NCBI GenBank assembly: GCA_965219625.1
Contig: OZ244782.1
Span: 182,911-246,910 of the forward strand
Direction of reading: 5' to 3'
Source of the DNA: Candidatus Multivoraceae bacterium
GTDB taxonomy: Bacteria; Acidobacteriota; Thermoanaerobaculia; Multivoradales; Multivoraceae
Length of the DNA stretch: 64,000 bases
The notes beneath the pieces were generated by a model. The model had not been told where the DNA came from, did no database searches, and saw only the letters and a list, made by a program, of their open reading frames with translations. Shown here piece after piece: positions 1 through 64,000 of the stretch; within the stretch, counting starts at the first letter, position 1; each line of letters starts with the position of its first letter. A program made the translations under genes and the position numbers.

Positions 1-91
1 CCCGGTCGTGACCGTCGAGACCCGGCTTCGCGACGAGCACCCGGTGCGGGTGGGGCGACGCGGCACCGTCCCTGTCTGCCTCGTTCACCAT
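1..91 (-). CDS. Cobalamin (B12)-binding domain protein, methylmalonyl-CoA mutase C-terminal-domain type. Only the first 30 codons lie inside the window.
   Basis: Too short for the ORF track. The reverse complement of 1..91 reads ATG MVNEADRDGAASPHPHRVLVAKPGLDGHDR. The segment VLVAKPGLDGHDR(G) matches the DxHxxG cobalamin-binding signature of MCM-type B12-binding domains. The ATG lies 14 nt downstream of the preceding stop codon. Confidence 0.5.
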   Translation of the reverse strand, partial: MVNEADRDGAASPHPHRVLVAKPGLDGHDR

Positions 92-105
92 GTCCGCGGC
101 CACCG

Positions 106-1473
106 TCACGCTCCGTTCTCCCGCCGCATCTCGTGCTGGTCCATCTTCTTGTAGAGGTTGCTCCGCGGTGTGCCGATCGCCTTGGCGGTCCGCGTCACGT
201 TCCAATCGTGCTCTTCCAGCTTCCTCATCAGGTAGACGCGTTCGGCAGCATTCTTGAACTCGCGGAGAGTCGGCAGAGCGAGAATAGCGTCCGCGAACCC
301 TCCCTGCGCGGGACCTGCAAGGCGCCGCACGTCGTCGAGTCCAATCTCATCTCCCGACGCCAGGATGAGGAGGCGCTCGACGAGGTTCTTCAGCTCCCGT
401 ACGTTCCCGCGCCAGCCGAAGCCATGGAGCTGGTCGAGGGCGTCGTTCGCGAAGCGCTTCGGCCGATAGTTGTTCTCGGCCGCGAACCGCTCGACGAAGT
501 GCTCCACGAGGAGCGGCAGATCCTCCATGCGCTCCCGCAGCGGCGGCACGTGGACCGGCACGACGTTCAAGCGATAGTAGAGGTCCTCGCGAAAGCGCCC
601 GGCCTCGATCTCGGCCAGCAAGTCTCGATTCGTTGCCGCGACCACGCGGACGTCGACCGTCGTCGATTCCCGGGCGCCCACAGGTTCGATCTCACCGCTC
701 TGCAGCGCCCTCAGCACCTTGGCCTGAGTGCGCGGGGACATGTCCCCGATCTCATCCAGCAGGATCGTGCCGCCATCGGCTGCGGTGAACTTGCCGACCT
801 GCCGCCGCACGGCGCCGGTGAAGGCGCCCTTCTCGTGACCGAACAGCTCCGACTCGATGAGCTCTTCGGGAATCGCGGCGCAGTTGACCTGGACGAGCGG
901 CATGTCGCTCCGCCCGCTGCCACCCCAGATCGCTCGCGCGACGAGTTCCTTGCCGACGCCGCTCTCGCCGGTGATCAGGACGGTGGCCGTCGTCGGCGCC
1001 GCGCGGGCGACCGTAGCCCGAAGCTCCATCATCGCCGTCGACTCGCCGACGAGTTCGTCCTGAGCTCGCCGCAGCAGCCTGTTCTCGTCCTCGAGCCGAC
1101 GCTTCTCGACCGCGTTGCGGAGCGCCAGCAGCACACGATCCCGTTCCAGCGGTTTCTCCAGGAAATCGAACGCGCCGAGCCGCGTCGCCTCGACCGCGGC
1201 GCCGATCTCGCCATGGCCGCTGATCATGATGACCGGCATGTCGTGGCCGCCCTCCCGGAGCTTGGCAAGCGTCACCAGACCATCCATCTCCGGCATCTTG
1301 ATGTCGAGAAGGACTGCAGCCGGCGGCCTCGTCATCAGCCGGCGCAGAGCCTGCCTGCCGGTCGATGCCTCCTCCACCCGATACCGCTCGAACTCGAGGA
1401 TCATCCGCAGCGAACTGCGGATCGACTCCTCGTCGTCGACGACGAGAACCCGCGGGCCGGTGGACCGTGGCAA
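106..1473 (-). CDS. Sigma-54-dependent response regulator, NtrC/AtoC family (receiver + AAA+ + HTH)
   Basis: The N-terminal receiver reads VLVVDDEESIRSSL...DIKMPEMDG. The AAA+ core has Walker A GESGVGKE and the ESELFGHEKGAFTGA (GAFTGA) sigma-54 contact motif. A C-terminal Fis-type HTH is present. Confidence 0.92.
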   Translation of the reverse strand: MPRSTGPRVLVVDDEESIRSSLRMILEFERYRVEEASTGRQALRRLMTRPPAAVLLDIKMPEMDGLVTLAKLREGGHDMPVIMISGHGEIGAAVEATRLGAFDFLEKPLERDRVLLALRNAVEKRRLEDENRLLRRAQDELVGESTAMMELRATVARAAPTTATVLITGESGVGKELVARAIWGGSGRSDMPLVQVNCAAIPEELIESELFGHEKGAFTGAVRRQVGKFTAADGGTILLDEIGDMSPRTQAKVLRALQSGEIEPVGARESTTVDVRVVAATNRDLLAEIEAGRFREDLYYRLNVVPVHVPPLRERMEDLPLLVEHFVERFAAENNYRPKRFANDALDQLHGFGWRGNVRELKNLVERLLILASGDEIGLDDVRRLAGPAQGGFADAILALPTLREFKNAAERVYLMRKLEEHDWNVTRTAKAIGTPRSNLYKKMDQHEMRRENGA

Positions 1474-1478
1474 GGCGG

Positions 1479-2993
1479 TCAGGGAACTTCGACGACGGAG
1501 AAGAAGCGCTGGCCGCCGGGCTCGACCGCCTCGACGCGAACGAGGTCTCCGGACGCGAGCCCGGCCACGGCCTCCTCCAGGTCATCCACATCCGACACGG
1601 CGGTCTGATCGATCCTCGTGATGACGAGTCCAGGCCGGAAACCCCGCTCCCGGAACGGACTGCGCGCCGAAACGGCCGACACGTAGACCCCGCGGCGCGG
1701 CAATTGGGTCTGGCGCCTGAGCGTTGGCGTCAACGTCTGCAGCTCGAGACCAAGCCAGTCCATGCCCTCCGCCCGCGTGGGTTCCGGTTCCTCGTCCTCT
1801 TCGGCGGCGCCGATGACGGATGGCCGCTCCTCGAGTTCGACAACCCGTTCGATCCGCTCGAAGTCTCGCAGGATCTGAAGCTCGACCGAAGCGCCGGGCG
1901 GCTGCGCGGCGACGTAGTCGATCAGGTCGCGCGTTCCGTTCACTTCGTGGTCGTCGACCTTCAAGATGACGTCGCCGGCCTCGACGCCGGCTCTCTTGGC
2001 TGGCGTGTCGTCGACGACATCCTGCACCTGGGCGCCCTTGGCGTCGTCGAGCCGGTAGTAGCGGGCTTCGGTATGGTCCAGGTTCCGAATCGACACGCCG
2101 AGGTAGCCGCGGCGCACCCGGCCGCTCCCGCGCAGCTGGGGCAGAACGCCTTCGAGCACGTCGACAGGAACGGCGAAGCCGATGTTCTCCGCTCCCCAGT
2201 TCATCGCCGTGGCAATACCAACGACCTCGCCCGCGGTGTTCACGAGCGGCCCGCCAGAGTTCCCCTGGTTGATCGCGGCATCCGTCTGGATGTAGTTCGC
2301 GAAGTCCGACGACCCTCCCTCGATGCCAAAGGACCGACCCTTGGCCGACACGACACCGACAGTGACCGACGCCTCGAAGGCAAGCGGACTGCCGATCGCC
2401 ATCACCCAGTCGCCGACGCGAAGTTCGTCCGAATCACCCAGGGGCAGGAATGGAAGCGAACCGTCGGAGTCGATCTTGAGCAGCGCCAGGTCGGTTGCCG
2501 GGTCACGACCCTTCACCTCGGCCGGATACTCCCGACCATCGAGTCGAACGTCAATGTCCTCCGCGTCCTCGATCACGTGGTTGTTCGTCACGATCCAGCC
2601 GTCCGCGTCGATCAGAAAGCCACTTCCCGCTCCCTCCAGGCGACGTTCCTCGGGCTCGACCCCGGGAGCGCGGGGATTGCCGCGCTGGAAGAAGAAGTCC
2701 GGCAGTCCACGACGGACTGGCGCCTCCTCGATTCGCGCGACTTCGACCGTGACGACCGCCGGCAGAACGGCCTCGGCGAGATCCGCAAAGCTGTCGATGG
2801 ACGTCCGCGCGTGGCTTGCAACCCGCTCCGCCTGGCTCACCCGACCGGGTTCCTCGGACGTCGAGAGCGGTTGAACGCCCTCCTCGGCCCGCGTCGGCTC
2901 CGTGAGGTTCAGCCCGCCGGCCAGGATCATGCCGAACGCGAGAGCACCGACCACCATCAGGCCGGTGAAGAGAATCTGTGCCTTTGTGTTCAT
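1479..2993 (-). CDS. htrA: Periplasmic serine endoprotease, HtrA/DegP/DegQ family, with PDZ domains
   Basis: It has an N-terminal signal/TM segment and a trypsin-like domain with catalytic GNSGGPLVN. Two PDZ-like C-terminal regions follow. The stop lies 5 nt upstream of the NtrC-like start. Confidence 0.9.
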   Translation of the reverse strand: MNTKAQILFTGLMVVGALAFGMILAGGLNLTEPTRAEEGVQPLSTSEEPGRVSQAERVASHARTSIDSFADLAEAVLPAVVTVEVARIEEAPVRRGLPDFFFQRGNPRAPGVEPEERRLEGAGSGFLIDADGWIVTNNHVIEDAEDIDVRLDGREYPAEVKGRDPATDLALLKIDSDGSLPFLPLGDSDELRVGDWVMAIGSPLAFEASVTVGVVSAKGRSFGIEGGSSDFANYIQTDAAINQGNSGGPLVNTAGEVVGIATAMNWGAENIGFAVPVDVLEGVLPQLRGSGRVRRGYLGVSIRNLDHTEARYYRLDDAKGAQVQDVVDDTPAKRAGVEAGDVILKVDDHEVNGTRDLIDYVAAQPPGASVELQILRDFERIERVVELEERPSVIGAAEEDEEPEPTRAEGMDWLGLELQTLTPTLRRQTQLPRRGVYVSAVSARSPFRERGFRPGLVITRIDQTAVSDVDDLEEAVAGLASGDLVRVEAVEPGGQRFFSVVEVP

Positions 2994-3227
2994 CTGGGGA
3001 ATCGTCCTTCTTCGACGTGTAGGTACCGCCGGTCACCATCTGCCGTCGGCCGGATGTCGGACCGCCGGTCGAACGGCGGAGTGAAGCATACAACCGCTTG
3101 GAGAGCGCGAAGATATTCCGCCGCTGTCGAGCGCAGGAAACACGCTCCTGGCGGCGGACGACGAACGGACCGGAAGCGCGGACTCAGGCGAAGGACCCGG
3201 ACCGGTTCTGCCGGGCGGCCTCCCGTC

Positions 3228-3256
3228 TTGTCGACTTCGGGAAGCGGTGCTAGACT
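3228..3256 (+). promoter_or_regulatory. Candidate sigma-70-type promoter upstream of the rimP-nusA-infB operon
   Basis: TTGTCG (3228-3233), a 17-nt spacer, then TAGACT (3251-3256). It lies about 185 nt upstream of the rimP GTG. This rests on the sequence match only. Confidence 0.3.
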
Positions 3257-3375
3257 CGAAGCTCGGCTGTCGGCGCTTCTCTGGAAGCGGGACGAACTCC
3301 TCCCGGAGGCGGTCCGAGGCGAGACGGTCGCGGGTCTCCGGGGAGCGATCCGTCGATTACCGGCAGGCGATTGCT

Positions 3376-3410
3376 GAGAGTGGGTTGCTTCGGCCCGCTC
3401 TCTTTTGTTT
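3376..3410 (+). terminator. Canonical intrinsic terminator / attenuator hairpin in the rimP-nusA leader
   Basis: GAGAGUGGG (3376-3384) pairs with CCCGCUCUC (3394-3402) as a 9-bp stem with one G-U pair and a 9-nt loop. UUUUGUUU (3403-3410) follows directly. T-tracts are very rare in this sequence. The structure ends 32 nt before the rimP start. Confidence 0.55.
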
Positions 3411-3442
3411 GGAGACCCTGAACCACCGACCCCGAACGCCGC

Positions 3443-3901
3443 GTGACACTCCCCGACCTGAAACGCCAACTCGAGCGTCTGGCCGCCAGCCAGTCCTGCG
3501 AGCTGCTCGAGACCTCCTTCCGCGGCGACCGGCTGCGGCTGGTCATCGATCATCCGGAAGGCGTGACCCACGATCACTGTGCCGAAGTGTCGCGCCAGGC
3601 ATCCGTGCTGCTCGACGCCGAGGACTTCGGGCCCGCGTCCGGTTACCTGCTCGAGGTGAGTTCACCCGGCCTCGACCGACAGCTCTACGGCCCCCGCGAC
3701 TGGGAGCGCTTCAGCGGTCGCCGCGCGAGGGTGACCTTCACCGATGCCGCAACCGGAAACCGGCGTACCGTTCGAGGCCTGCTGAAGGGCCTGAGCGACG
3801 AAGATCCCGCCTCTCTGCTCATGCTCGACGACGACAGCGGATGTACGCTTGCCATCGCGACGACCTCCGTCAACCAAGCCAGACTGCTGGTCGAACTCTG
3901 A
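3443..3901 (+). CDS. rimP: Ribosome maturation factor RimP
   Basis: 152 aa with a GTG start. The motif LEVSSPGLDRQL is typical of RimP, and the gene sits in the conserved position just upstream of nusA. Confidence 0.85.
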   Translation: MTLPDLKRQLERLAASQSCELLETSFRGDRLRLVIDHPEGVTHDHCAEVSRQASVLLDAEDFGPASGYLLEVSSPGLDRQLYGPRDWERFSGRRARVTFTDAATGNRRTVRGLLKGLSDEDPASLLMLDDDSGCTLAIATTSVNQARLLVEL

Positions 3902-3918
3902 CTCTGGAACCACACATC

Positions 3919-5376
3919 ATGGCCCAGCCGCACACTCCCGAAGTGAATATCAACGAAGTCCTCAGACAGGTTGCTCACGAGAAGGACATCGATCTGGACA
4001 AGTGGATCGTCGCGCTCGAGGATGCGGTCGCTTCGGCGGCCAAGAAGCAGCACCACATCAAGGAACCGGTACGCTCCTACATGGACCGCGAAACCGGCCA
4101 GTTCAGCGCCTTTCTCTATCGCCAGGTCGTCGACGAGGTGGAGGACCCGTTCGCCGAGTGGACGCTCGAAGAGGCTCGCGAACACAAGGAGGACGCCGAG
4201 GTCGGCGAGGAAATCGAGATCCCGATCTCGACCGAGGGGCTCGGCCGGATAGCCGCCCAGTCGGCCAAGCAGGTCCTCTACCAGCGCGTCCGCGAAGCGG
4301 AGCGCGACAAGATCTTCGCCGAATTCGAACACCGCGTCGGCGAAGTCGTCAACGGCACCGTGCGGCGGTTCGAGCGGGGGGACATCATCGTCGACCTGGG
4401 ACGTACGGAGGCGATCGTGCCCCGGAACGAGCAGTCGCGCCACGAGCGCTACAGCCAGGGCGAGCGCATCCGCGGCGTCATCGTCGAAGTCCACAATCAG
4501 CCGAAGGGGCCGCAAGTCATCATGTCGCGTACGGATCCGCGACTGCTCGTCAAGCTGTTCGAGATGGAGGTGCCGGAGATCTACGACGGTACGGTCATCA
4601 TCAAGACCGCCGTCCGCGCGCCGGGAGAAAGGGCCAAGGTCGCCGTCTTGAGCCGCGAGCGAGACGTGGACCCCGTCGGCGCCTGCGTCGGCATGAAGGG
4701 CTCCCGGGTGCAGTCGATCATCCGCGAGCTGAGGGGCGAAAAGATCGACATCATCGAGTACTCGGAGGACCAGGTCACCTTCGCGCAGAGCGCCCTGGCG
4801 CCGGCGCGAATCACCCGCGTGTCCGTGACCCACGAGGGCGCCACGCCGCGCCTGGACGTCATCGTCGAGGACGAGCAGCTGTCCCTGGCTATCGGCAAGC
4901 GCGGCCAGAACGTGCGTCTCGCGAGCGAGCTGATCGGCGCTCGGATCGACATCAAGAGTGAATCCGACGTGAAGGAGGAGGTCGCCGATGCCCTCGCGCG
5001 GATGCTCAACGTGGACATCGACGACAAGCCCGATCTGACGGACATCGCCGGGGTCGACCAGAAGATCGCGGCCGCCCTCGCGGATGCCGGGCTCGGCGAT
5101 TCCGAGGCGCTCCGCGCGGCTGGCGCGGAGGCTCTTACGATGGTCCCAGGGGTCGATGCCGACCTTGCCCGGACGATTCTCGAGTGGGCTTCCGAACAGA
5201 CCGCGGAAGGAGAGGCCGAGGAACCGACGCCGACGGCCGACAGTGCGTCGATGAACGAAGACGACTTCATGGCCGCACTGAGCCGCGCCTTCGAGGAGGA
5301 GGCAGGCGATGCCGGCGCCGGCGAAGCAACGGGCGACGACCTTGGCGGCGACGCAGACGAGGCGGTACGAAAGTAG
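3919..5376 (+). CDS. nusA: Transcription termination/antitermination factor NusA
   Basis: The ATG at 3919 is in frame within the longer track ORF 3247..5376. The N-terminal domain, S1 domain and two KH domains (GACVGMKGSRVQSI, LAIGKRGQNVRLAS) are present. A C-terminal HhH repeat and acidic tail follow. Confidence 0.93.
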   Translation: MAQPHTPEVNINEVLRQVAHEKDIDLDKWIVALEDAVASAAKKQHHIKEPVRSYMDRETGQFSAFLYRQVVDEVEDPFAEWTLEEAREHKEDAEVGEEIEIPISTEGLGRIAAQSAKQVLYQRVREAERDKIFAEFEHRVGEVVNGTVRRFERGDIIVDLGRTEAIVPRNEQSRHERYSQGERIRGVIVEVHNQPKGPQVIMSRTDPRLLVKLFEMEVPEIYDGTVIIKTAVRAPGERAKVAVLSRERDVDPVGACVGMKGSRVQSIIRELRGEKIDIIEYSEDQVTFAQSALAPARITRVSVTHEGATPRLDVIVEDEQLSLAIGKRGQNVRLASELIGARIDIKSESDVKEEVADALARMLNVDIDDKPDLTDIAGVDQKIAAALADAGLGDSEALRAAGAEALTMVPGVDADLARTILEWASEQTAEGEAEEPTPTADSASMNEDDFMAALSRAFEEEAGDAGAGEATGDDLGGDADEAVRK

Positions 5377-5404
5377 CCCGGGAAGAAAGAGAACCGAGGA
5401 TTTC

Positions 5405-7810
5405 ATGGGCAAAATCCGCCTCCAGGACCTGGCCAAGAAGATGAACGTGGCCGAGCAGGACCTCCTGTTCAAGTTCCGGTCGATCGGCGTCCGCATCGAG
5501 GGCGACGACCCGATGGTCGACACGGACATCATCAAGGCGCTGCTCGAGGGCAAGAAGATCGCCGGGCCGCAACGGGAGGTCATCCTCCGCGACCGCGCTG
5601 CGCCGCCGGTTGCTCCCCGTCGCCGGCCAATCTCGAGCCTCCGGCCGCCTGCCGGACCCATGCGACCGAACCGAAGGCGCTCGATCGTCCACAAGCACAC
5701 GATCCGCACGCTGACCCCCACCGAGACGAAGCCGAAGCCTCCCAGCCCCGAGGAGGTCGCGGCGAAGGAGATCGCCGCCGAAGAAGCTGCCGCTGCAGCC
5801 AGTGTTCCGCAGGCGGCGGTCGAGAGCCGCGAGGCCGCAACGACGGTGGCCGCCAGGGCGCCAGCCGAAGCGCCTTCTGCCGAATCGGCGCCCGCCGTCG
5901 ACTCGGCAGCCGTCGAACCGGCGACCGCGGCGTCTGGACCATCTACCGCCCCGACCGCGCCGCCACCGGAGCCCCCCGCAGAATCAGAGCCGCCGACGGC
6001 GTCGGAAGTGACTGAGGAAGCCGCCGAGGAGTCTCGGCGCACCGTGACGGTGTCCGAGGGCATGGTCGTCCGCGACTTGGCGGAGAAGATGGACGTCAAG
6101 GCGAAGGAGCTCCTCAAGCATCTCTTCCAGCGCGGCGTGATGGCGACTGTGAACCATCCCCTGGAACCCGAGGTCGCCGTCGAGCTCGCCGAACGGATGG
6201 GCTTCGACGCCCTCATCGTCTCCTTCGAAGAGGAGATCCAGATCGAGCAGGAGGAGGAACTCGAAGCGACCGGCGAACTCGACGAGAGCCGCGAACCGGT
6301 CGAACGACCGCCGATCGTCACGATCATGGGTCACGTCGACCACGGCAAGACCTCGCTGCTCGACGCCGTCCGGAAATCCCGGCTCACCGAGGGCGAGTTC
6401 GGAGGCATCACGCAGCACATCGCCGCCTACCAGGTCGAGCAGGGCGACGGGCAGATCACGTTCCTGGACACCCCCGGCCACGAGGCGTTCACCCAATTGC
6501 GGGCGCGCGGAGCTCAGGTCACCGACATCGTCGTCCTCGTCGTCGCCGCGGACGACGGAGTCATGCCGCAGACGCTGGAAGCGCTCGACCATGCACGCGC
6601 CGCCGAGGTGCCGATCGTCGTGGCGATCAACAAGATCGATCGACCGAACGCGAACGTGGACCGGGTCAAGCAGCAACTGGCGGACCGGGACCTGCTCGTC
6701 GAGGATTGGGGAGGCGACGTGGTCGCGGTGCCGGTTTCCGCGATCAAGGGCGACGGAATCGACGACCTGCTCGAGATGCTGACGTTGACCGCCGAAGTGG
6801 CCGAACTGAAGGCCAGCCCTGAACTGCCGGCGCAGGGCGTCGTCATCGAAGCCAGGAAGGAGACGGGTCGCGGCGCCGTAGCCACGGTGCTGGTACAGAA
6901 CGGCGCGCTGCGGTTGGGCGACGTGTTCGTCTGCGGCTCGGCGTGGGGCCGGGTCCGCTCGCTGATGAACGATCTGGGCCAACGCGTCGAGCAAGCCCTG
7001 CCTTCGACGCCGGTCGAAGTCGCAGGCTTCAACGAACTCCCTGAAGCCGGCGACTCGTTTCAGGTCACGGCAAAGGAGTCGAAGGCCCGCTCCATCGCCA
7101 AGTTCCGCAGCGACGAGAAACGTCGCGTTGACCTCGCTCCCAGCACCGGCGGTGTCTCCTTGGAGAGCCTGTTCGCCAGCCTGAAGGAGGGCGAAGTCAA
7201 GGAGCTGCCCGTCATCCTGAAGGCCGACGTACAGGGTTCGGTCGAGGTGCTGCGGGACACGCTGCAGAAAGTCTCGACCGAGAAGGTCAGGGTACGAGTC
7301 ATCCGCTCTGCAGTCGGCGCCGTGACGAGTCACGACGTGCTGCTCGCCTCCGCAGCCGGCGCGATCATCTACGGATTCAACGTCCGGCCGGAGCGAAGCG
7401 CCACCGAACTCGCCGGGAAGGAGGACGTCGAGATCCGCCTGCATACGGTGATCTACGAGCTGACCGAAGAGCTGATCGCGGCGATGACCGGGTTGCTCGA
7501 ACCGACCTACCGCGAGGTGTCGACGGGTCGCGCCGAGGTGCGCGAGGTGTACAAGGTGCCGAAGGTCGGCTTGGTCGCGGGTTGCCACGTGATCGCCGGC
7601 GTCATCTCGCGTAGCGCTCAGATTCGACTCGTACGCGACAGCGTCGTCGTCCACGAGGGCCGAATCGGTTCGCTGCGGCGCTTCAAGGACGACACCGCAG
7701 AGGTGCGCAGCGGTTTCGACTGCGGCATCGGCATCGAGCGCTTTCAGGACGTGAAGAAGGGCGACGTGATCGAAGCCTTCGACCACGAGGCGATCGCGCC
7801 GACCCTCTGA
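5405..7810 (+). CDS. infB: Translation initiation factor IF-2
   Basis: The ATG at 5405 ([15 protein letters not shown]) is in frame within track ORF 5309..7810. A Pro/Ala-rich linker precedes the GTPase domain with [20 protein letters not shown] and NKID. Confidence 0.95.
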
Positions 7811-7815
7811 CCGGC

Positions 7816-8151
7816 GTGCCAGCCTCCTCGCCATCCCGCGCCGCCGACCTGCTGCGGCGCGAGCTGACGGATATTCTGCGCCGTGAGGTCCAGGATCCCC
7901 GCGCCCGGCTCGCGAGCATCGCCGAACTCTCGTTGAGTGCCGACAGCTCCCACGCGCATGTGGAGATTTCCGTGCTGGGCGCTGAGAAGGACCGAATCGC
8001 GGCGATTCGCGCGCTCCGCCGCGCGGCCTCGTACATCCGGGGAAGAGTGGGTCGTCGGCTCCACCTCAAGCGGACACCGGAACTCCACTTCGAGCTCTAC
8101 CGGGGCGCCGAGCACGCTGAACGCATCGACCAACTCCTGAGCGAATCGTGA
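7816..8151 (+). CDS. rbfA: Ribosome-binding factor A
   Basis: 111 aa with a GTG start. The RbfA-like sequence includes LRRELTDILRREVQDPR and RTPELHFELY. The gene follows infB, as in many bacteria. Confidence 0.85.
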   Translation: MPASSPSRAADLLRRELTDILRREVQDPRARLASIAELSLSADSSHAHVEISVLGAEKDRIAAIRALRRAASYIRGRVGRRLHLKRTPELHFELYRGAEHAERIDQLLSES

Positions 8152-9116
8152 CCGTTCCCAGCGACCTGCTCAAGGCCTTGCGTCAAGGGCGACGATTCCT
8201 GCTCTCGAGCCACACCCACCCGGACGGCGATGCGATCGGCTCCGAGGTCGGGTTGGCGCGCATCCTCATCGCCACCGAACGCTCGGCGACGATCTGGAAC
8301 CGCGACCCGGCGCCGCCGAACTACGCAGGCGTCACCAAGGGCGTCCGAATCCACACGGGTCCGGAGCTGCCGCCGGGCTTCCCCGCCGACTTCGACCTCG
8401 CGGTGCCGCTCGAGTGCCCGGAGCTCGACAGGACCGGGCTTCAGGACGAACTCGCGAAGCTACCTCTGCTGAACATCGACCACCACATCGGCAATCGGCT
8501 CTACGGGATCGCCAACTGGGTCGACCCCGACGCCCCCGCGGTCGCCGAGATGGTCCTGCGCCTGGGCCGCGAACTCGGGGCGCCGATCGATGCGGAAACC
8601 GCCACCGCACTCTACCTGGGCCTCGTCACCGACACGGGCAGCTTCCGCTTCGCGAACGCCACGCCTCGTGCCTTCCAGGCGGCGTCGGAACTCGTCCGCC
8701 TCGGCGCGAGCCCCGAGCAGGTGGCCGGCTGGGTCTACGAATCCCAGTCGCCCGGCGCCATGCGACTGCTGGGGGAGATGCTGGGTACGCTCGAACTCTG
8801 CGCCGGCGGACGCGTCGCCTGCGTGCGACTCGACCTGTCGATGTTCGAGCGCGCCGGAGCGGCGCCGAGCGATTCCGAGGGACTCATCGATCATCCACGG
8901 TCGATTCGCGGCGTCCGGGCCGTCGTCCTGTTTCGCGAACGAACCGAAGGCGACGTGAAGGTCTCTCTTCGCAGCCGCGGCGCGATCGACGTCGGCACGA
9001 TCGCGAGCCGACGCGGCGGCGGCGGTCACAGAAACGCAGCCGGCTGCCTCATCGACGGCGCCGCCGAGACGCGAGCAGTCGTCGCGGACCTCGTCGCGGC
9101 AGTGGAAGCGGCATGA
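8148..9116 (+). CDS. DHH/DHHA1 family phosphoesterase (NrnA-like oligoribonuclease / pAp phosphatase)
   Basis: Motifs HTHPDGDAIGS, NIDHHIGN and GGGGHRNAAG are present. Its start overlaps the rbfA stop (GTGA). Confidence 0.85.
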   Translation: MTVPSDLLKALRQGRRFLLSSHTHPDGDAIGSEVGLARILIATERSATIWNRDPAPPNYAGVTKGVRIHTGPELPPGFPADFDLAVPLECPELDRTGLQDELAKLPLLNIDHHIGNRLYGIANWVDPDAPAVAEMVLRLGRELGAPIDAETATALYLGLVTDTGSFRFANATPRAFQAASELVRLGASPEQVAGWVYESQSPGAMRLLGEMLGTLELCAGGRVACVRLDLSMFERAGAAPSDSEGLIDHPRSIRGVRAVVLFRERTEGDVKVSLRSRGAIDVGTIASRRGGGGHRNAAGCLIDGAAETRAVVADLVAAVEAA

Positions 9117-10060
9117 GCGGGCCCGTCGAGCGCCACGGATTGCTGCTGGTCGACAAAGAGCCACGCGGCACCTCGCACGACGTCGTGCGGTTCGCGCGCA
9201 GGGCACTCGGTCAGCGCAAGGTCGGTCACTGCGGCACTCTCGATCCGAATGCCACCGGGCTGTTGCTGCTGACCGTCGGCCGCGGAACGCGTCTCACCCG
9301 ATTCCTGATTGGAGCGCCGAAGCTGTACGAAGGCGAAATCCAGTTCGGAACCGCCACGGATACCTACGACTCTGCCGGAAAGGTGACCTTCGAGGGGAGT
9401 ACCGCCGATCTCTCGGAGCGTCGCGTGGTCCAGGCGATGAAGGGGTTCGAGGGTCCGGTCCACCAGTTGCCTCCGCCCTACTCTGCGAAGAAGATCGGTG
9501 GACGCAAGTACTACGAACTCGCGCGGCGCGGCGAGGACTTCGAGCGCCAGGGAAAGGACATCGAGATCTACCAGTTCGAAGCCACGGGCGCCCTGGGGGC
9601 GGCGGGTGCGAACCGTATCGGCTTTCTGTTGAGCTGCTCGACCGGCGCCTACGCCCGTTCCCTGGCCCACGATCTCGGCGAGCAGCTCGGCTGCGGCGGC
9701 CATCTCGCGGCACTCAGGCGGCTTCGCGTCGGCCCCTTCGAAGTGGGCGACGCGATCGAATCGAGTCGTCTGGAGGCGGTGGGGCGCGGTGACGAGCCAT
9801 TGACGACCGACGAGTTCGGCAGCGCATGGATTCCATTCGACGAGATCCCCTTGCCCTTCGCGAAGCTCTCGCTCGACCCGGGGCAGGAACGCCGGGTCGC
9901 CCATGGCCAGACAGTTCTGACGCCCGCTCTCGGCGCCGAGGAGGGCGACTGGATCCAGGTGCTGGACAGCCGCGGTCACTTTCTCGCGGTCGGCACCGTC
10001 ACCGAACGTGTCGGCGACCGGGGTCTTGCGGTCGTCCAGCCGAGAATCGTCTTCCGCTGA
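9113..10060 (+). CDS. truB: tRNA pseudouridine(55) synthase TruB
   Basis: The ATG at 9113 overlaps the preceding stop (ATGA). The protein has LLLVDKEPRGTSHDVV and the catalytic HCGTLDPNATGLL. The upstream part of track ORF 8414..10060 is Arg-rich junk. Confidence 0.92.
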   Translation: MSGPVERHGLLLVDKEPRGTSHDVVRFARRALGQRKVGHCGTLDPNATGLLLLTVGRGTRLTRFLIGAPKLYEGEIQFGTATDTYDSAGKVTFEGSTADLSERRVVQAMKGFEGPVHQLPPPYSAKKIGGRKYYELARRGEDFERQGKDIEIYQFEATGALGAAGANRIGFLLSCSTGAYARSLAHDLGEQLGCGGHLAALRRLRVGPFEVGDAIESSRLEAVGRGDEPLTTDEFGSAWIPFDEIPLPFAKLSLDPGQERRVAHGQTVLTPALGAEEGDWIQVLDSRGHFLAVGTVTERVGDRGLAVVQPRIVFR

Positions 10061-10192
10061 CGCTCCCGACGCGCTCGCGGCGACGCCCGTGCTACACTCC
10101 GCGCCGCAAGAAGGAAGGGAACCACGAAGGAACACCAGGAAGGCAACAAACCGACACCCGACACGGAACAGAGTCAAACGAGGAATCAGAGC

Positions 10193-10462
10193 GTGCCACA
10201 GACAACCGAAGTAAAGGACGAGATCATCCGCGACTTCCGTCTCCACGAGACGGACACGGGGTCGCCCGAGGTCCAGGTGGCGCTGCTGACGAATCGCATC
10301 AACGAACTCACCGAGCACTTCAAGGTCCACAAACACGACCATCACGGGCGCCGCGGACTCCTCAAGCTCGTCGGGCGGCGCAAGCGACTGCTCGGCTACC
10401 TCCGCGACCAGAGCTTCGAGCGCTACCGGACGACGATCGAGCGTCTGGGAATTCGTCGCTGA
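10193..10462 (+). CDS. rpsO: 30S ribosomal protein S15
   Basis: 89 aa with a GTG start preceded by GAGGAA. The sequence includes [36 protein letters not shown]. Confidence 0.95.
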
Positions 10463-10620
10463 AGCCCTGCTGCTGCAAGCCGGCGCTGCAGCCGGCGCCA
10501 GGATCAGCAAGCGCACGGTTCCACATCGGCTGACCAGCCGACGTTCGCCTCCGCCTCTCCGAGCGCGTCGGGCGGTCGGCCCGGCCCGTGACCGACCGGC
10601 AAACCTGCCGGTTCGACCCG

Positions 10621-10674
10621 AGAGAAGCAAGAGAAGCAAGAGAAACAAGCGAAGCAACAGAAAGAAGAACGGAC
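10621..10674 (+). repeat. Six imperfect 9-nt purine-rich tandem repeats (AGAGAAGCA type) in the pnp 5' leader
   Basis: The units are agagaagca, agagaagca, agagaaaca, agcgaagca, acagaaaga and agaacggac. The last unit ends 5 nt before the pnp ATG. The tract contains no T and is very G+C-poor compared with its surroundings. Confidence 0.7.
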
Positions 10675-10679
10675 AAACG

Positions 10680-12944
10680 ATGACTTTCGCGAAGAACATC
10701 CAGATCGGAAATGCCACACTCACCCTCGAGTCCGGCCGCATGGCCAAGCAGGCGAACGGTTCCTGCACCGTCCGACTCGGCGACACGATCGTGCTGACGA
10801 CCGCCTGCATGGCGCCGGACAGCACTCCCCGCGGATTTCTGCCGCTTACCGTCGACTATCGCGAGTACACCTCCGCCGCTGGGCGGATTCCCGGCGGTTT
10901 CTTCAAGCGTGAGGGCCGACCGTCCGAGAAGGAGATCATCACCTGCCGCTTGACGGACCGACCGCTCCGGCCGCTCTTCCCGTCGGGTTACTACTACGAG
11001 ACCCAGATCATCAGCCTGGTGCTCTCTGCGGACCAGGAGAACGACCCGGACGTGCTGGCGATCAACGGCGCCTCGACCGCTCTGGTGCTTTCCGACATCC
11101 CGTTCTACCACCCCGTGGGCGCCGTTCGCGTCGGTCTGATCGACGACGAGATCGTCTTCAATCCGACCGGCGCCGAGCGTGACGTCTCCGATCTCGACCT
11201 GATCGTCGTCGGCACCGAGGAGGCGGTAACGATGGTCGAGGCCGGCGCGAACCAACTCGACGAGAGCGTGATCCTCGACTGCATCTTCGCCGGCCACGAG
11301 GAGCTCAGGAAGATTGTCCGGGCGCAGCAGGAGCTCTTCCGTGAGATGAACCTCGAGAAGCCGGACTGGAAAGCCCCGGAGGCCTACTCGCCGGAGTTCG
11401 CCGAGGAGGTCAAGGACGCGATCTGGAACGACTTCATCGCAGCGCTGAATACTCCGGCGAAGTTTGCCCGGCGAGACGCGGTGAAGGCGGTCGTCGACCG
11501 CTTCACGGACGGACTTCCCGAGGACGACGAGCGCCGCGCTCAGGTCGGCAAGATCGTCAACGAACTCGAGGACAAGGCGCTGCGAGAGATCGTCATGCGC
11601 GACAACAAGCGCTTCGACAATCGCGCGCTCGACGAGATCCGCGCTCTCGACGTCGAAACCGGCCTGCTGCCGCGCGTCCACGGTTCCGCCCTGTTCACCC
11701 GTGGCGAGACGCAGGCCCTGGCCTCCGTCACGCTCGGGACGCGTCGGGACGCACAGATCGTCGAGGAGTACGAGGGGGAAACACACCAGAAGTTCCTCCT
11801 CCACTACAACTTCCCTCCGTTCTCGGTAGGCGAAGTCCGCTTCCTGCGCGGCTCCAGCCGGCGCGAGATCGGGCACGGCGTACTCGCCCGGCGGGCCCTT
11901 GTTCCGGTGCTCCCCCACGAAGACGATTTCCCCTACACCGTGCGGGTCGTCTCCGAGATTCTGGAGTCGAACGGCTCTTCTTCGATGGCCACGGTGTGTG
12001 CCGGGTCGCTGGCACTGTTCGATGCCGGCGTCCCCATGCTGGCGCCCGTGGCCGGCGTGGCGATGGGGCTCGTCAAGGACGAAGAGAACTTCGCCGTGTT
12101 GAGCGACATCGCCGGTCAGGAGGACCACCACGGCGACATGGACTTCAAGGTAGCGGGTACCCGCGCCGGGATCACCGCGCTCCAGATGGACATCAAGATC
12201 GCGGGCGTCACCCGCGAGATCATGGGACAGGCGCTGACCCAGGCGCGAGCCGGACGGCTGCACATCCTCGATCACATGGCCAGCGAAATCGCCACGCCAC
12301 GCGAGACGATGTCCGACTACGCCCCGCGTCTGCACGTGATGCAGGTCGCCCGTGACCGGATTCGCGATGTCATCGGGCCCGGCGGCAAGACGATCCGGAG
12401 CATCACCGAAGAAACGGCCTGCCAGATCGACATCGAGGACGATGGCCGCGTCATCGTCGCTTCGCCGAACTCGACCGCGGCGGAACGAGCCATCGCGATG
12501 ATCGAACGTCTGACCGAGGTGCCCGAGATGGACAAGGTCTACACCGGGCAGGTCCGACGTGTGGAGCCCTTCGGCGCATTCGTCGAGATCCTGCCGGGCA
12601 CCGACGGCTTGGTGCACATCAGCGAGCTGGCGCCCTACCGAGTCGGCGAGATCGGTGACCTGGTCACGGAGGGCGACGAGATGACGGTCAAGGTGATCGA
12701 CATCGACCCGTCCGGCAAGGTCCGCCTGTCGCGCAAGGCGGTCATCATGGACGATCCGGACTTCGACCCGAAGGACTACGAAGGGATGGGCGTGCCGGCG
12801 CCCGAGGGCGGCGACCGCGGCGGCGATCGTCGCCGAGGTCCCGGTGGTCGCGGCCCGCGGGGTCGCGGCGGACGTGGCGGACCGGGCGGCGGCAGGGGGC
12901 GTCGACCCCGCGCAGGCGGCGGTCGAGGGCCTCGACGCGACTGA
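10680..12944 (+). CDS. pnp: Polyribonucleotide nucleotidyltransferase (PNPase)
   Basis: 754 aa with two RNase PH domains, a KH domain and an S1 domain (VYTGQVRRVEPFGAFVEI). An Arg/Gly-rich tail follows. Confidence 0.95.
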   Translation: MTFAKNIQIGNATLTLESGRMAKQANGSCTVRLGDTIVLTTACMAPDSTPRGFLPLTVDYREYTSAAGRIPGGFFKREGRPSEKEIITCRLTDRPLRPLFPSGYYYETQIISLVLSADQENDPDVLAINGASTALVLSDIPFYHPVGAVRVGLIDDEIVFNPTGAERDVSDLDLIVVGTEEAVTMVEAGANQLDESVILDCIFAGHEELRKIVRAQQELFREMNLEKPDWKAPEAYSPEFAEEVKDAIWNDFIAALNTPAKFARRDAVKAVVDRFTDGLPEDDERRAQVGKIVNELEDKALREIVMRDNKRFDNRALDEIRALDVETGLLPRVHGSALFTRGETQALASVTLGTRRDAQIVEEYEGETHQKFLLHYNFPPFSVGEVRFLRGSSRREIGHGVLARRALVPVLPHEDDFPYTVRVVSEILESNGSSSMATVCAGSLALFDAGVPMLAPVAGVAMGLVKDEENFAVLSDIAGQEDHHGDMDFKVAGTRAGITALQMDIKIAGVTREIMGQALTQARAGRLHILDHMASEIATPRETMSDYAPRLHVMQVARDRIRDVIGPGGKTIRSITEETACQIDIEDDGRVIVASPNSTAAERAIAMIERLTEVPEMDKVYTGQVRRVEPFGAFVEILPGTDGLVHISELAPYRVGEIGDLVTEGDEMTVKVIDIDPSGKVRLSRKAVIMDDPDFDPKDYEGMGVPAPEGGDRGGDRRRGPGGRGPRGRGGRGGPGGGRGRRPRAGGGRGPRRD

Positions 12945-12981
12945 GGTCGTTGCCGACAGTTCGGGCCGCCAGCTCGCCAAT

Positions 12982-14193
12982 CTACGAGTCGGCGGCCCGC
13001 AGCGCGGCTTGGAACACATCACGGAATGGAACTCCGCGTTCGCGCGCGATTCGTCGGACGTCCTCGTACTCAGGCGCCGCCCCGAGCGGCCTGCCATCGA
13101 CCACGGCGCGCTTGACCGTCACCTCGCCGAACGCCGTCTTCACGAGCGCCATTTCCCGTTCGGCCTCCAGCCGATCAACGAAGGAGCGACGGCAGCCGAG
13201 GGAACCGGTCTCGATGAGCAGCCGCTTCGCCAGGGCCTCCGCCCGGTCCGGGCGACAGAGAACCGTAACGAGTACCCCGGGGCGCGACTTCTTCATCTGC
13301 ACGGCGGTGGCGAACACGTCGAAGGCGCCCGCACCGAGGAGGGCCTCGGCGGCATAGCCCAGGGTCTCGCCGGTCGCGTCGTCGACCTGGCACTCGAGAA
13401 CGGCGACCCGGCGCCAGCCGGCGGCGCCCGTCATCCGGCCTGCCAGCTGAAGCCGCAAGGCGTTCGGGCGATCCGGAAGTTCGCGGCTGCCGAGTCCGAC
13501 ACCGAGCCTCTCGATACGCCGCACTTCATCGGCAACAGAGGGTTCGAAGACGTCGACGAACTCGCGAACGATGACAGCCCCGGTGGGAGTCACGAGTTCG
13601 CCCTCCGCGCCGCCCGCAGCCAGCGGGACTCCGCGCAACAGGAATGCTGTTGCCGGCGTCGGAATCGGCATCACGCCGTGGCGGGTCTGCACCGACCCGC
13701 TCCCCACGACGATGGTCGAGCAGGAGACCCGGGTCGGCGCGAAGCGCTCGAAGGCGACCGCGGCGCCGACCAGATCGACGATCGAGTCGTCCGCGCCGAC
13801 CTCGTGAAAGTGGACGGCGTCGGGTTCGACACCGTGGACCCTGGCCTCGGCTTCCCCCAGGCGTCGGAACAACGCGCTTGCTCGGTCGACGACACCGGGA
13901 GGAAGACCGCTGCTCTCGATCATCCGCAGAATCTCCGGCAGGGTCCTCGCCGTACCGTCGACGGCGTCGGCGCCATCCACAGGCCGACCGTCGCGAAGCA
14001 CTTCGAAGCGAACTCCAGCAAGGCCTCCACGACGGGAGCGCCGGACCTCCAGGTCCACGTCGTCAAGGCCCAGGCGCTCGACCATTTCCTTCAGCTCACC
14101 CACCTCGAGTCCCAAGTCGATCGAGGCAGCCAGGAACATGTCGCCGGCAATGCCGCTCGCGCAGTCGAGGTGGAGCAACGCCGGCTCGTCCAT
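12982..14193 (-). CDS. larC: Nickel-pincer cofactor biosynthesis / nickel insertion protein LarC (DUF111 family)
   Basis: 403 aa. The N-terminus LHLDCASGIAGDMFLAA is typical of LarC/DUF111. Confidence 0.8.
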   Translation of the reverse strand: MDEPALLHLDCASGIAGDMFLAASIDLGLEVGELKEMVERLGLDDVDLEVRRSRRGGLAGVRFEVLRDGRPVDGADAVDGTARTLPEILRMIESSGLPPGVVDRASALFRRLGEAEARVHGVEPDAVHFHEVGADDSIVDLVGAAVAFERFAPTRVSCSTIVVGSGSVQTRHGVMPIPTPATAFLLRGVPLAAGGAEGELVTPTGAVIVREFVDVFEPSVADEVRRIERLGVGLGSRELPDRPNALRLQLAGRMTGAAGWRRVAVLECQVDDATGETLGYAAEALLGAGAFDVFATAVQMKKSRPGVLVTVLCRPDRAEALAKRLLIETGSLGCRRSFVDRLEAEREMALVKTAFGEVTVKRAVVDGRPLGAAPEYEDVRRIARERGVPFRDVFQAALRAADS

Positions 14194-14236
14194 CGGGTGA
14201 AGCTAGCAGGAGGACAACGTCTCCTCTGGCGGGAAG

Positions 14237-14959
14237 TCAGAATTCGCCCCGTTGCCGCAGCGAACACCAGCGTCCTCCGGGCGCCACGATGACATGGTCG
14301 ATCAACTCGACTCCGACCTCGGCCCCGGCACGCGCCAGACGACGCGTAAAGGTGCAGTCCGACTCGCTCGGCTCGGGATCGCCGCTCGGATGGTTGTGGA
14401 AGACGACGATTCCTGACGCGCCCAGCCGAAGGGCATCCCTGAGCACCGGCCGCGGCTCGACCGCCGCGCGGTCGATGCCGCCGACGAAGTGTTCCCGCTC
14501 CGCGATGACGCGGCACCGAATGTCGATGTAGATCGCCCCCATCACCTCCTGATCGCGTCGCACGTAACGTAGAGCCAGATAACGAGCGACGACGGCCAGG
14601 TCGCCAAGCGGCCTGCGTTCCGGCACCTCAGCCCGGGCCAACCGCCGCGCCAGCTCGACCGCCGCCAGAATCGCCGCCGCCTTCGCCTCGCCCAGGCCCT
14701 TGCGGCGAAGCGACGGCAGATCGTGCTCGACGAGGACCGCAAGCGACGATAGACCTCCCACGCCGCTGTGTTCGTCGTACAGGAGCTCGTACGCCAGGTC
14801 GAGTACCGAGCGTCCCCGGTGGCCGGTCCGAAGCAGGATGGCGACGAGTTCGCGATCGCTCAGCACGGCTGCCCCGTGCGCCAGGAGTCGCTCCCGGGGC
14901 CGCTCGCCGGTATCCATGTCTCGCAGCATTCCCGAGGCGTTCTCCTCGATCTTCGTCAT
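14237..14959 (-). CDS. radC: RadC-family JAMM-motif protein
   Basis: ERPRERLLAHGAAVLSDRELVAILLRTG forms the HhH part. The C-terminal part carries the JAMM motif HNHPSGDPEPSESD. Confidence 0.85.
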   Translation of the reverse strand: MTKIEENASGMLRDMDTGERPRERLLAHGAAVLSDRELVAILLRTGHRGRSVLDLAYELLYDEHSGVGGLSSLAVLVEHDLPSLRRKGLGEAKAAAILAAVELARRLARAEVPERRPLGDLAVVARYLALRYVRRDQEVMGAIYIDIRCRVIAEREHFVGGIDRAAVEPRPVLRDALRLGASGIVVFHNHPSGDPEPSESDCTFTRRLARAGAEVGVELIDHVIVAPGGRWCSLRQRGEF

Positions 14960-15109
14960 TCTCGGTCACCTCCTACGGACCTAGACGGAAATCGGCGCCG
15001 GGAACCAAGTTCCGAGCCTTCTCAGGTACCCTGCGGCGCGAAAGGCGTCGTTCACGCGGAATCGCCGCAGGCGGCTCCTCATCGCCTGAGCGACCGGCCT
15101 CAACGAACG

Positions 15110-16051
15110 ATGAAGAACCTCGAGTACCCCCCCTTCCTGGTGTCCGAAAAGGCGTTCGACCCGGCCGTCGCGGTCCTGCCGGTTCCCTACGAAAGGACGA
15201 CGTCCTGGGGCCGCGGCGCCGAAGCGGGCCCTTCGGCACTGCTCAAGGCCTCCCGCTACGTCGAGCTCTACGATCAGGAACTCGACCTCGAACCCTGTCG
15301 CATCGGCATCGAGACGCTACCGCCGGTTGATGTCGAGACAAGCGAGGAGTCCGCACTCGACCAGATCAGCGAGGAAGCCGCCGAGTCCACGCGTCGTGGG
15401 CGGTTCCTCTGCGCCATCGGCGGTGAGCACACCGTAACGCCGGCCCTGGTTCGCGGTGTGGCGTCCGCCCACGGGAAACCCCTGGGCATCGTGCAGTTCG
15501 ACGCCCACGCGGATCTCCGCCAAACCTACTCCGGCAGCCGTTGGAATCACGCGTGCGCGATGAGCCGGGTGCTCGACCTTGACGTGCCCCTCCTGGCAAC
15601 CGGCATTCGCTCGCTGAGTCGGTCGGAAGCGGCCCGCATCGAACGCCGGAACCTGCCCGTCATCCCGGCCGACCAGCTCCACGCTCTGGATGAGGCCGAT
15701 CTCGAGTCCCTGTTCATCGGGTTGCTGGCGTCGCTGCCGGACACGATCTACCTGACGTTCGACCTCGACTTCTTTGATCCCTCCGTGCTGCCGGCAACCG
15801 GGACGCCCGAACCGGGAGGCGGCGATTGGTTCCAGGCCCTCGCGCTCCTTCGGCTCCTGTTCCGTCACAAGCAGGTCGTCGCGATGGACATCGTCGAGCT
15901 TGCACCCATCCCCGGCCAGCCAGCCAGCGACTTCCTTGCCGCCCGACTGCTCTACAAGTGCATCGCCTACCGGTTTCGAGCTGAACTGGAGGCCGCAGAC
16001 CCTTCTCAGCTCGCAAGGGCATCGAGCCCCACCAAGGGTCCCGCGACATAG
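15110..16051 (+). CDS. speB: Agmatinase / arginase-family ureohydrolase
   Basis: The ATG at 15110 (MKNLEYPPF) is in frame within track ORF 14768..16051. Metal-binding motifs GGEHTVT, FDAHADLR and LTFDLDFFDPS are present. Confidence 0.85.
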   Translation: MKNLEYPPFLVSEKAFDPAVAVLPVPYERTTSWGRGAEAGPSALLKASRYVELYDQELDLEPCRIGIETLPPVDVETSEESALDQISEEAAESTRRGRFLCAIGGEHTVTPALVRGVASAHGKPLGIVQFDAHADLRQTYSGSRWNHACAMSRVLDLDVPLLATGIRSLSRSEAARIERRNLPVIPADQLHALDEADLESLFIGLLASLPDTIYLTFDLDFFDPSVLPATGTPEPGGGDWFQALALLRLLFRHKQVVAMDIVELAPIPGQPASDFLAARLLYKCIAYRFRAELEAADPSQLARASSPTKGPAT

Positions 16052-17547
16052 ACCCAGAAGACGATCAGGACGAGGCCGATCAGGTTGAGCCATAGGCCGG
16101 CGCGGACCATCTGCGGAATCGTGATCTCGCCTGAACCGAACACGATCGCGTTCGGAGGGGTTGCCACCGGCATCATGAACGCGCAACTCGCGGCCAGGGT
16201 CGCGGGGACGATCAGCAACAGCGGGTCGACATGGATCGCCGAGGCGGTCGCGCCGAGGATGGGGAGGAACGTCGCCGTCGTCGCCGTGTTGCTCGTCACC
16301 TCGGTGAGCAGAATGAGCAGTAACGCCGCTCCGACGACCAGGAGGAACACCGGCATGTCCTCGAGGGCAAGCAGGCTGTTGCCGAGAAAGCGATCGACGC
16401 CCGTGTCGCGGACGGACGCGGCAAGACTCAGGCCGCCGCCGAAGAGGAGCAGGATTCCCCACGGCGCTTCGAGCGCCTTTCTCCAGCTCAACAGGAAGAC
16501 GCCCCTGCGGAAGTCGACTGGAATGGCGAACAGCAGCAAGGCCGCACCAATGGCGATCCCAGGGTCGGTCAGCCCGGACAACGGCGTCGTGCCCCCGACT
16601 TCGAATCCGACAAGCCAGCTCCGCGTAGTCCACAGCACCGCCGTCACGGCGAAGATGACGAGTACCGCGCGTTCGGCGGTACTCATCGGCCCCAGCCGGG
16701 TGAGTTCACCACGGATCAGCTCGACTCCGCCCGGTACGTCCCGAATGCCGATCCGATAGACGAACCGGACGAGCACGATCCACGCCAAGGGCAGAAACGA
16801 CACGGAGATCAGCAGGCCAAACGGCAGCCAGTCGGCGAACGTGATGTCCATGCCGTAGTTGTCGCGTACGAACGACATCATCTGCAAGTTCGGCGGCGTG
16901 CCGATCTTCGTCGCCACACCGCCGATCGAAGCCCCGTAGGCGGTACCCAGCAGCAGACAGAGGGCAAACGGAAACGGTCGGCCAGCCGTCGGCGCGCGGG
17001 CGCCGAGACGACTCCGCACGAGCTCGACGAGTGACAGCGCAATCGGCAGCATCATGACCACCGTCGCCGTGTTCGAGATCCACATGCTGAGGGCAGCCGA
17101 GGCGACCATGAAGCCGAGCACGAGGCGATCCGGCCGACTCCCGACAAGCAGGATGATGCGGAGCGCAATGCGGCGGTGAAGACCCCAACGCTGCATCGCC
17201 AGAGCGAGCATGAAGCCGCCCAGAAACAGGAAGATGTTCGGGTTGGCGTACGGCGCCGCGACCTGCCCGATCGCCACCTCCCCACCAGTAAGAAGCGGAA
17301 TCAGCGCCAGCGGCAAGAGCGATGTCACGGCGATTGGCAGCGCCTCGGTCAGCCACAGCGTCGCCATGAGCACACCAACCGCGGCCACCGCGCGGCCGCG
17401 GTCGGAAAGACCCGAGAGCACCTCGCCGTCGGCGCCGAGATCGGCCGCAGGAATCAGAACGTAGACGACCGCCGCGAGAAGCGGGGCGCCGACGAGGCCC
17501 AGCGCGACCGGCCGACCGCTGCCGCGATCGCGATCGCCCTCACTCAT
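16006..17547 (-). CDS. DASS/SLC13-family anion:sodium symporter (di/tricarboxylate or sulfate type)
   Basis: 513 aa and polytopic. It has SLC13-like segments (MWISNTATVVMMLPI, TSNTATTATFLPI). Its start overlaps the end of the upstream transporter gene by 8 nt. Confidence 0.8.
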   Translation of the reverse strand: MSEGDRDRGSGRPVALGLVGAPLLAAVVYVLIPAADLGADGEVLSGLSDRGRAVAAVGVLMATLWLTEALPIAVTSLLPLALIPLLTGGEVAIGQVAAPYANPNIFLFLGGFMLALAMQRWGLHRRIALRIILLVGSRPDRLVLGFMVASAALSMWISNTATVVMMLPIALSLVELVRSRLGARAPTAGRPFPFALCLLLGTAYGASIGGVATKIGTPPNLQMMSFVRDNYGMDITFADWLPFGLLISVSFLPLAWIVLVRFVYRIGIRDVPGGVELIRGELTRLGPMSTAERAVLVIFAVTAVLWTTRSWLVGFEVGGTTPLSGLTDPGIAIGAALLLFAIPVDFRRGVFLLSWRKALEAPWGILLLFGGGLSLAASVRDTGVDRFLGNSLLALEDMPVFLLVVGAALLLILLTEVTSNTATTATFLPILGATASAIHVDPLLLIVPATLAASCAFMMPVATPPNAIVFGSGEITIPQMVRAGLWLNLIGLVLIVFWVYVAGPLVGLDALAS

Positions 17548-19243
17548 CCTGGGGCGAACGACGAACGTGGCGCCGGAAGTAGGACCTCGTCAATCCGGTG
17601 ACGACACCTGACAGGAGGAGCAGCGAAATCAGGTTGGGGAAGGACATCAACCCGAGCGCCACATCGCCGAACGTCCACACCGTCGACAGCGGCAACAGAC
17701 AACCCATGAAGAAGAAGAAGACATAGACCCAGCGGTAGACCGGCACCGCCCGCTCCCCCAGGAGGTACTCCGTCGAGCGATCTCCGTAATACGACCAGGA
17801 GATGGCGGTCGACACCGCAAACAGGAGCACCGACAAGGTGACGATCAGATCTCCGCGACTTCCCGGCAGCCCGAGGCTGAACGCGCGGGCGGTGAGCGGC
17901 GCGCCGGTCAACAGCGCCCCGCCCTCGACCCGCGGCTCCTCGCCGGCGGTGCTGAGCGCACCGTCCGGTCCGACCTCGAGCCGTCCGCTCCAGGGCGCAC
18001 CTTGAGCGTCGACGAGCTTCGGCTCGACCAGCATGGCGTTCAACACGGCGAAGGATCCGGAGGCGGCGCCGGCTTCCACTTCGACGGCGCCGCCGCCCAG
18101 GATCCGTCGTTCATCGCGCGCTTCCAGGAGCCTTGCATCGTCCTCGAGACTCCGGTGAATGCCCTCCACCTCGTTCAGCGCGAAGCTCTGCATCGGGCGA
18201 TCCCGCCATGCATCCGTGCTGATGATCACCAGGCCGGTCATCGTGCAGATGACCAGGGTGTCGATGAACGGCTCGAGCGAAGCGACCAGCCCCTCCCGCA
18301 CCGGCTCATCCGTCTTCGCCGCGGCGTGGGCGATCGGCGCGCTGCCCTGGCCCGCCTCGTTGCTGAACAGACCTCGGCGAATTCCCCACATCATCGTCAT
18401 CAGGAAGGAACCCGCCGCCCCACCGACCATCGACGTCGGCCGGAACGCCTGCTCGACGATCAGGCCGAGGCTTGCCGGCACGCTGCCGATGTCGCGGAGA
18501 AGAATGAACAGGGCGGCGCCGATGTAGATCACGGCCATTCCCGGGGCCAAGATCGAGGTCACACGACCGATCCGCTTGATGCCGCCGACGATGACCAGGG
18601 CGATCAGAGAGGCGAAGATCAGGCCGCTCACCTCCGGCGCCAGGCCGAACTGCGACTCGAGTTGGTCCGCCATCGTGTTCGCCTGATTCATGTTCCCCGT
18701 ACCGAACGAGCAGATCACGGCCAGGCCGGCGAACAGCAACGCCATCCACTTCCACTTCTCGCCCAGCCCCTTCTCGATGTAGTGCATCGGGCCGCCGGAA
18801 ACCGAACCATCGCCGTGGACCCGGCGGTAGGCCACCGCAAGCGTGCACTCGGCGAACTTGAGCGCCATGCCGAAGAAAGCCGTGACCCACATCCAGAACA
18901 ACGCACCTGGGCCGCCCATCCGGATCGCGATCGCCACGCCGGCGATGTTGCCGATCCCGACCGTCGCTGACAACGCGGTCGTCAGAGCCTGGAAGTGGAC
19001 CAGATCGCCCTCATCCTCCGGATCGTCGTACTTCCCGACGAGGATCGCCCACGCATGGCGGAAACCACGAAGCTGGATCAGGCCCAGACGGACGGTCACG
19101 AAGAGTCCCGTGCCGAGCAGCACGAGAGCAAGAATCGGCGCCTGGGGCGGCGTGTTCCACACCAGGCCCTCGAGCCAGCGAGCGAGCGGACCGAGCAAGC
19201 CGTTCACCCCATCCGCTATCGAGTCGATCAGTTGTTCCGGCAT
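17540..19243 (-). CDS. Alanine/glycine:cation symporter (AGCS family)
   Basis: 567 aa. AGCS signature segments FQALTTALSATVGIGNIAGVAIAI and FSNEAGQGSAPIAHAAAKT are present. An extra soluble segment of about 100 aa sits late in the protein. Confidence 0.85.
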   Translation of the reverse strand: MPEQLIDSIADGVNGLLGPLARWLEGLVWNTPPQAPILALVLLGTGLFVTVRLGLIQLRGFRHAWAILVGKYDDPEDEGDLVHFQALTTALSATVGIGNIAGVAIAIRMGGPGALFWMWVTAFFGMALKFAECTLAVAYRRVHGDGSVSGGPMHYIEKGLGEKWKWMALLFAGLAVICSFGTGNMNQANTMADQLESQFGLAPEVSGLIFASLIALVIVGGIKRIGRVTSILAPGMAVIYIGAALFILLRDIGSVPASLGLIVEQAFRPTSMVGGAAGSFLMTMMWGIRRGLFSNEAGQGSAPIAHAAAKTDEPVREGLVASLEPFIDTLVICTMTGLVIISTDAWRDRPMQSFALNEVEGIHRSLEDDARLLEARDERRILGGGAVEVEAGAASGSFAVLNAMLVEPKLVDAQGAPWSGRLEVGPDGALSTAGEEPRVEGGALLTGAPLTARAFSLGLPGSRGDLIVTLSVLLFAVSTAISWSYYGDRSTEYLLGERAVPVYRWVYVFFFFMGCLLPLSTVWTFGDVALGLMSFPNLISLLLLSGVVTGLTRSYFRRHVRRSPQDE

Positions 19244-19460
19244 CGCTGTCAGCCCCCCGCTTTTTCATCGTTGACCTCCGACCGGCAGCGAAGTACCGCA
19301 CGGACTCGCCGCGCGGATCGTACCGGAGTCACCCGTGCCGCTGCCCAAGAGACCCTCGCAAACCAGGAGAATTCTCCACAACATCTTGAGAAGCAACAAC
19401 TTAGGACGCAACTGTGCTATCATCTCCGGCGCTCTTGAATTCCCCTTCGAGCCGTTCTCC

Positions 19461-21233
19461 ATGAGTCAACACATCGGCAGCTTCGAGATTCTCGATCGCC
19501 TCGAGGCCCATAGCGGCCACTCGTCCTACCTCGCCCGCAGCTCCGAGGACGGCTGTTCGGCGATCGTCGACGTCTGGTCCAACGAGACGACCGAGGCGCA
19601 GACCCATTTCCTGGAGCGTGCAACGAAGGCCTCCCGCCTCGATCATCAGGGGATCGCCCGCGTGCTCGATTTCGGTGTCGACGGGAGCACGTCATGCACG
19701 ATCGAGCAGTCCAGCGACGGCAAGTCGCTCGAAGCGATTCTCCGAGAAGAGAGTCCGCCGACCCTCGCTTCCGCTCTCGCTTGGCTCGCCCAGCTGGCGC
19801 GAGCGCTCGAGCACGCTCATGAGATGGGCGTGGTTCATGGCGACGTTCACCCCGGCCTGATCACGATTCGGTCAGACCGCGCGGTCAGCCTCCGCGGCTT
19901 CGCGAACGCTCGGCCTTCTGCGGCCGTGCCCTACCGGGCGCCGGAATCGGACGATGGCGCACCGCTCGCGGTCACCGCCGACCTCTACTCATTCGGCGCC
20001 TTGCTTCGTCGACTGCTCGCAACCGCTCGTCACGGCGCTACGGGCGACACGGCCCGCCTTGACCGCGAACCGGCCCTGCTCGCGCTCGTCGACGCCTGCC
20101 TGGCCGAAGACCCGGAACTGCGTCCCACAGGCTTCGCAGCCGTGGTCGACACCCTCGAACGTGCGTTGCGGTCAGCGGGATCGGCTGGCTCACCCGACTG
20201 GGCGTCGGCCACCGTACTCGCCGATCGCAGCGCTGACGAGGCGAACAACCCACGTGTCGATCTCCCCATGCGCCCCGTATCCGATCGCCCAGGGAGATCC
20301 CCTTCCAAGCCTGATTCCGGGAGCGAAGACGCTTGCCGCAGTGGCCGCGTTTCACCCGCGGCGGGTGGAACTCCCAGCCTCGACCAGGTCGCCGCCGCGA
20401 TCCGAAGACCCTCCCGGCCGCGCTGGCGACACCGCTGGGTGACCTTCGCGGCAGTCGTCGGCAGCGCCGTATGGGTGGTCGGACTCCTGTGGTGGTCGAA
20501 GGGCAGCCCGGTCGAGGGTTCGGAAGCGCCGGCGCGCGAGGCCAGTGCCGTCGCCTCTCTCTCCCAGGCCGACGATGGGTCCCAGGCGGACCCGCCAGCA
20601 CTCCTGCCGCCTGCGAAGCCACCTTCCGAAGTGTCCGCACCCGCGACGACCGCCGAGTCCATCGATGCCCGCACCAAGGAACGGGGAACCGGCCGCCTGG
20701 CGCTGGGTCCGGCCTGGCATCCGGAGATCACGGTGGCGATCGGGGACGGTCCGCCGACGCCGCTCGACCGTCGCCGGGTGTTCGAAGTCGAGGCGAATAT
20801 CGACCATCTGCTGACCTTCGAGCTCGCCACTCGCGACTACGTGATTCGGGAGCAAATCGTCACCCAGGTTGTCGCGAATCGCCTGTTCGAGACTCCCGTG
20901 CCGGTCGCGCGGCCCGGCACGCTATCGGTGGGCGTCCGGCCCGGCTCCACGCGACGAGTGTTCGTCCGGGTCGGCGACGAGGCGATCGGCTGGACGCCGA
21001 TTCGCGACCTGACCCTGCCCGTGGGCGTCCATACGCTGAGCATCTTCCGCAATCCGACCTGGCGCCCCGAAGAGCGGATCGACCTGCCTGTTCAGGTCCG
21101 CGCTCGGCGCGAGACGAAGGTGCATGTCGACCTTGGGGAGGAGCCGCCCGCGCTCATCGTCGACGGTTCGCGGATCGAACCGTCACCTCTCGCAGAGGGC
21201 GCCGACGCGGCAGCCTATGCAGGTGCGCCATAG
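19461..21233 (+). CDS. Membrane-anchored Hanks-type kinase-like protein with degenerate catalytic motifs (predicted pseudokinase) and a PEGA-like C-terminal domain
   Basis: The ATG is at 19461. The kinase fold is recognisable from YRAPES and DLYSFGALL. The catalytic motifs are degenerate: the VAIK Lys is absent (SAIVDVW), HRDxKxxN reads HGDVHPGL, and DFG reads RGF. One TM segment (WVTFAAVVGSAVWVVGLLWW) follows. The C-terminus (GTLSVGVRPGS...GWTPIRDLTLPVGVHTLSI) looks like a PEGA domain. Confidence 0.75.
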   Translation: MSQHIGSFEILDRLEAHSGHSSYLARSSEDGCSAIVDVWSNETTEAQTHFLERATKASRLDHQGIARVLDFGVDGSTSCTIEQSSDGKSLEAILREESPPTLASALAWLAQLARALEHAHEMGVVHGDVHPGLITIRSDRAVSLRGFANARPSAAVPYRAPESDDGAPLAVTADLYSFGALLRRLLATARHGATGDTARLDREPALLALVDACLAEDPELRPTGFAAVVDTLERALRSAGSAGSPDWASATVLADRSADEANNPRVDLPMRPVSDRPGRSPSKPDSGSEDACRSGRVSPAAGGTPSLDQVAAAIRRPSRPRWRHRWVTFAAVVGSAVWVVGLLWWSKGSPVEGSEAPAREASAVASLSQADDGSQADPPALLPPAKPPSEVSAPATTAESIDARTKERGTGRLALGPAWHPEITVAIGDGPPTPLDRRRVFEVEANIDHLLTFELATRDYVIREQIVTQVVANRLFETPVPVARPGTLSVGVRPGSTRRVFVRVGDEAIGWTPIRDLTLPVGVHTLSIFRNPTWRPEERIDLPVQVRARRETKVHVDLGEEPPALIVDGSRIEPSPLAEGADAAAYAGAP

Positions 21234-21269
21234 GGTTCGAGAAGGCCCCCATCGGGTTCGAGAAAGCCC
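21233..21269 (+). repeat. Two 16-nt direct repeats (GGGTTCGAGAARGCCC) spaced 21 bp apart, between the kinase-like gene and the GT2 gene
   Basis: The first copy is gggttcgagaaggccc at 21233-21248. The second is gggttcgagaaagccc at 21254-21269, differing at one position. The first copy overlaps the last base of the TAG stop (21231-21233). Confidence 0.8.
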
Positions 21270-21345
21270 GGAGCTTCGGCGCGAAGATTGCGGGACAACG
21301 GCCCAGTTGCTGTAGGCTGATCGCCAGGACACGGGTAGAGGCAGC

Positions 21346-22365
21346 ATGGCCCAGGCGACCGATCTGACGACATCTGAGCGCCTCAAGTTCATTCCTCACG
21401 CGGAAGGACAGAGCAGGGCGGTCGAAGTCAGCGTGCTCGTGCCCGTGCTCGATGAGAGTGCCACCGTGGCGACGCTCGCCGGGCGCGTGCTCGCCAACCT
21501 GGACGCCCTCGGCAAGCGATGCGAGCTGCTGTTCATCGACGACGGTTCGACGGACGGCACCGCCGACAAGGTCAAGCGCCTGCATGAACGCGACCCTCGC
21601 GTGCGGCTCGTCAGCCTGCGGCGGAACTTCGGCAAGGCGGCGGCCCTGTCGGCCGGCGTGGACCATTCCTGTGGCGCGATCCTCATCACGATGGACGGCG
21701 ATCTCCAGGACGACCCGGACGAGATCCCGCGTCTTCTCGACGCCTTGGAACAGGGGCCCTTCGACCTCGTCAACGGCTGGAAGCGGACGCGGCGTGATCC
21801 GCTGCGTCGTCGAATTGCCTCCAGGCTGTTCAACTGGGTCACGCGCTCTCTCTCCAGGGTCTCGCTTCGGGACTTCAACTCCGGCTTCAAGGTCTATCGG
21901 CGCGAAGTGCTCGAGCAGGTCGCGGTTTACGGGGAACTCCATCGTTACATTCCCGTGCTGGCCAGTCGCCAGGGCTTCCGTGTCGGCGAAGTCTCCGTCG
22001 CGCACCATCCGCGACAGGAGGGCCGAAGCCGCTACGGCTGGGACCGCTCGTACAAGGGACCGGTCGATCTGATCACCGTGCTCTTCCTCGGCCGGTTCAC
22101 CCGCCGTCCGCTTCACCTGTTCGGTCCTCTCGGCCTGGCCAGTCTTGCCGCTGGTATCGGTGTCTGCGTCTATCTGGCCGTGTTGTGGTTGAACGGCGTC
22201 CCACTCTCCAATCGACCCCTTCTGCTGCTTGGCGTCCTCCTCATCGTGCTGGGAATCCAGGTCGTCACCACGGGGTTGATCGGGGAGCTGATCACGTCGA
22301 GGACCTTCGAGCGACGCGACAGTTACTCCGTCCGCGAACAGGTCGGCTGCTCGCCCGTCGCCTGA
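21346..22365 (+). CDS. Family 2 glycosyltransferase, polyprenyl-phosphate sugar synthase type (GtrB/DPM1-like) with C-terminal TM helices
   Basis: The protein has VSVLVPVLDE...LLFIDDGSTDGT and a DGDLQDDP (DxD) motif. Two C-terminal TM helices are present. Confidence 0.85.
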   Translation: MAQATDLTTSERLKFIPHAEGQSRAVEVSVLVPVLDESATVATLAGRVLANLDALGKRCELLFIDDGSTDGTADKVKRLHERDPRVRLVSLRRNFGKAAALSAGVDHSCGAILITMDGDLQDDPDEIPRLLDALEQGPFDLVNGWKRTRRDPLRRRIASRLFNWVTRSLSRVSLRDFNSGFKVYRREVLEQVAVYGELHRYIPVLASRQGFRVGEVSVAHHPRQEGRSRYGWDRSYKGPVDLITVLFLGRFTRRPLHLFGPLGLASLAAGIGVCVYLAVLWLNGVPLSNRPLLLLGVLLIVLGIQVVTTGLIGELITSRTFERRDSYSVREQVGCSPVA

Positions 22366-22402
22366 AGCGACCCGTCGCCCCGCTTGAGCTCAGCAACCGC
22401 CG

Positions 22403-23701
22403 ATGGACGAGACGAAACCGGCTATCGCGAAGGCTGGCAAACGTCTGCGCATCCTCTTCCTGACCCAGACGTATCCTCGTTGGCCCGGCGATACCGCCGG
22501 GCCGTTCATCCGCGAACTGGCGCGCGGTCTCGTCCGCCACGGCGATCGGGTCACCGTGCTCGCCCCAAGAGCGCCAAACGTGCGCAGGAGGTGGTTGGAC
22601 GACGGCGTCGAGGTGTTCACCTTCGGCTATGCGCCGCGACGATTCGAACTCCTGGGTTACGGCCGCAGCCTGGCCGCCGACGAGCGGGTTCGCCTCGGCG
22701 CCGGCCTTGCCGCCCCGCTCTACCTGCGAGCGGCAGCCGCGGCGGCAACGCGTCATGTCGTTCTTCAGCCGACCGACCTTGTCCATCTCCACTGGCTGAC
22801 GCCGAACGGACTCGTCGCGCTCCGACCCGCCTTGACCAAGAGCGGCGTCGCTCTCGCAGTCGGACTCCACGGCAGCGACGTCTTCCTGGCCGAGAAGCGG
22901 GCGGTGCGGCCCCTCGTGCGACGCGTTCTCGACACCTGCGAACTGCTGACCGGGTGCTCGCCGGAACTCATCGCACGGGTCCAGGCACTCGGCTACGGTG
23001 ACAAGCCTGCCCACGTGATTCCCTACGGCGTCGACATCGAGCGATTCCGACCGGCCGGCATCGGCGAGAAGAACCGAAGCGAATGGCGCGAACGGTTGAG
23101 GATCCCGGCCACGGCGACCGTGCTGCTCGGCGTCGGTCGATTGGCGACGAAGAAGGGCTTCCACCTGCTCGTCGAGATCCTGCCCCGCCTGCTCGGTGGG
23201 TTCGCCGACCTGCACGCGGTGATTGCCGGCGACGGCGACCAGATGACGAGACTCCGCACCCAATGCAAGGCCTGGCCGCGCGAACACGCGCGACGTCTCC
23301 ACCTGACCGGGCTTGTGACCCAGGATGTCTTGCCGTCGCTCTACCGAAGCGCCGACGTGTTCGTTCTGCCCGCGATTCACGACCCGCAGGGGAACGTCGA
23401 CGGCCTGCCGAACGTGATCCTCGAGGCCCTCGCTTCGGGCCTTCCGGTCGTCTCAACGGCGATCTCCGGCATTCCTCTTGCCGTCGAACCTGGCGTTCAG
23501 GGAGTTCTGACGCCGGAAGGGGACCGCGAGGCGCTCCTTGAGGCCCTCCTTTCTCTGCTCCGCGATCCGGAACGACGCCGCAGAATGGGTGTAGCCGCCC
23601 GCCAGCGCGCGGTCACCCGCCTGACCTGGGACCTCGTCTCCGCGGCCTATCGCGACGCCTACCTCGAGGTGCTGGCGCAGAGGCGGGAGAACGAAGAGTG
23701 A
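22403..23701 (+). CDS. Family 4 (GT-B) glycosyltransferase
   Basis: 432 aa. The C-terminal half carries the GT1/GT4 motif LPAIHDPQGNVDGLPNVILEALASGLPVV. Confidence 0.85.
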   Translation: MDETKPAIAKAGKRLRILFLTQTYPRWPGDTAGPFIRELARGLVRHGDRVTVLAPRAPNVRRRWLDDGVEVFTFGYAPRRFELLGYGRSLAADERVRLGAGLAAPLYLRAAAAAATRHVVLQPTDLVHLHWLTPNGLVALRPALTKSGVALAVGLHGSDVFLAEKRAVRPLVRRVLDTCELLTGCSPELIARVQALGYGDKPAHVIPYGVDIERFRPAGIGEKNRSEWRERLRIPATATVLLGVGRLATKKGFHLLVEILPRLLGGFADLHAVIAGDGDQMTRLRTQCKAWPREHARRLHLTGLVTQDVLPSLYRSADVFVLPAIHDPQGNVDGLPNVILEALASGLPVVSTAISGIPLAVEPGVQGVLTPEGDREALLEALLSLLRDPERRRRMGVAARQRAVTRLTWDLVSAAYRDAYLEVLAQRRENEE

Positions 23702-24432
23702 GCCGCCCGGATCGCGCTCCGGTGATCGGTCGCATCGGCTGGTGGTTCATTCTCGTCGCGGCGCTCAGCCTGCCGACGATCGCCTCGCTGACCTACTTCG
23801 TCTGGCTCGAGGGCACAGCCTGGGTGGCGCCGGTATACCTGCTGTCGAAGGCACTTCAGTTCGCCGGCCCGCTTCTCGCCCTCGGCATCCTGCTCAGGGC
23901 AGCCACCGGGCCGCAGCAGCCGGCCCGGGCCCTGGCACTCGGACTTGCCACCGGCCTCGCCGGCGCAGCCGCCACCTTCATCGCCTACCACGCGCTGTTT
24001 CGCGGCGGCGCGATGGCAGCTACCGCGACACAGGCAATCAGCGTGAAGCTGGCCGACTTCCATCTCGACGCGCGGTGGCGCTACGTCGCCGCGGCGCTTC
24101 TCATCAGCTGTCTCCATTCCTGGCTCGAGGAGGTTTATTGGCGCGCCTTCGTCTACCGCCAGCTCGGGCGCCTCACCGGATCCGCCACCTGGTCGCTGGT
24201 CATCGCTTCGGTCGGATTTGCCGCTCACCATGTGATCGTCATCGGCGTCTACCTGGGCGACGCTCAGGCCGCCACCGTCCTGATCATGGCGTTGCCGGTC
24301 GTCCTCGGAGGCGCCGCCTGGTGCCTGCTCTACCGGGCGACCGGCAACCGTCTGCTCGCGCCATGGCTGAGTCACATGTGCGTCGACGTGGCGATCATGG
24401 CCGTCGGCTACGACCTGGTCTTCGCCGCCTGA
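23698..24432 (+). CDS. CPBP-family intramembrane glutamic endopeptidase (CAAX protease-like)
   Basis: The protein is polytopic and carries the LEEVYWRAF (EExxxR) and FAAHH motifs. Its GTG start overlaps the GT4 stop by 4 nt. Confidence 0.8.
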   Translation: MSRPDRAPVIGRIGWWFILVAALSLPTIASLTYFVWLEGTAWVAPVYLLSKALQFAGPLLALGILLRAATGPQQPARALALGLATGLAGAAATFIAYHALFRGGAMAATATQAISVKLADFHLDARWRYVAAALLISCLHSWLEEVYWRAFVYRQLGRLTGSATWSLVIASVGFAAHHVIVIGVYLGDAQAATVLIMALPVVLGGAAWCLLYRATGNRLLAPWLSHMCVDVAIMAVGYDLVFAA

Positions 24433-24455
24433 AACGAGGACGTTCAACCCGGCGC

Positions 24456-25475
24456 CTATTCCACGCCTCGCGAGGTCGGCAGGCCCTGCTCGCGCAGCCA
24501 ATCGTCGTTGTAGATCGTGCTCAGGTAGCGGGTGCCCGAGTCCGGAAACAGCGTGACGACCCGCGCCCCGGGCGAGAGTCCGGCCAGGATCTCCCGCACG
24601 CCCCAAAGCGCGGCGCCGCTCGAGCCGCCGACCAACATCGCCTCGTCGCGGGCCAACTCCCGCGCCGTCAGGAAGGCTTCCGCATCGCTGACCTGGACCA
24701 TCCGGTCGAAGAGCTCGAACTCCGGGCAGTCGATGATCTCCTCATCGCCGAGGCCTTCGACCAAGTAGCGACCGGTCGGTGCAGATACGTCCGCGGCACC
24801 GGTAAGCGACGCGAAGTGCCGGCTGAATACCGAACCCTCGACATCGACCGCGACCACCTGTACGGACGGATCCCGCTCCTTCAGGAACCGGCTGATGCCC
24901 GAGACCGTGCCGCCGGTGCCGATACCGCCGACGAAGACGTCGATCCGCCCATCCATCTGGCGCCAGATCTCGGGCGCGGTCGACTCATAGTGGCAACGGT
25001 TGTTGTCCAGGTTGTTGTGCTGGTCGGGAAAGAAGGCATCCGGCTCCGCCGCCGCCAGCGTCTGCGCCTTCCGATTGTAGGACTCGGGGTGCTCTGGCGG
25101 AAGGTCGCCGTCGACGAGGACGAGTTCGACTCCCAGGGCGCGCAGGCAGTCCAGCTTCTCGCGACTCGTCTGCCGCCGGACAACGGCACGACAGCGGAGT
25201 CCCCGGTTCGTCGCCATCATTGCCAATCCCATCGCGGTATTGCCGGAAGAGGCCTCGACGACCACGCCGCCGGGCTTGAGCCGACCTGAAGCGAGCGCTC
25301 GGTCGACCAGGTAGCGGGCCACACGGTCCTTCACGCTCCCCATCGGATTCAGGTACTCGAGCTTCGCGAAGACCTCGACCCCGTTCGGCCGCTCACTCAG
25401 AGACCGGTCAAGCCGGACCAGGGGAGTCCCACCGGTCGCCTCGCAGACGCCGTTGCAGACGCCTTCCGCCTTCAC
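24456..25475 (-). CDS. PLP-dependent cysteine synthase / CBS-family enzyme (CysK/CysM-like)
   Basis: The GTG at 25475 overlaps the upstream udg stop (GTGA). Motifs NPMGSVKDR (PLP Lys), SSGNTA and GGIGTGGT are present. The longer track ORF (to 25751) adds an Arg/Ala-rich non-homologous extension. Confidence 0.8.
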   Translation of the reverse strand: MKAEGVCNGVCEATGGTPLVRLDRSLSERPNGVEVFAKLEYLNPMGSVKDRVARYLVDRALASGRLKPGGVVVEASSGNTAMGLAMMATNRGLRCRAVVRRQTSREKLDCLRALGVELVLVDGDLPPEHPESYNRKAQTLAAAEPDAFFPDQHNNLDNNRCHYESTAPEIWRQMDGRIDVFVGGIGTGGTVSGISRFLKERDPSVQVVAVDVEGSVFSRHFASLTGAADVSAPTGRYLVEGLGDEEIIDCPEFELFDRMVQVSDAEAFLTARELARDEAMLVGGSSGAALWGVREILAGLSPGARVVTLFPDSGTRYLSTIYNDDWLREQGLPTSRGVE

Positions 25476-26170
25476 GTCGAGTCGCCTTGTCCCGCTCGGC
25501 TCTCCGCCAACAGCCGGTCCCGGACGATCTGCATGTCCTCCCAAGCCGCCCGCTTGTAGGAGGGATCCCTGAGCAAGAAGGCCGGATGATAGGTGACTCG
25601 CACCGGGACGCCGCGAACGTCGTGCCAGCGGCCGCGCATCCGCCCCAGGGCGTCCTTGCGCTCCAGCAGCTGCTGCGCGGCTACCCGACCCAGAGCGACA
25701 ATCAGCCGTGGCTGAATCAGCTCGATCTGGCGCTCCAGGAACGAGCGGCAAGCCGCTGTTTCATCCGGCTGAGGATCGCGGTTGTTCGGCGGTCGGCACT
25801 TGACCACGTTCGTGATGTAGACGTCCTCGCGGCGCAGATCGATGGCCTCGATCATCCGGGTCAGGAGCTGTCCCGCTGGACCGACGAAGGGCAAGCCCTG
25901 TCGATCCTCCTGAAATCCAGGACCCTCACCGACGAACAGCAGGTCGGCATCCGCCGCGCCGTCGCCGAAGACGACCGTGTTCCGCTGCTCGGATAAGCGG
26001 CAGGCTCTGCAGGCCTGGGCTTCCGCCGCAACCTCCTCCAGGTCTTCGACGCGGGGGCCGGCGTTCGCCAGCGCCGCCACGCGGGGAGGCGACGGCGGGA
26101 ACGCATCCTCGAAACCCAGGTCCCGCAGCAGCCGGAGTTCCTGCGCCGGCCTCAACTCGAGCCGGCTCAC
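25472..26170 (-). CDS. Uracil-DNA glycosylase, family 4
   Basis: Motifs GEGPGFQEDRQGLPFVGPAGQLL and HPAFLLR are present. Cys residues typical of the 4Fe-4S family 4 UDGs occur in the N-terminal part. Confidence 0.88.
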   Translation of the reverse strand: MSRLELRPAQELRLLRDLGFEDAFPPSPPRVAALANAGPRVEDLEEVAAEAQACRACRLSEQRNTVVFGDGAADADLLFVGEGPGFQEDRQGLPFVGPAGQLLTRMIEAIDLRREDVYITNVVKCRPPNNRDPQPDETAACRSFLERQIELIQPRLIVALGRVAAQQLLERKDALGRMRGRWHDVRGVPVRVTYHPAFLLRDPSYKRAAWEDMQIVRDRLLAESRAGQGDST

Positions 26171-27402
26171 GAACCGTCGCTCCGCAGGAAGAGCGCGAGC
26201 AACTGCCCTGCGAGTTCGTCCTTCGACTGCTTCCCAAACGCGACGGGATCACCGCCCCGCCGAAACACCGTAACCTCGTTTTCAACCGCCTCGAACCCGA
26301 TATCCGCGCGGGAGACATCGTTCGCAACGATGAAATGGGCGCGCTTCGCCTCGAGTTTTCTCCGCGCCGACCGCTCGAGCTCGGTCGTCTCGGCCGCAAA
26401 GCCGACGCGCACGGCCTGGGGCGCCAAAGCGGCCAGGCCGGCGAGCAGGTCGGGATTCTGCTCGAGGTCGAGGACCAAGCCGTCCGAGCCCGATTTCTTC
26501 AACTTCTGCAACGCGCACTCACGCGGCCGATAGTCCGCGACGGCAGCCGCCATGACGACGAGGTCCGCCTGCGTCGCCGTCTCCTCGAGCGCCGCCTGCA
26601 TCTCGAGAGCGGACGAGACATCGATGCGCTCGACGCCTGCCGGCGTGTCGAGAGCAACTGGTCCGGCGATCAGAGTCACCGTCGCACCCCGCAGCGCCGC
26701 CTGGCGTGCGAGCGCGAAGCCCATGCGACCGCTCGACCGGTTGCCCAGGAACCGGACCGGATCGATCGCCTCGAAGGTCGGCCCGGCGGTGACGACGACG
26801 CGCCGATTCGCCAAAGGTCCCACCGGCGCCGGCTGGCCGGCGGGATCGAGCGCGAGCGCCCGGCAAACGGCCTCCACGATCGCATCCGGCTCCGCCATCC
26901 GACCCCAGCCCTTCTCCCCAGAAGCCAGGGCGCCTTCGACCGGTCCGACGACCACGGCGCCCCGGGCGACGAGGGCATCGACGTGGCCCCGCACCTGGGG
27001 TTTCCGCCACATCGTGTCGTGCATCGCCGGGGCGACGACGAGTGGCCCGTCGAACATGAGCGCCGTCGTGCTGAGGAAGTCGTCTGCCAACCCCAGAGCC
27101 AACCGCCCCAAGGTGTTCGCGGTTGCCGGCGCGACGCAGAGGAGGTCCGTCCACTGCGCCGCCTCGACATGAAGCTCCTCACCATCAACGTCGCCGTCGC
27201 GCGACAGGTACTGCTGGCCGTATACCCGGTTGCCGCTCAGCACTTCGAGGGTCAGCGGCGAAATGAAGCTCTCGGCGGCGAGTGTCGGTGCACAGCGCAC
27301 GTCGAAGCCACGCTCACGCAGCCTGCGCACCAGATAGGCGCCCTTGTAGGCGGCAATCCCGCCGCTCAATCCGAGCAGGACTCGTGCAGGCCGAGCGGGC
27401 AT
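26167..27402 (-). CDS. coaBC: Bifunctional phosphopantothenoylcysteine decarboxylase / phosphopantothenate-cysteine ligase
   Basis: 411 aa. The flavoprotein N-terminal half reads LLGLSGGIAAYK and the CoaB half reads GNRSSGRMG. Confidence 0.92.
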   Translation of the reverse strand: MPARPARVLLGLSGGIAAYKGAYLVRRLRERGFDVRCAPTLAAESFISPLTLEVLSGNRVYGQQYLSRDGDVDGEELHVEAAQWTDLLCVAPATANTLGRLALGLADDFLSTTALMFDGPLVVAPAMHDTMWRKPQVRGHVDALVARGAVVVGPVEGALASGEKGWGRMAEPDAIVEAVCRALALDPAGQPAPVGPLANRRVVVTAGPTFEAIDPVRFLGNRSSGRMGFALARQAALRGATVTLIAGPVALDTPAGVERIDVSSALEMQAALEETATQADLVVMAAAVADYRPRECALQKLKKSGSDGLVLDLEQNPDLLAGLAALAPQAVRVGFAAETTELERSARRKLEAKRAHFIVANDVSRADIGFEAVENEVTVFRRGGDPVAFGKQSKDELAGQLLALFLRSDGS

Positions 27403-27442
27403 GCGCGTTCCTGCCGTGGCAGCTCCTCGTGCCAGCGCGGTG

Positions 27443-27712
27443 CTAGTTCACCGTGCCGGTTTCGCTGCCGCTGTCCTCGTCAGCGGGCTTCGTGCCGTCA
27501 TCGTCGGCGCCCGCCGATGCGGAGGGCTCCGGCGCCTCGCCGTAGTCCCATCCCACCAGGTCGAGTTCCAGTTCCTTCATCGCATGACGCGCCAGCTTCG
27601 GACTCTCGCGCGGGACCTTCTCCTCGGCGCCACGCATCAGCTGCTCGGCGCGACGGGCCGCCAAGAGCACGTACCGAAACTTGCTGTCTACCTTGTCAGG
27701 AAATCGGGCCAT
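27443..27712 (-). CDS. rpoZ: DNA-directed RNA polymerase subunit omega
   Basis: MARFPDKVDSKFRYVLLAARRAEQLM matches the omega N-terminus. The track ORF starts two codons earlier, at 27718. Confidence 0.85.
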   Translation of the reverse strand: MARFPDKVDSKFRYVLLAARRAEQLMRGAEEKVPRESPKLARHAMKELELDLVGWDYGEAPEPSASAGADDDGTKPADEDSGSETGTVN

Positions 27713-28391
27713 GTGCATGAAAGTCTGCGCGAACGCGGTTCACGCGCTCCCGCATCCGCTCCCTCCGCTGTCTCTTCTCCAGAATGATGGCCGACAAGAT
27801 CTTGCTCGCGGCCTCGGCGCAGTCGTTGACAATAACATAGTCGTAGTCCCGCACTCGCTCCACCTCGGCCAGGGAGCGGACCAGTCGCTTCGCGATCTGC
27901 CCCTCGTCGTCCAGGTCACGACCACGGAGACGTGAGACCAGCGCTTCGTAGCTGGGAGGCATGACGAACACACTCCAGACGGCCGTGCTCAGGCGCCCTG
28001 CCTCTCGCGCACGCCCCATCACCTGCTCGGCGCCCTGTACGTCGATGTCGAGCAGGACGTCGGTTCCGCGCTCAATCCGGGGCAACACCTCGTTCAGCGA
28101 AGTCCCATAGAGATTCCCGTGGACTTCGGCCCACTCGAGAAACAGGCCCTCCGCGACCATCCTCTCGAAGGTCGAACGATCGGTGAAGTGATAGTCCTGA
28201 CCGTCGCGTTCGTTGTCGCGGGGCTGCCGCGTCGTGTGGCTGATCGAGAACTCGACACCGGAGACCAGCTGCATGGCGCGATGCACCAGGGTCGTCTTGC
28301 CCGCGCCGGATGGCGCCGAGAGAATGAACAGTTCGCCCGGCGCCCGCCTCGCCGCCCAGGCATCGCCTGGGTTCAGGTCTCTTCGCTTCAT
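27696..28391 (-). CDS. gmk: Guanylate kinase
   Basis: The ATG at 28391 avoids overlap with yicC. The P-loop LSAPSGAGKTTL is present and TTRQPRDNERDGQDYHF matches guanylate kinases. Confidence 0.9.
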   Translation of the reverse strand: MKRRDLNPGDAWAARRAPGELFILSAPSGAGKTTLVHRAMQLVSGVEFSISHTTRQPRDNERDGQDYHFTDRSTFERMVAEGLFLEWAEVHGNLYGTSLNEVLPRIERGTDVLLDIDVQGAEQVMGRAREAGRLSTAVWSVFVMPPSYEALVSRLRGRDLDDEGQIAKRLVRSLAEVERVRDYDYVIVNDCAEAASKILSAIILEKRQRRERMRERVNRVRADFHAHGPIS

Positions 28392-28410
28392 CGCCTCGTC
28401 ATGCTCGCCG

Positions 28411-29298
<888 letters not shown>

Positions 29299-29302
<4 letters not shown>

Positions 29303-30561
29303 GCTCCGCAGGATCGTCCTCCCTCCTTGACCGTCCTGGTTGCCGTCAGTTGGTCAAGCAGGCTTCGGGCGGCCCGCTCACTCGCACCGGAGCGCCCCAG
29401 CGTCGGCCGCAGCCGAGACAGTTCCTCTCGCATCCGGTCGATGCGCTCGCGGTCGCCAAGGAGCTCGGCCGCTTGAACGGCGATCCCTCCGGCGCTCGCG
29501 TCCCGCTGCAAGAGCTCCGGAACCACACGGCGCTCCAACACGAGGTTGACCAAGCTGATGAACGGGAGATCGACCAAGCACCTGCCGATCGCGTACGTCA
29601 ACGACGAAACCCGATAGACGACGACCATCGGCGTGCCGAGGAGCCCGACTTCCAGAGTCGCAGTACCCGACGCGCAGAGCGCCAAGTGGGCGCCGGCGAT
29701 CGCCTCGAACCGATCCCTGGTCACGAGCTCGGGCGGTGAGCCAGCCAGAGAGCTGGCCGCCACGAGCCCGGCGACGAGCTGTTCGTCAACGGTCGGCGCC
29801 AGGATGATGCGAGCCGCAAGACGACCGCCGCCGACTCCCGACTGCGCGAGTCGGGCCACGGACTCGAGCATTGAAGGCAGGATCCGCCGGACCTCGCCGT
29901 TGCGTGAACCTGGAAGCAGCGCGAACATCGGTCGCTCAGGTTGCCGCGACTCCCCTTCCCAGACGGACTCGATCCGCGGTACGTCGTCGACCAGGGGATG
30001 GCCCACATGCTCGACCTCGAGCTGTCGCCCCCGGTAGACCTCGACCTCGAACGGAAAGAGCACGAGCATGCGGTCGACGAGCCTGGCAATCGTCCGCACC
30101 CGCCGGCGTCGCCAAGCCCAGACCTGCGGCGACACGTAGTAGAGCACCGGTACGCCCAACCGCTTCAGCCGACGCGCGAGCCGCAGGTTGAAGTCCGGGA
30201 AGTCGACGAGCACGGCAAGCGCGGGGCCTCGTGCCTCGGCCGCATCCAGCAGGCGACGGAAAACGCGCCGAATTCTCGGCAAATGGCGAAACACCTCGAC
30301 AATGCCGACGACCGTCACTTCCTCGCTGCGCGCCACCCGGTCGAGGCCCGCGGCAGCCATCGCCTGACCACCCAGGCCGAAGAACCGAATCGGCGTCGCC
30401 CCCTCCCGAAGCGACTGCACAGCCCTCATCAGACTGGCAGCGTGGTGGTCTCCGGAAGCTTCCCCCGCCGAGATGAGTACGGCCGGGCCGGGCGCGCCGC
30501 CGTCGACGCCCGTCAGGGGATGGGTACCGGTGGTGAGGACGGGAACGCGTACATCAGCCAC
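29299..30561 (-). CDS. lpxB: Lipid-A-disaccharide synthase
   Basis: VLISAGEASGDHHAA is the LpxB N-terminal motif. The only canonical start upstream of it and close by is the GTG at 30561. The track ORF extension to 31047 is Arg-rich and overlaps two membrane-protein ORFs. The start site is uncertain. Confidence 0.82.
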
Positions 30562-30710
30562 GCCAGAGCCAGGCCCCCGCCGACCAAGCCACCCATCATC
30601 TGCAGGAAGAGACGCACCCGATCCCTGAGGCGACGTCTCCACAGCACGGCGAAGAACAGGCTGACCTGAAGCCCGTAGATCACCATCAGCGCGAAGTGAC
30701 TCGTCAGCAC
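30513..30710 (-). CDS. Hypothetical small membrane protein (two predicted TM helices)
   Basis: The 65-aa ORF has two hydrophobic stretches separated by RRRLRDR. It overlaps the proposed lpxB start by 49 nt, so either this ORF or the lpxB start call may be wrong. Confidence 0.3.
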   Translation of the reverse strand: MLTSHFALMVIYGLQVSLFFAVLWRRRLRDRVRLFLQMMGGLVGGGLALAWLMYAFPSSPPVPIP

Positions 30711-30716
30711 GTTGCG

Positions 30717-31127
30717 TCAGTCCCTGGCGCCGCCGGCGATGTCCCAGGCGTCGAGAATCGCAAGCAGGTTGAGCAGGCCGGCGGTCAGCAAGAACGCCTT
30801 GCCGTACTCGAAGGTGGAGGAAACGATGTCGCCCTCGTAGCCGCTCAGGCGAGCGACGAAGTACGGGACGCCGGCGCCCATGGAGCTCAAGGTCGCCAGA
30901 CGGCTGAGCGGCTGCTCGGAAACGACGACGTAGAGATGCCCGTGCAGCCAGCAACCGAACAGGAACGAGAACATGACGACGCCGAAGATCGTCGCCGCGC
31001 GTCGGGGCTTCCCGAGCAGGAGATGACCGCTGCCCGGCAGCAGCCAAGCCGCCCCGGCCAGAAGCACGCGGCGCAGACCGCCAACTGACGCGGCGGCGGA
31101 TCCGGAAGGAGGCGAAGTCGTCGTCAT
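30717..31127 (-). CDS. Hypothetical integral membrane protein
   Basis: 136 aa with 3-4 hydrophobic helices (LLAGAAWLLPGSGHLLLGK, IFGVVMFSFLFGCWL, FLLTAGLLNLLAILDAW). I could not assign a family. Confidence 0.55.
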   Translation of the reverse strand: MTTTSPPSGSAAASVGGLRRVLLAGAAWLLPGSGHLLLGKPRRAATIFGVVMFSFLFGCWLHGHLYVVVSEQPLSRLATLSSMGAGVPYFVARLSGYEGDIVSSTFEYGKAFLLTAGLLNLLAILDAWDIAGGARD

Positions 31128-31182
31128 GTGGATGCGCCGGGCGCCTGCCTGGCCTGTTCTCTGCCCCGCAGGCCGTACCAGC

Positions 31183-31506
31183 CTACTCGTCCGAGTTCAG
31201 GAGCTCCTTGAGCTCCTTGCCCGGCTTGAAGTAGGGGATCTTCTTCGATGGAACGTCGACGCGGGCCCCGGTCTTCGGGTTGCGGCCGATTCGCGAGCCA
31301 CGTTGACGAATGCGGAAGCTGCCGAAGCCACGAAGTTCGATCCTGTCTCCGTCCTTGAGCGAATCAACGATGCTCTCGAGAACCGTACTCACGATGACTT
31401 CGGCGTCCTTCTTCGTGAGTTCCGTGTTGCGCGCGACTTCCTCGACCAACTGGGCCTTCGTCATCCCCGCCTGATTCGGGGAACGCGTCTCCATCGCATC
31501 CTTCAT
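31183..31506 (-). CDS. ihfB: Integration host factor beta subunit-like DNA-bending protein (HU/IHF family)
   Basis: IELRGFGSFRIRQRGSRIGRNPKTGARVDVPSKKIPYFKPGKELKE closely parallels IHF-beta. The gene lies downstream of rpsA, as in proteobacterial rpsA-ihfB. I chose the ATG at 31506 because AGAGGTG lies 6 nt upstream. Alternative ATGs are at 31494 and 31464. Confidence 0.85.
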   Translation of the reverse strand: MKDAMETRSPNQAGMTKAQLVEEVARNTELTKKDAEVIVSTVLESIVDSLKDGDRIELRGFGSFRIRQRGSRIGRNPKTGARVDVPSKKIPYFKPGKELKELLNSDE

Positions 31507-31578
31507 CTTCGGCACCTCTTGCTTGGCGTCGGCCAGACGATGTTTCCGCAACGAAACGCCGACGCTCAACCCGGAATC

Positions 31579-33519
31579 CTACGATCCGTCGGCCTCCTCC
31601 GCGTCGGTCTCCGCATCGGACTCAGCTCCCGCGTCGGACTCGGCTCCCGCCTCGGACTCGGCTTCAGACGCTGTTTCCTCCGGCTCTTCGCTCGCCGTCG
31701 CGTCCTCGGCCCCACTCTCCGCACTGACCTCCGCATCGGCCCCTGGATCGGGTTCCGCATCGGGCTCCGACGCCGCGGCTTCGGACTCCGCATCGTCCTC
31801 GGCCATCGCTGCCGCCGCCCGAGCCGCCGCCTCGGCCAGCTTGCGCTCCCGCTCGGCAGCCAGCGCATCCGCCTCTTCGTCCGTCAACTCGGTAACGCCC
31901 CGGAGGGTGAGTCCGACCTTCTTCTCCTCGTCTTCGATCCGCAGGATGCGAGCCCGGACGAACTCACCGATCGTGTAGTGGTCCTCGAGCTTCCCGCCGG
32001 GAATGTCCACTTCGCTGACGTGGGCCAGACCCTCCAGGCCCTCGTAGACGTCGATGAACAGCCCGAAGTCCGTTACGTTGACGACTCGACCGGTGATGTC
32101 GTCACCGACCCGGTGGTCGTCCATGAAGTCCTGCCACTCATTGGGAAGGAAGTCCTTGATCGACAGGGATACGCGCTGGCCGGTGACATCGATGTTCGTG
32201 ATCCGAGCGCGCACCGAGTCGCCCTTCGCCAGGACTTCGCTGGGGTGCTTCACCCGCTTCGTCCAGCTCATGTCCGATACGTGGACCAAGCCATCGATCT
32301 CCTCGGTGATCTCGACGAAGGCGCCGAACTCCGTCAGGTTGCGAACCCGCCCTTCGACGATCGTGCCGACGGGGAAACGCACCGCGAGCTCCTCCCACGG
32401 ATTCGACTCCACCTGGCGAAGCGACAGACTGATTCGACGCTGCTGCATGTCGAGTTCGGAGACGATCGCCTCGACTTCCTGACCGATGCTGACAATCTTC
32501 GATGGCGGCTGGACCTTCTTCGTCCAGGACATCTCGCTGACGTGGACCAAGCCCTCGACGCCCTCCTCGAGCTCGACGAAGGCGCCGTAGTCGACCAGGC
32601 TGACGATCCGCCCCCGCACACGAGATCCGAGCGGGTACTTCTTGTCGACCAGGGTCCAAGGATCCTCCGTCGTCTGCTTGAACCCCAGGGACACGCGCTC
32701 GGTCTCCGGGTCGAAGCGGAGGACGACGACCTCCACCTCGTCGCCGACACCGAAGTGCTCGGAGGGGTGGTTCACACGTCCCCACGAGATATCCGTGATG
32801 TGGAGCAGACCGTCGATGCCTCCGAGGTCGACGAACACGCCGTAGTCCGTGATGTTCTTCACCACGCCGGGGAGCCGGACGCCCTCCTTCAACTTCGTCA
32901 GGGTTTCCGCCTTCTTCTTCTCGTACTCCTTCTCGAGCACGGCGCGGCGCGAGAGGACGATGTTGTTCCGCCGCCGGTCGAGGCTGATCACCTTGAACTC
33001 GAGTTCCTCGCCCTTGAACGACTCGAGGTACTTCACCGGCTTGATGTCGACGAGGGAGCCCGGCAGGAAGGCGCGCAGGCCGACATCGACGGTGAGCCCA
33101 CCCTTGATCCGATCGATCACGCGGCCGGTGATCACCTTGCCCTCCTTGAAACTGTTCTCGACTTGCGCCCAGATGCGCATGCGCTCGGCCTTGACCTTCG
33201 AGAGCATCACGTGACCGTCGGCGCCCTCCGTCTGCTCGAGCAGAACTTCGACATCATCGCCCACGCTGACCTGCAACTCGTCGTCGCGGGACGTGAACTC
33301 GTGAATCGGCACGAGGCCTTCGGACTTGTAGCCGACGTCGACGACGACATCGTTCGAGGTGATCGCGACGACCGTTCCCGGCACGATCTCACCCTCGGTC
33401 AGGTGCCGCATGCTGTCGTCGTACATCTCGACGAGCTGATCGTAGGTCAGGCTCTCCCCGTCCGCCGTCTGTGTTTCCGAGGGAAGCGCATCCGCCGTGT
33501 GTTCTTCAGTGGACTCCAT
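31579..33519 (-). CDS. rpsA: 30S ribosomal protein S1 with an acidic low-complexity C-terminal extension
   Basis: The ATG at 33519 (MESTEEH) is preceded by AAGGAAAC. Six S1 domains are present (for example GTVVAITSNDVVVDVGYKSEGLVPIHEF). The tail is rich in Ala, Glu, Ser and Asp. Confidence 0.93.
   Translation of the reverse strand: MESTEEHTADALPSETQTADGESLTYDQLVEMYDDSMRHLTEGEIVPGTVVAITSNDVVVDVGYKSEGLVPIHEFTSRDDELQVSVGDDVEVLLEQTEGADGHVMLSKVKAERMRIWAQVENSFKEGKVITGRVIDRIKGGLTVDVGLRAFLPGSLVDIKPVKYLESFKGEELEFKVISLDRRRNNIVLSRRAVLEKEYEKKKAETLTKLKEGVRLPGVVKNITDYGVFVDLGGIDGLLHITDISWGRVNHPSEHFGVGDEVEVVVLRFDPETERVSLGFKQTTEDPWTLVDKKYPLGSRVRGRIVSLVDYGAFVELEEGVEGLVHVSEMSWTKKVQPPSKIVSIGQEVEAIVSELDMQQRRISLSLRQVESNPWEELAVRFPVGTIVEGRVRNLTEFGAFVEITEEIDGLVHVSDMSWTKRVKHPSEVLAKGDSVRARITNIDVTGQRVSLSIKDFLPNEWQDFMDDHRVGDDITGRVVNVTDFGLFIDVYEGLEGLAHVSEVDIPGGKLEDHYTIGEFVRARILRIEDEEKKVGLTLRGVTELTDEEADALAAERERKLAEAAARAAAAMAEDDAESEAAASEPDAEPDPGADAEVSAESGAEDATASEEPEETASEAESEAGAESDAGAESDAETDAEEADGS
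31613..31666 (-). repeat. Three 18-bp imperfect tandem repeats inside the rpsA 3' end (encoding GAESDA-type units)
   Basis: The units are catcggactcagctcccg, cgtcggactcggctcccg and cctcggactcggcttcag. Confidence 0.7.
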
Positions 33520-33646
33520 GTTTCCTTGTTTCTCGCTCGAGTTGGCTCGCAACCGCGCGGTAGGCGTTTCGAGGTGAATCGGGAAGGCGCACAGGTTCGC
33601 GCCGCCATCCCGCCGATGGGTTGAGGACGCCGAGGTCAGACGAACG

Positions 33647-33675
33647 AGTATAGGGACCGGACCGTCTCGGGTCAA
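33647..33675 (-). promoter_or_regulatory. Near-consensus sigma-70-type promoter for rpsA
   Basis: On the minus strand, TTGACC (33675-33670) is followed by a 17-nt spacer and TATACT (33652-33647). The -35 element overlaps the queG stop codon. The predicted leader to the rpsA ATG is about 120 nt. Confidence 0.5.
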
Positions 33676-34817
33676 CCATCTCGACGTTCTCCGGCCGCGT
33701 CCGATGGCGCCTCGCGAATCACTGATTCCGCGCCACTTACGCCGCCGTCCCGGAAACTGCGAAGCCGCTTCAGCGCCCATCGAACGTGACTTCGAACCAC
33801 CGGGTCCCGGCTTCGACGCGCCCGTTCGAGGGCCGGCGCGTACGCGCTGTCGGCTCGGTTCGCCATGGCGACTGCAGCGTTTCGGCGAAGACCGGACCGC
33901 CCCGCCCGCTTCATCGGACTGCCACGGAAACGTCGACGGTACTCCGCCTCATCGAGCGCGAGCAGAGACCGGAGATCGAGCTCGGCGCGCTCTTCCGGCA
34001 GTCGAAAGGGGGCGCTCCTCTCGTTGTCGGCTGGCAGAGCTCGATGTTCGTTCCAGGGACAGACATCCTGGCAGACGTCGCAGCCGAACACCCAGTCGCC
34101 AACCAGGGGGCGCACGTCGACCGGCAGCCGGCCTCGATGTTCGATCGTCCAGTAGCTGATGCAGCGGTTCGCATCGAGTACGTAGGGCGCCGGCAGCGCG
34201 CCGGTCGGGCAGGCGTCGAGGCATCGCCGACAGTCGCCGCAAAGGTCTTCGGCCAGCGGCTCGGACGGCTCGAGGTCGAGGGTGAGAAACAGCTCGCCGA
34301 GCAGGAACCACGATCCGCCACGCCCGAGCAACTGGGTGTTCTTCGCCACCGCGCCGAGCCCGGCCCGCGCTGCCAGCGCTCGCTCCAGCACTGGCCCGGT
34401 ATCGACGTAGCTCCGCGCCCCGACGCCGGGAAACGCCTTGCGAATCCGCGCAGACAAGGCGTGCAGGCGTTCCTGCATGACCTCGTGGTAATCCGCGCCG
34501 CGGGCGTACCGAGCGACGCGAGGCCAGAGATCGCCGCCGGGCTCCGGTTCCCCGGGCAAGGGGTGGTAGTGGAGGGCGACGCAGAGGGCCGAACGCGCGC
34601 CGTCGAGCAGCAAAGCGGGAGCGAGGCGCCTCCACCACCGGCGGCCGAGCCAACCCATCGACGCGAACAGGCCGCGCTCCCAGCGGCGAAGAAAGGACGC
34701 TCCGACGCGTGGGGCCGCGTCGAGCGGGGCAACGCCGGCGCGGTCGAAGCCCGCCTCGAGCGCCCAGCCGACGAGCAGTTCGGCGCGACTCCGCCGATTC
34801 CGGACCGGCCCGGTCAC
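33672..34817 (-). CDS. queG: tRNA epoxyqueuosine(34) reductase
   Basis: Two 4Fe-4S motifs are present (CGDCRRCLDACPTGAL, CDVCQDVCPWN). CISYWTIEH and C-terminal HEAT-like repeats also match QueG. Confidence 0.9.
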   Translation of the reverse strand: MTGPVRNRRSRAELLVGWALEAGFDRAGVAPLDAAPRVGASFLRRWERGLFASMGWLGRRWWRRLAPALLLDGARSALCVALHYHPLPGEPEPGGDLWPRVARYARGADYHEVMQERLHALSARIRKAFPGVGARSYVDTGPVLERALAARAGLGAVAKNTQLLGRGGSWFLLGELFLTLDLEPSEPLAEDLCGDCRRCLDACPTGALPAPYVLDANRCISYWTIEHRGRLPVDVRPLVGDWVFGCDVCQDVCPWNEHRALPADNERSAPFRLPEERAELDLRSLLALDEAEYRRRFRGSPMKRAGRSGLRRNAAVAMANRADSAYAPALERARRSRDPVVRSHVRWALKRLRSFRDGGVSGAESVIREAPSDAAGERRDG

Positions 34818-35317
34818 TCCGGTACCGCCGGCGCAAGAATCTCGAACCGGGTCGGATAGTCATCATCCGGCCCGGCGGGCACGTCTTCGGCGTGCTCGAT
34901 CCGCCAGCCGTCGAGGTCGGCGATGCTCACCGCGGTGTCCCCATCGACCTCGGCGAGCACGCGGGTCAGGTAGACCCGGTCGGCGAGCCGGAACGCGGCT
35001 TCGAACAACCCGGCGCCGCCGATAACGAACGCCTCCCCCTCCCCGGCCTGGCGCGCGGCGCGAAGCGCCGAATCGAGTGAACCGCGGACGAATGCGCCCC
35101 TTGCCTCGAAACCCTCCGCGCGCGTCAGCACGATGCAGGTCCGCCCCGGCAAGGGCCGACTGCCGATCTCCTCCCAGGTGCGGCGACCCATGATCACGTG
35201 GTGCCCGGTCGTCAGATCGCGAAAACGACGCACATCCGTCCGAAGCCGCCACGGCAAGCGACCGTTCCGACCGATGACGCCGTTCTCCGCCCGGGCCAGA
35301 ATGACCGACCGCCGCAT
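34814..35317 (-). CDS. folA: Dihydrofolate reductase
   Basis: VILARAENGVIGRNGRLPWRLRTDVRRFRDLTTGHHVIMGRRTWEEI matches DHFR. The start overlaps the queG stop by 4 nt. Confidence 0.92.
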   Translation of the reverse strand: MRRSVILARAENGVIGRNGRLPWRLRTDVRRFRDLTTGHHVIMGRRTWEEIGSRPLPGRTCIVLTRAEGFEARGAFVRGSLDSALRAARQAGEGEAFVIGGAGLFEAAFRLADRVYLTRVLAEVDGDTAVSIADLDGWRIEHAEDVPAGPDDDYPTRFEILAPAVPE

Positions 35318-35341
35318 CCGTTGATCCCGGTCCTCGACAGG

Positions 35342-36136
<795 letters not shown>

Positions 36137-36195
36137 CCGCGGGGTCGTCCACGGCAATCAGCGTAGCAAACGACCGACACCGCGCGGCCGCCGGA

Positions 36196-37176
36196 TCAGT
36201 CGCGTTGAAGCAGGAGGAGCAACTTCCCCCGTTGCTCCCGGTCGGCGACGGCGAGGAACTTCCGGCGCAGTCGACGGCGCAGGAGCCGTTGCTCCCAAAC
36301 CGGCCGATGCCGATCGTAGTAGCGAAGCTGCGAGGCGCGATAGGCGCACTCGAGCTCCGGCCGAAGCGTCCGTTCCGCCGGGTGCGCGAGTCGCGCGGGC
36401 CCGGCCGCGGCATCCGAGGTCGAAGCGCCGCGAACATGGACGGCCGACGCCTGTCGAACGAGGGCCTGCCGCCAACCCGCGCGGGTCAGCCGGGCGCCCA
36501 GGTCGGCATCCTCGAAGTAGAGGAAGAACCCCTCGTCGAACCCTCCGACCGCCTCGAAGGCCCGGCGGCGAACGAGCAGACAGGCAGCCGTGAACCAACC
36601 CTGACCGAGAACGGAGGCCAGGAGCCGCGGCAGCCTCGTGTGGTTGCCGGGCGAACTCTCGAAGCGACGGCGCAGCTTCTGGACGATTTCCCCCACGACC
36701 CCTGTCGGCGGAGACCAGCCGATCTGCGGCGCACCATCCGGATAGACGAGAAGAGGCGCCGCCGCTGCCAATCGCGAGTCCGCTTGAAGCACTGACAGGA
36801 GACGCGAGAGCGAGCGGTCACCGATCGCGGCGTCCGGATTCAGGAGCAGGAGAAAGCGGCCCGAGGCCTCCGCCGCGGCCAAGTTGCAGCCAGCGCCGAA
36901 GCCCAGGTTCCGCTTCGATCGGATGAGCCGCAGCGAGAACGTCGGCCGCATCTGTTCGACGCACTCCCGAGCAACTTCCGTCGACCCGTCGTCGGACGCG
37001 TTATCGACGACGATCGCTTCGATCCGCGGTTGTTCCTCGCCCATCGCACTCTCGGCCGGGGATCCTTCGAACGCGCGTGCGAGGGTCGCCACGTTTCCCA
37101 GGCAGCGCCGCAGATCGTCGCCCGTGTTCCGATGGACGATGAGGACACTGACCACGCCCCGGCCGGCGACACTCAC
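36196..37176 (-). CDS. Family 2 glycosyltransferase
   Basis: VSVLIVHRNTGDDLRRCL...VVDNASDDGS and a later DADLG (DxD-like) motif are present. Confidence 0.8.
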   Translation of the reverse strand: MSVAGRGVVSVLIVHRNTGDDLRRCLGNVATLARAFEGSPAESAMGEEQPRIEAIVVDNASDDGSTEVARECVEQMRPTFSLRLIRSKRNLGFGAGCNLAAAEASGRFLLLLNPDAAIGDRSLSRLLSVLQADSRLAAAAPLLVYPDGAPQIGWSPPTGVVGEIVQKLRRRFESSPGNHTRLPRLLASVLGQGWFTAACLLVRRRAFEAVGGFDEGFFLYFEDADLGARLTRAGWRQALVRQASAVHVRGASTSDAAAGPARLAHPAERTLRPELECAYRASQLRYYDRHRPVWEQRLLRRRLRRKFLAVADREQRGKLLLLLQRD

Positions 37177-38375
37177 CGTTCCGGTCTCCGCGCGGCGTCG
37201 AGCACCGTCAGGGCGGCAGCTGCGAAGCTCTCGGCGGTCCGCGTCCAGGTCAGCGTGCGGAGCCGCTCCGGCGCTTCGGCCCTCACCCGCCGCCGGGCGT
37301 CCAGATCGACGACGAGTCGGCGGAGACCCGCCGTCACCGCCCGCCCATCGCTCGCCTCACAGCGAAAGGGGTAGGCGGGCCACAGCTCGTCGAGCGCGGG
37401 AGAATCGCCGATCAACGCCGGAACGCCGGCCGCAAGCGCCTCGAGCGGCGGCAGGCCAAAGCCCTCGTACTCCGACACATAGGCCACGCCCGTCGCGCCG
37501 GCATAGAGCCCCGGCAGCGCCTCGTCGTCCACGTAGTCCATCCGGATCACCCGGTCGGCAACGCCGGATATCCCGATCAGGCGGTTCAAATCAGACGCGC
37601 GGGACGGAGCCGCCGGACCGGCGATGACGAGTTGCAGGTCGGCGGGCAACCCGGGTTCCGCGTGATCCCCGCAGAGACGGGAGAAGGCCCGAATCACCAG
37701 GTCGAGGCGACGCCGCGGCAGCACCGCACCCAGCGCCAGCAGATACGGCGGACGAATGCCGAGCGCCGCCAGCTGTTCCAACGAGCCACCTCCGCCGCGA
37801 AACCGGGCGGACACGCCGAGCGGCGCGACCGCGATGCGCTCCGCGGGAACACCGTAGAGCTGCCTCAGCTCGACCGCCGTCCGCTCGGTGTCGGTGAGTA
37901 CGCGGTCCGCGTTACGCGCCGCGCGGCGGGCGAGCAGACGCCGCCGCCACCGCTCGCGAAACCCGAAGTCCCGCGGCCGGTGCTCGAAGGCCAGGTCGTG
38001 GATCGTCACGAGCGACGGAAGGCGCGGTCCGGTTGGCAGGCTGTAACCCGGCGAGAACAGCAGATCGACCGGATGACGTCGGAGCAGGCGCGGCAGGCGG
38101 ACCTGCTCCCAAAGAACCGGATGAGCGCCGGCACGACCGTCGAATACCGCTTCGCAGCGCATCACGCCGGACGTCTGTTCCGTCCAAAGCGCATGGTCGA
38201 ACCGCTTCCCCTGGAAGAACAGTCGGCATCGCCAGTCTCGTGCCCTGGGCGTTCCCCTGAGCGCAACGAGCAACTCCTCCAGGTAGCGGCCGACTCCCGT
38301 AGGCCTGCCCTCCATTTCGTAGGCGACGACGCCAATCGACCGCTGGCGAATCGCCCTTGACCTCCCCCAGGTCAT
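37173..38375 (-). CDS. Family 4 (GT-B) glycosyltransferase
   Basis: 400 aa with the C-terminal GT1/GT4 motif YVSEYEGFGLPPLEALAAGVPAL. The stop overlaps the downstream GT2 start by 4 nt. Confidence 0.82.
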   Translation of the reverse strand: MTWGRSRAIRQRSIGVVAYEMEGRPTGVGRYLEELLVALRGTPRARDWRCRLFFQGKRFDHALWTEQTSGVMRCEAVFDGRAGAHPVLWEQVRLPRLLRRHPVDLLFSPGYSLPTGPRLPSLVTIHDLAFEHRPRDFGFRERWRRRLLARRAARNADRVLTDTERTAVELRQLYGVPAERIAVAPLGVSARFRGGGGSLEQLAALGIRPPYLLALGAVLPRRRLDLVIRAFSRLCGDHAEPGLPADLQLVIAGPAAPSRASDLNRLIGISGVADRVIRMDYVDDEALPGLYAGATGVAYVSEYEGFGLPPLEALAAGVPALIGDSPALDELWPAYPFRCEASDGRAVTAGLRRLVVDLDARRRVRAEAPERLRTLTWTRTAESFAAAALTVLDAARRPER

Positions 38376-38376
38376 G

Positions 38377-39498
38377 TCAGGCCGGCCGCCCGACGGGCTC
38401 GGACGCCGTCAAACGGGCGTAGATCTCCGTTACCTCCTCGGCCGCCCGGCGCCACGAGAAGCAGGCCGCGCGCTCGAGACCGGCCTCGGAGCAGCGCCTA
38501 CCGAGCGACGGTTGCCGAAGCAGAGCGTCCAGACCGTCTCGGATCGCCCGAACGTCGAACGGGTCGACGCAGATTGCCGCCTCGCCCGCAACCTCGGCGA
38601 GCGACGAACGGTTCGACGTCAGCACCGGCGTGCCGCACGCCATCGCCTCGACGACCGGCAAGCCGAACCCCTCGACCAGGGACGGGTAGGCGACCGCCGA
38701 GGCGAGGTTGTACAGAGCCAGCAGATCTTCCTCGGAGACGACGCCAAGGCGCAGGACGAAGTCCGGCCAGGCGCCCTCGAACACGGCTTCGCGTTTCCAA
38801 CCGCCCCCGCCCACGAGCACCAGGGGAGCCCGGCGCCGCAGACCGCGGTCGAGCCCTTCGTACGCCTCGATCAACCGTGCGACGTTCTTGCGCGGTTCGA
38901 GCGTGCCCACCGACAAGACGTAGGGCGGAGCGAGTCCGAAGCGCTCGCGGACGCGCCGCTCGGCGTTCTCGAGTTCCGCTCCGACGAGCGGAGCAAAGAG
39001 GTCCGACGCCGCCTCGTGAACGACCCGCAACCGCTCGTCCGGCAACACGAACCAGTCGCGCACCTCCGCGGCCGTCGCTTCCGAGACGGCAATCACCGTC
39101 GCGCCGGTCGCGACCGCTCGCAAGGTCGCGAGCAGACACTGGTTGCGATTCTCCGGCACGTGGAACTCAGGATGGGTGAGGAACGTCAGATCGTGGACAG
39201 TGAACACGACCGGTCCGTCGAAGCACGCAGGATCGGCGAAGGTCGGAATGTGGAACAGGTCGAGGTCGCCGCGCCGCGGACGGCGGCCCGGACCGCGCTC
39301 CACCGGGCCCGGGAACCTCTCGAGCAGCCGCTTCCAGGCCCCCGCGTCGGGATCGGCGTGCTCGGCGAAGAGACGAAGACTCGGCACGCCGCCACGCTCC
39401 GCCGAGAGCTCGGCAAGCGCGGCAAGGAGACTCTCCGAGTAGCGGGCGACCCCGTCTCGCGGTCCGAACAGCTTGCTCACGTCGAAGCCGACGCGCAC
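38377..39498 (-). CDS. Family 4 (GT-B) glycosyltransferase
   Basis: 373 aa with the motif YPSLVEGFGLPVVEAMACGTPVL. It ends 1 nt before the next GT4 start. Confidence 0.82.
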   Translation of the reverse strand: MRVGFDVSKLFGPRDGVARYSESLLAALAELSAERGGVPSLRLFAEHADPDAGAWKRLLERFPGPVERGPGRRPRRGDLDLFHIPTFADPACFDGPVVFTVHDLTFLTHPEFHVPENRNQCLLATLRAVATGATVIAVSEATAAEVRDWFVLPDERLRVVHEAASDLFAPLVGAELENAERRVRERFGLAPPYVLSVGTLEPRKNVARLIEAYEGLDRGLRRRAPLVLVGGGGWKREAVFEGAWPDFVLRLGVVSEEDLLALYNLASAVAYPSLVEGFGLPVVEAMACGTPVLTSNRSSLAEVAGEAAICVDPFDVRAIRDGLDALLRQPSLGRRCSEAGLERAACFSWRRAAEEVTEIYARLTASEPVGRPA

Positions 39499-39504
39499 CG
39501 CGGC

Positions 39505-39843
39505 TTACTCCGTCCCGACGGGGTCTGGCGCAGCCGTCTGCCGGCCTGCCTCGACCCGGATTCCGAGCGCAGCCGCCCGCAGCCTGGAGGCAGCGCCCGG
39601 CGCGAGAAGGCCGGCGCCGTCGAGCTGGTCGATCAGGGACGGTATGTCCGGATGAAGCGGATCGACCGGGGCGATCTTGCTCGTCCTTTCGGCCACCGCG
39701 AGCCGCAGTCGATCGTAACCGCGACGTCCCAGCACCCCCCGCGTGGCGAAGCGCAGAGGTCGCGCCGCGCCGGAGCGCGCGAGTCGTCGCAGGCCCTTGG
39801 CGAGTACGCCGACGATGTCACCCTTCCTCAGCCCGCGGATCAT
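39505..39843 (-). CDS. Hypothetical protein
   Basis: The ATG at 39843 gives 112 aa and fits exactly between the flanking genes. I recognised no motif, so the coding status is uncertain. Confidence 0.3.
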   Translation of the reverse strand: MIRGLRKGDIVGVLAKGLRRLARSGAARPLRFATRGVLGRRGYDRLRLAVAERTSKIAPVDPLHPDIPSLIDQLDGAGLLAPGAASRLRAAALGIRVEAGRQTAAPDPVGTE

Positions 39844-39853
39844 CGTGGGGAGG

Positions 39854-41332
39854 CTACCAACTGGCCGACGAGGCGCCGCTTGAACCCGGGGCCGGCATCC
39901 GCTCGCTCGCACCAGCACCGGGAAGATCGACATCGGGGGCCATGCGGATGACCTGCTCGTACAACTCCGCGCGCCGGCGACGAAGCCGCGCGAGCGTTCG
40001 TCGTCGAAAGCCGCCAGCCCACAGAGCCCGCAGCCCGTGTCCGAGTTCGCCGACGAAGCGGTGGTAGCGCAGTCCGAGCAGGGCCGACGCGCAGCACAGG
40101 GCGAGCATGCCGGCGAAGCGGACGCCCAGAGACTCCGGATACCAGTCGAATCCGGGCAGCGGCCGCGTCCAGATCAGGCTGACGAGGAGACTCGACAGGA
40201 GCCATGCCGTCGGCAGGACGACGAAGCCGAGCACGATCTTCAGCCCGGCCTCTTCCTTGCGGGTCACCGAGAGACGGCGAGCAGCGTGACGAACCAGCAG
40301 CGCCGCCGGCAGGTTGATCAGGTTGCCGACGAGAACCACGGTGGGCAAGAGCGCGAGCATGAGGACGAGCTCGGTCAGGAGCAGAAGGAACCGCAGAACG
40401 GTCCGCCGAACCGGAACCCGGTCGAGGTCGCGATCATCCAAGCCCAGCAACCGGAGCGCCTCGCCGTAGCGAGTCACCCGGGTCAACAACCCCTTGAGCG
40501 CGGCCGGATCCGTTGCTCGCCAAGCGTGATAGCCGAGCCAAACCCGGGAAAACCCGAGATCCCGCTCGTGCATCGCCGCGCGTTCCAATCGGGTACCGGC
40601 ACGAGCCGCTCGCTCGGCGCGAACAAGCGACGTCACCCGTTGCATCGCCCGGTGAATCTCCCAACTCTCCGTCGGATGAGTCACCGCGACCAGACGTCGT
40701 TCGATCTCGGCGGTCAGGCGCGCGACGAAACTCGATTCTCCCGACCCGGAGAGACCGTCCGCTTCTCCGACCAGTTCGGCCGCCAGCTCGACGGGCGGAT
40801 GAAAGGTGACCAGCGCCCGCGATCGAAACGCGTGCTTTCTCTCGTAGTGGAGCCCCACCGGGAGGAGCGCGGGCGCCGCACCGTTCTCCCTGGCCCGCGC
40901 GAACAGCCGCGCCGCGCCCGTCCGCAGTTCGAGCAGTCCGGGCTCGTCGTGGGTCGCACCCTCCGGAAAGACGGCCACGAAGGAACGTCGCGCTGCCGCC
41001 GCCAACGCCCCAAGGCTCTCCTGGTTTGCCGCCCGGCGCTCGCCGTCGCTCGTCGGCGCTCCGGGTTGCCCGCGGTCCTGCGGACGATAAAGGGGCACTG
41101 CACCGACGCCCCGGAGCACCCAGCCCACAAGCGGAAGGCGGAACAGGCCGTGCCTGGCCCCGAAGACGACCGGCCGCGGACAGAAACCGAGGATCAGAAT
41201 GCCGTCGGCGAGCCCGTTCGGATGCCACGCGACGAGCAACCCGCCGCCGGCCTCGGGAACATGTTCTTGGCCCACGACCTCGACTCGGCGAAAGAACAGC
41301 CTCGCCAGCAAGCGGAGCAATCCGGCGAGCAT
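39854..41332 (-). CDS. PlsC-type (lysophospholipid) acyltransferase fused to a multi-TM C-terminal domain
   Basis: The ATG is at 41332 (MLAGLLRLLARLFFRR). The HxxxxD acyltransferase motif reads VAWHPNGLADG, and VFPEGATHD is also present. The C-terminal part of about 200 aa has several hydrophobic helices. The upstream part of the track ORF is Arg-rich junk. Confidence 0.75.
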   Translation of the reverse strand: MLAGLLRLLARLFFRRVEVVGQEHVPEAGGGLLVAWHPNGLADGILILGFCPRPVVFGARHGLFRLPLVGWVLRGVGAVPLYRPQDRGQPGAPTSDGERRAANQESLGALAAAARRSFVAVFPEGATHDEPGLLELRTGAARLFARARENGAAPALLPVGLHYERKHAFRSRALVTFHPPVELAAELVGEADGLSGSGESSFVARLTAEIERRLVAVTHPTESWEIHRAMQRVTSLVRAERAARAGTRLERAAMHERDLGFSRVWLGYHAWRATDPAALKGLLTRVTRYGEALRLLGLDDRDLDRVPVRRTVLRFLLLLTELVLMLALLPTVVLVGNLINLPAALLVRHAARRLSVTRKEEAGLKIVLGFVVLPTAWLLSSLLVSLIWTRPLPGFDWYPESLGVRFAGMLALCCASALLGLRYHRFVGELGHGLRALWAGGFRRRTLARLRRRRAELYEQVIRMAPDVDLPGAGASERMPAPGSSGASSASW

Positions 41333-41438
41333 ACGCGCCCTGAACCCGCTCTCACGCGTCGCCGCTCCCGCCACTGGAATCTCCTCGGAGAGCGGCGAGT
41401 CTACGCGAACGCAGGGGCTGCGTGCACGCAGATGCAAG

Positions 41439-41467
41439 AAGAGCGCAGGCACTCGACCTGCGCTCTT
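41439..41467. other. Perfect 11-bp inverted repeat (AAGAGCGCAGG-N7-CCTGCGCTCTT) in the 0.5-kb spacer between the paralog array and the acyltransferase gene
   Basis: The arms are at 41439-41449 and 41457-41467. A 14-nt palindrome, CTGCGTGCACGCAG, lies next to it at 41418-41431. It could be a U-tract-less terminator for the array or an operator for the acyltransferase gene. Its function is unknown. Confidence 0.5.
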
Positions 41468-41835
41468 CGCGGTCCGCAGACCGAACGGCTGCAGTTTCGC
41501 GGTGGGCTTATCGCCCGGTGGGCTCCGACCGCATCTGTCGACATCTCGGGTCCGACCGCTGCGGATGCGTCGCATCCGTCGAGCGGTCCCGGTCGTTCAG
41601 ATCACGGCCGCACAGCCGGATATCGATCGTCCGTTCGGGCAGCGGGACCTGGAGCCCCCGGCGACGCGCTCCTGGCGGTCAGCCAGTGCCGCACCGGGGG
41701 CTGAAGATGGCCCGGCGGTGTCATGACGCCTCCTTCCGTTCGAACATGAGAACACCGTACGCACGGTGCGGAAGGCTGTCAAGCGACCGACCGGTCGGCA
41801 ACTCCCTCGAACGCGACCGAGCGTGCCCGTTCAGG

Positions 41836-43683
41836 TCACCCTTCCGGTGGAGAAACTCCCTGCTCGGGATACACCCCGCTGCCGCCAGCCTCGATGTACT
41901 TCGTCCAGAAGTTCGGAGGCCACGGCAGAACCAGCCAGTCCGCGAAGCCTTCGACGAAGGTCGGCAACGGCCCCCTGCAGTCCCGCTCCACGTTCGCCGC
42001 CCACTCGGGCTTGCACTCAAGCGTCGGACCGCCGCCAAGGGAACGCGTCACGGCGTCCGGGTCGTCGCGAACGCCCGGCGCAGCCTCTCGCGCCGCTCGG
42101 ACCGCCTCGACCTGCACGTCGTATCGATCCGCCGGCACGATCCTCCCGCCGTCCGTGGACCGGCCGACGCAGACCCTCTGCTCGCCCGCCGGAAGGTCCC
42201 GTTCCCACGAGTACGTCTCCGGCACGCCGGTCACCGAGAGCCCCGTCCGCTCGGTCACCGAGAACCTGACCCGCTGCGCGGTCGCCAACGTGAAGTCGTG
42301 ACAGGGCTCGGCGGGCGCGTCGTCCACCTTGAGCTCCACCAGGGCGCCCGCATTCTGCGGCAGTCGGGCGGCGGCGGAAACCGTCGCCGCGTCGGACGCG
42401 GTCGCGGACGGCCTCGAGCCAGCGTCCACGCCAGGCGCGTTGTGGACCGTCAGCAGGCTCGGCATCGGCGTCATGTCGAGGATCCGAGCGCAGCGGTCGA
42501 GCGTGCCGTCGACCATGCAGCGCTCGAGGACGAGCGCCTTCGTGCCGTTCGGGCTGACGTGGAAGAGGCCGGGAGACGCAGACTGGTAGAGGGCGAACAA
42601 CGTGCCTTCATGCCAGCCCGTAGAGCGCTCGATCAAGCCAGCTGGCGCAAGGGGATCGCGCCAGATGTAGTCGATTCGGTACTGCCCGTCCCGCGTCGCC
42701 AAACCGACGAGGCCACGCGTGCGCGGCCGGAGTCCACCGTCGTAGACCTCCCACCCCTCCACCTGCCAATACGGTTCCGTCGGCGGACCGGAGAGGCCGA
42801 GATCCGGAAGGTGGTAGGCACGGAGCTCGCCGCTCTTCGTCTCGCTGCTCTTCGTCGCCGACCAGAGGACGTGAGCCGCCCCTTGCCAGCCGAACTCCCA
42901 CTCGTCGTCTCCCGGAAAGAGCTCGAAGGGATGGCTCGCCTCGTCGTCCTCATCAATGTGGACCGTGTAGACGTGGAAGTCTCCGTCATCACTTTCGGCC
43001 CATGGAAGTTGAAGGACGGGACCCTCGGAATCCAACAAGCTGAACCAATAGGCCGGCTCCGGCTCATCCCAGGGACCGTAGGTCCCGGGTTCGTCAAAAT
43101 GAACGGCGACCCGCCGTTTGACGACCGCTTTCCTGGACGTGAAGTCGCCGAGCCTGATCTCCACGCGGTCGAAGAGCGGATGATCCACGTCGCCGGACTC
43201 CCGTTCGGCCACCGCCCAGACCTCGCCGTCTGGAGACACCTCGAAGGCTGCCTCTGCCAAGTTGGGCCATTCCCTGTTGTCCCAACTCCACACCTGCTTC
43301 ACGTCGCCGCCGGGAAGGATCTCGATGACCTCCTCCGTCCAGGCGCCGTAGCCTCCGTTATCCAAGGGCCCCTTGACGCTCGTCAGCCAAATGCGCCCGT
43401 TCCTCAGCTTCCGCATCCGTCGCACACGGGTCTCCGGCAATTCGACCGCGTCGAGGAGCGAGCCGTCCGCCCCAAGCCGCAGGAAGAACGAACCCTCCGC
43501 GATCACATCATCGAAGATCTGCCCCGCTCCAAAGACAGGTCGAAACAGCAGGACAGCCCGCCCGTCGTCCTCGATGTAACCCGACACGTACTCAGCCTCG
43601 GGCAGTACGAGTCCCTCGTCAGCGAGCAACGGAGCCGCCGCAAGGCAGCAACACAAGTACATCCAGCACGTCCGCTTCGTCAT
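41836..43683 (-). CDS. Array paralog 1: signal-peptide protein of the unnamed ~420-aa family, fused at its C-terminus to a ~200-aa copy of the peptidase middle module
   Basis: The ATG is at 43683 (MTKRTCWMYLCCCLAAAPLLADEG). Residues up to ...ARILDMTPMPSLLT align with paralogs 2-4. The part encoded by 41836..~42448 (EPCHDFTLATAQRVRFSVTERTGLSVTG...PADRYDVQVEA...PWPPNFW) aligns with the region around aa 495-640 of the 848-aa peptidase ORF. Confidence 0.8.
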   Translation of the reverse strand: MTKRTCWMYLCCCLAAAPLLADEGLVLPEAEYVSGYIEDDGRAVLLFRPVFGAGQIFDDVIAEGSFFLRLGADGSLLDAVELPETRVRRMRKLRNGRIWLTSVKGPLDNGGYGAWTEEVIEILPGGDVKQVWSWDNREWPNLAEAAFEVSPDGEVWAVAERESGDVDHPLFDRVEIRLGDFTSRKAVVKRRVAVHFDEPGTYGPWDEPEPAYWFSLLDSEGPVLQLPWAESDDGDFHVYTVHIDEDDEASHPFELFPGDDEWEFGWQGAAHVLWSATKSSETKSGELRAYHLPDLGLSGPPTEPYWQVEGWEVYDGGLRPRTRGLVGLATRDGQYRIDYIWRDPLAPAGLIERSTGWHEGTLFALYQSASPGLFHVSPNGTKALVLERCMVDGTLDRCARILDMTPMPSLLTVHNAPGVDAGSRPSATASDAATVSAAARLPQNAGALVELKVDDAPAEPCHDFTLATAQRVRFSVTERTGLSVTGVPETYSWERDLPAGEQRVCVGRSTDGGRIVPADRYDVQVEAVRAAREAAPGVRDDPDAVTRSLGGGPTLECKPEWAANVERDCRGPLPTFVEGFADWLVLPWPPNFWTKYIEAGGSGVYPEQGVSPPEG

Positions 43684-43910
43684 CTCGTCACCCCCCACTC
43701 CTCGCAACTGTCCGGTTCCGGCCCGAACGTCCAGCGTGCCCCCTCCGCTGCCCCCTCGCGGCCCGAGCAGAAGAGCGAGGTCAACCGCTTCCTGCCCTCG
43801 TCAGTGGTAGAGCCAAGCTCGTTGCTGCCCAAGCGAAGAGGATCTCGACGCACGTTGCAGGCTGCACCGTACCAGCCGTTGAACGGCCGAGGAGTGAACG
43901 CGGCGCCCAA
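43680..43910 (-). pseudogene. Relic 1 of an M23-peptidase gene 3' end
   Basis: The 76-aa ORF ends ...EGARWTFGPEPDSCEE. The usual stop has mutated to Trp, so it runs into the paralog 1 start. FNGWYG...WTFGPEP-SCEE aligns with FIGFYG...WTFGPEPNSCEE at the end of the intact peptidase, but the HxH catalytic motif is missing. Confidence 0.55.
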
Positions 43911-43950
43911 GGCCTGGGACGCCTCGAGCCTCTTCGATCTCCAGGGACGC

Positions 43951-45185
43951 CTATTCTCCGTCGCCGGACTCGCTTGAACTCGTCAGCAGGCTCGGCATCG
44001 GCGTCATGTCGAGGATCCGAGCGCAGCGGTCGACCATGCAGCGCTCAAGGACGAGCGCCTTCGTGCCGTTCGGCTGACGTGGAAGAGACCGGGAGACGCA
44101 GACTGGTAGAGGCCGAACAACGTGCCTTCATGCCAGCCCGTAGAGCGCTCGATCAAGCCAGCTGGCGCAAGGGGATCGCGGACAATGTGATCGATCCGAT
44201 ACTGACCGCCTCGTAACGCGACTCCCTTGAGTCCGCGGTCAGAGCTCGGCCACAACCAGTCGTATTCGTTGTCTTTCTCGACGGCCCAGAACGGCGTCGT
44301 GGGATCGCCCGAAAGACCCAGGTCGGGAAGATGATACGCCCTCAGCTGACTGTTCGTTTCCGACCACAGAACCCGCTCCGCCACCTGCCAACTTCTAACC
44401 CCTTCACCCCTTCCCGGAAACACCTCGAACCGGTAACTCACCTCGTCTTCCTCGCCAATGTGGACGGTGTAGAGACGACCGTCGCCGCTAGCACTATCGA
44501 CCCACGGAAGTTGCACGACGGGACCGTCGGAATCCAACAAGCGAAACCAATAGGCTGGATCCGGCTCATCCCAAGGCCCATAGGTCCCCGGCTCGTCGAA
44601 GTGAACGGTGATCCTCCGCCTGACGTCCGCCTTGCTGGACGCGAAGTCTCCAAGCTCGATCTCCACCCGGTCGAAGAGTGGATTCTCGAGTTCGCCGGAT
44701 TCCCGTTCGGCTACCGCCCAGGCCTCGCCGTCTGGAGACACTTCGAAAGCCGCATCTATCAAGGCGGGCCATTCCCTGGTGTCCCAGCTCCAGATCTGCT
44801 TCACGTCGCCGCCGGGGAGGATCTCGATGACCTCCTCCGTCCAGGCGCCGTAGCCTCCGTTATCCAAGGGCCCCTTGACGCTCGTCAGCCAGATGCGCCC
44901 GTTCTCGAGCTTCCTCATCCGTCGCACACGGGTCTCCGGCAATTCGACCGCGTCGAGGAACGAGCCGTCCGCCCCAAGCCGCAGGAAGAACGAACCCTCC
45001 GCGATCACATCATCGAAGATCTGCCCCGCTCCAAAGACAGGTCGAAACAGCAGGACAGCCCGCCCGTCGTCCTCGATGTAACCCGACACGTACTCAGCCT
45101 CGGGCAGTACGAGTCCCTCGTCAGCGAGCAACGGAGCCGCCGCAAGGCAGCAACACAAGTACATCCAGCACGTCCGCTTCGTCAT
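43951..45185 (-). pseudogene. Array paralog 2: frameshifted C-terminus (open frame only 44004..45185)
   Basis: The N-terminal ~130 aa are nearly identical to paralog 1. Relative to the other copies, one G is missing from a GGG run (about 44072) and a 12-bp in-frame segment is missing (about 44031). The last 26 codons are therefore out of frame. The ancestral stop (cta) is still visible at 43951-43953. Confidence 0.6.
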
Positions 45186-45200
45186 TGTCTCAGGTCCTCC

Positions 45201-45416
45201 TCACTCCTCGCAGCTGTTCGGTTCCGGCCCGAACGTCCAGCGTGCCCCCTCCGCTGCCCCCTCGCGGCCCGAGCAGAAGAGCGAGGTCAACCGCTTCCTG
45301 CCCTCGTCAGTGGCAAGGCCAAGCTCGTTGCTGCCCAAGCGAAGAGGATCTCGACGCACGTTGCAGGCTGCACCGTACCAGCCGTTGAACGGCCGAGGGA
45401 TGAACGCGGCGCCCAA
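45201..45416 (-). pseudogene. Relic 2 of an M23-peptidase gene 3' end
   Basis: The 71-aa ORF reads MGAAFIPRPFNGWYGAACNVRRDPLRLGSNELGLATDEGRKRLTSLFCSGREGAAEGARWTFGPEPNSCEE. The alignment argument is the same as for relic 1. Confidence 0.55.
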
Positions 45417-45456
45417 GGCCTGGGACGCCTCGAGCCTCTTCGATCTCCAGGGACGT

Positions 45457-46719
45457 CTATTCTCCGTCGCCGGACTCGCTTGAACTCGTCAGCAGGCTCG
45501 GCATCGGCGTCATGTCGAGGATCCGAGCGCAGCGGTCGAGCGTGCCGTCGACCATGCAGCGCTCGAGGACGAGCGCCTTCGTGCCGTTCGGGCTGACGTG
45601 GAAGAGGCCGTTCTCCGCCCGATAGATCGTGAACAGGACCCCATCCTGCCATCCGGTCGAACGCTCGACGAGGGCCGATGGCGCCAACGGATCCCGCCAG
45701 ATGTAGTCGATTCGGTACTGCCCGTCCCGCGTCGCCAAACCGACGAGGCCACGCACCCGCGGCCAGAGGCGGCCGTCGTAGGCCTCCCTCCCCTCCACCT
45801 GCCAATACGATTCCGTCGGTAGGCCGGAAAGGCCGAGATCCGGAAGGTGGTAGGCACGGAGCTCGCCGCTCTTCGTCTCGCCGCTCTTCGCCGCCGACCA
45901 GACGACACGATCGGCACCCTGCCAGCTGAACTGCCCCTCGTCGTCTCCCGGGAACAGCTCGAAGAAGTGGCTCGCTTCACCGTCTTCATTGATGTGGACC
46001 GTGTAGACGTGGATTTCGCCGTCATCGCCGTCGACCCAGGGAAGTTGCAGGACGGGACCTTCGGAAGCCAACCAGACAAACCAATAGAGCGGATTCCCCT
46101 CATCCCAAGGTCCATAGGTCCCCGGCTCGTCGAAGTGAACGGTGATCCTCCGTTTGACGTCCGCCTTGCTGGACGCGAAGTCGCCGAGCTTGATCTCCAC
46201 CCGGTCGAAGAGCGGAATCTCGACCTTGGCAGACCCCCGTTCGGCTACCGCCCAGGCCTCGCCGTCCGGCGACACGTTGAAGGCTGCGTCTATCAAGGCG
46301 GGCCATTCCCTGGTGTCCCAGCTCCAGATCTGCTTCACTTCGCCGCCGGGAAGGACCTCGATGACCTCCTCCGTCCAGGCGCCGTAGCCGGCGTCATCCA
46401 AGGGCCCTTTGACGCTCGTCAGCCAGATGCGCCCGTTCCTCAGCTTCCACATCCGTCGCGCTTCCGTATCCGGCAACTCGACCGTGTCGAGGAGCGAACC
46501 GTCCGCCCCAAGCCGCAGGAAGAACGAACCCTCCGCAAGGAAATCATCGAAGACCTGCCCCGGCCGGAGGACCGGTCGAAACAGCAGAACAGCCCGCCCG
46601 TCGTCCTCGATATAACCGTCGACGTACTCGCTACGCGGAAGGGTGACCCCGCCGGCGCCGAACAGGACGCCGACCGACGCAAGGCAGAAGAGGTACGTCC
46701 AACACGTCCGCTTGGTCAT
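45457..46719 (-). CDS. Array paralog 3: secreted protein of the unnamed ~420-aa family
   Basis: 420 aa with the signal peptide MTKRTCWTYLFCLASVGVLFGAGG. SPDGE and SPNGTK motifs hint at a PD40/TolB-like beta-propeller. It is about 90% identical to paralog 4. Confidence 0.8.
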   Translation of the reverse strand: MTKRTCWTYLFCLASVGVLFGAGGVTLPRSEYVDGYIEDDGRAVLLFRPVLRPGQVFDDFLAEGSFFLRLGADGSLLDTVELPDTEARRMWKLRNGRIWLTSVKGPLDDAGYGAWTEEVIEVLPGGEVKQIWSWDTREWPALIDAAFNVSPDGEAWAVAERGSAKVEIPLFDRVEIKLGDFASSKADVKRRITVHFDEPGTYGPWDEGNPLYWFVWLASEGPVLQLPWVDGDDGEIHVYTVHINEDGEASHFFELFPGDDEGQFSWQGADRVVWSAAKSGETKSGELRAYHLPDLGLSGLPTESYWQVEGREAYDGRLWPRVRGLVGLATRDGQYRIDYIWRDPLAPSALVERSTGWQDGVLFTIYRAENGLFHVSPNGTKALVLERCMVDGTLDRCARILDMTPMPSLLTSSSESGDGE

Positions 46720-46723
46720 CTCG

Positions 46724-46945
46724 TCACCCCCTCACTCTTCGCAACTGTCCGGCTCCGGCCCGAACGTCCAGCGTGCCCCTCCGCTGCCACGTCGCGGCCG
46801 AGCAGAAGAGCGAGGTCAACCGCTTCCTGCCCTCGTCAGCGGTCAAGCCAAGCTCGTTGCTGCCCAAGCGAAGAGGACCTCGACGCACGTTGCAGGCTGC
46901 ACCGTACCAGCCGTTGAACGGCCGAGGGATGAACGCCGCGCCCAA
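46724..46945 (-). pseudogene. Relic 3 of an M23-peptidase gene 3' end (internally frameshifted)
   Basis: The start matches relics 1 and 2 (MGAAFIPRPFNGWYGAACNVRRGPLRLGSNELG). After SLFCS the frame changes and the WTFGPEPNSCEE tail is lost from this frame. Confidence 0.55.
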
Positions 46946-46985
46946 GGCCTGGGACGCCTCGAGCCTCTTCGATCTCCAGGGACGC

Positions 46986-48248
46986 CTATTCTCCGTCGCC
47001 GGACTCGCTTGAACTCGTCAGCAGGCTCGGCATCGGCGTCATGTCGAGGATCCGGGCGCAGCGGTCGAGCGTGCCGTCGACGATGCAGCGCTCGAGGACG
47101 AGCGCCTTCGTGCCGTTCGGGCTGACGTGGAAGAGCCCGTTCTCCGCCCGATAGATCGTGAACAGGACCCCATCCTGCCAACCGGTCGAACGCTCGACGA
47201 GGGCCGATGGCGCCAACGGATCCCGCCAGATGTAGTCGATTCGGTACTGCCCGTCCCGCGTCGCCAAACCGACGAGGCCACGCACCCGCGGCCAGAGGCG
47301 GCCGTCGTAGGCCTCCCTCCCCTCCACCTGCCAATACGATTCCGTCGGTAGGCCGGAGACGCCGAGATCCGGAAGGTGGTAGGCACGGAGCTCGCCGCTC
47401 TTCGTCTCGCTGCTCTTCTTCGCCGACCAGACGACACGATCCTCACCCTGCCAGCGAAGCTGCCCCTCGTCGTCTTCCGGGAACAGCTCGAAGAGGTGGC
47501 TCGCTTCGCCGTCTTCATTGATGTGGACCGTGTAGACGTGAATTTCGCCGTCATCGCTGTCGACCCAGGGAAGCTGCAGGACGGGACCTTCGGAATCCAA
47601 CAAGCGAAACCAATAGAGCGGATTCCCCTCATCCCAAGGCCCATAGGTACCCGGTTCGTCGAAGTGAACGGTGATCAGCCGTTTCACGTCCGCCTTGCTG
47701 GACGCGAAGTCGCCGAGCCTGATCTCCACCCGGTCGAAGAGCGGAATTTCGACCTCGCCGGACTCCCGTTCAGCTACCGCCCAGGCCTCGCCGTCTGGAG
47801 ACACTTCGAAGACTACCTCTGTCAAGTTGGGCCATTCCCTGTTGTCCCAGCTCCAGATCTGCTTCACGTCGCCGCCGGGAAGGATCTCGATGACCTCCTC
47901 CGTCCAGGCGCCGTAGCCGGCGTCATCCAAGGGCCCCTTGACGCTCGTCAGCCAGATGCGACCGTTCTCGAGCTTCCGCATCCGTCGCGCTTCCGTATCC
48001 GGCAACTCGACCGTGTCGAGGAGCGAACCGTCCGTCGCGAACCGCAGGAAGAACGAACCCTCCGCAAGGAAATCATCGAAGATCTGCCCCGGCCGGAGGA
48101 CCGGTCGAAACAGCAGAACAGCCCGCCCGTCGTCCTCGATGTAACCGTCGACGTACTCGCTACGAGGAAGGGTGACCCCGCCGGCGCCGAACAGGACGCC
48201 AACCGACGCAAGGCAGAACAGGTACGTCCAACACGTCCGCTTCGTCAT
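46986..48248 (-). CDS. Array paralog 4: secreted protein of the unnamed ~420-aa family, translationally coupled to the peptidase gene
   Basis: 420 aa. The ATG at 48248 lies 12 nt after the peptidase stop. The spacer reads GGGGGTGACGAG on the coding strand and is Shine-Dalgarno-like. Confidence 0.82.
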   Translation of the reverse strand: MTKRTCWTYLFCLASVGVLFGAGGVTLPRSEYVDGYIEDDGRAVLLFRPVLRPGQIFDDFLAEGSFFLRFATDGSLLDTVELPDTEARRMRKLENGRIWLTSVKGPLDDAGYGAWTEEVIEILPGGDVKQIWSWDNREWPNLTEVVFEVSPDGEAWAVAERESGEVEIPLFDRVEIRLGDFASSKADVKRLITVHFDEPGTYGPWDEGNPLYWFRLLDSEGPVLQLPWVDSDDGEIHVYTVHINEDGEASHLFELFPEDDEGQLRWQGEDRVVWSAKKSSETKSGELRAYHLPDLGVSGLPTESYWQVEGREAYDGRLWPRVRGLVGLATRDGQYRIDYIWRDPLAPSALVERSTGWQDGVLFTIYRAENGLFHVSPNGTKALVLERCIVDGTLDRCARILDMTPMPSLLTSSSESGDGE

Positions 48249-48260
48249 CTCGTCACCCCC

Positions 48261-50807
48261 TCACTCCTCGCAGCTGTTCGGTTCCGGCCCGAACGTCCAG
48301 TCGCCCGTTCCTTCCATCTCGTCCTTCCCGCCCCAGCGGGAGAGCGGGTTCAGCGGAGTCCCGTCAGCGTTCCTGAATGCCAAGTGCAGATGGGCACCGA
48401 ACACGGTCCCTGTCTTTCCGTAGAAGCCGATGAACGAACCCGCATACACCGGCCCCTCCGGGAAATCGGTCCTGACGTCGAGATGGCAGATCTGCCAGTA
48501 CTTGCCGTCCTCCACCGTGATCTTCGCCCAGTGTCCGCAACCGTAGTGGTTTCCCACATCCAGGACCTCCTCTCCAGTCTCCGGGTCTACAGTCCGAGCC
48601 CACTGATCGTGATACGTCAGCATTCCCGTCTCGGGTGAGCGGAACCAGACCGGCGTCCGCTTCGTGTTCATGTCGATACCCGAGTGGTTCCTCTTCGTGT
48701 TCTCTCCGCCCCACGCGGCGCCGAAGAGCTCGTTCTCCTTGAAGTTCCGGCTCCGGCAGTCCGTGAAGTCGGCGACATCCGCCAGATCGTCAATCAGACC
48801 GTCCTCATCCGCGTCGACGTAGTACTCGCGCTTGAAGTTCTCTGCCAGATACTCGTAGATCGGCTCCCAGTCCCACGGATAATCGTCCCAGAAATCCCTT
48901 GGCCACGGCATGTTCACGTCGTACGTGAACTCGTAGTGGTCCTCGATCACCGTGATCACCTCGTCGATGATCGGCGGCGGCGTGTCGCAGTCCGGCTGCT
49001 CGCCTCCGTCGATCGCGCACAACTCCGGACCCTCAACCTCCGCCGTCACGGAATCCGGATCCGCATCGTCCGCGGACGAAGCCTCTTGCTCGGTAGCTCC
49101 AATCGCTTCCACCTTCACGTCGTAACGGTCAGCCGGAACACGGAGCGAACTTCCGGCGTTGCGCCTCACGCACACCTTGTGCTCGCCCGCCTCGAGGTCC
49201 CGCTTCCAGGAGTACGTCCGCGGACCGCCGGTCAGCGGTAGCCCGGTCCGCTCCGTCACCGAGAACTTGACCCGCTGCGCGGACGCCAGAGTGAACCGGT
49301 GGCAAGGGTCGAGCGGCGCAGCGTCGACCACCCGGTCGACCAGAACGCCCTCGGGAAGTGCAACCTCCACTCCATGCGTCGAGCGGGCGCCGAACCAGCC
49401 GTTCGACCCCTTCCTCATCCGCAACTCGAGCTCATACGGCCCTGGGGACTCCGGCGCCGTCATGTCGACCTGGAAGGTATGCACGGCATTCGGCGCGACG
49501 GTGACCCCGGCGGGCAGCTCGACCGCCGCGATCCCCCAATCGCCCGAAACCTCGTTCAGAGCGTAGCCCCCGGAACGCGACCACGTTGTGTTCCCCATGT
49601 TCCGCACGGTCACGCTGACCTGCTCCACGCCGCCGGCGGTCATCGTGCCCGGAACCCCGCTAACCGAATCGAACGACGCGTCGTCCCGCGGCGGCAAGGT
49701 CACCGTGATCGTCTCGCTCGGACTCGCCCAGCCGAACCACTTCGTGCCCCGGAGCATCCGCCAACCGAAACCGTAGCTCCCCGCCGTCGACGGCGCCGTC
49801 ATCGTGAAGGTGAACGCATGGCTCTCGTTCGGCGCGACGCTGCCGGACAAGGCGACTTGGCGGAGCCCCCAAGGCGGCGTCGCCGCGGAGGTATGGGACC
49901 CCAGCTTGTATCCCGCGCCCGCCGTCCACGTCGTTGTGCCCGTGTTCTTCATCGTCACCGTCACCGTCTTCGTCGAACCCGCCGTCATCGACGACGGCAG
50001 GCCGGAGTACGACACGAATCTCGCCTTGTCCGCGGGCGGCGAGGTCACCGTGATCGCGCGGCTCGTACTCGCGTCGCCGAACCACGTCCCGTTTCGCCGC
50101 ATCCGCCAGCTGAAGCTGTAGCTCCCCGCCGTCGACGGCGCCTTGATCGTCAAGGTGAACACGTGGCTCCGGTTCGGCGCCACGCTCCCCGCCACCGTCT
50201 TCTCCTTCAACCCCCAGGTCGTGTTGTTCGGAGCACCCTGAGAACCCAGCTTGTAGCCCCCGCCGGCCGTCCACGTCGTCCCGCCCGTGTTCTTCATCGT
50301 CACCGTCACCGTCTTCGTCGAACCTGCCGTCATCGACGACGGCAGGCCGGCGTACGACACGAAGGACGCGCCGTCCGTCGGCGCGGACGTCACGGTGATC
50401 GTGCGGCTCGGCGTCTGCGCGCCGAACCACGGACTGCCACTGCTCGTGATCGCCGGCGGCGGATTCGGGTTCGTCGGGTCGCCGCCCGACTCGCGGAGCA
50501 TCCGCCAGCGGAAGCTGTAGTTCCCCGGTTTGCTCGGCGCCTTGATCGTCAGCTTGAACGAGTGAACGCCGTTCGGCGCGACGCTGCCCGATACCGCCTT
50601 CCGATTCAAGCCCCACGTCGTGTTGTTCACCGGAGATTGGGAACCCAGCTGGTAGCCCTTGCTCCCCGTCCATGTCGTCCCGCCCGTGTTCCGCATCCTC
50701 ACCGTGACGACCCGCGTCTCCCCCGTCCGGAGCGACGACGGCAGGCCCGTGGTCGACACGAACGCAGCGTTGTCCGAAGCCGGCGGGCGAGCCGGCGGCC
50801 GCGTCAC
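48261..50807 (-). CDS. Major (C-terminal) part of a split gene: four NBR1-type Ig-like repeats, a beta-sandwich-like module, an acidic linker and an M23 (LytM-type) metallopeptidase domain
   Basis: The repeats fit the NBR1 FW/Ig pattern (FVSYAGLPSSM..G.TKTVTVTMKNTGGTTW...AP..AGSYSFSWRM...WFG...ITVT). The M23 motifs are HSGID (HxxxD) and GAHLHLAF (HxH), encoded at about 48342-48695. This frame stays open upstream to the poly-G tract (50849), where it reads DRWFGGRSPNRTIKVT, the end of another repeat. The GTG at 50807 is therefore probably not the native start, and this part has no signal peptide. Confidence 0.85.
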   Translation of the reverse strand: MTRPPARPPASDNAAFVSTTGLPSSLRTGETRVVTVRMRNTGGTTWTGSKGYQLGSQSPVNNTTWGLNRKAVSGSVAPNGVHSFKLTIKAPSKPGNYSFRWRMLRESGGDPTNPNPPPAITSSGSPWFGAQTPSRTITVTSAPTDGASFVSYAGLPSSMTAGSTKTVTVTMKNTGGTTWTAGGGYKLGSQGAPNNTTWGLKEKTVAGSVAPNRSHVFTLTIKAPSTAGSYSFSWRMRRNGTWFGDASTSRAITVTSPPADKARFVSYSGLPSSMTAGSTKTVTVTMKNTGTTTWTAGAGYKLGSHTSAATPPWGLRQVALSGSVAPNESHAFTFTMTAPSTAGSYGFGWRMLRGTKWFGWASPSETITVTLPPRDDASFDSVSGVPGTMTAGGVEQVSVTVRNMGNTTWSRSGGYALNEVSGDWGIAAVELPAGVTVAPNAVHTFQVDMTAPESPGPYELELRMRKGSNGWFGARSTHGVEVALPEGVLVDRVVDAAPLDPCHRFTLASAQRVKFSVTERTGLPLTGGPRTYSWKRDLEAGEHKVCVRRNAGSSLRVPADRYDVKVEAIGATEQEASSADDADPDSVTAEVEGPELCAIDGGEQPDCDTPPPIIDEVITVIEDHYEFTYDVNMPWPRDFWDDYPWDWEPIYEYLAENFKREYYVDADEDGLIDDLADVADFTDCRSRNFKENELFGAAWGGENTKRNHSGIDMNTKRTPVWFRSPETGMLTYHDQWARTVDPETGEEVLDVGNHYGCGHWAKITVEDGKYWQICHLDVRTDFPEGPVYAGSFIGFYGKTGTVFGAHLHLAFRNADGTPLNPLSRWGGKDEMEGTGDWTFGPEPNSCEE

Positions 50808-51195
50808 CTTGATCGTGCGGTTCGGCGACCGACCGCCGAACCAGCGGTCACCCCCCCCCCCCGAGGATCGCGACCGGCGGATTCGGGTCGAGCGGGTCCG
50901 GCTTGAGTTCGCGGAGCATCCGCCAGCGGAAAGCGTAGGTCCCCGGCTTCTTCGGTGCGGTAATCGCCAGCTTGAACGAATGAACGCCGTTCGGCGCGAC
51001 GCTCCCCGACACCGCCTTCCGCTTCAACCCCCACGTCGTGTTGTTCGCCGGAGATTGGGAACCCAGCTGGTAGCCCTTGCTCCCCGTCCATCTCGTCGTC
51101 CCGGTGTTCCGCATCCTCACCGTGACGACCCGCGTCTCCCCCGTCTTCATCGACGACGGCAGGCCCGTGGTCGACACGAACGCAGCGTTGTCCGC
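49356..51195 (-). repeat. Five tandem intragenic domain repeats (~115-139 codons each) encoding NBR1-type Ig-like domains
   Basis: Repeats 1 and 2 recur with a 418-bp period (tcgcggagcatccgccagcgga at 50491 and 50909), which is 139 codons plus 1 nt. Repeats 3 to 5 are progressively more diverged. Confidence 0.85.
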
Positions 51196-51300
51196 CGCGC
51201 TCGCCATGCCGGCAGCAAGCGCCAAGCACGCGATGCAGAAAGTCAGACGGCAGAACGCGAGACGCCGGCACACAACACGCCCGACGGTCGAGTCGGTCAT
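50848..51300 (-). CDS. N-terminal part of the same split gene: signal peptide plus the first NBR1-type Ig-like repeat, ending in the poly-G tract
   Basis: The ATG at 51300 gives MTDSTVGRVVCRRLAFCRLTFCIACLALAAGMASA/ADNAAF. The first repeat is about 90% identical at DNA level to the second. The frame ends ...PPVAILGGGG-TGA, with the stop immediately after the G12 run. Confidence 0.8.
   Translation of the reverse strand: MTDSTVGRVVCRRLAFCRLTFCIACLALAAGMASAADNAAFVSTTGLPSSMKTGETRVVTVRMRNTGTTRWTGSKGYQLGSQSPANNTTWGLKRKAVSGSVAPNGVHSFKLAITAPKKPGTYAFRWRMLRELKPDPLDPNPPVAILGGGG
50851..50862 (-). repeat. Homopolymeric tract: 12 C on the plus strand, which is 12 G on the coding strand
   Basis: I counted this directly: a(50850), c x12 (50851-50862), g(50863). 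No other homopolymer of comparable length was noticed in the window. Confidence 0.95.
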
Positions 51301-51546
51301 CGAAGTCACGTGAAACACCGGCAACGGCATGACTGCTTGCGCCCGCCTGTTCAAGATATTGAAGGGTGATGACAATCTACAGCACATTCGCGCCGCCTTG
51401 TCAAGGTCGACCTCTGTCCGTACGGCCGATCAGGTGGCCTCCTGGGGCCGGAACCTCGCCTCGACTCCGGGCGAGGCCAGCAACCGGCCGGCTGCCAGCC
51501 GCAGGCCCGGATCCGGCTTTTCGGGGCGTTTTGCGTCTTAGTCCGT

Positions 51547-53064
51547 GTGATCGCATTCATGAGCTCCGCCACCCCCTGGGGAATCGAAGCGCGGGAGGTC
51601 CAGGTCGAAGTCGGGGTCTACTTCGGGCTGCCGGCGATGCAGCTCATCGGCTTGCCGGACACGGCAGTCCGAGAGAGCCGCGATCGGGTGCGCTCGGCGA
51701 TTCGCAGCAGCGGCTACACCTTGCAGAACCGGAACGTGGTGATCAACTTGGCTCCGGCGGACCTGCGCAAGGAGGGCAATCAGCTCGACCTGCCGATCGC
51801 CCTGGGCCTCTTGACGGCTCACGGCGAATTGCTGCCGGAAGCCCTCGAAGGTCGCCTGGCTTGCGGCGAACTCGGCCTGGACGGGGAGGTGCGGCCGATC
51901 CGTGGCGCTCTCTCCATCGCCGAGCTCGCCGGGCGCCTCGGCATTCGCGAACTCCTGCTTCCGGCGAGGAACAGCGGCCAGGCGGCGGCGCTGGCGAAGA
52001 CGGCGGTGATTCCGGTAACGACGCTGCGCGAGGCGATCGAGCACCTGGTCGGCGACGACACGATCGACCCCGCAACGCCCATCCCCCGGAACGACCGCGA
52101 CGCCTCGGGTCCGGACTTCGCCGACGTGCGGGGCCAGCAGACGGCGAAGCGCGCCCTCGAGATCGCGGCCGCTGGCGGCCACAACGTTCTGTTCATCGGC
52201 CCGCCGGGCAGCGGCAAGACGATGCTCGCCCGACGACTGCCCGGGATTCTGCCTCCGCTGACGCAGACCGAGGCGATCACGGTGACGAAGATCCACTCCC
52301 TCGCCGGCACCGCGCGGGGCGACAGCCTGATGTGGACGCGGCCCTTCCGTTGCCCCCACGCCGGCGTATCCTCGTCCGGCCTGATCGGCGGAGGTTCGAT
52401 TCCCCGCCCGGGTGAGATCAGCCTCGCGCATGCCGGCGTCCTCTTCCTCGACGAATTCCCGGAGTTTCGCCGCGACGCGCTGGAAGCGCTCCGCCAGCCG
52501 CTCGAGGACGGTCTGGTCACCGTGGTCCGCGCACAGGCCCGGCTCACCTTTCCCGCCCGCTTCACCCTGGTTGCCGCGTCGAACCCCTGCCCTTGCGGTC
52601 ACCTGGGCGATCCGCGATCGGACTGCACCTGCAGCGCGCGGGATGTCGACCGCTACCAGCGCCAACTGTCCGGGCCGCTTCTCGACCGGATCGATCTCCA
52701 CATCGAAATGCCCGTACCCAGCCTGGAGGATCTCAAGGGGCCCCAGGGGGAGCGGTCCGAGGCGATCGCCGAGCGCGTCGCGCAGGCGCGAGAATCCCAG
52801 GCGGCGCGGTTCGCTCCAGGGCACCCGATGCCCGTAAACAACGCGCTCGAACGTTCGCAACTCGACCGGGACTGTCAGCCAACGGACGCGGCTCGGAGTC
52901 TGATCGACGCCGCATTCAAGCGCTTGGCGATGTCCGCCCGAGCACTCACCCGGTCGCTCAAGGTCGCCCGCACGATCGCTGATCTCGACGAGTCCCCGAC
53001 AATCGACGTCACCCATGTCGCCGAAGCCATCCAGTACCGGCCACTGGATCGGAGCGCGACCTGA
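51547..53064 (+). CDS. comM: YifB/ComM-family Mg-chelatase-like AAA+ ATPase
   Basis: The Lon-like N-terminal domain includes GLPDTAVRESRDRV. The AAA+ core has Walker A GPPGSGKTMLA, and LFLDEFPEF is present. The start is the GTG at 51547 or the ATG at 51559. Confidence 0.9.
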   Translation: MIAFMSSATPWGIEAREVQVEVGVYFGLPAMQLIGLPDTAVRESRDRVRSAIRSSGYTLQNRNVVINLAPADLRKEGNQLDLPIALGLLTAHGELLPEALEGRLACGELGLDGEVRPIRGALSIAELAGRLGIRELLLPARNSGQAAALAKTAVIPVTTLREAIEHLVGDDTIDPATPIPRNDRDASGPDFADVRGQQTAKRALEIAAAGGHNVLFIGPPGSGKTMLARRLPGILPPLTQTEAITVTKIHSLAGTARGDSLMWTRPFRCPHAGVSSSGLIGGGSIPRPGEISLAHAGVLFLDEFPEFRRDALEALRQPLEDGLVTVVRAQARLTFPARFTLVAASNPCPCGHLGDPRSDCTCSARDVDRYQRQLSGPLLDRIDLHIEMPVPSLEDLKGPQGERSEAIAERVAQARESQAARFAPGHPMPVNNALERSQLDRDCQPTDAARSLIDAAFKRLAMSARALTRSLKVARTIADLDESPTIDVTHVAEAIQYRPLDRSAT

Positions 53065-53077
53065 CGTCGAAGCGGAA

Positions 53078-53118
53078 GGCGGCCGGGCGGGGCCTCCCCT
53101 CCGCCCCGCCCGGCCGCC
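53078..53118 (+). terminator. Perfect 16-bp G+C-rich hairpin downstream of comM (terminator-like, no U-tract)
   Basis: GGCGGCCGGGCGGGGC (53078-53093) pairs with GCCCCGCCCGGCCGCC (53103-53118) across a 9-nt loop. The hairpin starts 14 nt after the comM stop. Confidence 0.45.
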
Positions 53119-53313
53119 GACCTCCAGGAGGAACGTCGAGCGCCGTTCCGGCGCTGCTAGAATCCTGCGCGCACGGACGCGACGCCAGCGCTCGGCGACG
53201 CTCGGGTGCTTGACATCACGACTCTCTCGGCGGATAATATTCGGATTCCTCGATACGCAGTCCGTAGGCGGACGCCCTCTGCGACTCCGCCCCCGGATAA
53301 GGCGCCAATCGGC

Positions 53314-54186
53314 ATGCGGCCCAGGCTTCACACCATCGTATTCATCCCGCGCTCGCGGGGACGCACGCGGCAGTTTCACGTCCGCACCCGCTGGCTCTGG
53401 GCCGGAGCGCTGGGCGGCGCTCTCCTGCTCGGCGCCTCCGGCTGGATCCTCGTCTCCGAGAGCGCTGCCGTTCTCAAGGCCCGCGATCTCGCCCGGATGG
53501 AGCGCGAGAATGAAGACCTGCGCCACATGAACGAGTCCCTCGAAACCTCGGTCTCCCGACTCCAGACGGCGCTGAACGATGCCGAGGACCGCACGCGAGA
53601 CCTGGCGATCGTCGCCGGGCTCGATCAGGCGATCGGCGGCGAGCCGGAGAACCGTCTCTCCGAGAGCGGCGCCGGCGGCGGCTACTCGAGGCCGGGCGGT
53701 CACGATCTGCCCTTGCTCCAGGCGCGCGCCGGCCTGCTCGACCGCCAGCTCCAGGCGGTCGACGACGCGCTCCAGGAGCGTCGGTTGGCGCTGCGCTCCA
53801 CGCCGATGGTCTGGCCTGTTCGCGGCGTGATCAACAGCGGCTTCGGCTTCCGCCAGGATCCGATCACCGGCCAGCGATCCCGCCACCTCGGCATCGACAT
53901 TTCGGCCGAACGCGGTCAACCCGTGACGGCTACCGCCGACGGGCTCGTCGTCCGAGCGGAACGGATCGGCAACCTCGGCCGCGCCGTCTACGTCTCCCAC
54001 CGATTCGGCTACCAGACCCGCTACGGCCACATGTCGAAGATCCTCGTCGAAGAGGGCAGCGAGGTGCGTCGCGGAGACCTTCTGGGGTACGTCGGCAACT
54101 CGGGGCGGGCGACCGGCTACCACCTGCACTATGAAGTGCGGCGAAGCGGCGCCGCGCACGATCCAGTCGACTACTTGCGGGACTGA
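53314..54186 (+). CDS. M23-family murein endopeptidase (MepM/EnvC-like) with N-terminal TM anchor and coiled coil
   Basis: The ATG is at 53314 (MRPRLHTIVF). A TM segment (WLWAGALGGALLLGASGWILV) is followed by HLGIDISA (HxxxD) and TGYHLHYEV (HxH). Confidence 0.88.
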   Translation: MRPRLHTIVFIPRSRGRTRQFHVRTRWLWAGALGGALLLGASGWILVSESAAVLKARDLARMERENEDLRHMNESLETSVSRLQTALNDAEDRTRDLAIVAGLDQAIGGEPENRLSESGAGGGYSRPGGHDLPLLQARAGLLDRQLQAVDDALQERRLALRSTPMVWPVRGVINSGFGFRQDPITGQRSRHLGIDISAERGQPVTATADGLVVRAERIGNLGRAVYVSHRFGYQTRYGHMSKILVEEGSEVRRGDLLGYVGNSGRATGYHLHYEVRRSGAAHDPVDYLRD

Positions 54187-54358
54187 CTCTCCCGGCCGTC
54201 GACCGCAGGCCGAGTTCAGCGACAGCGGATCGATCGTCTCGCCCCAGGGTTCCGCGAACCCACCCCGCGGCAGAGCGAAGATGCGCCGGAACTTGTTACG
54301 CTGACCTCTGAGTCCGCCCCTACCGAACACAGCGCCGCCCAACCCGCAAGACAAGCCG

Positions 54359-57151
<2,793 letters not shown>

Positions 57152-57202
57152 CCGGACCTTTCGCCAGCTCCGGGAGCGGTCGTTCGACTGATAGCTTGCC
57201 GC

Positions 57203-58663
57203 ATGGAACCACCCCCGCTCGCGCTGACCTTCGACGACGTCCTGCTCGCTCCCGGACTGTCGGAGGTCCACCCGAACGACGTCGACCTGGGCACCCGGCT
57301 GACGCGGAGCATCAGGCTGAACATCCCCCTCGTCTCGGCGGCGATGGACACCGTCACGGAGGCCGAGCTCGCGATCGCCCTCGCCCAGGAGGGCGGCATC
57401 GGCGTGATCCACAAGAACCTGTCGATCGAAGCCCAGGCCACGGAGGTCGACCGGGTGAAGAGGTCGGAGGCCGGCATGATCGTCAACCCGATCACGATCC
57501 GCCCGGAGCAGCGCATCCACGAGGCCCTGGACCTGATGGCGCGCTACAAGATCTCGGGCGTTCCGGTAGCCGACCGGGACGGTCACCTCGTCGGCATCCT
57601 GACGAACCGCGACCTCCGCTTCGAGACGGACACGGAACGGCCGGTGGCCGACCTGATGACGCACGAGAACCTCGTCACTGTGCCGGAGGGAACCACCCTG
57701 GACGAGGCGAAGGCCGAACTCCATCGTCATCGCATCGAGAAGCTGCTCGTGACGGACGACGAGGGCAACCTGAAGGGCCTCATCACGGTGAAGGACATCC
57801 AGAAGATGATGGACTTCCCGATCGCCTGCAAGGATGACCTCGGTCGGCTGAGGGTCGCGGCCGCGGTGGGAACGGGAGGCGACTGCCTGGACCGAGCGCT
57901 GGCCCTGGCCGCGGCGCAGGCGGACGTACTCGTCGTCGACTCCTCCCATGCTCACAGCCGCGGAGTGCTCGACGCGGTGGAGAGGATTCGAGGTGCGCTT
58001 CCCGAGGTTCAACTCCTCGTCGGCAACGTCGCGACGGCCGAGGGCGCGCGCGCACTGGCCGAACGGGGCGCCGACGGAATCAAGGTCGGCATCGGACCAG
58101 GCAGCATCTGCACGACCCGTGTCGTCACCGGCGCCGGCATGCCACAGGTGACGGCGATTCGGGACGCCGCCGCTGCCGTCGAGGACCTGCCCGTCGTCGC
58201 GGACGGCGGGATTCGCTTCTCGGGCGATCTGACGAAGGCGCTGGCCTGCGGCGCCCACAGCGTGATGGTCGGGTCCCTGCTTGCCGGCACGGAAGAAAGC
58301 CCCGGCGAGACGATTCTCTATCAGGGGCGCAGTTACAAGGCGTACCGCGGCATGGGCTCGCTCTCGGCGATGGCCAAGGGCAGCGCGGACCGCTACTTTC
58401 AGTCCGACGACCAGCCGTTGTCGAAGCTCGTGCCGGAGGGCATCGAAGGCATGGTGCCGCACAAGGGCAGCGTCCACCAGGTGATCGGCCAGCTCACCGG
58501 CGGTCTGCGATCCGGCATGGGGTTAGCGGGCTGCGCCACCGTCAGCGAACTCAGGACTCGAGCACGGATGATCCGCGTTACCGCCGCGGGCCAGAAGGAA
58601 GGGCACGCCCACGACGTCGTCATCACGAAGGAAGCGCCGAACTACTGGGTCGACCGGAACTGA
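57203..58663 (+). CDS. guaB: Inosine-5'-monophosphate dehydrogenase
   Basis: 486 aa with a CBS pair. The catalytic loop reads [13 protein letters not shown], and YRGMGS is present. Confidence 0.95.
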
Positions 58664-58715
58664 CACGAGCCGAGTCCCTCCACCTGGACCGCCCGACCAG
58701 GTCCCGGGGTAACCG

Positions 58716-59948
58716 CTACCAAGCCCTGGGATCCAACGCGTACGGCAACGGCGTCAAGTTCGTCATCCCGTCAGGGGTCACGACGACGAGGTCTTCGAGG
58801 CGCACTCCCCAGCCCGCGTCTGGATCGTAGAGCCCAGGCTCGACCGTTATCGCATCGCCAGCGGCGAGTTCTCCGGCACCGGGCCCGCTCTGCCGGAAAC
58901 TCGGAAACTCGTGGAGTTCATAACCGACACCGTGGCCCAGGAGGTGGAAGTACCCGGTCTTCGAGCCCGGGTTGCTGTCCGGCACGGCGAATCCCTCCCG
59001 TTCGAACAGCCGGCACACCCGCTCGTGCAACGTCCAGCCCCGGACGCCCGGCAGGACGGCTTCCAGACTCGTTTGAAGCGCGGAAAGGACGAGGCCATGC
59101 GCCCGCGCCAGCCCCACCGGCGGCTCTCCCACACAGAAGGTCCTCGTGCAGTCCGCGAAGAGCCGGCCCCGCGGGAAGAGATCGACGACCACGGACTCGC
59201 CTGCCTTGAGGACCCGTTCCGGACTGCCGGTGCTGTGCCCGACCGCTCCCTCTTCCCCCGGAGCGACAATCGAACTCTCGGGCTGCTCCAGGCCGTGGTT
59301 GGCGAACGTCTGGGCCGCGAGGGCCTTGACCCGGGCCACCGTGACCCGTTCCTCACCGAGCCAGAGCTCGCCACCCTCCCGGACCGAACTGGCACCCAGC
59401 ATCCGTGCCACCGACTCGAAGGCCTGGACCGTTGCTCGCGCGGCGGAAGCGATGTCTTCGATTTCGCCCGGCGTCTTCGACCGGCGGAGCGCCAGCATGA
59501 GCCCGCGGCCGGAAACAGGCTCCCAGCCCCCTTCCTTCAGCGTTCTCGCGATGGCCACGGCATTTCCCGCCGCCGGTCGACCGGCAAGCGCGACTCGACC
59601 CGAAACGACGCCGGCCCGTTCGAGGCCTGCCCGAACGGCCGCGGCGAGGATTTCCTCCTGAGCTTTCCCCTCGCGGCGCAGAGTCTCCATCCGGAAATCC
59701 GCCGGGTGAACCAGGTCGACTCCTCCCGCCTCTGCCTGGGCCGCCTCCTTCCGCTCCATCGGCGTGAAGTAGGCGAGGAGGGCGCCGCCCCCATGCGCGA
59801 CGACACAGGCCTGTCCCAGCCGAGCGCCGCCGACGAAGGGCAGAAGATCCGGGTCGCGGCTCGATCCGGCGAGAACGACGAGCGCCTCGAGATTCTCCTC
59901 GGCAAGAAGCGCCGACAGGAGCTCGATGCGCGGCCAGGTCCTTACCAC
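58716..59948 (-). CDS. M24-family Xaa-Pro aminopeptidase/dipeptidase-like protein
   Basis: The pita-bread fold motifs include VVVDLF...DCTRTF, HLLGHGVGYELHEFP and ITVEPGLY. Confidence 0.8.
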   Translation of the reverse strand: MVRTWPRIELLSALLAEENLEALVVLAGSSRDPDLLPFVGGARLGQACVVAHGGGALLAYFTPMERKEAAQAEAGGVDLVHPADFRMETLRREGKAQEEILAAAVRAGLERAGVVSGRVALAGRPAAGNAVAIARTLKEGGWEPVSGRGLMLALRRSKTPGEIEDIASAARATVQAFESVARMLGASSVREGGELWLGEERVTVARVKALAAQTFANHGLEQPESSIVAPGEEGAVGHSTGSPERVLKAGESVVVDLFPRGRLFADCTRTFCVGEPPVGLARAHGLVLSALQTSLEAVLPGVRGWTLHERVCRLFEREGFAVPDSNPGSKTGYFHLLGHGVGYELHEFPSFRQSGPGAGELAAGDAITVEPGLYDPDAGWGVRLEDLVVVTPDGMTNLTPLPYALDPRAW

Positions 59949-59966
59949 CGGCGGCCGGGTCCCGGA

Positions 59967-60296
59967 TCAGACGTGATCGCTCAGGAAGGCCTCGAAGCGC
60001 ATCTTCGGCGCGGCGCCCGTCATCCGGCCCAGAATCTCGCCATCCTTGAACAGGATGAAGTGCGGGATGCCCTGTACGCCGTAACGGACGGCCACGTCCT
60101 GAGCATGGTCCACGTCGAGCTTGGCGATCCGCAGCCGCCCGTCGTACTCCCCGGCCAGTTCGTCGAGGATCGGCGCGACCTGACGGCACGGGCCGCACCA
60201 GGTCGCCCAGAAGTCGACGAGGACCGGTACCTCCGCGCCCAGCACGTCGCGGTCGAAGCTCTCGCCGTCCACGTTCAGGATCTGCTCACTTGCCAT
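59967..60296 (-). CDS. trxA: Thioredoxin
   Basis: The WCGPC active site is present (DFWATWCGPCRQ). The ATG at 60296 gives 109 aa and has GGAGA 8 nt upstream. The track ORF starts 5 codons earlier, at 60311. Confidence 0.92.
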   Translation of the reverse strand: MASEQILNVDGESFDRDVLGAEVPVLVDFWATWCGPCRQVAPILDELAGEYDGRLRIAKLDVDHAQDVAVRYGVQGIPHFILFKDGEILGRMTGAAPKMRFEAFLSDHV

Positions 60297-60341
60297 CTTC
60301 CGAGTCTCCATGTGTTCTTCGTCCGACTCTACACAGCACGT

Positions 60342-61292
60342 TCACGCGCCGGCGCTTTCCACTCTCCGAAAGTACTCTCTCGCCGCGGCCGCGTCACGGC
60401 CGATCTGAGCCGACAGGTCCATCATCGACGAGAACAGCTTCTCCTCCCGCAGGTGGCGACAGAAGGAGAGATCGACCCGTTCGCCGTAGACGTCGCTCGA
60501 GAAGTCCAGGATATGGCTCTCGATCACACGCTGGTAGTTCTCGTAGACGGTCGGCCGCGTTCCGATGTTCGTCACCGACCGGAAGGTCGCCTCGAAACTC
60601 GGAAAGTAGACCTCGGTAACGTAGACGCCATTCTGCGGGTAGAGCTCGTTCTCGGGCGCGAGGTTGATCGTCGGCCAGCCAAGCCGCTGTCCCATCCGGT
60701 CGCCACGGGCGATCGAACCCGTCATCACGTACGGCCTGGCGAGCAGTTCGTTCGCCTCCTCGATCCGACCTTCCTGCACCAGGCCGCGGATCCTGCTGCT
60801 CGACACGCGCGCGCCATGGGTGCGCACCTCGTCGACCTCGACCGCGGCGAATCCCAGGCGCTTGCCCATCTCCCGAAGCAGATCCACGTCGCCCTCGCGG
60901 GCGCGACCGAAACTGAAGCGCGAGCCGACATAGATCTCGGCGGCTGCCAGCTTGCCGTGCAGGAAGTCGCGAACGAAGGACCGCGCCCGGGTATTCGCGA
61001 ACTCGTGCGAGAACCGGATCGTCAGCACGTAGTCAATGCCGACATCCGCAAGCAGCTCCTCCTTCTGGGCCAGCGTGACGATTCGAGGCGGGGCGGCGTC
61101 CGGGCGCACGATCGACAGCGGGTGGGGATCGAAGGTGATGACCGCCGACGGCGCCCCCACCTCTCGCGCGCGGTCGGTGACCATCGCCAGCACGCTCCGC
61201 TGACCGATATGTACGCCATCGTAGTTGCCGATCGTGGCGATGACGCCCCGGGGCAACTCGGTCGACGCGGTCGCGTCGCGGATCGCCTGCAT
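60342..61292 (-). CDS. ribF: Bifunctional riboflavin kinase / FMN adenylyltransferase
   Basis: The ATG is at 61292 (MQAIRD...). VIATIGNYDGVHIGQ matches the adenylyltransferase part. The C-terminal riboflavin kinase part includes GWPTINL and VTNIGTRPT. The upstream part of the track ORF is Arg-rich junk. Confidence 0.9.
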   Translation of the reverse strand: MQAIRDATASTELPRGVIATIGNYDGVHIGQRSVLAMVTDRAREVGAPSAVITFDPHPLSIVRPDAAPPRIVTLAQKEELLADVGIDYVLTIRFSHEFANTRARSFVRDFLHGKLAAAEIYVGSRFSFGRAREGDVDLLREMGKRLGFAAVEVDEVRTHGARVSSSRIRGLVQEGRIEEANELLARPYVMTGSIARGDRMGQRLGWPTINLAPENELYPQNGVYVTEVYFPSFEATFRSVTNIGTRPTVYENYQRVIESHILDFSSDVYGERVDLSFCRHLREEKLFSSMMDLSAQIGRDAAAAREYFRRVESAGA

Positions 61293-62764
61293 CAGCCCGT
61301 CGCTCCCGACGCCGCCGACGCGTCGACCGGTGTCTGGCCTTCGAAGCCGACGATGCGGCCGACCGAATCGTCGGCGAAGGCGTCCGTCACTTCGACCTGA
61401 GCCATGCAGCCCGCGTCGAGAACCGTCCGTTCGAGTCGCCCATCGCAAGAACCCGAGTCGACCGGTCCAACGGCGATGTCGTTGATCAGCACGCGACCGT
61501 CCACTTCGGGCGCCAGGCCCTGATGCCTGGCGACAAGCAGCAGGTCCGTCTCGCCGCACGTTCCCTCGATCAGCATCGGCATCGTTCGACCGACGAAGCG
61601 CTGCCGGCGCTGCCGCGAGATCCTACGCTGGGCCTCGAGCAGCCGCTGCTGCCGCTGCTCGGCGACCTCGCGCGGCACCTGACCTGGCAGCGCCGCGGAC
61701 GGCGTATCCGTCTCGCGGCTGTAGACGAACGCGCCGAGGTGGTCGAAGCGCACCTCCTGAACAAAGTCGAGGAGACCGGCGAACGCCCGTTCATCCTCGC
61801 CGGGGAAACCGACGATGAAGGTCGTCCGCAGGCTGATCTCCGGGTCGAGTTCACGGGCGCGAGCGAAGATCCGACGGTAACGATCGGCCGACCCGCCGCG
61901 ACGCATCGCTCTGAGCATCTCACGGTCGCTGTGCTGCAGCGGCATGTCGAGGTAGGAGGCGACTCGCGCCTCCGTTGCCATCAGCTCGAGCACGGCGTCG
62001 TCCAGAGTCGTCGGATAGGCGTAGAGGAATCGAATCCAATCCGCGTTCGTGCCGGCGAGCAGAGCTTCGATCAGCCGGACCAGACCGTGACGTCCGTAGC
62101 CCAGATCCTCGCCGTAGCGCGTCGTGTCCTGCGCAACGAGAACGAGTTCCCGCGCGCCGGAGGCGACCAGACTCCGCGCCTCGGCGACCAGGCTGTCAAT
62201 GCCGCGGCTTCGGAGACGACCCCGCCATACGGGGATTGCGCAGAAGCTGCACGGGTTGTTGCAGCCCTCCGCGACCTTCAGGTAGGCGTAGCCCGCGGTC
62301 GTGACGATCCGGCTATCGCGATGGTCGAACACGAGGTGGGACGGCGACGGCGCTGCCGCCCTGGCGCCCCCAAGCTGGACGAGGCGCCCGACATCCCGCA
62401 GCGAGTCCAGATCGACAAAGCCATCGAGCTCCGGTATCTCCGCTTCGAGCTCCTGCCCGTAGCGATTCGCCATGCAGCCGGCCACCAGGACCTGCTCCAC
62501 CGCCGAATGCTCGTCCGTCTTCCGTGCCGCCGCGTCGAGGATCGCCTCGATGGACTCCTCCCGCGCTTCGTCGATGAAGCCGCAGGTGTTCACGATGACG
62601 GTCTCCGCCTGGTTCAGGTCCGCCACGAGCGAGTAGCCCTGGCGGTCGAGCGCGCCGAGCATGATCTCGCTGTCGACGTGGTTCTTCGCACAGCCGAGAC
62701 TCACGAGTCCGACCCGGCGCCCGGCCGCGGCTCGAGCGCCCGCTCTCGTCGCGGGATCCGTCAC
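61292..62764 (-). CDS. rimO: Ribosomal protein S12 methylthiotransferase RimO (radical SAM, MiaB family)
   Basis: LVSLGCAKNHVDSE forms the N-terminal cluster site. The radical SAM motif CNNPCSFCAIP and a C-terminal TRAM-like domain are present. The stop overlaps the ribF start by 1 nt. Confidence 0.85.
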   Translation of the reverse strand: MTDPATRAGARAAAGRRVGLVSLGCAKNHVDSEIMLGALDRQGYSLVADLNQAETVIVNTCGFIDEAREESIEAILDAAARKTDEHSAVEQVLVAGCMANRYGQELEAEIPELDGFVDLDSLRDVGRLVQLGGARAAAPSPSHLVFDHRDSRIVTTAGYAYLKVAEGCNNPCSFCAIPVWRGRLRSRGIDSLVAEARSLVASGARELVLVAQDTTRYGEDLGYGRHGLVRLIEALLAGTNADWIRFLYAYPTTLDDAVLELMATEARVASYLDMPLQHSDREMLRAMRRGGSADRYRRIFARARELDPEISLRTTFIVGFPGEDERAFAGLLDFVQEVRFDHLGAFVYSRETDTPSAALPGQVPREVAEQRQQRLLEAQRRISRQRRQRFVGRTMPMLIEGTCGETDLLLVARHQGLAPEVDGRVLINDIAVGPVDSGSCDGRLERTVLDAGCMAQVEVTDAFADDSVGRIVGFEGQTPVDASAASGATG

Positions 62765-62770
62765 CGATCG

Positions 62771-64000
62771 TTACGAAGCGGCAGCCGCAGGGGTCGCCTC
62801 GCGCGGGGTCGACGTCGAGGGGTCGAGGGCAGCCAGGAGTTCCTCGCGCCCGATGTGATCACCACGCATCACTTCCTGGGCGGTGCTGTACTTCAGCGAA
62901 TCGTCGTTGTGCCAGAGCTCGCGGAAGAGCTGCTTGACCCGCCGCCGCGCCATGCGGCAGAAGAGGTCGCACAAGGCGGCCGAGTGTTCGGCGCCGGCAG
63001 CCCCGTTCCGCTCCTCCGTGTACGCCCGCGAGATGGACGCCGCCATTGCGAACAGCTCATTCACGACATCCACGAGACGGAAGAGGAACATCTGCCGCCG
63101 CTCCATCTTCTCGCGATAGACGAGCATGCCGTGGAAGCTCTCGCGCGCCAGCTTGCGGGCGGCGCGATCGACGAAGCGAAGATGTCGACCGTAGCGGCCG
63201 TAACCCGCGTAGCGCGGCCAGACGCTCCAGGACAGCCAACGGGTCGGGTACCACCAGGCGTAGAACAGGCCGACCTTCGGCAGCGCCGCCAGCTTCGCGC
63301 CGAAGCCCGCTCGCCGGTCGATCAGCTTGCCGGCTACCTGCAGGTGCTTGTCCACCGCCTCGCGGGCCATGATCAGGTGCATGATCTCGCTCGAGCCTTC
63401 GAAGATCCGGTTGATCCGGAAATCGCGCATCATCCGCTCGATTCCCACCGGCTCTTCGCCGCGCGCCTTGAGCGAAGACTCCGCCTCGTAGCCGCGCCCA
63501 CCACGGACCTGCATCGTCTCGTCGATGATCTGCCAGCCGCGCCAGGTATTCCACTCCTTGCAGGCCGCGCTCTCCAGGCGCAGATCGAGCCGCTTGTCGT
63601 TCGACATGTGACTCGCGAGCTTGACGATCGCCTCCATCGCGAAGCCGTAGGCCGCAATGTCCGAGATCTTCTGCGCGATCGCCTCGTGCCGACCGATCGG
63701 CAGGCCCCACTGGACGCGGCTGCTGCCGAATTCGCGAACCGCCTTCAGGCAGTACTTCGCGGCGCCCACCGAAGAGTTCGGTATGGACAGTCGGCCGTCG
63801 TTCAGGGTGGTCAGGGCGATCTTCAGCCCCTTGCCCTCCTTGCCGATCAGGTTCTCCTTCGGCACCTTCACGTTGTCGAACAGGATGATCCCGTTGGCGA
63901 GCGCCTTGAGTCCCATGAAATGACAGCGACGATCGACCGTCACGCCCTCCCAGTCCGTCTCGACGACGAAGGAACTGATCTTCTCCGTCGCCGGGTCCAT
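62771..64000 (-). CDS. Acyl-CoA dehydrogenase family protein with a long C-terminal extension (5' end lies outside the window)
   Basis: ACAD middle and C-terminal domains are recognisable (SSFVVETDWEGVTV, LTTLNDGRLSI, RIFEGSSEIM). The ORF runs off the window edge. Confidence 0.8.
   Translation of the reverse strand: MDPATEKISSFVVETDWEGVTVDRRCHFMGLKALANGIILFDNVKVPKENLIGKEGKGLKIALTTLNDGRLSIPNSSVGAAKYCLKAVREFGSSRVQWGLPIGRHEAIAQKISDIAAYGFAMEAIVKLASHMSNDKRLDLRLESAACKEWNTWRGWQIIDETMQVRGGRGYEAESSLKARGEEPVGIERMMRDFRINRIFEGSSEIMHLIMAREAVDKHLQVAGKLIDRRAGFGAKLAALPKVGLFYAWWYPTRWLSWSVWPRYAGYGRYGRHLRFVDRAARKLARESFHGMLVYREKMERRQMFLFRLVDVVNELFAMAASISRAYTEERNGAAGAEHSAALCDLFCRMARRRVKQLFRELWHNDDSLKYSTAQEVMRGDHIGREELLAALDPSTSTPREATPAAAAS

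Follow-up and report, generated by a model that had tools for sequence, protein, structure and literature searches.

An exported M23 peptidase and its cognate beta-propeller partner on an accessory island of a marine Acidobacteriota genome: a candidate enzyme–inhibitor pair with orphan immunity copies

Introduction

M23 endopeptidases help to shape the bacterial cell wall, and some of them, e.g., lysostaphin, rank among the leading antibacterial enzymes. They are controlled by autoinhibitory domains, by proteolysis or by modification of the cross-bridge; to our knowledge, no dedicated inhibitor protein has been described. The question of whether such an inhibitor might exist is raised by a locus in a 64-kb stretch of DNA (“the window”, meaning the whole of the sequence that was analysed), in which a gene for an exported M23 peptidase is followed by a gene for a signal-peptide protein, here called P, and by three further copies of the latter (P1 to P4, counted from the peptidase). 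The original prediction, made from the sequence alone, took P to be the cognate partner of the peptidase with an immunity-like role, and held that other partner roles would fit equally well.

The Island and Its Setting

The 10-kb stretch carrying these genes (Table 1) is an accessory island, most likely acquired, in a marine Acidobacteriota genome. It is regarded as accessory because its GC content is lower than that of the flanks (62–65% versus 69–70% in the composition profile) and because it is absent at the syntenic plsC–comM site of the nearest genome found, that of Candidatus Multivorans sp. (OZ242222.1), whose ComM is 81% identical. In OZ242222.1 the gene order folA-thyA-GT4-GT4-plsC-comM-M23-secA is retained, plsC and comM are only about 690 bp apart, and no match to the peptidase subfamily or to P was found. 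The two-gene module on the island is specific to Acidobacteriota.

The original prediction had all features encoded on the minus strand, with the PlsC-like gene to one side and comM to the other, and the coordinates agree; it had also noted no secretion-system genes nearby, and the scan of the 64-kb window found neither secretion-system nor mobile-element genes among the called and scanned genes, and no recombinase. An EnvC/MepM-like M23 gene and secA adjoin the island.

Table 1. Coordinates of the island, its flanks and its features within the window.
Feature	Position	Strand	Basis or remark
PlsC-like acyltransferase, one island flank	39854-41575		
Accessory island, flanked by the PlsC-like gene and comM	41576-51546	-	Composition profile, synteny
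P4 C-terminal extension, relic of a second peptidase, in-frame fusion	41836-42447	-	BLASTP, blastn
Tandem DNA array, ~3.8 units of roughly 1.53 kb	42448-48300	-	Self-blastn
P4 propeller part, 78% identical to P1	42448-43683	-	Comparison
Spacer 3 with peptidase-tail vestige, stop codon mutated to TGG	43684-44003	-	Alignment, HMM
P3, 393-aa paralog, 68% identical to P1	44004-45185	-	Comparison
Spacer 2 with peptidase-tail vestige	45186-45456	-	Alignment, HMM
P2, intact 420-aa paralog, 92% identical to P1	45457-46719	-	ORF, comparison
Spacer 1, peptidase-tail vestige and Shine-Dalgarno-like sequence before P2	46720-46985	-	Alignment, HMM, shuffle test
P1, 420-aa signal-peptide protein	46986-48248	-	12 nt past the peptidase stop
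Exported multidomain M23 peptidase gene	48261-51300	-	ORFs, Pfam N_BRCA1_IG and Peptidase_M23
848-aa ORF (3' peptidase part as sequenced)	48261-50807	-	Four N_BRCA1_IG repeats and M23
M23 catalytic domain, distinct subfamily	48264-48767	-	Pfam, subfamily profile, alignments
Beta-sandwich module, Cys-containing linker, PWPxxFW motif, acidic DxDxDG-like stretch	48768-49358	-	Alignment
Five NBR1-type Ig-like repeats	49359-51195	-	Pfam PF16158
179-aa ORF (5' peptidase part as sequenced)	50848-51387	-	Signal peptide and the remaining (fifth) NBR1 repeat
G12 homopolymer at the frameshift	50851-50862	-	Linker between NBR1 repeats 1 and 2
Peptidase signal peptide MTDSTVGRVVCRRLAFCRLTFCIACLALAAGMASA, then ADNAAF	51196-51300	-	Sequence; cleavage site read by eye
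comM, other island flank	51547-53064		

The M23 Peptidase

As sequenced, the reading frame of the peptidase is split by a G12 run; no other homopolymer in the 64-kb window reaches 8 nt. With G11 the two parts join into one ORF of 1012 aa that starts at the ATG at 51300. The single gene of about 1010 codons that had been predicted is thus not present in the sequence as it stands, and is recovered if the run is one nucleotide shorter. As is typical of phase-variable genes, a long homopolymer lies within the frame and its length sets the frame of the peptidase; since the window copy is frameshifted, the “toxin” may be off in this genome.

The predicted signal peptide and five NBR1 repeats were borne out by Pfam and by the ORF translations, with PF16158 matching at E 6e-28 across the four repeats of the 848-aa ORF and at E 7e-7 for repeat one. 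The repeat region has a tandem periodicity of 345 nt, and the four repeats of the 848-aa ORF are basic (pI 10.3). The region of beta-sandwich, Cys linker, PWPxxFW motif and acidic stretch upstream of the M23 domain is conserved in the aligned relatives L001 and L005, and full-length relatives of the peptidase likewise begin with hydrophobic N-terminal signal sequences.

The catalytic domain contains the motifs DCRSRN, HSGID, CGHWA, CHLD and HLH, four Cys residues and the C-terminal tail WTFGPEPNSCEE. In Pfam it scores 24–26 bits, under the PF01551 gathering cut-off of 28.7; it is nevertheless taken as a divergent M23 member rather than a non-member, because relatives in the subfamily exceed this cut-off (L006 with 45 bits, L008 with 49 and L007 with 39) and because the subfamily profile matches PDB chains of solved M23 structures, zoocin A among them, at E 5e-10. 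A lack of metal ligands on alignment had been named as a refuting result, and the alignments show the catalytic residues of the domain to be intact. The HxxxD motif is present as HSGID, its H, G and D being invariant in the subfamily alignments, and is covered by the Pfam alignment of relatives starting at profile position 2–3, and the HxH motif (GAHLHL) and the upstream catalytic His (ICHLD) align with their counterparts in M23 enzymes of solved structure. None of HxxxD, the catalytic His and HxH varies among the aligned intact domains, and all are present in the other intact copies too. The domain is described here as a putative zinc endopeptidase cutting peptidoglycan cross-links, and its conserved cysteines suggest that disulfides are probably present.

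The Propeller and Its Tandem Copies

The original prediction had recognised no family for the ~420-aa proteins and had seen in them the hint of a beta-propeller, and both statements held. The P sequence has no match in Pfam (including PD40/WD40), NCBIfam, PADLOC, PHROGs or PDB sequences, and AlphaFold2 models P1 as a seven-bladed beta-propeller with 27–28 strands (pLDDT 84.2, pTM 0.85). Every top Foldseek match to this model was a propeller, including TolB and phage receptor-binding propellers, with TM-scores of merely 0.33–0.5, which is generic propeller similarity, and no functional relative of P was found among them. P is a propeller family without earlier description, and a small one, with 46 clusters at 50% identity; all of the P loci that came from the genome collection (14 of 14) are from Acidobacteriota. 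Sec-type signal peptides occur throughout the aligned P family and on the peptidase, so that P probably shares a compartment with the enzyme. P is very acidic and the M23 domain is acidic too, giving no obvious charge complementarity.

The start of the array is as had been described: the peptidase stop is followed by 12 nt (GGGGGTGACGAG) and then by the ATG of P1. The further units, predicted at a period of 1.50–1.53 kb, are seen in the blastn array (units 82–86% identical) and in the P start codons at 48248, 46719, 45185 and 43683, which are spaced by 1529, 1534 and 1502 nt. A windowed comparison between units showed them to be mosaic, with blocks of 100% identity beside blocks of 40–60%, and therefore points to gene conversion between P copies.

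Two details of the prediction were only partly upheld. Peptidase relics do precede the extra copies, but instead of ~70 codons only about 13 to 36 are recognisable: a clear peptidase tail is confined to the last 40 nt (about 13 codons, ~95% identical), the subfamily HMM lengthens this vestige to about 36 codons (E 3e-5), and the remainder of the ~215-nt spacer shows no more peptidase similarity than shuffled sequence (z 1.1–1.5). Each orphan P copy retains its own Shine-Dalgarno-like sequence and ATG. Three of the four paralogs had been counted as intact, which is correct for P1 and P2. P3 is shortened, and is a probable pseudogene because a 1-nt and a 12-nt deletion remove its last two strands. 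P4 is fused to a peptidase fragment: its last 204 codons match peptidase residues 484–643 (BLASTP, 49% identity, E 2e-39) and the L001 peptidase (E 5e-21), with 73% identity in blastn, and they contain the beta-sandwich, Cys linker and PWPxxFW motif, without the M23 domain. The P paralogs of the window are under purifying selection (dN/dS 0.29–0.46 at dS up to 0.7, the value for P2 versus P1 being 0.46), and the codon-position GC of their frames is typical of real genes.

Linkage of P to the Peptidase Among Relatives

The survey of related genomes for synteny and copy number that the original prediction had called for covered 22 fetched loci, in which most P genes are preceded by a same-strand M23 domain of the subfamily ending 0–45 nt upstream; in L001, L006, L110 and L111 the peptidase stop and the P start overlap. 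In total about 25 loci were sampled; the majority were reached through P, which biases the sample toward its presence, and many belong to metagenome bins, so that some frameshifts may have arisen in assembly. A search from the peptidase side found P downstream of every subfamily peptidase detected (L011, L023, L024, L108/109, L110 and L111), and found none downstream of the generic M23 genes L025–L027. There are always as many P copies as peptidase copies, or more: intact P stands behind a truncated M23 domain in L009 (profile positions 85–163), L010 (75–163), L018 (113–162) and three times in the window, additional copies are present in L017, L015 and L007, and solo P genes in L019 and L003. 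The M23 domain and P co-diverge (r = 0.69), with P diverging faster. That P is the cognate partner of this M23 subfamily is strongly supported by the tight linkage, the stop/start overlaps, the converse search and the intact catalytic residues. Envelope genes surround some of the loci, e.g., those for YceG and LptD at L006.

The nature of the partnership is less direct to read. As in effector–immunity systems, the partner is encoded downstream on the same strand and is tightly coupled (12 nt in the window, from overlap to 45 nt in relatives), and within the roughly 25 loci, most of them reached via P, the peptidase was never seen without P and P was seen without the peptidase. An immunity role is favoured because P is kept behind truncated or lost peptidases, the paralogs are constrained, the island is an accessory one and recombinases are linked to related modules. 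The predicted immunity-like role is partly supported in this way, the support being one of evolutionary logic. Several observations count against it: Sec signal peptides are the only export route seen, P is large for an immunity protein (about 400 aa), propellers are generic scaffolds, the charges of P and the M23 domain show no obvious complementarity, and the peptidase copy here is frameshifted. As for delivery, no type VI, VII, IV or CDI genes were found in the window scan, nor were such elements among the peptidase domains.

Alternatively, P could be a positive accessory subunit and not an inhibitor, acting as a chaperone, aiding export or activation, or directing the enzyme to its substrate or target cell as the co-secreted partner in a heterodimer. 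Translational coupling and co-divergence would suit any obligate complex, beta-propellers are typically ligand-binding or scaffold modules (the Foldseek matches include TolB and phage receptor-binding propellers), and P exceeds most immunity proteins in size. A helper would, however, not be expected to persist intact and under purifying selection where its peptidase is truncated or absent, as in the window and five of the related loci, nor in four copies for at most one peptidase, and a dispensable helper would permit subfamily peptidases without P, none of which was found. This alternative is considered unlikely, and the same asymmetry, with the peptidase lost and P kept, weakens the statement that other roles fit equally well.

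Mobility of Related Modules

Pfam searches identified a tyrosine recombinase adjoining the module in L001, L011 and L014, and BLAST clustering added L012, L015, L018 and L021. Genomes hold several diverged modules, often beside tyrosine recombinases or a transposase, or between direct repeats, and relatives of the peptidase differ in the binding domains at their N-termini, which have been swapped (NBR1, He_PIG, PPC). An integron cassette array was considered and rejected, the window being without a recombinase and those of the related loci being weakly Xer-like, far below cut-offs; no inverted repeats were found in the array spacers.

These findings bear on a second alternative, in which an autolysin and its periplasmic regulator would remodel the producer's own peptidoglycan without any antagonism, and the array would be plain gene amplification. 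The Sec-only export, with no delivery system found nearby, and the envelope-gene neighbours of L006 and of the window island would suit such a role. A housekeeping function is harder to reconcile with an island of lower GC that is missing at the same site of the nearest genome found, with several diverged modules per genome in the company of recombinases, transposase or direct repeats, with peptidase copies that are often truncated, and with swapped binding domains, and it is judged quite unlikely. That the array is functionless, being decaying duplicated mobile DNA or a strain-variant assembly artefact whose ORFs persist because GC-rich DNA has few stops, would accommodate the frameshifted peptidase, the shortened P3, the fused P4 and a source that is probably a metagenome-derived genome, but is very improbable given the constraint on P1, P2 and P4 (dN/dS 0.29–0.46 at dS 0.4–0.7), the gene-like codon-position GC of the P frames, the comparable multi-copy arrays in the independent assemblies L017, L018 and L009, and window junctions that all differ from one another.

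Comparison with Known Systems

Among the nearest parallels is Tse1/Tsi1 of Pseudomonas aeruginosa, where the peptidoglycan hydrolase Tse1 is inhibited in the periplasm by the partial beta-propeller Tsi1 (PMC3391265); immunity proteins can act chiefly against self-intoxication (PMC10933484). Both are bicistronic pairs of a peptidoglycan-cleaving enzyme, here a predicted one, and a Sec-exported, all-beta, propeller-like periplasmic protein, which in the case of Tsi1 blocks the enzyme. Tse1, however, is an amidase of the NlpC/P60 type and depends on a type VI system for delivery, whereas the enzyme described here belongs to the M23 metallopeptidases and carries a signal peptide of its own, and no type VI genes were found near the island; Tsi1 is small and has just three propeller sheets, whereas P forms a complete propeller of seven blades in ~400 aa and has no sequence relation to it.

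Lysostaphin and zoocin A share with the present peptidase secretion, an M23 endopeptidase domain with a separate wall-targeting domain, carriage on accessory DNA and an adjacent gene for self-protection, a candidate one in the present case. They are Gram-positive systems with a C-terminal targeting domain, and self-protection is conferred by FemABX-type enzymes that alter the cross-bridge rather than by a binding protein; here, in contrast, a diderm host encodes a partner that is a propeller and does not look like an enzyme, and the binding repeats stand at the N-terminal end of the peptidase. Orphan immunity arrays and displaced toxin tips behind polymorphic toxins (CDI, Rhs), and acquired interbacterial defence clusters, resemble the P array in having several diverged downstream partner copies, a vestige of the toxin 3' end before each and recombination between copies. 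In CDI/Rhs it is the N-terminal part that is conserved, and the toxin at the C-terminus changes along with its immunity, whereas here the catalytic C-terminus is conserved and the N-terminal repeats vary, and the vestiges (about 13–36 codons) are too short for alternative toxin tips. TolB, a periplasmic PD40 propeller with SPDG/SPNG-like turns comparable to those of P, is among the structural matches; P lacks the TolB N-terminal domain, however, and its gene context is unrelated to tol-pal.

Proposed Mechanism and Significance

The reading preferred here, in which a bacteriolytic enzyme exported by Sec is paired with a cognate inhibitor in the periplasm and with orphan immunity copies, is put forward at roughly even confidence. 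The product of the first gene has a Sec signal peptide, variable Ig-like repeats that would bind surfaces (five of NBR1 type here), a conserved beta-sandwich/linker and the putative M23 zinc endopeptidase; P, translationally coupled to it, likewise has a Sec signal peptide, is an acidic seven-bladed propeller and would encounter the peptidase in the producer's periplasm. There it would bind the conserved C-terminal catalytic region and hold the enzyme inactive, so that the producer's wall would be safe both from the enzyme made within and from copies of it shed by kin, and the enzyme, once outside the cell, would attack other bacteria. The three extra P copies may have arisen by unequal crossing-over followed by reshuffling through gene conversion, with the peptidase copies formerly before or after them deleted to vestiges, and would serve as orphan immunity genes giving broader protection against variant enzymes. 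The gene anatomy, the propeller fold, the close M23–P linkage, the loss of peptidases with P retained, the constraint on the P copies and the accessory nature of the island are observed, whereas the disulfides, peptidoglycan cleavage, binding and inhibition of the M23 domain by P, export of the peptidase past the periplasm and an antagonistic role of the module are each presumed in this scheme. More tentatively, and at less than even probability, the modules could represent a mobile bacteriolysin–immunity system of marine Acidobacteriota that is independent of secretion systems, in which a complete seven-bladed propeller of a new family would be the dedicated trans-acting inhibitor of M23 peptidoglycan endopeptidases, orphan arrays would be built by conversion, and the toxin would be switched by a poly-G run while immunity is always encoded.

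The Thermoanaerobaculia and Vicinamibacteria are abundant, uncultured, marine and host-associated Acidobacteriota, and if the enzyme–inhibitor reading is true, the module would offer a first look at interbacterial antagonism in these groups. P would be a new immunity family, without match in the searched profile libraries or PDB sequences, and, as an inhibitor, a new structural solution for controlling M23 enzymes. With a catalytic domain of 168 aa and a partner of 400 aa, the pair is compact and modular enough to be directly testable in E. coli. Even without an immunity role, a propeller family coupled to one peptidase subfamily would provide a functional lead for 46 orphan clusters.

The peptidase gene

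Six ORFs, all on the minus strand, lie between the gene of a PlsC-like acyltransferase and comM, in an island (41576–51546) with a GC content of 62–65% versus 69–70% in its flanks. The peptidase had originally been described as one gene of about 1010 codons; as sequenced, it is split into two ORFs by a frameshift in a run of twelve G residues (G12), and with one G fewer (G11) a single ORF of 1012 aa is restored, beginning at the ATG at 51300. Since this run breaks the peptidase frame and is the only homopolymer of at least 8 nt in the 64-kb window, it could be either a phase-variation tract, i.e., a slippage-prone switch, or a homopolymer sequencing error.

Features of the island and other window genes discussed in the text
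Feature	Coordinates	Strand	Description
Unassigned ORF	3685-6327	-	880 aa; gene-like codon-position GC, no Pfam match at E 1e-5
Unassigned ORF	12844-14292	+	482 aa; gene-like codon-position GC, no Pfam match at E 1e-5
PlsC-like acyltransferase	39854-41575	-	ORF as called
Intergenic segment	41487-41798		~310 nt, by the island
Tandem array	42448-48300		about 3.8 units, 82-86% identical (self-blastn of the window)
P4	ATG at 43683	-	paralog in array
P3	44004-45185	-	paralog in array
P2	45457-46719	-	paralog in array
Peptidase, main ORF	48261-50807	-	848 aa; four Pfam N_BRCA1_IG repeats, E 6e-28
Peptidase, upstream ORF	50848-51387	-	179 aa; signal peptide and fifth, near-identical NBR1 repeat
G12 run	50851-50862	- (C12 on plus strand)	frameshift site splitting the peptidase into two ORFs
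comM	51547-53064		
Second M23 gene	53206-54186	+	next to comM; EnvC/MepM/ShyA-like, Pfam 106 bits

The Pfam match of the 848-aa ORF to Peptidase_M23 is weak (24 bits against a cut-off of 28.7). The HxxxD and HxH motifs read from the sequence are present: the C-terminal 168 residues retain HSGID, CHLD and HLH, which in alignment fall on the zinc ligands and the catalytic histidines of M23 enzymes with solved structures. Alignment with relatives defined a distinct M23 subfamily, which has the motif CGH(Y/W)A and in which four cysteines and the C-terminal tail, G-(W/F)-T-F...DP..C.E, are conserved. In the closest relatives (loci L001 and L005), conservation is also seen before the catalytic domain, in a beta-sandwich, a Cys linker and a DxDxDG-like acidic stretch. 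The N-terminal repeats vary, being NBR1-type in the window, He_PIG plus PPC in L001, PPC in L007 and L015, and PPC-like, as judged by eye, in L005. Full-length relatives carry N-terminal signal sequences, and the peptidase is read as an enzyme that is exported and whose binding modules can be exchanged; it appears to be catalytically intact. A charge contrast was also seen within the protein, the NBR1 repeats being basic (pI 10.3, +20) and the mid-module (-29) and M23 domain (-9) acidic.

The array of downstream paralogs

The downstream protein, P, is encoded by four tandem copies (P1–P4). P1, of 420 aa with a signal peptide, starts 12 nt past the peptidase stop, the intervening sequence being GGGGGTGACGAG, just as the original prediction had it; the three further units at a period of about 1.5 kb were likewise recovered, both by self-blastn and in the start-to-start distances from P1 to P4 (1529, 1534 and 1502 nt). 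Each copy retains a Shine-Dalgarno-like sequence and an ATG. Each of these further units had been thought to begin with a peptidase 3′ relic of about 70 codons. A tail vestige is indeed present, at ~95% identity over the last 40 nt and the ribosome-binding spacer only, and is recognizable to ~36 codons with the subfamily HMM (E 3e-5); the claimed length did not hold, as over the remainder of each ~215-nt spacer the similarity to the peptidase gene does not exceed that of shuffled sequence (z 1.1–1.5). Promoter and terminator scans of the array gave no more matches than in shuffled sequence, and an Rfam scan of the whole window gave none.

P3 has lost 1 nt from a CCC run and 12 nt in a separate deletion, and with them its last two strands. 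The P4 frame runs 204 codons past the repeat boundary, and these codons match peptidase residues 484–643 (49% identity, E 2e-39), i.e., the beta-sandwich, the Cys linker and a PWPxxFW motif. The array therefore has the complete peptidase gene at one end and, at the other, the middle of a second copy that lacks both its head and the M23 domain. Pairwise divergence among P1–P4 (dS 0.1–0.7, dN/dS 0.29–0.46) shows that they have long been maintained as coding genes. Identity between units is mosaic, with 100% blocks beside blocks of 40–60%, which indicates gene conversion. The propeller gene (see below) has been amplified into an array in which the peptidase copies are decaying.

Family and predicted fold of P

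Profile searches of Pfam, NCBIfam, PADLOC, PHROGs and PDB sequences returned no match for P, in agreement with the earlier failure to recognize a family. When 1.84 billion representatives were searched exhaustively by profile, relatives turned up in 46 clusters, of which 41 had E < 1e-10; a word-indexed protein search gave only 4 and 8 relatives. Full-length members have ~400 aa, and all 35 that were aligned carry N-terminal signal peptides. An AlphaFold2 model from this 35-sequence alignment (pLDDT 84.2, pTM 0.85, 27–28 strands) superseded a first model from five sequences that was too poor for use (pLDDT 49). The predicted fold is clear, and the strand count fits a seven-bladed beta-propeller, a class that had been guessed from short motifs and can now be assigned to the model with confidence. 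Foldseek searches of the PDB and viral models yielded only propellers (e.g., prolyl oligopeptidase, TolB, eIF3i and DDB1) at TM 0.3–0.5; as these matches are generic, no specific structural relative was retained, and the fold is evident without supplying a functional label. All copies of the mature protein are strongly acidic (pI ~4.5, net charge ~-30), and no charge complementarity with the M23 domain was seen.

Linkage of the peptidase and P

Eight metagenomic loci (L001–L008) and 14 loci from species-representative genomes (L009–L022) were scanned with purpose-built HMMs of the M23 subfamily and P. All 14 genome loci are from Acidobacteriota: Thermoanaerobaculia, including Ca. Multivorans, Vicinamibacteraceae and two bins labelled Acidobacteria. 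A subfamily M23 domain ends 0–45 nt upstream of nearly every P gene, on the same strand, and in many cases the peptidase stop codon overlaps the P start codon. Starting from the peptidase, P was found directly downstream of all subfamily matches (L011, L023, L024, L108/109, L110, L111), and not downstream of generic M23 genes (L025–L027), the only kind found in the single metagenome scanned from this side. The synteny that the original prediction proposed to survey thus recurs in both search directions. Identities of paired M23 domains and P proteins co-vary (r = 0.69), P diverging faster. P, predicted to be exported from its signal peptide, is tightly coupled to the peptidase in a two-gene module.

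P outlives the peptidase, and the asymmetry first noticed in the window is also found in related loci. L009 has only M23 profile positions 85–163, fused to a membrane-protein gene fragment and followed by a frameshifted and then an intact P; in L010, positions 75–163 precede an intact P; and one of the three units of L018 is left with positions 113–162. L017 has two P genes for one peptidase, L015 and L007 each contain an additional partial P, and in L019 and L003 P is present and M23 absent. What looked like a 1250-aa fusion in L019 arose artefactually from a junk ORF lying upstream; the gene itself encodes a solo 431-aa P. No intact subfamily peptidase without P was seen among the loci examined.

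More unannotated genes (458–508 aa) lie downstream of P in L006 (9611–12609) and L003 (1776–3152); the L003 protein has an apparent signal peptide and the 508-aa protein of L006 a weak PPC match. A ParE-toxin gene (L109 1348–1608), ~2 kb upstream of the module, is missing at that place in the near-identical contig L108.

Genomic context and mobility

The remaining window genes are housekeeping (rpsA, thyA, folA, glycosyltransferases, secA, pnp and others), and no secretion-system or mobile-element genes were detected among those scanned outside the island, which upholds the earlier remark on secretion systems. Of the genomes in the collection, the nearest is that of Ca. Multivorans sp. OZ242222.1 (ComM 81% identical). 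It shares the order folA-thyA-GT4-GT4-plsC-comM-M23(EnvC-like)-secA; its plsC-comM gap is about 690 bp and the module is absent. The ordinary M23 gene next to comM is conserved in place there and is therefore housekeeping and unrelated to the island. The ~310-nt segment beside the island is 71% identical, in opposite orientation, to positions 9533–9842 of the fetched locus from this genome (L028); it has no Rfam match and no clear ORF, and may be an insertion footprint or an unrecognised element. The first ~80 codons of the PlsC-like ORF are unconserved in the relative and resemble non-coding translation; the gene probably begins near 41332 (MLAGLLRLL...), in which case the intergenic DNA next to the island would measure about 500 nt.

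The module is accessory and probably mobile. Clustering of neighbours was mostly confounded by spurious ORFs in the GC-rich DNA, the recombinase and carB clusters being usable. A tyrosine recombinase adjoins the module in L001, L011 and L014 (Pfam) and in L012, L015, L018 and L021 (BLAST clustering), together with a transposase in L012. In four loci the module is directly downstream of carB, a position that may be a preferred integration site. The order carB, divergent tyrosine recombinase, module recurs in L014 (2188–9272), L015 (1709–9176) and L021 (1385–8930); L005 (2–6742) has carB and no recombinase. An integron was considered and rejected, as no integron integrase was found among the recombinases and no attC-like inverted repeats in the spacers. 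In L005, the peptidase–P pair lies between 429-bp direct repeats (3033–3460 and 6834–7262; 90% identity) that correspond to the 5′ end of a membrane-protein (host) gene, and the truncated peptidase of L009 (6775–7020) starts with the same 'AWFLCDD' fragment, which suggests a common insertion site followed by deletion.

Possible function of the module

That P is a cognate periplasmic inhibitor guarding the producer's wall, its extra copies being orphan immunity genes, is the most likely reading, with a probability of about even odds. It is favored because the putative toxin is lost where the putative immunity gene is retained, P genes are at least as numerous as M23 genes, the two proteins would share a compartment, and the module is accessory with apparent translational coupling. 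There is precedent in Tsi1, an immunity protein with a partial propeller (PMC3391265), and in immunity proteins that can guard against self-intoxication (PMC10933484). Points against it are that no route is known by which the enzyme would leave the periplasm, that P is large, that the charges are not complementary and that the peptidase of this genome is frameshifted. Alternatively, P could be a positive accessory subunit of the peptidase to which it is so closely linked; this is unlikely, with P standing alone in some loci. An endogenous autolysin–regulator pair is rated slightly lower again, the module being missing from the nearest genome. A non-functional remnant or artefact, to which the damage in P3 might point, is very improbable for copies with the dN/dS values found here.

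Secreted peptidoglycan hydrolases encoded next to a protector gene, with orphan copies, are a known arrangement; limited literature searching found no M23/propeller immunity pair and no paper naming Ca. Multivorans. On the inhibitor reading, what appears to be new is the family of the partner and the completeness of its propeller, Sec-only export and the host phylum, as well as an inverted polarity, in which the catalytic C-terminus is conserved and the N-terminal repeats are variable.

Follow-up and report, generated by a model that had tools for sequence, protein, structure and literature searches.

What are the short open reading frames (ORFs) that separate tandem paralogs in this Candidatus Multivoraceae DNA, and where did they come from? 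The locus lies on the minus strand of a 64-kb window (the whole stretch of DNA analysed, 64,000 nucleotides) and reads pepA-P4-stub-P3-stub-P2-stub-P1, where pepA encodes an M23-type peptidase and P4 to P1 are copies of its partner gene; P4 lies directly 3' of pepA, and stubs precede the other three of the four partner copies (Table 1). The pattern is the common one left when gene cassettes are deleted and amplified, seen here in an uncharacterised Acidobacteria-type peptidase/partner locus. The relic ORFs are very probably non-functional and not protein genes, being copies of one decayed ~190-nt 3' stub of an M23 peptidase gene that was amplified together with the partner.

Table 1. Features of the peptidase/partner array, in window coordinates and in the order of transcription.
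Feature	Position	Strand	Size	Remarks
pepA, 5' part	50848..51387	-		signal peptide (..LALAAGMASA/AD) and first Ig-like (N_BRCA1_IG-type) repeat
G12 homopolymer	50851..50862	-		divides pepA into two ORFs
pepA, main ORF	48261..50807	-	848 aa	four Ig-like repeats, middle domain, divergent M23 domain
Live tail	48261..48300	-		13 codons and TGA
P4	46986..48248	-	420 aa	signal peptide; A-type 5' end
Spacer 3	46720..47015	-		peptidase-derived part about 46920 down to 46732, including the 40-nt tail
Relic 3 ORF	46724-46945	-	73 codons	1-nt deletion after SLFCS
P3	45457..46719	-	420 aa	92% aa identity with P4
Spacer 2	45186..45486	-		peptidase-derived part about 45391 down to 45201
Relic 2 ORF	45201-45416	-	71 codons	tail 40/40 identical to the live gene
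P2	44004..45185	-	393 aa as ORF	1-nt deletion frameshifts the 3' end; additional 12-nt deletion
Spacer 1	43684..43980	-		peptidase-derived part about 43885 down to 43695
Relic 1 ORF	43680-43910	-	76 codons	tail stop TGA changed to TGG
P1, long form	41836..43683	-	615 aa	paralog-like to ...MPSLLT (42448), then an in-frame fused extension

The peptidase that heads the array carries the motifs HSGID, ICHLD and HLHL in its M23 domain, has a weakly PPC-like middle domain, and ends in a family-specific tail, WTFGPEPNSCEE; relatives that share this tail were found. It matches Peptidase_M23 (PF01551) with 24 bits (E 4.4e-5) against a gathering cut-off of 28.7 bits. A preliminary description made from the DNA sequence had called this gene intact; as assembled it is frameshifted, the 5' ORF reaching a stop directly after the G12 run, which is the only homopolymer of at least 8 bases in the window. 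With G11 or G14 the two parts join into a single secreted ORF of 1041/1042 aa. A unique in-ORF tract whose length sets the reading frame is reminiscent of phase-variable contingency genes; the split could just as simply reflect a sequencing error in the homopolymer.

The partner paralogs follow at near-constant periods of 1529, 1506 and 1533 nt. No Pfam family matches P4, which is a probable beta-propeller according to a low-confidence fold model (pLDDT 49). Purifying selection acts on the partner genes (omega 0.29-0.44), with dS among the paralogs of 0.38-0.73, and their relationships are mosaic, identity switching block by block between copies. The first 200 nt of P2 are identical to P1 and its 3' end resembles P4 and P3, while a block in the middle (about 44195-44535) has only 47-65% identity with any other copy. 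A-type and B-type partner 5' ends share only 57-59% identity over their first 100 nt, a divergence comparable to that of the stub from pepA (54% codon-aligned, 68% in the best block). In P1, about 165 aa of the extension (41896-42387, the middle domain and the linker to PWPPNFW) are a fragment of a second, diverged peptidase from which the M23 domain is absent: tblastn aligns the fragment to pepA at 46% aa identity over 177 aa (E 3e-38), and across 155 aligned codons the identity is 53% for amino acids and 64% for nucleotides, ranking codon positions 2 > 1 > 3.

The three spacers, each of ~300 nt, are 96-98% identical to one another. The relics within them are thus copies of one old relic and not independent decays; the preliminary description had spoken of three separately decaying relics, and a single remnant amplified with its paralog takes their place. 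The relic coordinates, codon counts, 40-nt offset and frames given in that description were all borne out. Each relic ORF begins 40 nt past the TAG of the preceding paralog, the ancestral TAG being the reference for P2 because that gene is frameshifted, and ends 0-15 nt short of the next ATG; in relic 1 the TGA terminator overlaps the P1 ATG. The relics indeed disagree in frame and have lost the HxH ligands: the HxH and upstream catalytic His positions read P/R/R (ICHLD has become SKRLE, HLHL has become PLRL), and the HxxxD region is missing. The length difference of the relic lies in a loop that is also variable in length across functional relatives.

The spacers share with the peptidase gene a 40-nt tail, CTGGACGTTCGGG...GAGGAGTGA, which comprises the last 13 codons and stop of the peptidase gene, and whose first 18 nt occur in the window only at the four junctions. 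Relic 2 apart (Table 1), 37/40 tail positions in relic 1 (the stop change counted) and 36/40 in relic 3 agree with the live gene. In each spacer the tail is followed by a ribosome-binding site and then by the paralog start. The GAGGAG of the Glu-Glu codons in the live tail is likely the Shine-Dalgarno sequence of the partner, whose start follows at 12 nt. GAGGAG sits 7-13 nt upstream of the start, and three loci of other genomes (L004-L006) also have it ahead of their partner. The tail may double as a translation signal for the partner.

Upstream of the tail the likeness is fainter. We anchored nucleotide comparisons at the tail and judged them against phase-matched coding segments (500 or 1000). 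The 96 nt adjoining the tail score 18, where the null segments reach 13 at most (0/500, z about 7), and 42/62 positions are identical in the best block; a further segment, which contains the GFYG block (16/19 identical), scores 13, a value reached in 4/1000 null segments; and a window-wide null gives 7/3000. On these alignments we derive roughly the final 190 nt of every spacer from an M23 peptidase gene 3' end, at a distance from pepA of JC about 0.4-0.7. No similarity to the collinear pepA segment is seen in roughly the first 95 nt of each spacer, whose score falls under the null mean; in spacer 3 this stretch consists of the P4 3' end (SSSESGDGE and its stop) and flanking DNA. A weak residual GC3 periodicity extends, like the open M23 frame, over the whole spacer, these 95 nt included.

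Protein comparisons see nothing beyond the tail, so the stub is too decayed to be assigned to an allele. BLOSUM62 shuffle tests of the relic protein yield z of 0.5-3.0, and the best local alignments depart from the proposed collinear one; the relic body scores -2 bits, no better than shuffles, with an HMM of the subfamily made from 9-10 relatives; and the relic ORFs match nothing in Pfam or NCBIfam, even at thresholds as loose as E<=10 or E<=1. In tblastn the longer alignment adds nothing to the tail (33.1 bits for the 63-aa alignment, 33.9 bits for the tail alone). The claim of similarity to M23 C-termini beyond the tail thus holds at the nucleotide level but not at the protein level.

These failures of the pairwise protein and profile tests would agree with a reading in which only the 40-nt tail and the ribosome-binding site are peptidase-derived, as the partner 5' UTR, and the other ~250 nt are unrelated DNA with a chance likeness to M23. 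Two further results point the same way: when the spacer body is compared with the window by unbiased blastn, other spacers are the only matches, and unanchored nucleotide alignments of the relic body with the peptidase are marginal. We disfavour this reading and consider it highly improbable, since it leaves to chance two separate collinear segments, each significant in the anchored tests, and the window-wide result. Hardly more probable is that the relic ORFs are functional, encoding small proteins or, more plausibly, serving as leader ORFs that couple translation to the partner start, the peptide itself being irrelevant. The ORF ends close to the partner ATG in 3/3 copies whatever its frame, the ATGA overlap of relic 1 resembles native junctions elsewhere (L001, L005), and 2/3 copies keep the M23 frame open over 94 codons. 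Against this, the TTG starts lack a convincing ribosome-binding site, open frames this long are to be expected by chance at 65% GC (estimated at about 0.1 for 82-95 codons), and the searches gave no homolog. Relics 1 and 2 differ at 8 positions with similar omega in all three frames, so that the dN/dS check returned no frame-specific constraint of the kind a maintained ~70-aa product would leave; this, the frameshift in one copy, the lost stop in another and the lack of any profile match argue that the relic ORFs are not maintained as protein genes, as had been proposed. Searches of the spacers for an RNA family, a stable fold and terminator or promoter signals found none, and their fold stability is no greater than that of shuffles (z -0.77).

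Evidence that peptidase and partner belong together comes from other genomes. Single peptidase-partner cassettes occur at four other Acidobacteriota or marine loci (L001/L002, L004, L005), in which the peptidase stop and the partner start overlap or abut, the overlap being found in L001, L004 and L005. At a further locus, L006 of Thermoanaerobaculia, a long-form partner is immediately preceded by a peptidase stub that is truncated at its 5' end and belongs to a different allele. By this comparison of sequences the peptidase and its partner did form an ancestral unit; the preliminary description had said as much of the ancestral cassettes, and its word for the relics, direct evidence, was too strong. 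The single cassettes of L001, L004 and L005 have recombinase genes on their flanks; relatives of these recombinases are absent from the window. Integron-type gene cassettes were considered and rejected, there being no such recombinase in the window and no attC-like fold (z -0.77).

From these elements a history can be proposed, to which, taken whole and including a deleted second peptidase allele, we give an even chance. The locus would have begun with at least two diverged tandem cassettes, one of pepA and a short A-type partner, the other of a second peptidase and P1, the long partner of B type. A deletion would then have removed the second peptidase, from just past the stop of the first partner to about 63 codons before the peptidase stop. 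Unequal crossing-over and gene conversion would subsequently have amplified the unit of partner, 95-nt flank and stub, giving three spacers and hybrid partners. The same recombination would keep the junction (the 40-nt tail and ribosome-binding site, plus the partner's first ~32 nt) near-identical to the live one, conversion tracts ending where the divergence of stub from pepA becomes too great. The stub may accompany every copy because the start signals of the partner appear to sit inside the last codons of the peptidase. For the amplification step the locus agrees with tandem segmental amplification and concerted evolution in its head-to-tail arrangement at near-constant period, repeated novel joint and mosaic identity, with no essential difference; the periods, the identical joints and the block-wise switches of identity are those of unequal crossing-over.

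Less certain is the source of the stub. The preliminary description derived the relics from a different peptidase allele whose body had been deleted, and this origin is favoured because P1 carries a fragment of a second peptidase, because L006 offers a precedent, and because the first 95 nt lack homology to pepA, which would place the peptidase breakpoint near -190 nt and leave the partner its native short C-terminus. The main competitor, to which we give a distinctly smaller though appreciable weight, is a partial tandem duplication in which one illegitimate join copied the 3' end of pepA itself through the end of the partner; no full-length second peptidase would then have stood here, the stub would have decayed neutrally, and conversion would have homogenised only the tail and the partner. 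This would be the most economical route to an array with a complete upstream gene in its first unit and a different downstream continuation in its last, and an ancient duplication of the pepA end fits the divergence equally well, since the distance of the stub from pepA equals the partner dS. The open M23 frame, with GC highest at its third codon position over the whole spacer, would also fit a simple partial duplication whose junction lies immediately past SLLT, although this GC3 signal is weak (estimated chi-square p about 0.1); and the spacer 5' end, if collinear, corresponds to ..HW/AKIT of pepA, a few codons from the start of the L006 stub (LARIT). Uniform decay, however, would not predict the step from no similarity in the first 95 nt to similarity in the next 150 nt, the SSSESGDGE C-terminus of the partner looks native against its relatives, and the P1 extension demonstrates that the locus once held another diverged peptidase.

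The resulting layout invites comparison with known arrays. [quoted passage not shown] 2017, PMC5361080), and the orphan immunity genes are of heterogeneous types that came in from other strains (PMC5361080). The present locus is similar in that a full effector-like gene heads a string of partners that recombination has made mosaic; it differs in that the partners are one paralog family amplified and homogenised in place, that the three stubs are copies of one, that the peptidase has a Sec-type signal peptide and the ORF list for 38-54 kb of the window shows no secretion-system genes next to the array, and that toxin and immunity roles are putative here. It thus has the layout of an array of orphan effector 3' fragments and immunity genes without distinct, separately acquired types that carry remnants of their own, given the near-identity of the stubs and the 92% identity of P4 and P3; the only pointers to separate alleles are the mosaic blocks, namely the B-type 5' ends and the P2 middle block. 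Orphan cdiA-CT/cdiI and Rhs-CT/immunity modules likewise place tandem 5'-truncated 3' fragments and a small partner downstream of a full-length gene for a large secreted protein, but in these modules the CT still encodes an intact toxin (Poole et al. 2011, PMC3150448; Koskiniemi et al. 2014, cited in PMC5361080), and a patch of homology on their 5' side permits recombination into the main gene (PMC3150448; PMC5361080). The stub described here has no catalytic residue, its homology patch lies at the 3' tail/partner junction and not at its 5' edge, and the C-terminal half of the pepA family is not hypervariable.

A possible role for the partner is suggested by Tse1, an NlpC/P60-type amidase delivered by a T6SS, and Tsi1, its periplasmic immunity protein with a partial beta-propeller fold (PMC3391265). 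There, as is predicted here, the gene for a cell-wall hydrolase is linked in translation to the gene after it, whose product is exported, all-beta and propeller-like; the two systems have no sequence relationship, however, and the partner here is 420 aa long with a low-confidence fold prediction and putative inhibitory activity. Gene linkage, the signal peptide and the beta-propeller model suggest that the partner may be a secreted or periplasmic, immunity-like inhibitor of the peptidase. A more speculative extension, which we regard as improbable, is that the locus is an antagonism contingency locus of Acidobacteriota, combining a G12-switched, Sec-secreted M23 bacteriolysin with a recombining array of diversifying propeller-like inhibitors, for which the stub serves as a portable adaptor. 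If so, the ribosome-binding site, coupling signal and homology patch of the stub would let partner cassettes duplicate, shuffle and exchange; the recurrence of a stub before a long-form partner in L006 would reflect a shared mechanism and not coincidence; and the locus would be a secretion-system-independent analogue of the CDI, Rhs and T6SS orphan modules.

The array lies on the minus strand and reads, 5' to 3', pepA (the M23 peptidase gene at its head), P4, relic 3, P3, relic 2, P2, relic 1, P1, where P4 to P1 are tandem partner-gene paralogs and the relics are short ORFs in the spacers before P3, P2, and P1; the unit periods are 1529, 1506, and 1533 nt. The three short ORFs are present as first reported, each beginning 40 nt past the preceding (ancestral) TAG and stopping 0-15 nt short of the next ATG, and their disagreement in frame is confirmed by a 1-nt deletion in relic 3 after SLFCS and a TGA to TGG change in relic 1. 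Pairwise identity among the spacers is 96-98%, and every one closes with a 40-nt copy of the last 13 codons and stop of pepA, matching the live tail at 40/40, 37/40, and 36/40 positions; the first 18 nt of this tail are confined, within the window, to the four junctions. At the aligned catalytic positions the relics read SKRLE for ICHLD and PLRL for HLHL. All four paralogs share ...CCTGCTGACG (SLLT), past which P4, P3, and P2 run on as SSSESGDGE and a stop, and P1 enters a long extension. The G+C content of the array (0.64-0.65 at 44000-50000) is lower than that of its flanks (0.68-0.70), which fits horizontal acquisition. Another stretch low in G+C (0.635) is the 32-34 kb interval of the window.

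Features of the array and of related loci (L001, L004, L005, and L006 lie on other contigs)
Feature	Position	Strand	Remarks
pepA 5' ORF	51387-50848	(-)	signal peptide and one Ig-like repeat
pepA main ORF, 848 aa	50807-48261	(-)	four more N_BRCA1_IG-type repeats, middle domain, divergent M23 domain
P4, 420 aa	48248-46986	(-)	
Relic 3 ORF	46724-46945	(-)	
P3, 420 aa	46719-45457	(-)	
Relic 2 ORF	45201-45416	(-)	
P2	45185-44004	(-)	3' end (44004-44100) frameshifted by 1-nt deletion; further 12-nt deletion
Relic 1 ORF	43680-43910	(-)	
P1, 615 aa	43683-41836	(-)	long form
L006 sites	5990-6279, 6267-7856, 7477-7813, 10075-10411		
L001 recombinase gene	3919-4419		
L004 recombinase gene	2115-3047		
L005 recombinase gene	3789-4838		

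The peptidase, taken as intact in the preliminary description, is as assembled split by a G12 run at 50851-50862 (-), the only homopolymer of at least 8 bases in the 64-kb window, which leaves the 179-aa signal-peptide ORF out of frame with the 848-aa ORF. With G11 or G14 in place of G12, a single secreted protein of 1041/1042 aa is predicted, and read-through across the run (DRWFGGRSPNRTIKVT) agrees with the ends of the later repeats. The run would be either a slipped-strand phase-variation switch or a homopolymer assembly error. A near copy of the first repeat of pepA (51200-50860) stands at the start of the 848-aa ORF, directly across the tract, and a 345-nt tandem repeat at 49686-50431 (2.2 copies, 79% matches) corresponds to the Ig-like (N_BRCA1_IG) repeats. 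The C-terminal tail motif of this M23 subfamily is G-[FW]-[TS]-F-x(2-4)-D-P-x-x-C-E-E, from an alignment of window positions 48261-48300 with loci L001, L004, L005, and L006 and the related proteins P0006-P0015; a disulfide between the tail Cys and the ICHLD Cys is possible, since both are invariant in the peptidase alignment.

How far the relics resemble pepA beyond this tail depends on the level of comparison. For proteins, pairwise comparison of relic and pepA gave z of 0.5-3.0 in BLOSUM62 shuffles, with best local alignments not collinear with the proposed one; tblastn gained nothing beyond the tail (33.9 bits for the tail alone, 33.1 bits for the full 63-aa alignment); and a profile HMM of pepA together with nine relatives having the tail motif scored the relic body at -2 bits, not above shuffles, while readily detecting an unrelated M23 gene at 53206-54186. 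That gene, a conventional M23 gene of 326 aa ending ...GYHLHYEV, lies on the other strand (+), 2.4 kb upstream of pepA, and represents another subfamily, with neither the C-terminal tail motif nor a partner gene. Unanchored nucleotide local alignments to pepA reached at best marginal significance (z 1.6 under +2/-3 scoring, z 2-4 under +1/-1), free-end global alignment of the relic body was uninformative, and a blastn search of the entire window with the spacer body as query found no further source. Since the position of the match is fixed by the hypothesis, nucleotide alignments were therefore anchored at the tail. The tail-adjacent 96 nt then scored 18 against a maximum of 13 among 500 phase-matched segments taken from real window genes (z about 7; best block 42/62 identical), and an independent anchored test of the GFYG-block segment (16/19 identical) gave a score of 13, equalled by 4/1000 null segments. 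The first 95 nt of the spacer, examined for collinearity, show no similarity to pepA and score under the null mean. Because the anchored tests are positive and the first 95 nt negative, the last ~190 nt of each spacer are a decayed M23 3' end. The proposed match of the relics to the peptidase C-terminus over roughly 57-63 codons is thus upheld by the anchored nucleotide tests, but not by any protein-level signal beyond the tail. Searches of the spacers for Rfam families, promoters, and terminators were negative, and their fold is not unusually stable.

The same pairing of peptidase and partner recurs at other loci, and the two genes are thus a conserved two-gene module, found across several Acidobacteriota lineages and in a marine metagenome. 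The partner belongs to a very rare family: among the 5.8 billion proteins searched, P0004 (32% identity) was the one match besides the copies in the window itself, and a partner-profile protein search returned the window's own proteins alone. The peptidase C-terminus had no match among the 5.8 billion proteins, the partner profile none in GTDB genomes, and a search of plasmids and phages for relatives was also negative. P0004 is encoded on the TARA contig L001 (also L002), immediately after a peptidase with 40% identity to pepA across the middle domain, M23 domain, and tail, and is followed by a recombinase gene. A GTDB genome scan with the peptidase C-terminus (the first peptidase alignment, A2, being too diverse for scanning) yielded three Acidobacteriota loci: L005, in the order recombinase, peptidase, partner; L004 (Vicinamibacteraceae), in the order peptidase 3' end, partner, recombinase; and L006, in a Thermoanaerobaculia MAG. 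An apparent 1-nt frameshift near ...ITVT/EEDPGDP (L005:5680-5700), involving no long homopolymer, leaves the L005 peptidase, too, as two overlapping ORFs. A more distant partner homolog (25% identity) stands alone beside rsmE at L003. The single cassettes at L001, L004, and L005 each adjoin a tyrosine recombinase/integrase gene (Pfam match checked for L001 alone), which suggests that the module may travel on integrative elements; a relative of those recombinases is absent from the window. An integron-like reading of the window array was rejected, there being no integrase and no attC-like fold.

At L006 a peptidase stub of ~90 aa that lacks its 5' part but keeps ICHLD and HLHL intact lies directly before a long-form partner bearing a C-terminal peptidase-type domain; downstream are a sulfatase gene and then, 2 kb from the partner, a full peptidase of a different allele, whose second middle domain shares 95% nucleotide identity with the extension of the partner. 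The start of the stub (LARIT) falls at most a few codons from the point at which the window spacer would begin were it collinear with pepA (AKIT). P1 shares the architecture of this long-form partner. The arrangement of stub plus long partner occurs twice, in different lineages. The P1 C-terminus (41836-42447) is an in-frame fusion in which 41896-42387 is a fragment of a second peptidase, comprising the middle domain and linker up to PWPPNFW, without M23; it matches pepA at 46% aa over 177 aa (tblastn, E 3e-38) and, over 155 aligned codons, at 53% aa and 64% nt, with identity by codon position in the order 2 > 1 > 3, the pattern of functional divergence. Because P1 carries this fragment, the locus once held more than one diverged peptidase gene.

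The paralogs themselves form a recombination mosaic. P4 and P3 are 84-100% identical in each 100-nt window (most >90%), and P2 and P1 are identical over their first 200 nt. The 3' end and spacer of P2 look like those of P4/P3; its middle block (about 44195-44535) is 47-65% identical to each other copy, in places looks closer to distant family members (e.g. PFWAVEKDNEYD), and appears to derive from a third, otherwise lost allele. Values of dS are 0.10 (P4-P3), 0.38 (P4-P1), and 0.73 (P4-P2), and omega is 0.29-0.44; the paralogs are therefore functional genes. Between them a conserved junction island is retained, consisting of the 40-nt tail, a 12-15 nt spacer, and approximately the first 32 nt of the partner. 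Its left flank (relic body vs pepA) is diverged, and its right flank is formed by the signal-peptide regions, of which the A-type (P4/P3) and B-type (P2/P1) are 57-59% identical over the first 100 nt. GAGGAG, which encodes Glu-Glu of the ...C-E-E tail, lies 7-13 nt before the partner start in the window and at L004-L006, and the peptidase stop overlaps the partner start at L001, L004 (GTGA), and L005 (ATGA). We infer that the initiation signals of the partner are embedded in the last codons of the peptidase, so that working duplicates would have to carry the tail.

We consider it likely that a non-functional stub was amplified together with the partner. For the full history the most likely course, to which we give about even chances, is the following: two diverged peptidase-partner cassettes would have stood in tandem; a deletion beginning just beyond the stop of the first partner would have removed the second peptidase as far as about -190 nt; unequal crossing-over among partner copies would then have amplified the unit of partner, flank, and stub and produced hybrids such as P2; and gene conversion would keep the junction homogenised, as far as stub and pepA are similar enough. 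The earlier interpretation of the ORFs as relics of peptidase cassettes accordingly stands in part: the decayed M23 3' end and the conserved module speak for it, but all three stubs go back to a single one.

The main rival to a deleted second cassette is a partial tandem duplication of pepA's own 3' end, which is economical and would account for a stub-pepA distance (JC about 0.4-0.7) equal to the paralog dS. The M23 frame is also open through the whole spacer, with G+C highest at the third position, a weak signal; arguments from G+C by codon position and from open frames are not strong enough to tell the two origin models apart. However, similarity is absent from the first 95 nt and then sets in as a step, being clear over the 150 nt that follow, and the partner's short C-terminus looks native, so that we regard this duplication as the less likely of the two. 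That the relic ORFs are translated leader ORFs seems highly improbable in view of the frameshift, the lost stop, and the want of a convincing ribosome-binding site; nor is frame-specific constraint seen between the relic copies, whose differences are too few for dN/dS to inform. A peptidase origin for the tail alone is likewise highly improbable, because the anchored nucleotide tests are significant.

The partner is a protein of ~420 aa with a signal peptide, with no Pfam or NCBIfam match and no meaningful PDB sequence match. Its AlphaFold model, made with five sequences, is all-beta and of low confidence (pLDDT 49), and Foldseek with this model returned beta-propellers throughout at low TM-scores, a hint of a beta-propeller fold. 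The tight coupling of the partner to a secreted cell-wall hydrolase suggests that it may be an inhibitor or immunity-like protein of the peptidase. Tsi1, which is described as having a partial beta-propeller fold and as inhibiting the peptidoglycan hydrolase Tse1 (PMC3391265), offers a precedent for a hydrolase with a propeller-like inhibitor, by analogy only.

The nearest described pattern to the window array is the displacement model for the Vibrio cholerae T6SS, in which the old effector gives way to an incoming effector-immunity module and the old immunity gene is kept, sometimes with the old effector's 3' end, so that arrays build up (PMC5361080); the orphan CT/immunity modules of CDI and Rhs systems are similar (PMC3150448). 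Unlike in these systems, the window partners are paralogs that were amplified at the locus itself, the three stubs copy a single one that is without any catalytic residues, the homology patch is located where tail and partner join and not at the 5' edge of the stub, no dedicated secretion system is linked to the array among the ORFs of 38-54 kb, and the M23 C-terminal half of the family is not hypervariable. The mechanism is ordinary tandem amplification with concerted evolution, acting on an uncharacterised, apparently mobile peptidase/partner module of Acidobacteriota.

The stubs are the footprint expected from cassette loss and amplification, and change no concept; they make a recombination history readable in a poorly studied phylum. 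They also flag an uncharacterised module that joins a divergent M23 peptidase with a conserved Cys-containing tail to an exported ~420-aa protein of no known family, and the G12 tract would be a candidate on/off switch. If the partner inhibits the peptidase, the array would represent immunity-gene amplification outside the classical contact-dependent systems.

Follow-up and report, generated by a model that had tools for sequence, protein, structure and literature searches.

A gene encoding a putative secreted M23 peptidase is split in the window (the whole stretch of 64,000 nucleotides that was analysed) by a run of twelve guanines abutting a stop codon, and the same gene is intact in a near-identical strain in which the run comprises eleven guanines. 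From these sequences we consider it somewhat probable that the run is a hypermutable slipped-strand junction, with the gene ON in the G11 strain and OFF here. The original prediction had proposed such a slipped-strand on/off switch, and both the disagreement between G11 and G12 and two further variants detected at the protein level argue for it, although the G12 of the window could be a long-read miscount. The most mutable site of the compared region is one of the sites that differ between the two strains, and in the gene for this secreted enzyme it lies at approximately codon 157 of 1022. Phase-variable genes typically have such a site early in a protein that is exported (PMC3711429, PMC5084427), and in Neisseria the G/C tracts of at least 8 nt are those that vary (PMC5084427).

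The gene is read from the minus strand, so that a C12 run at positions 50851..50862 of the plus strand is G12 on the coding strand, which reads CCG CCG GTC, then the 9-nt unit GCGATCCTC (50863..50871, encoding Ala-Ile-Leu), then GGG GGG GGG GGG TGA. The stop codon (50848..50850, minus strand) stands in the context GGG-UGA-C and is in frame only when the length of the run is a multiple of three, as it is in G12. The run, which corresponds to Gly157-160 of the repaired protein, thereby sets the reading frame. The N-terminal ORF (50848..51387, minus strand) ends at this TGA and is 179 aa long from the first ATG, or 160 aa long from the start at MPLPVF. In the +1 frame, the sequence past G12 reads DRWFGGRSPNRTIKVT and remains open for 862 codons to position 48261, encompassing four more NBR1-Ig repeats and an M23-like end. 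The claim that the run and the TGA split the peptidase gene, leaving its downstream part one base out of frame, was thus confirmed on the sequence of both strands, as was a repeat period of 418 bp, with repeats 1 and 2 starting at 51192 and 50774, 418 nt apart. Removal of one G or addition of two fuses the two parts into a single ORF of 1041 aa from the first ATG and 1022 aa from MPLPVF (1023 aa for G14), which agrees with an anticipated secreted protein of about 1010 aa. The M23 part of the G12 allele was expected to have neither a signal peptide nor an obvious start; the former holds, but a gene caller does find a GTG start, yielding an 832-aa product (P0001).

The tract is real and not compositional noise. 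The 64 kb window contains 60 G/C runs of length 5, five of length 6, one of length 7, which is the second-longest, and none of 8-11; counts drop approximately 6.5-fold per extra base, and about 7e-4 runs of at least 11 nt are expected per 64 kb, or about 0.04 per 3.7 Mb. GGG accounts for 17% of the glycine codons in the trusted genes. With regard to SSR phase variation, both forms of the run, G12 and G11, exceed the repeat length of at least 8 nt for a G/C homopolymer and are placed where a change in length would alter expression.

The product of the reconstructed gene is most likely one secreted protein of about 1022 aa, predicted to begin with a Sec signal peptide, to continue with five Ig repeats of the NBR1 type and a middle domain, and to end in a divergent M23 (LytM-type) metallopeptidase domain. 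The predicted start, MPLPVF, is that of the intact product from the G11 strain (P0121), and together with the putative Sec-type signal peptide (residues 1-45, ending LALAAGMASA before AD) it occupies 51196..51330 on the minus strand; the signal peptide was judged by eye from its positively charged n-region, hydrophobic core and ASA motif. Repeat 1, up to the tract and stop (50848..51192, minus strand), matches PF16158 with 30.2 bits against a GA of 28, and the +1-frame part, comprising the last strand of repeat 1 and repeats 2-5 (49353..50849, minus strand), matches it in four stretches (E 6.5e-28, 97.9 bits). All five repeats align and conserve the WG, APN and WFG positions, so that the family match is accompanied by the repeated architecture. 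These repeats are followed on the minus strand by the middle domain (48879..49352), which is also found in a homologue from Tara metagenomes and at the C-terminus of one of the partner proteins described below, and by the M23 core (48333..48692) with its HSGID (HxxxD) and HLH (HxH) motifs. The stop codon of the peptidase gene is at 48261..48263 (minus strand), and the first partner gene begins 12 nt downstream, at 48248.

The G-run falls in a loop of about 18 residues between the conserved RM.R and WFG strands. Because this loop is confined to repeats 1 and 2 and lies between conserved strands, in-frame gain or loss of glycines in repeat 1 should be harmless. The DNA of repeats 1 and 2 (50774..51192 and 50375..50774, minus strand) is near-identical over about 300 nt and then diverges sharply in the G-run loop and linker, a pattern that suggests a recent duplication or gene conversion with a conversion tract ending at the loop.

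The M23 module does not reach the PF01551 threshold (24.0 bits against a gathering score of 28.7). Several solved M23 peptidases in the PDB match it at E ~2e-3 with the HxH motif aligned. Both HSGID and HLH align to the motifs of solved M23 domains, and the Tara homologue carries HGGID and HLH, so that the HxxxD and HxH signatures are present in both proteins. An exhaustive HMMER search of 1.84 billion representatives returned 108 matches, most of them to the M23 core alone; all nine of the database matches tested are above-GA PF01551 proteins, and P0129 is 48% identical to the M23 module of the peptidase. The catalytic module together with the preceding ~200 residues has almost no relatives among these representatives. 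The Tara homologue, a protein encoded on metagenome scaffold L088, is 40% identical over its last ~360 residues (E 7e-64) and shares the motifs but has different N-terminal Ig repeats. Elsewhere in the window, at 53206..54186 (plus strand), a conventional M23 gene (MepM/ShyA/DipM-like and above threshold) lies between a Mg-chelatase-like gene and secA; it is of a housekeeping type and unrelated to the effector.

The 832-aa product of the window clusters with the 1022-aa product encoded on contig ctg115646_4.89x_l of ENA assembly ERZ26695579 (loci L001-L003). This contig aligns to positions 10243..29242 and 37458..61330 of the window, about 42.9 kb, at 99.99% identity, with five differences that comprise two substitutions and three single-base indels. 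At 50851, the window has G12 and the ENA contig G11, which breaks the peptidase gene in the window; at 44071, the window has CC and the ENA contig CCC, which shortens the third partner paralog to 393 from 411 aa; and at 22382, apparently intergenic between two glycosyltransferase genes, the window has G and the ENA contig GG. The substitutions are a synonymous change in gmk (28095, CTG in the window and CTA in the ENA contig) and a Pro in the window for Thr in the ENA contig in a glycosyltransferase (GT4) gene (22565). Both substitutions look like real SNPs, and the two assemblies would on that account represent two natural populations. Over the 3.1 kb of the peptidase gene the tract is the sole difference, and the G11 allele is an uninterrupted ORF of 1022 aa. 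The G-run is uninterrupted in both assemblies that cover the locus. Comparison of the tract length in a related strain, a check suggested along with the original prediction, thus gives G11 in the ENA contig and G12 here, and the intact gene in a 99.99% identical population refutes the alternative of a fixed pseudogene.

More distant sources did not extend this comparison. No relative of the C-terminal module was present in 185,579 species-representative genomes, and searches of JGI metagenomes with both flanks and a variable gap, or with the left flank alone, returned nothing. SecA is at most 61% identical to that of Holophagae/Acidobacteriota MAGs, and no relative is close enough for comparison of the tract. 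Look-ups with the truncated product, with partner paralogs 1 and 2, with a glycosyltransferase and with the Mg-chelatase-like gene that lies upstream found no third assembly over the tract and returned either the same two contigs or short contigs missing all five discordant sites.

The main alternative, which we regard as rather unlikely, is that the true run is G11 and the gene intact everywhere, the extra G of the window being a long-read consensus miscount and the CC at 44071 a second consensus error. The window comes from one contig of 3.70 Mb, and contig names in the sister assemblies carry coverage tags in the style of long-read assemblies, including 1x contigs. Runs of 11-12 nt are of the length at which both long-read platforms miscount: the consensus of R10.4 reads is reliable only below 11 nt, with runs of at least 10 still problematic (Sereika et al., PMC9262707), and the accuracy of PacBio CCS falls with run length with a bias to insertions (n+1), which is the direction seen here, while with ONT the share of true homopolymer alleles recovered does not exceed 40% (Jeanjean et al., PMC11878640). 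At both coding discordances it is the window allele that is broken and the other assembly that is intact. Furthermore, three indels to two substitutions is a higher ratio than natural divergence would be expected to give, which hints at noise in the consensus, and the CCC/CC and GG/G sites are non-slippery.

Several observations weigh against a miscount. Over 12.6 kb, the window is identical to 1x and 2x contigs of another sample and to a Logan contig, which indicates that read accuracy is very high and general indel noise low. A GC3-based scan combined with Pfam found no frame-broken housekeeping gene in the 64 kb, including rimP-nusA-infB-rbfA-nrnA-truB, pnp, secA, guaB and others, and all three indels lie outside housekeeping coding sequence, which by our estimate makes up about 68% of the compared bases (P ~0.03 under uniform error). 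The absence of indels from housekeeping genes is the pattern expected of real mutations that have been filtered by selection. Additionally, a change from CCC to CC is not a usual consensus error at high HiFi coverage. Two other suspicions were dismissed: an Illumina two-colour poly-G artefact, given that the run sits within an unbroken stretch of repeat homology and occurs in two assemblies, and a third frameshift at 8930-9311, where the sequence in fact encodes nrnA followed by truB.

Variants of the junction itself were found in a search with the N-terminal 185 residues, which identified a cluster of three members: the G12 fragment of the window (P0238), a 198-aa protein present on two contigs (P0236) and a 236-aa protein (P0239) on a 23.6 kb ENA contig (23,646 nt) with a different 5' flank. 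The two additional members are ~99% identical to the window fragment up to AILGGG. Beyond that point the tail of P0236 reads AILGGG-RDP-GG-VTAGSAAV and continues to its stop, where RDP is (C)GCGATCCT read one base out of frame, and P0239 ends AILGGGG-AILGG. When these tails were modelled on the DNA of the window, that of P0239 was reproduced exactly by GCGATCCTC-G12-GCGATCCTC-G6-TGA and the junction of P0236 by G9-CGCGATCCT-G7. In this protein-level modelling both tails were reproduced only with a second copy of GCGATCCTC+Gn and other run lengths, and the unit directly 5' of the G-run thus appears to have been duplicated together with the run in both proteins. The four junction states occupy all three reading frames. 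Because both variants involve duplication of the unit plus the run, a homopolymer miscount cannot create them. Residue 3 of the upstream ORF varies among the 5' modules (C, I or F), as do the 5' flanks, and P0236 also diverges after the tract; P0236 and P0239 may represent paralogous loci or more distant strains rather than alleles. P0236 may be a second locus of the module in the same genome, one of its contigs (3,701,229 nt) being as long as that of the window.

In the slippage reading that we favour, the ~18-residue surface loop of repeat 1 would be encoded in part by a slipped-strand hot spot, a pure poly-G run preceded by GCGATCCTC. With G11 (or 8 or 14), the run would supply three to five glycines, which the loop would tolerate, and the full-length protein would be made and exported. 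With G12, translation would halt at the TGA after the run, leaving a 160-aa stub that consists of the signal peptide and one repeat, the peptidase part would have no export signal, and the tightly coupled downstream partner gene would probably be under-expressed. Gain or loss of a single G at replication would move a lineage between the ON and OFF states, and duplication of the unit plus run would add further states of the junction. This interpretation presumes that G12 is the true state of the population, that the tract changes often and reversibly, that the partner genes are subject to polar effects in the OFF state and that switching is useful to the organism.

The partner genes form a tandem array of four secreted paralogs (41836..48248, minus strand) that recur every 1529 nt and are 85-91% identical in DNA. 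Paralog 1 (46986..48248) encodes a beta-propeller-like protein of 420 aa with a signal peptide, and paralog 2 (45457..46719) a protein of 420 aa. Paralog 3 (44004..45185) encodes 393 aa here and 411 aa in the ENA contig, the single-nucleotide deletion at 44071 (CC for CCC) replacing its last ~25 residues. Paralog 4 (41836..43707) is 608 aa as called, and its C-terminal ~170 aa are a copy of the peptidase middle domain; all four genes are on the minus strand. Over this last segment (41836..42350, minus strand), identity to peptidase residues 661-817, a stretch extending from the middle domain up to the beginning of the M23 module, is 48% (E 1e-31), and paralog 4 could be either a partner-effector chimera or the remnant of a second copy of the effector.

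The partner proteins have no Pfam or NCBIfam match, and a structure model of moderate confidence (pLDDT 61, pTM 0.68) matches generic beta-propellers alone. The family is nearly an orphan in 5.8 billion proteins, its sole outside relative being a protein of 421 aa (P0128, 32% identity) on Tara scaffold L088, where it directly follows the gene for the M23 module. Because this scaffold has adjacent homologues of both, the pair of effector and partner is conserved across distant organisms. A role of the partners as immunity proteins was considered and is unsupported, as there is no family match and the model resembles only generic beta-propellers.

A strong SD-like sequence, GAGGGGGTGACGAG, stands just before the ATGs of the partner genes (48249..48263 and 46720..46735, minus strand). 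The element of paralog 1 begins at the peptidase stop codon, an arrangement that suggests translational coupling. The original prediction had the switch leave the downstream partner genes in place, but early termination of the peptidase could well be polar on the first partner, because that gene starts 12 nt after the peptidase stop.

The condition of this cluster bears on whether G12, if real, is instead a recent one-way inactivation in a strain that is losing an accessory cluster, without frequent or useful switching. We consider this improbable. Besides the tract, the 64 kb window has a single frame break, at 44071 in paralog 3 of the same 9.5 kb cluster, and both genes are intact in the sister strain; the chimeric paralog 4 with its truncated copy of the effector middle domain attests to past rearrangement and loss; and a near-orphan family is probably dispensable. 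However, the 3.1 kb gene matches the intact allele at every position outside the tract and retains its catalytic motifs, and the change in paralog 3 touches the last ~25 residues alone. A run of G11 or G12 by its nature reverts at a high rate, which would render a fixed loss at this site unstable, and the presence of a pure run in two assemblies together with length and unit variants elsewhere points to ongoing slippage rather than a single event.

The sequence around the stop codon raises a further alternative, that the G12 allele still yields the full protein, through either prfB-like +1 frameshifting at GGG-UGA-C or slippage of RNA polymerase. The E. coli prfB site reads AGGGGG-UAU-CUU-UGA-C, and the arrangement here, GGGGGG-GGG-GGG-UGA-C, parallels it: UGA-C is present, and a G-rich, SD-like stretch lies three bases upstream of the shift codon. 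A +1 shift at G12 would give exactly the G11 protein, with peptides across AILGGGGDRWFGG, and SD-like motifs are present at 18 of 37 gene starts against a background of 14%. Homopolymers of at least 8 nt are known sites of transcriptional slippage (PMC3711429). Nevertheless, we judge recoding to be very improbable and the least likely of the readings. The sister strain is in frame with a plain G11 and the other variants are in other frames, so that the frameshift site is not conserved across relatives; the slippery codon is GGG, not CUU; and documented transcriptional slippage occurs mostly on A/T runs. The window contains no Rfam family, no other stimulator was found, and a promoter and terminator scan of the cluster revealed nothing above shuffle expectation.

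The two processes could in principle be combined in a two-layer switch, in which DNA slippage of the G-run and the 9-nt unit would move the gene among three frames and a prfB-like +1 shift would allow some ribosomes to pass the stop of G12 and yield the same product as G11. Such a switch appears very improbable, if marginally less so than recoding. If it were true, the length of the tract would set the M23 effector and its partners to a high, an RF2-dependent low or an off state, and the 5' module (leader, signal peptide, repeat 1 and tract) might serve more than one genomic locus, as P0236 hints.

The locus resembles several known systems in part. As in the poly-G and poly-C loci of Neisseria and Campylobacter, such as gonococcal pgtA (PMC2193922) and meningococcal genes (PMC5084427), a pure G/C run well above 8 nt lies in the 5' part of an ORF whose product is exported or acts at the surface, a change of one nucleotide in either direction toggles between the full-length product and an early stop, and tract length differs between near-identical genomes, a difference that is suggestive in the present case, where it lies between two assemblies that appear to be based on long reads. 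Those organisms, however, are pathogens with small genomes and dozens of tracts, whereas the present one is an uncultured Acidobacteriota-like bacterium, free-living or host-associated, with 67% GC and an otherwise homopolymer-avoiding genome; here, in addition, the gene that would be gated encodes a multi-repeat M23 peptidase and is accompanied by partner genes, and the adjacent 9-nt unit also seems to duplicate. Mycobacterium tuberculosis likewise has coding G/C homopolymers in a GC-rich and otherwise stable genome, where the frameshifts are reversible (glpK 7C, 10.1101/717272; ESX-1-associated tracts, PMC11898584), but its tracts are of 7-8 nt and vary in clinical and experimental populations, whereas the present tract is of 11-12 nt and the evidence for its variation comes from disagreement between assemblies.

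The parallel to the RF2 (prfB) cassette extends to an internal SD-like G-rich element, a 3-nt spacer, a shift-prone codon, UGA-C and restoration of frame by a +1 shift; unlike that cassette, the present site has GGG rather than CUU, a sister strain that is in frame and no autoregulatory logic. With M23 peptidoglycan endopeptidases of the LytM/lysostaphin type that are fused to NBR1-Ig repeat arrays, the protein has the HxxxD and HxH zinc motifs in common; its matches to solved M23 domains are weak though consistent, and many secreted enzymes and toxins have the same N-terminal PF16158 array. It departs from them in scoring below the Pfam gathering threshold, in having almost no relatives and in its association with a conserved gene for a beta-propeller-like partner.

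If G12 proves to be a miscount, the gene is an ordinary intact one with a poly-glycine loop. In genome annotation, where a long-read MAG shows a frameshift at a long homopolymer, neither automatic correction nor a pseudogene label is appropriate, as both alleles may exist. To our knowledge, poly-G contingency loci are textbook examples in a handful of host-adapted pathogens and almost undocumented in uncultured environmental or symbiotic phyla. Should the switch be real, it would represent a classical mechanism in a new host and with a new cargo, an M23 effector that is rare and has conserved partners resembling beta-propellers. Real variation in length would show that an Acidobacteriota-like bacterium whose genome otherwise eliminates homopolymers retains a single long one in a gene encoding a secreted and potentially lytic M23 peptidase, and the stochastic toggling of that enzyme would bear on how such bacteria handle extracellular weapons that are costly or dangerous to themselves.
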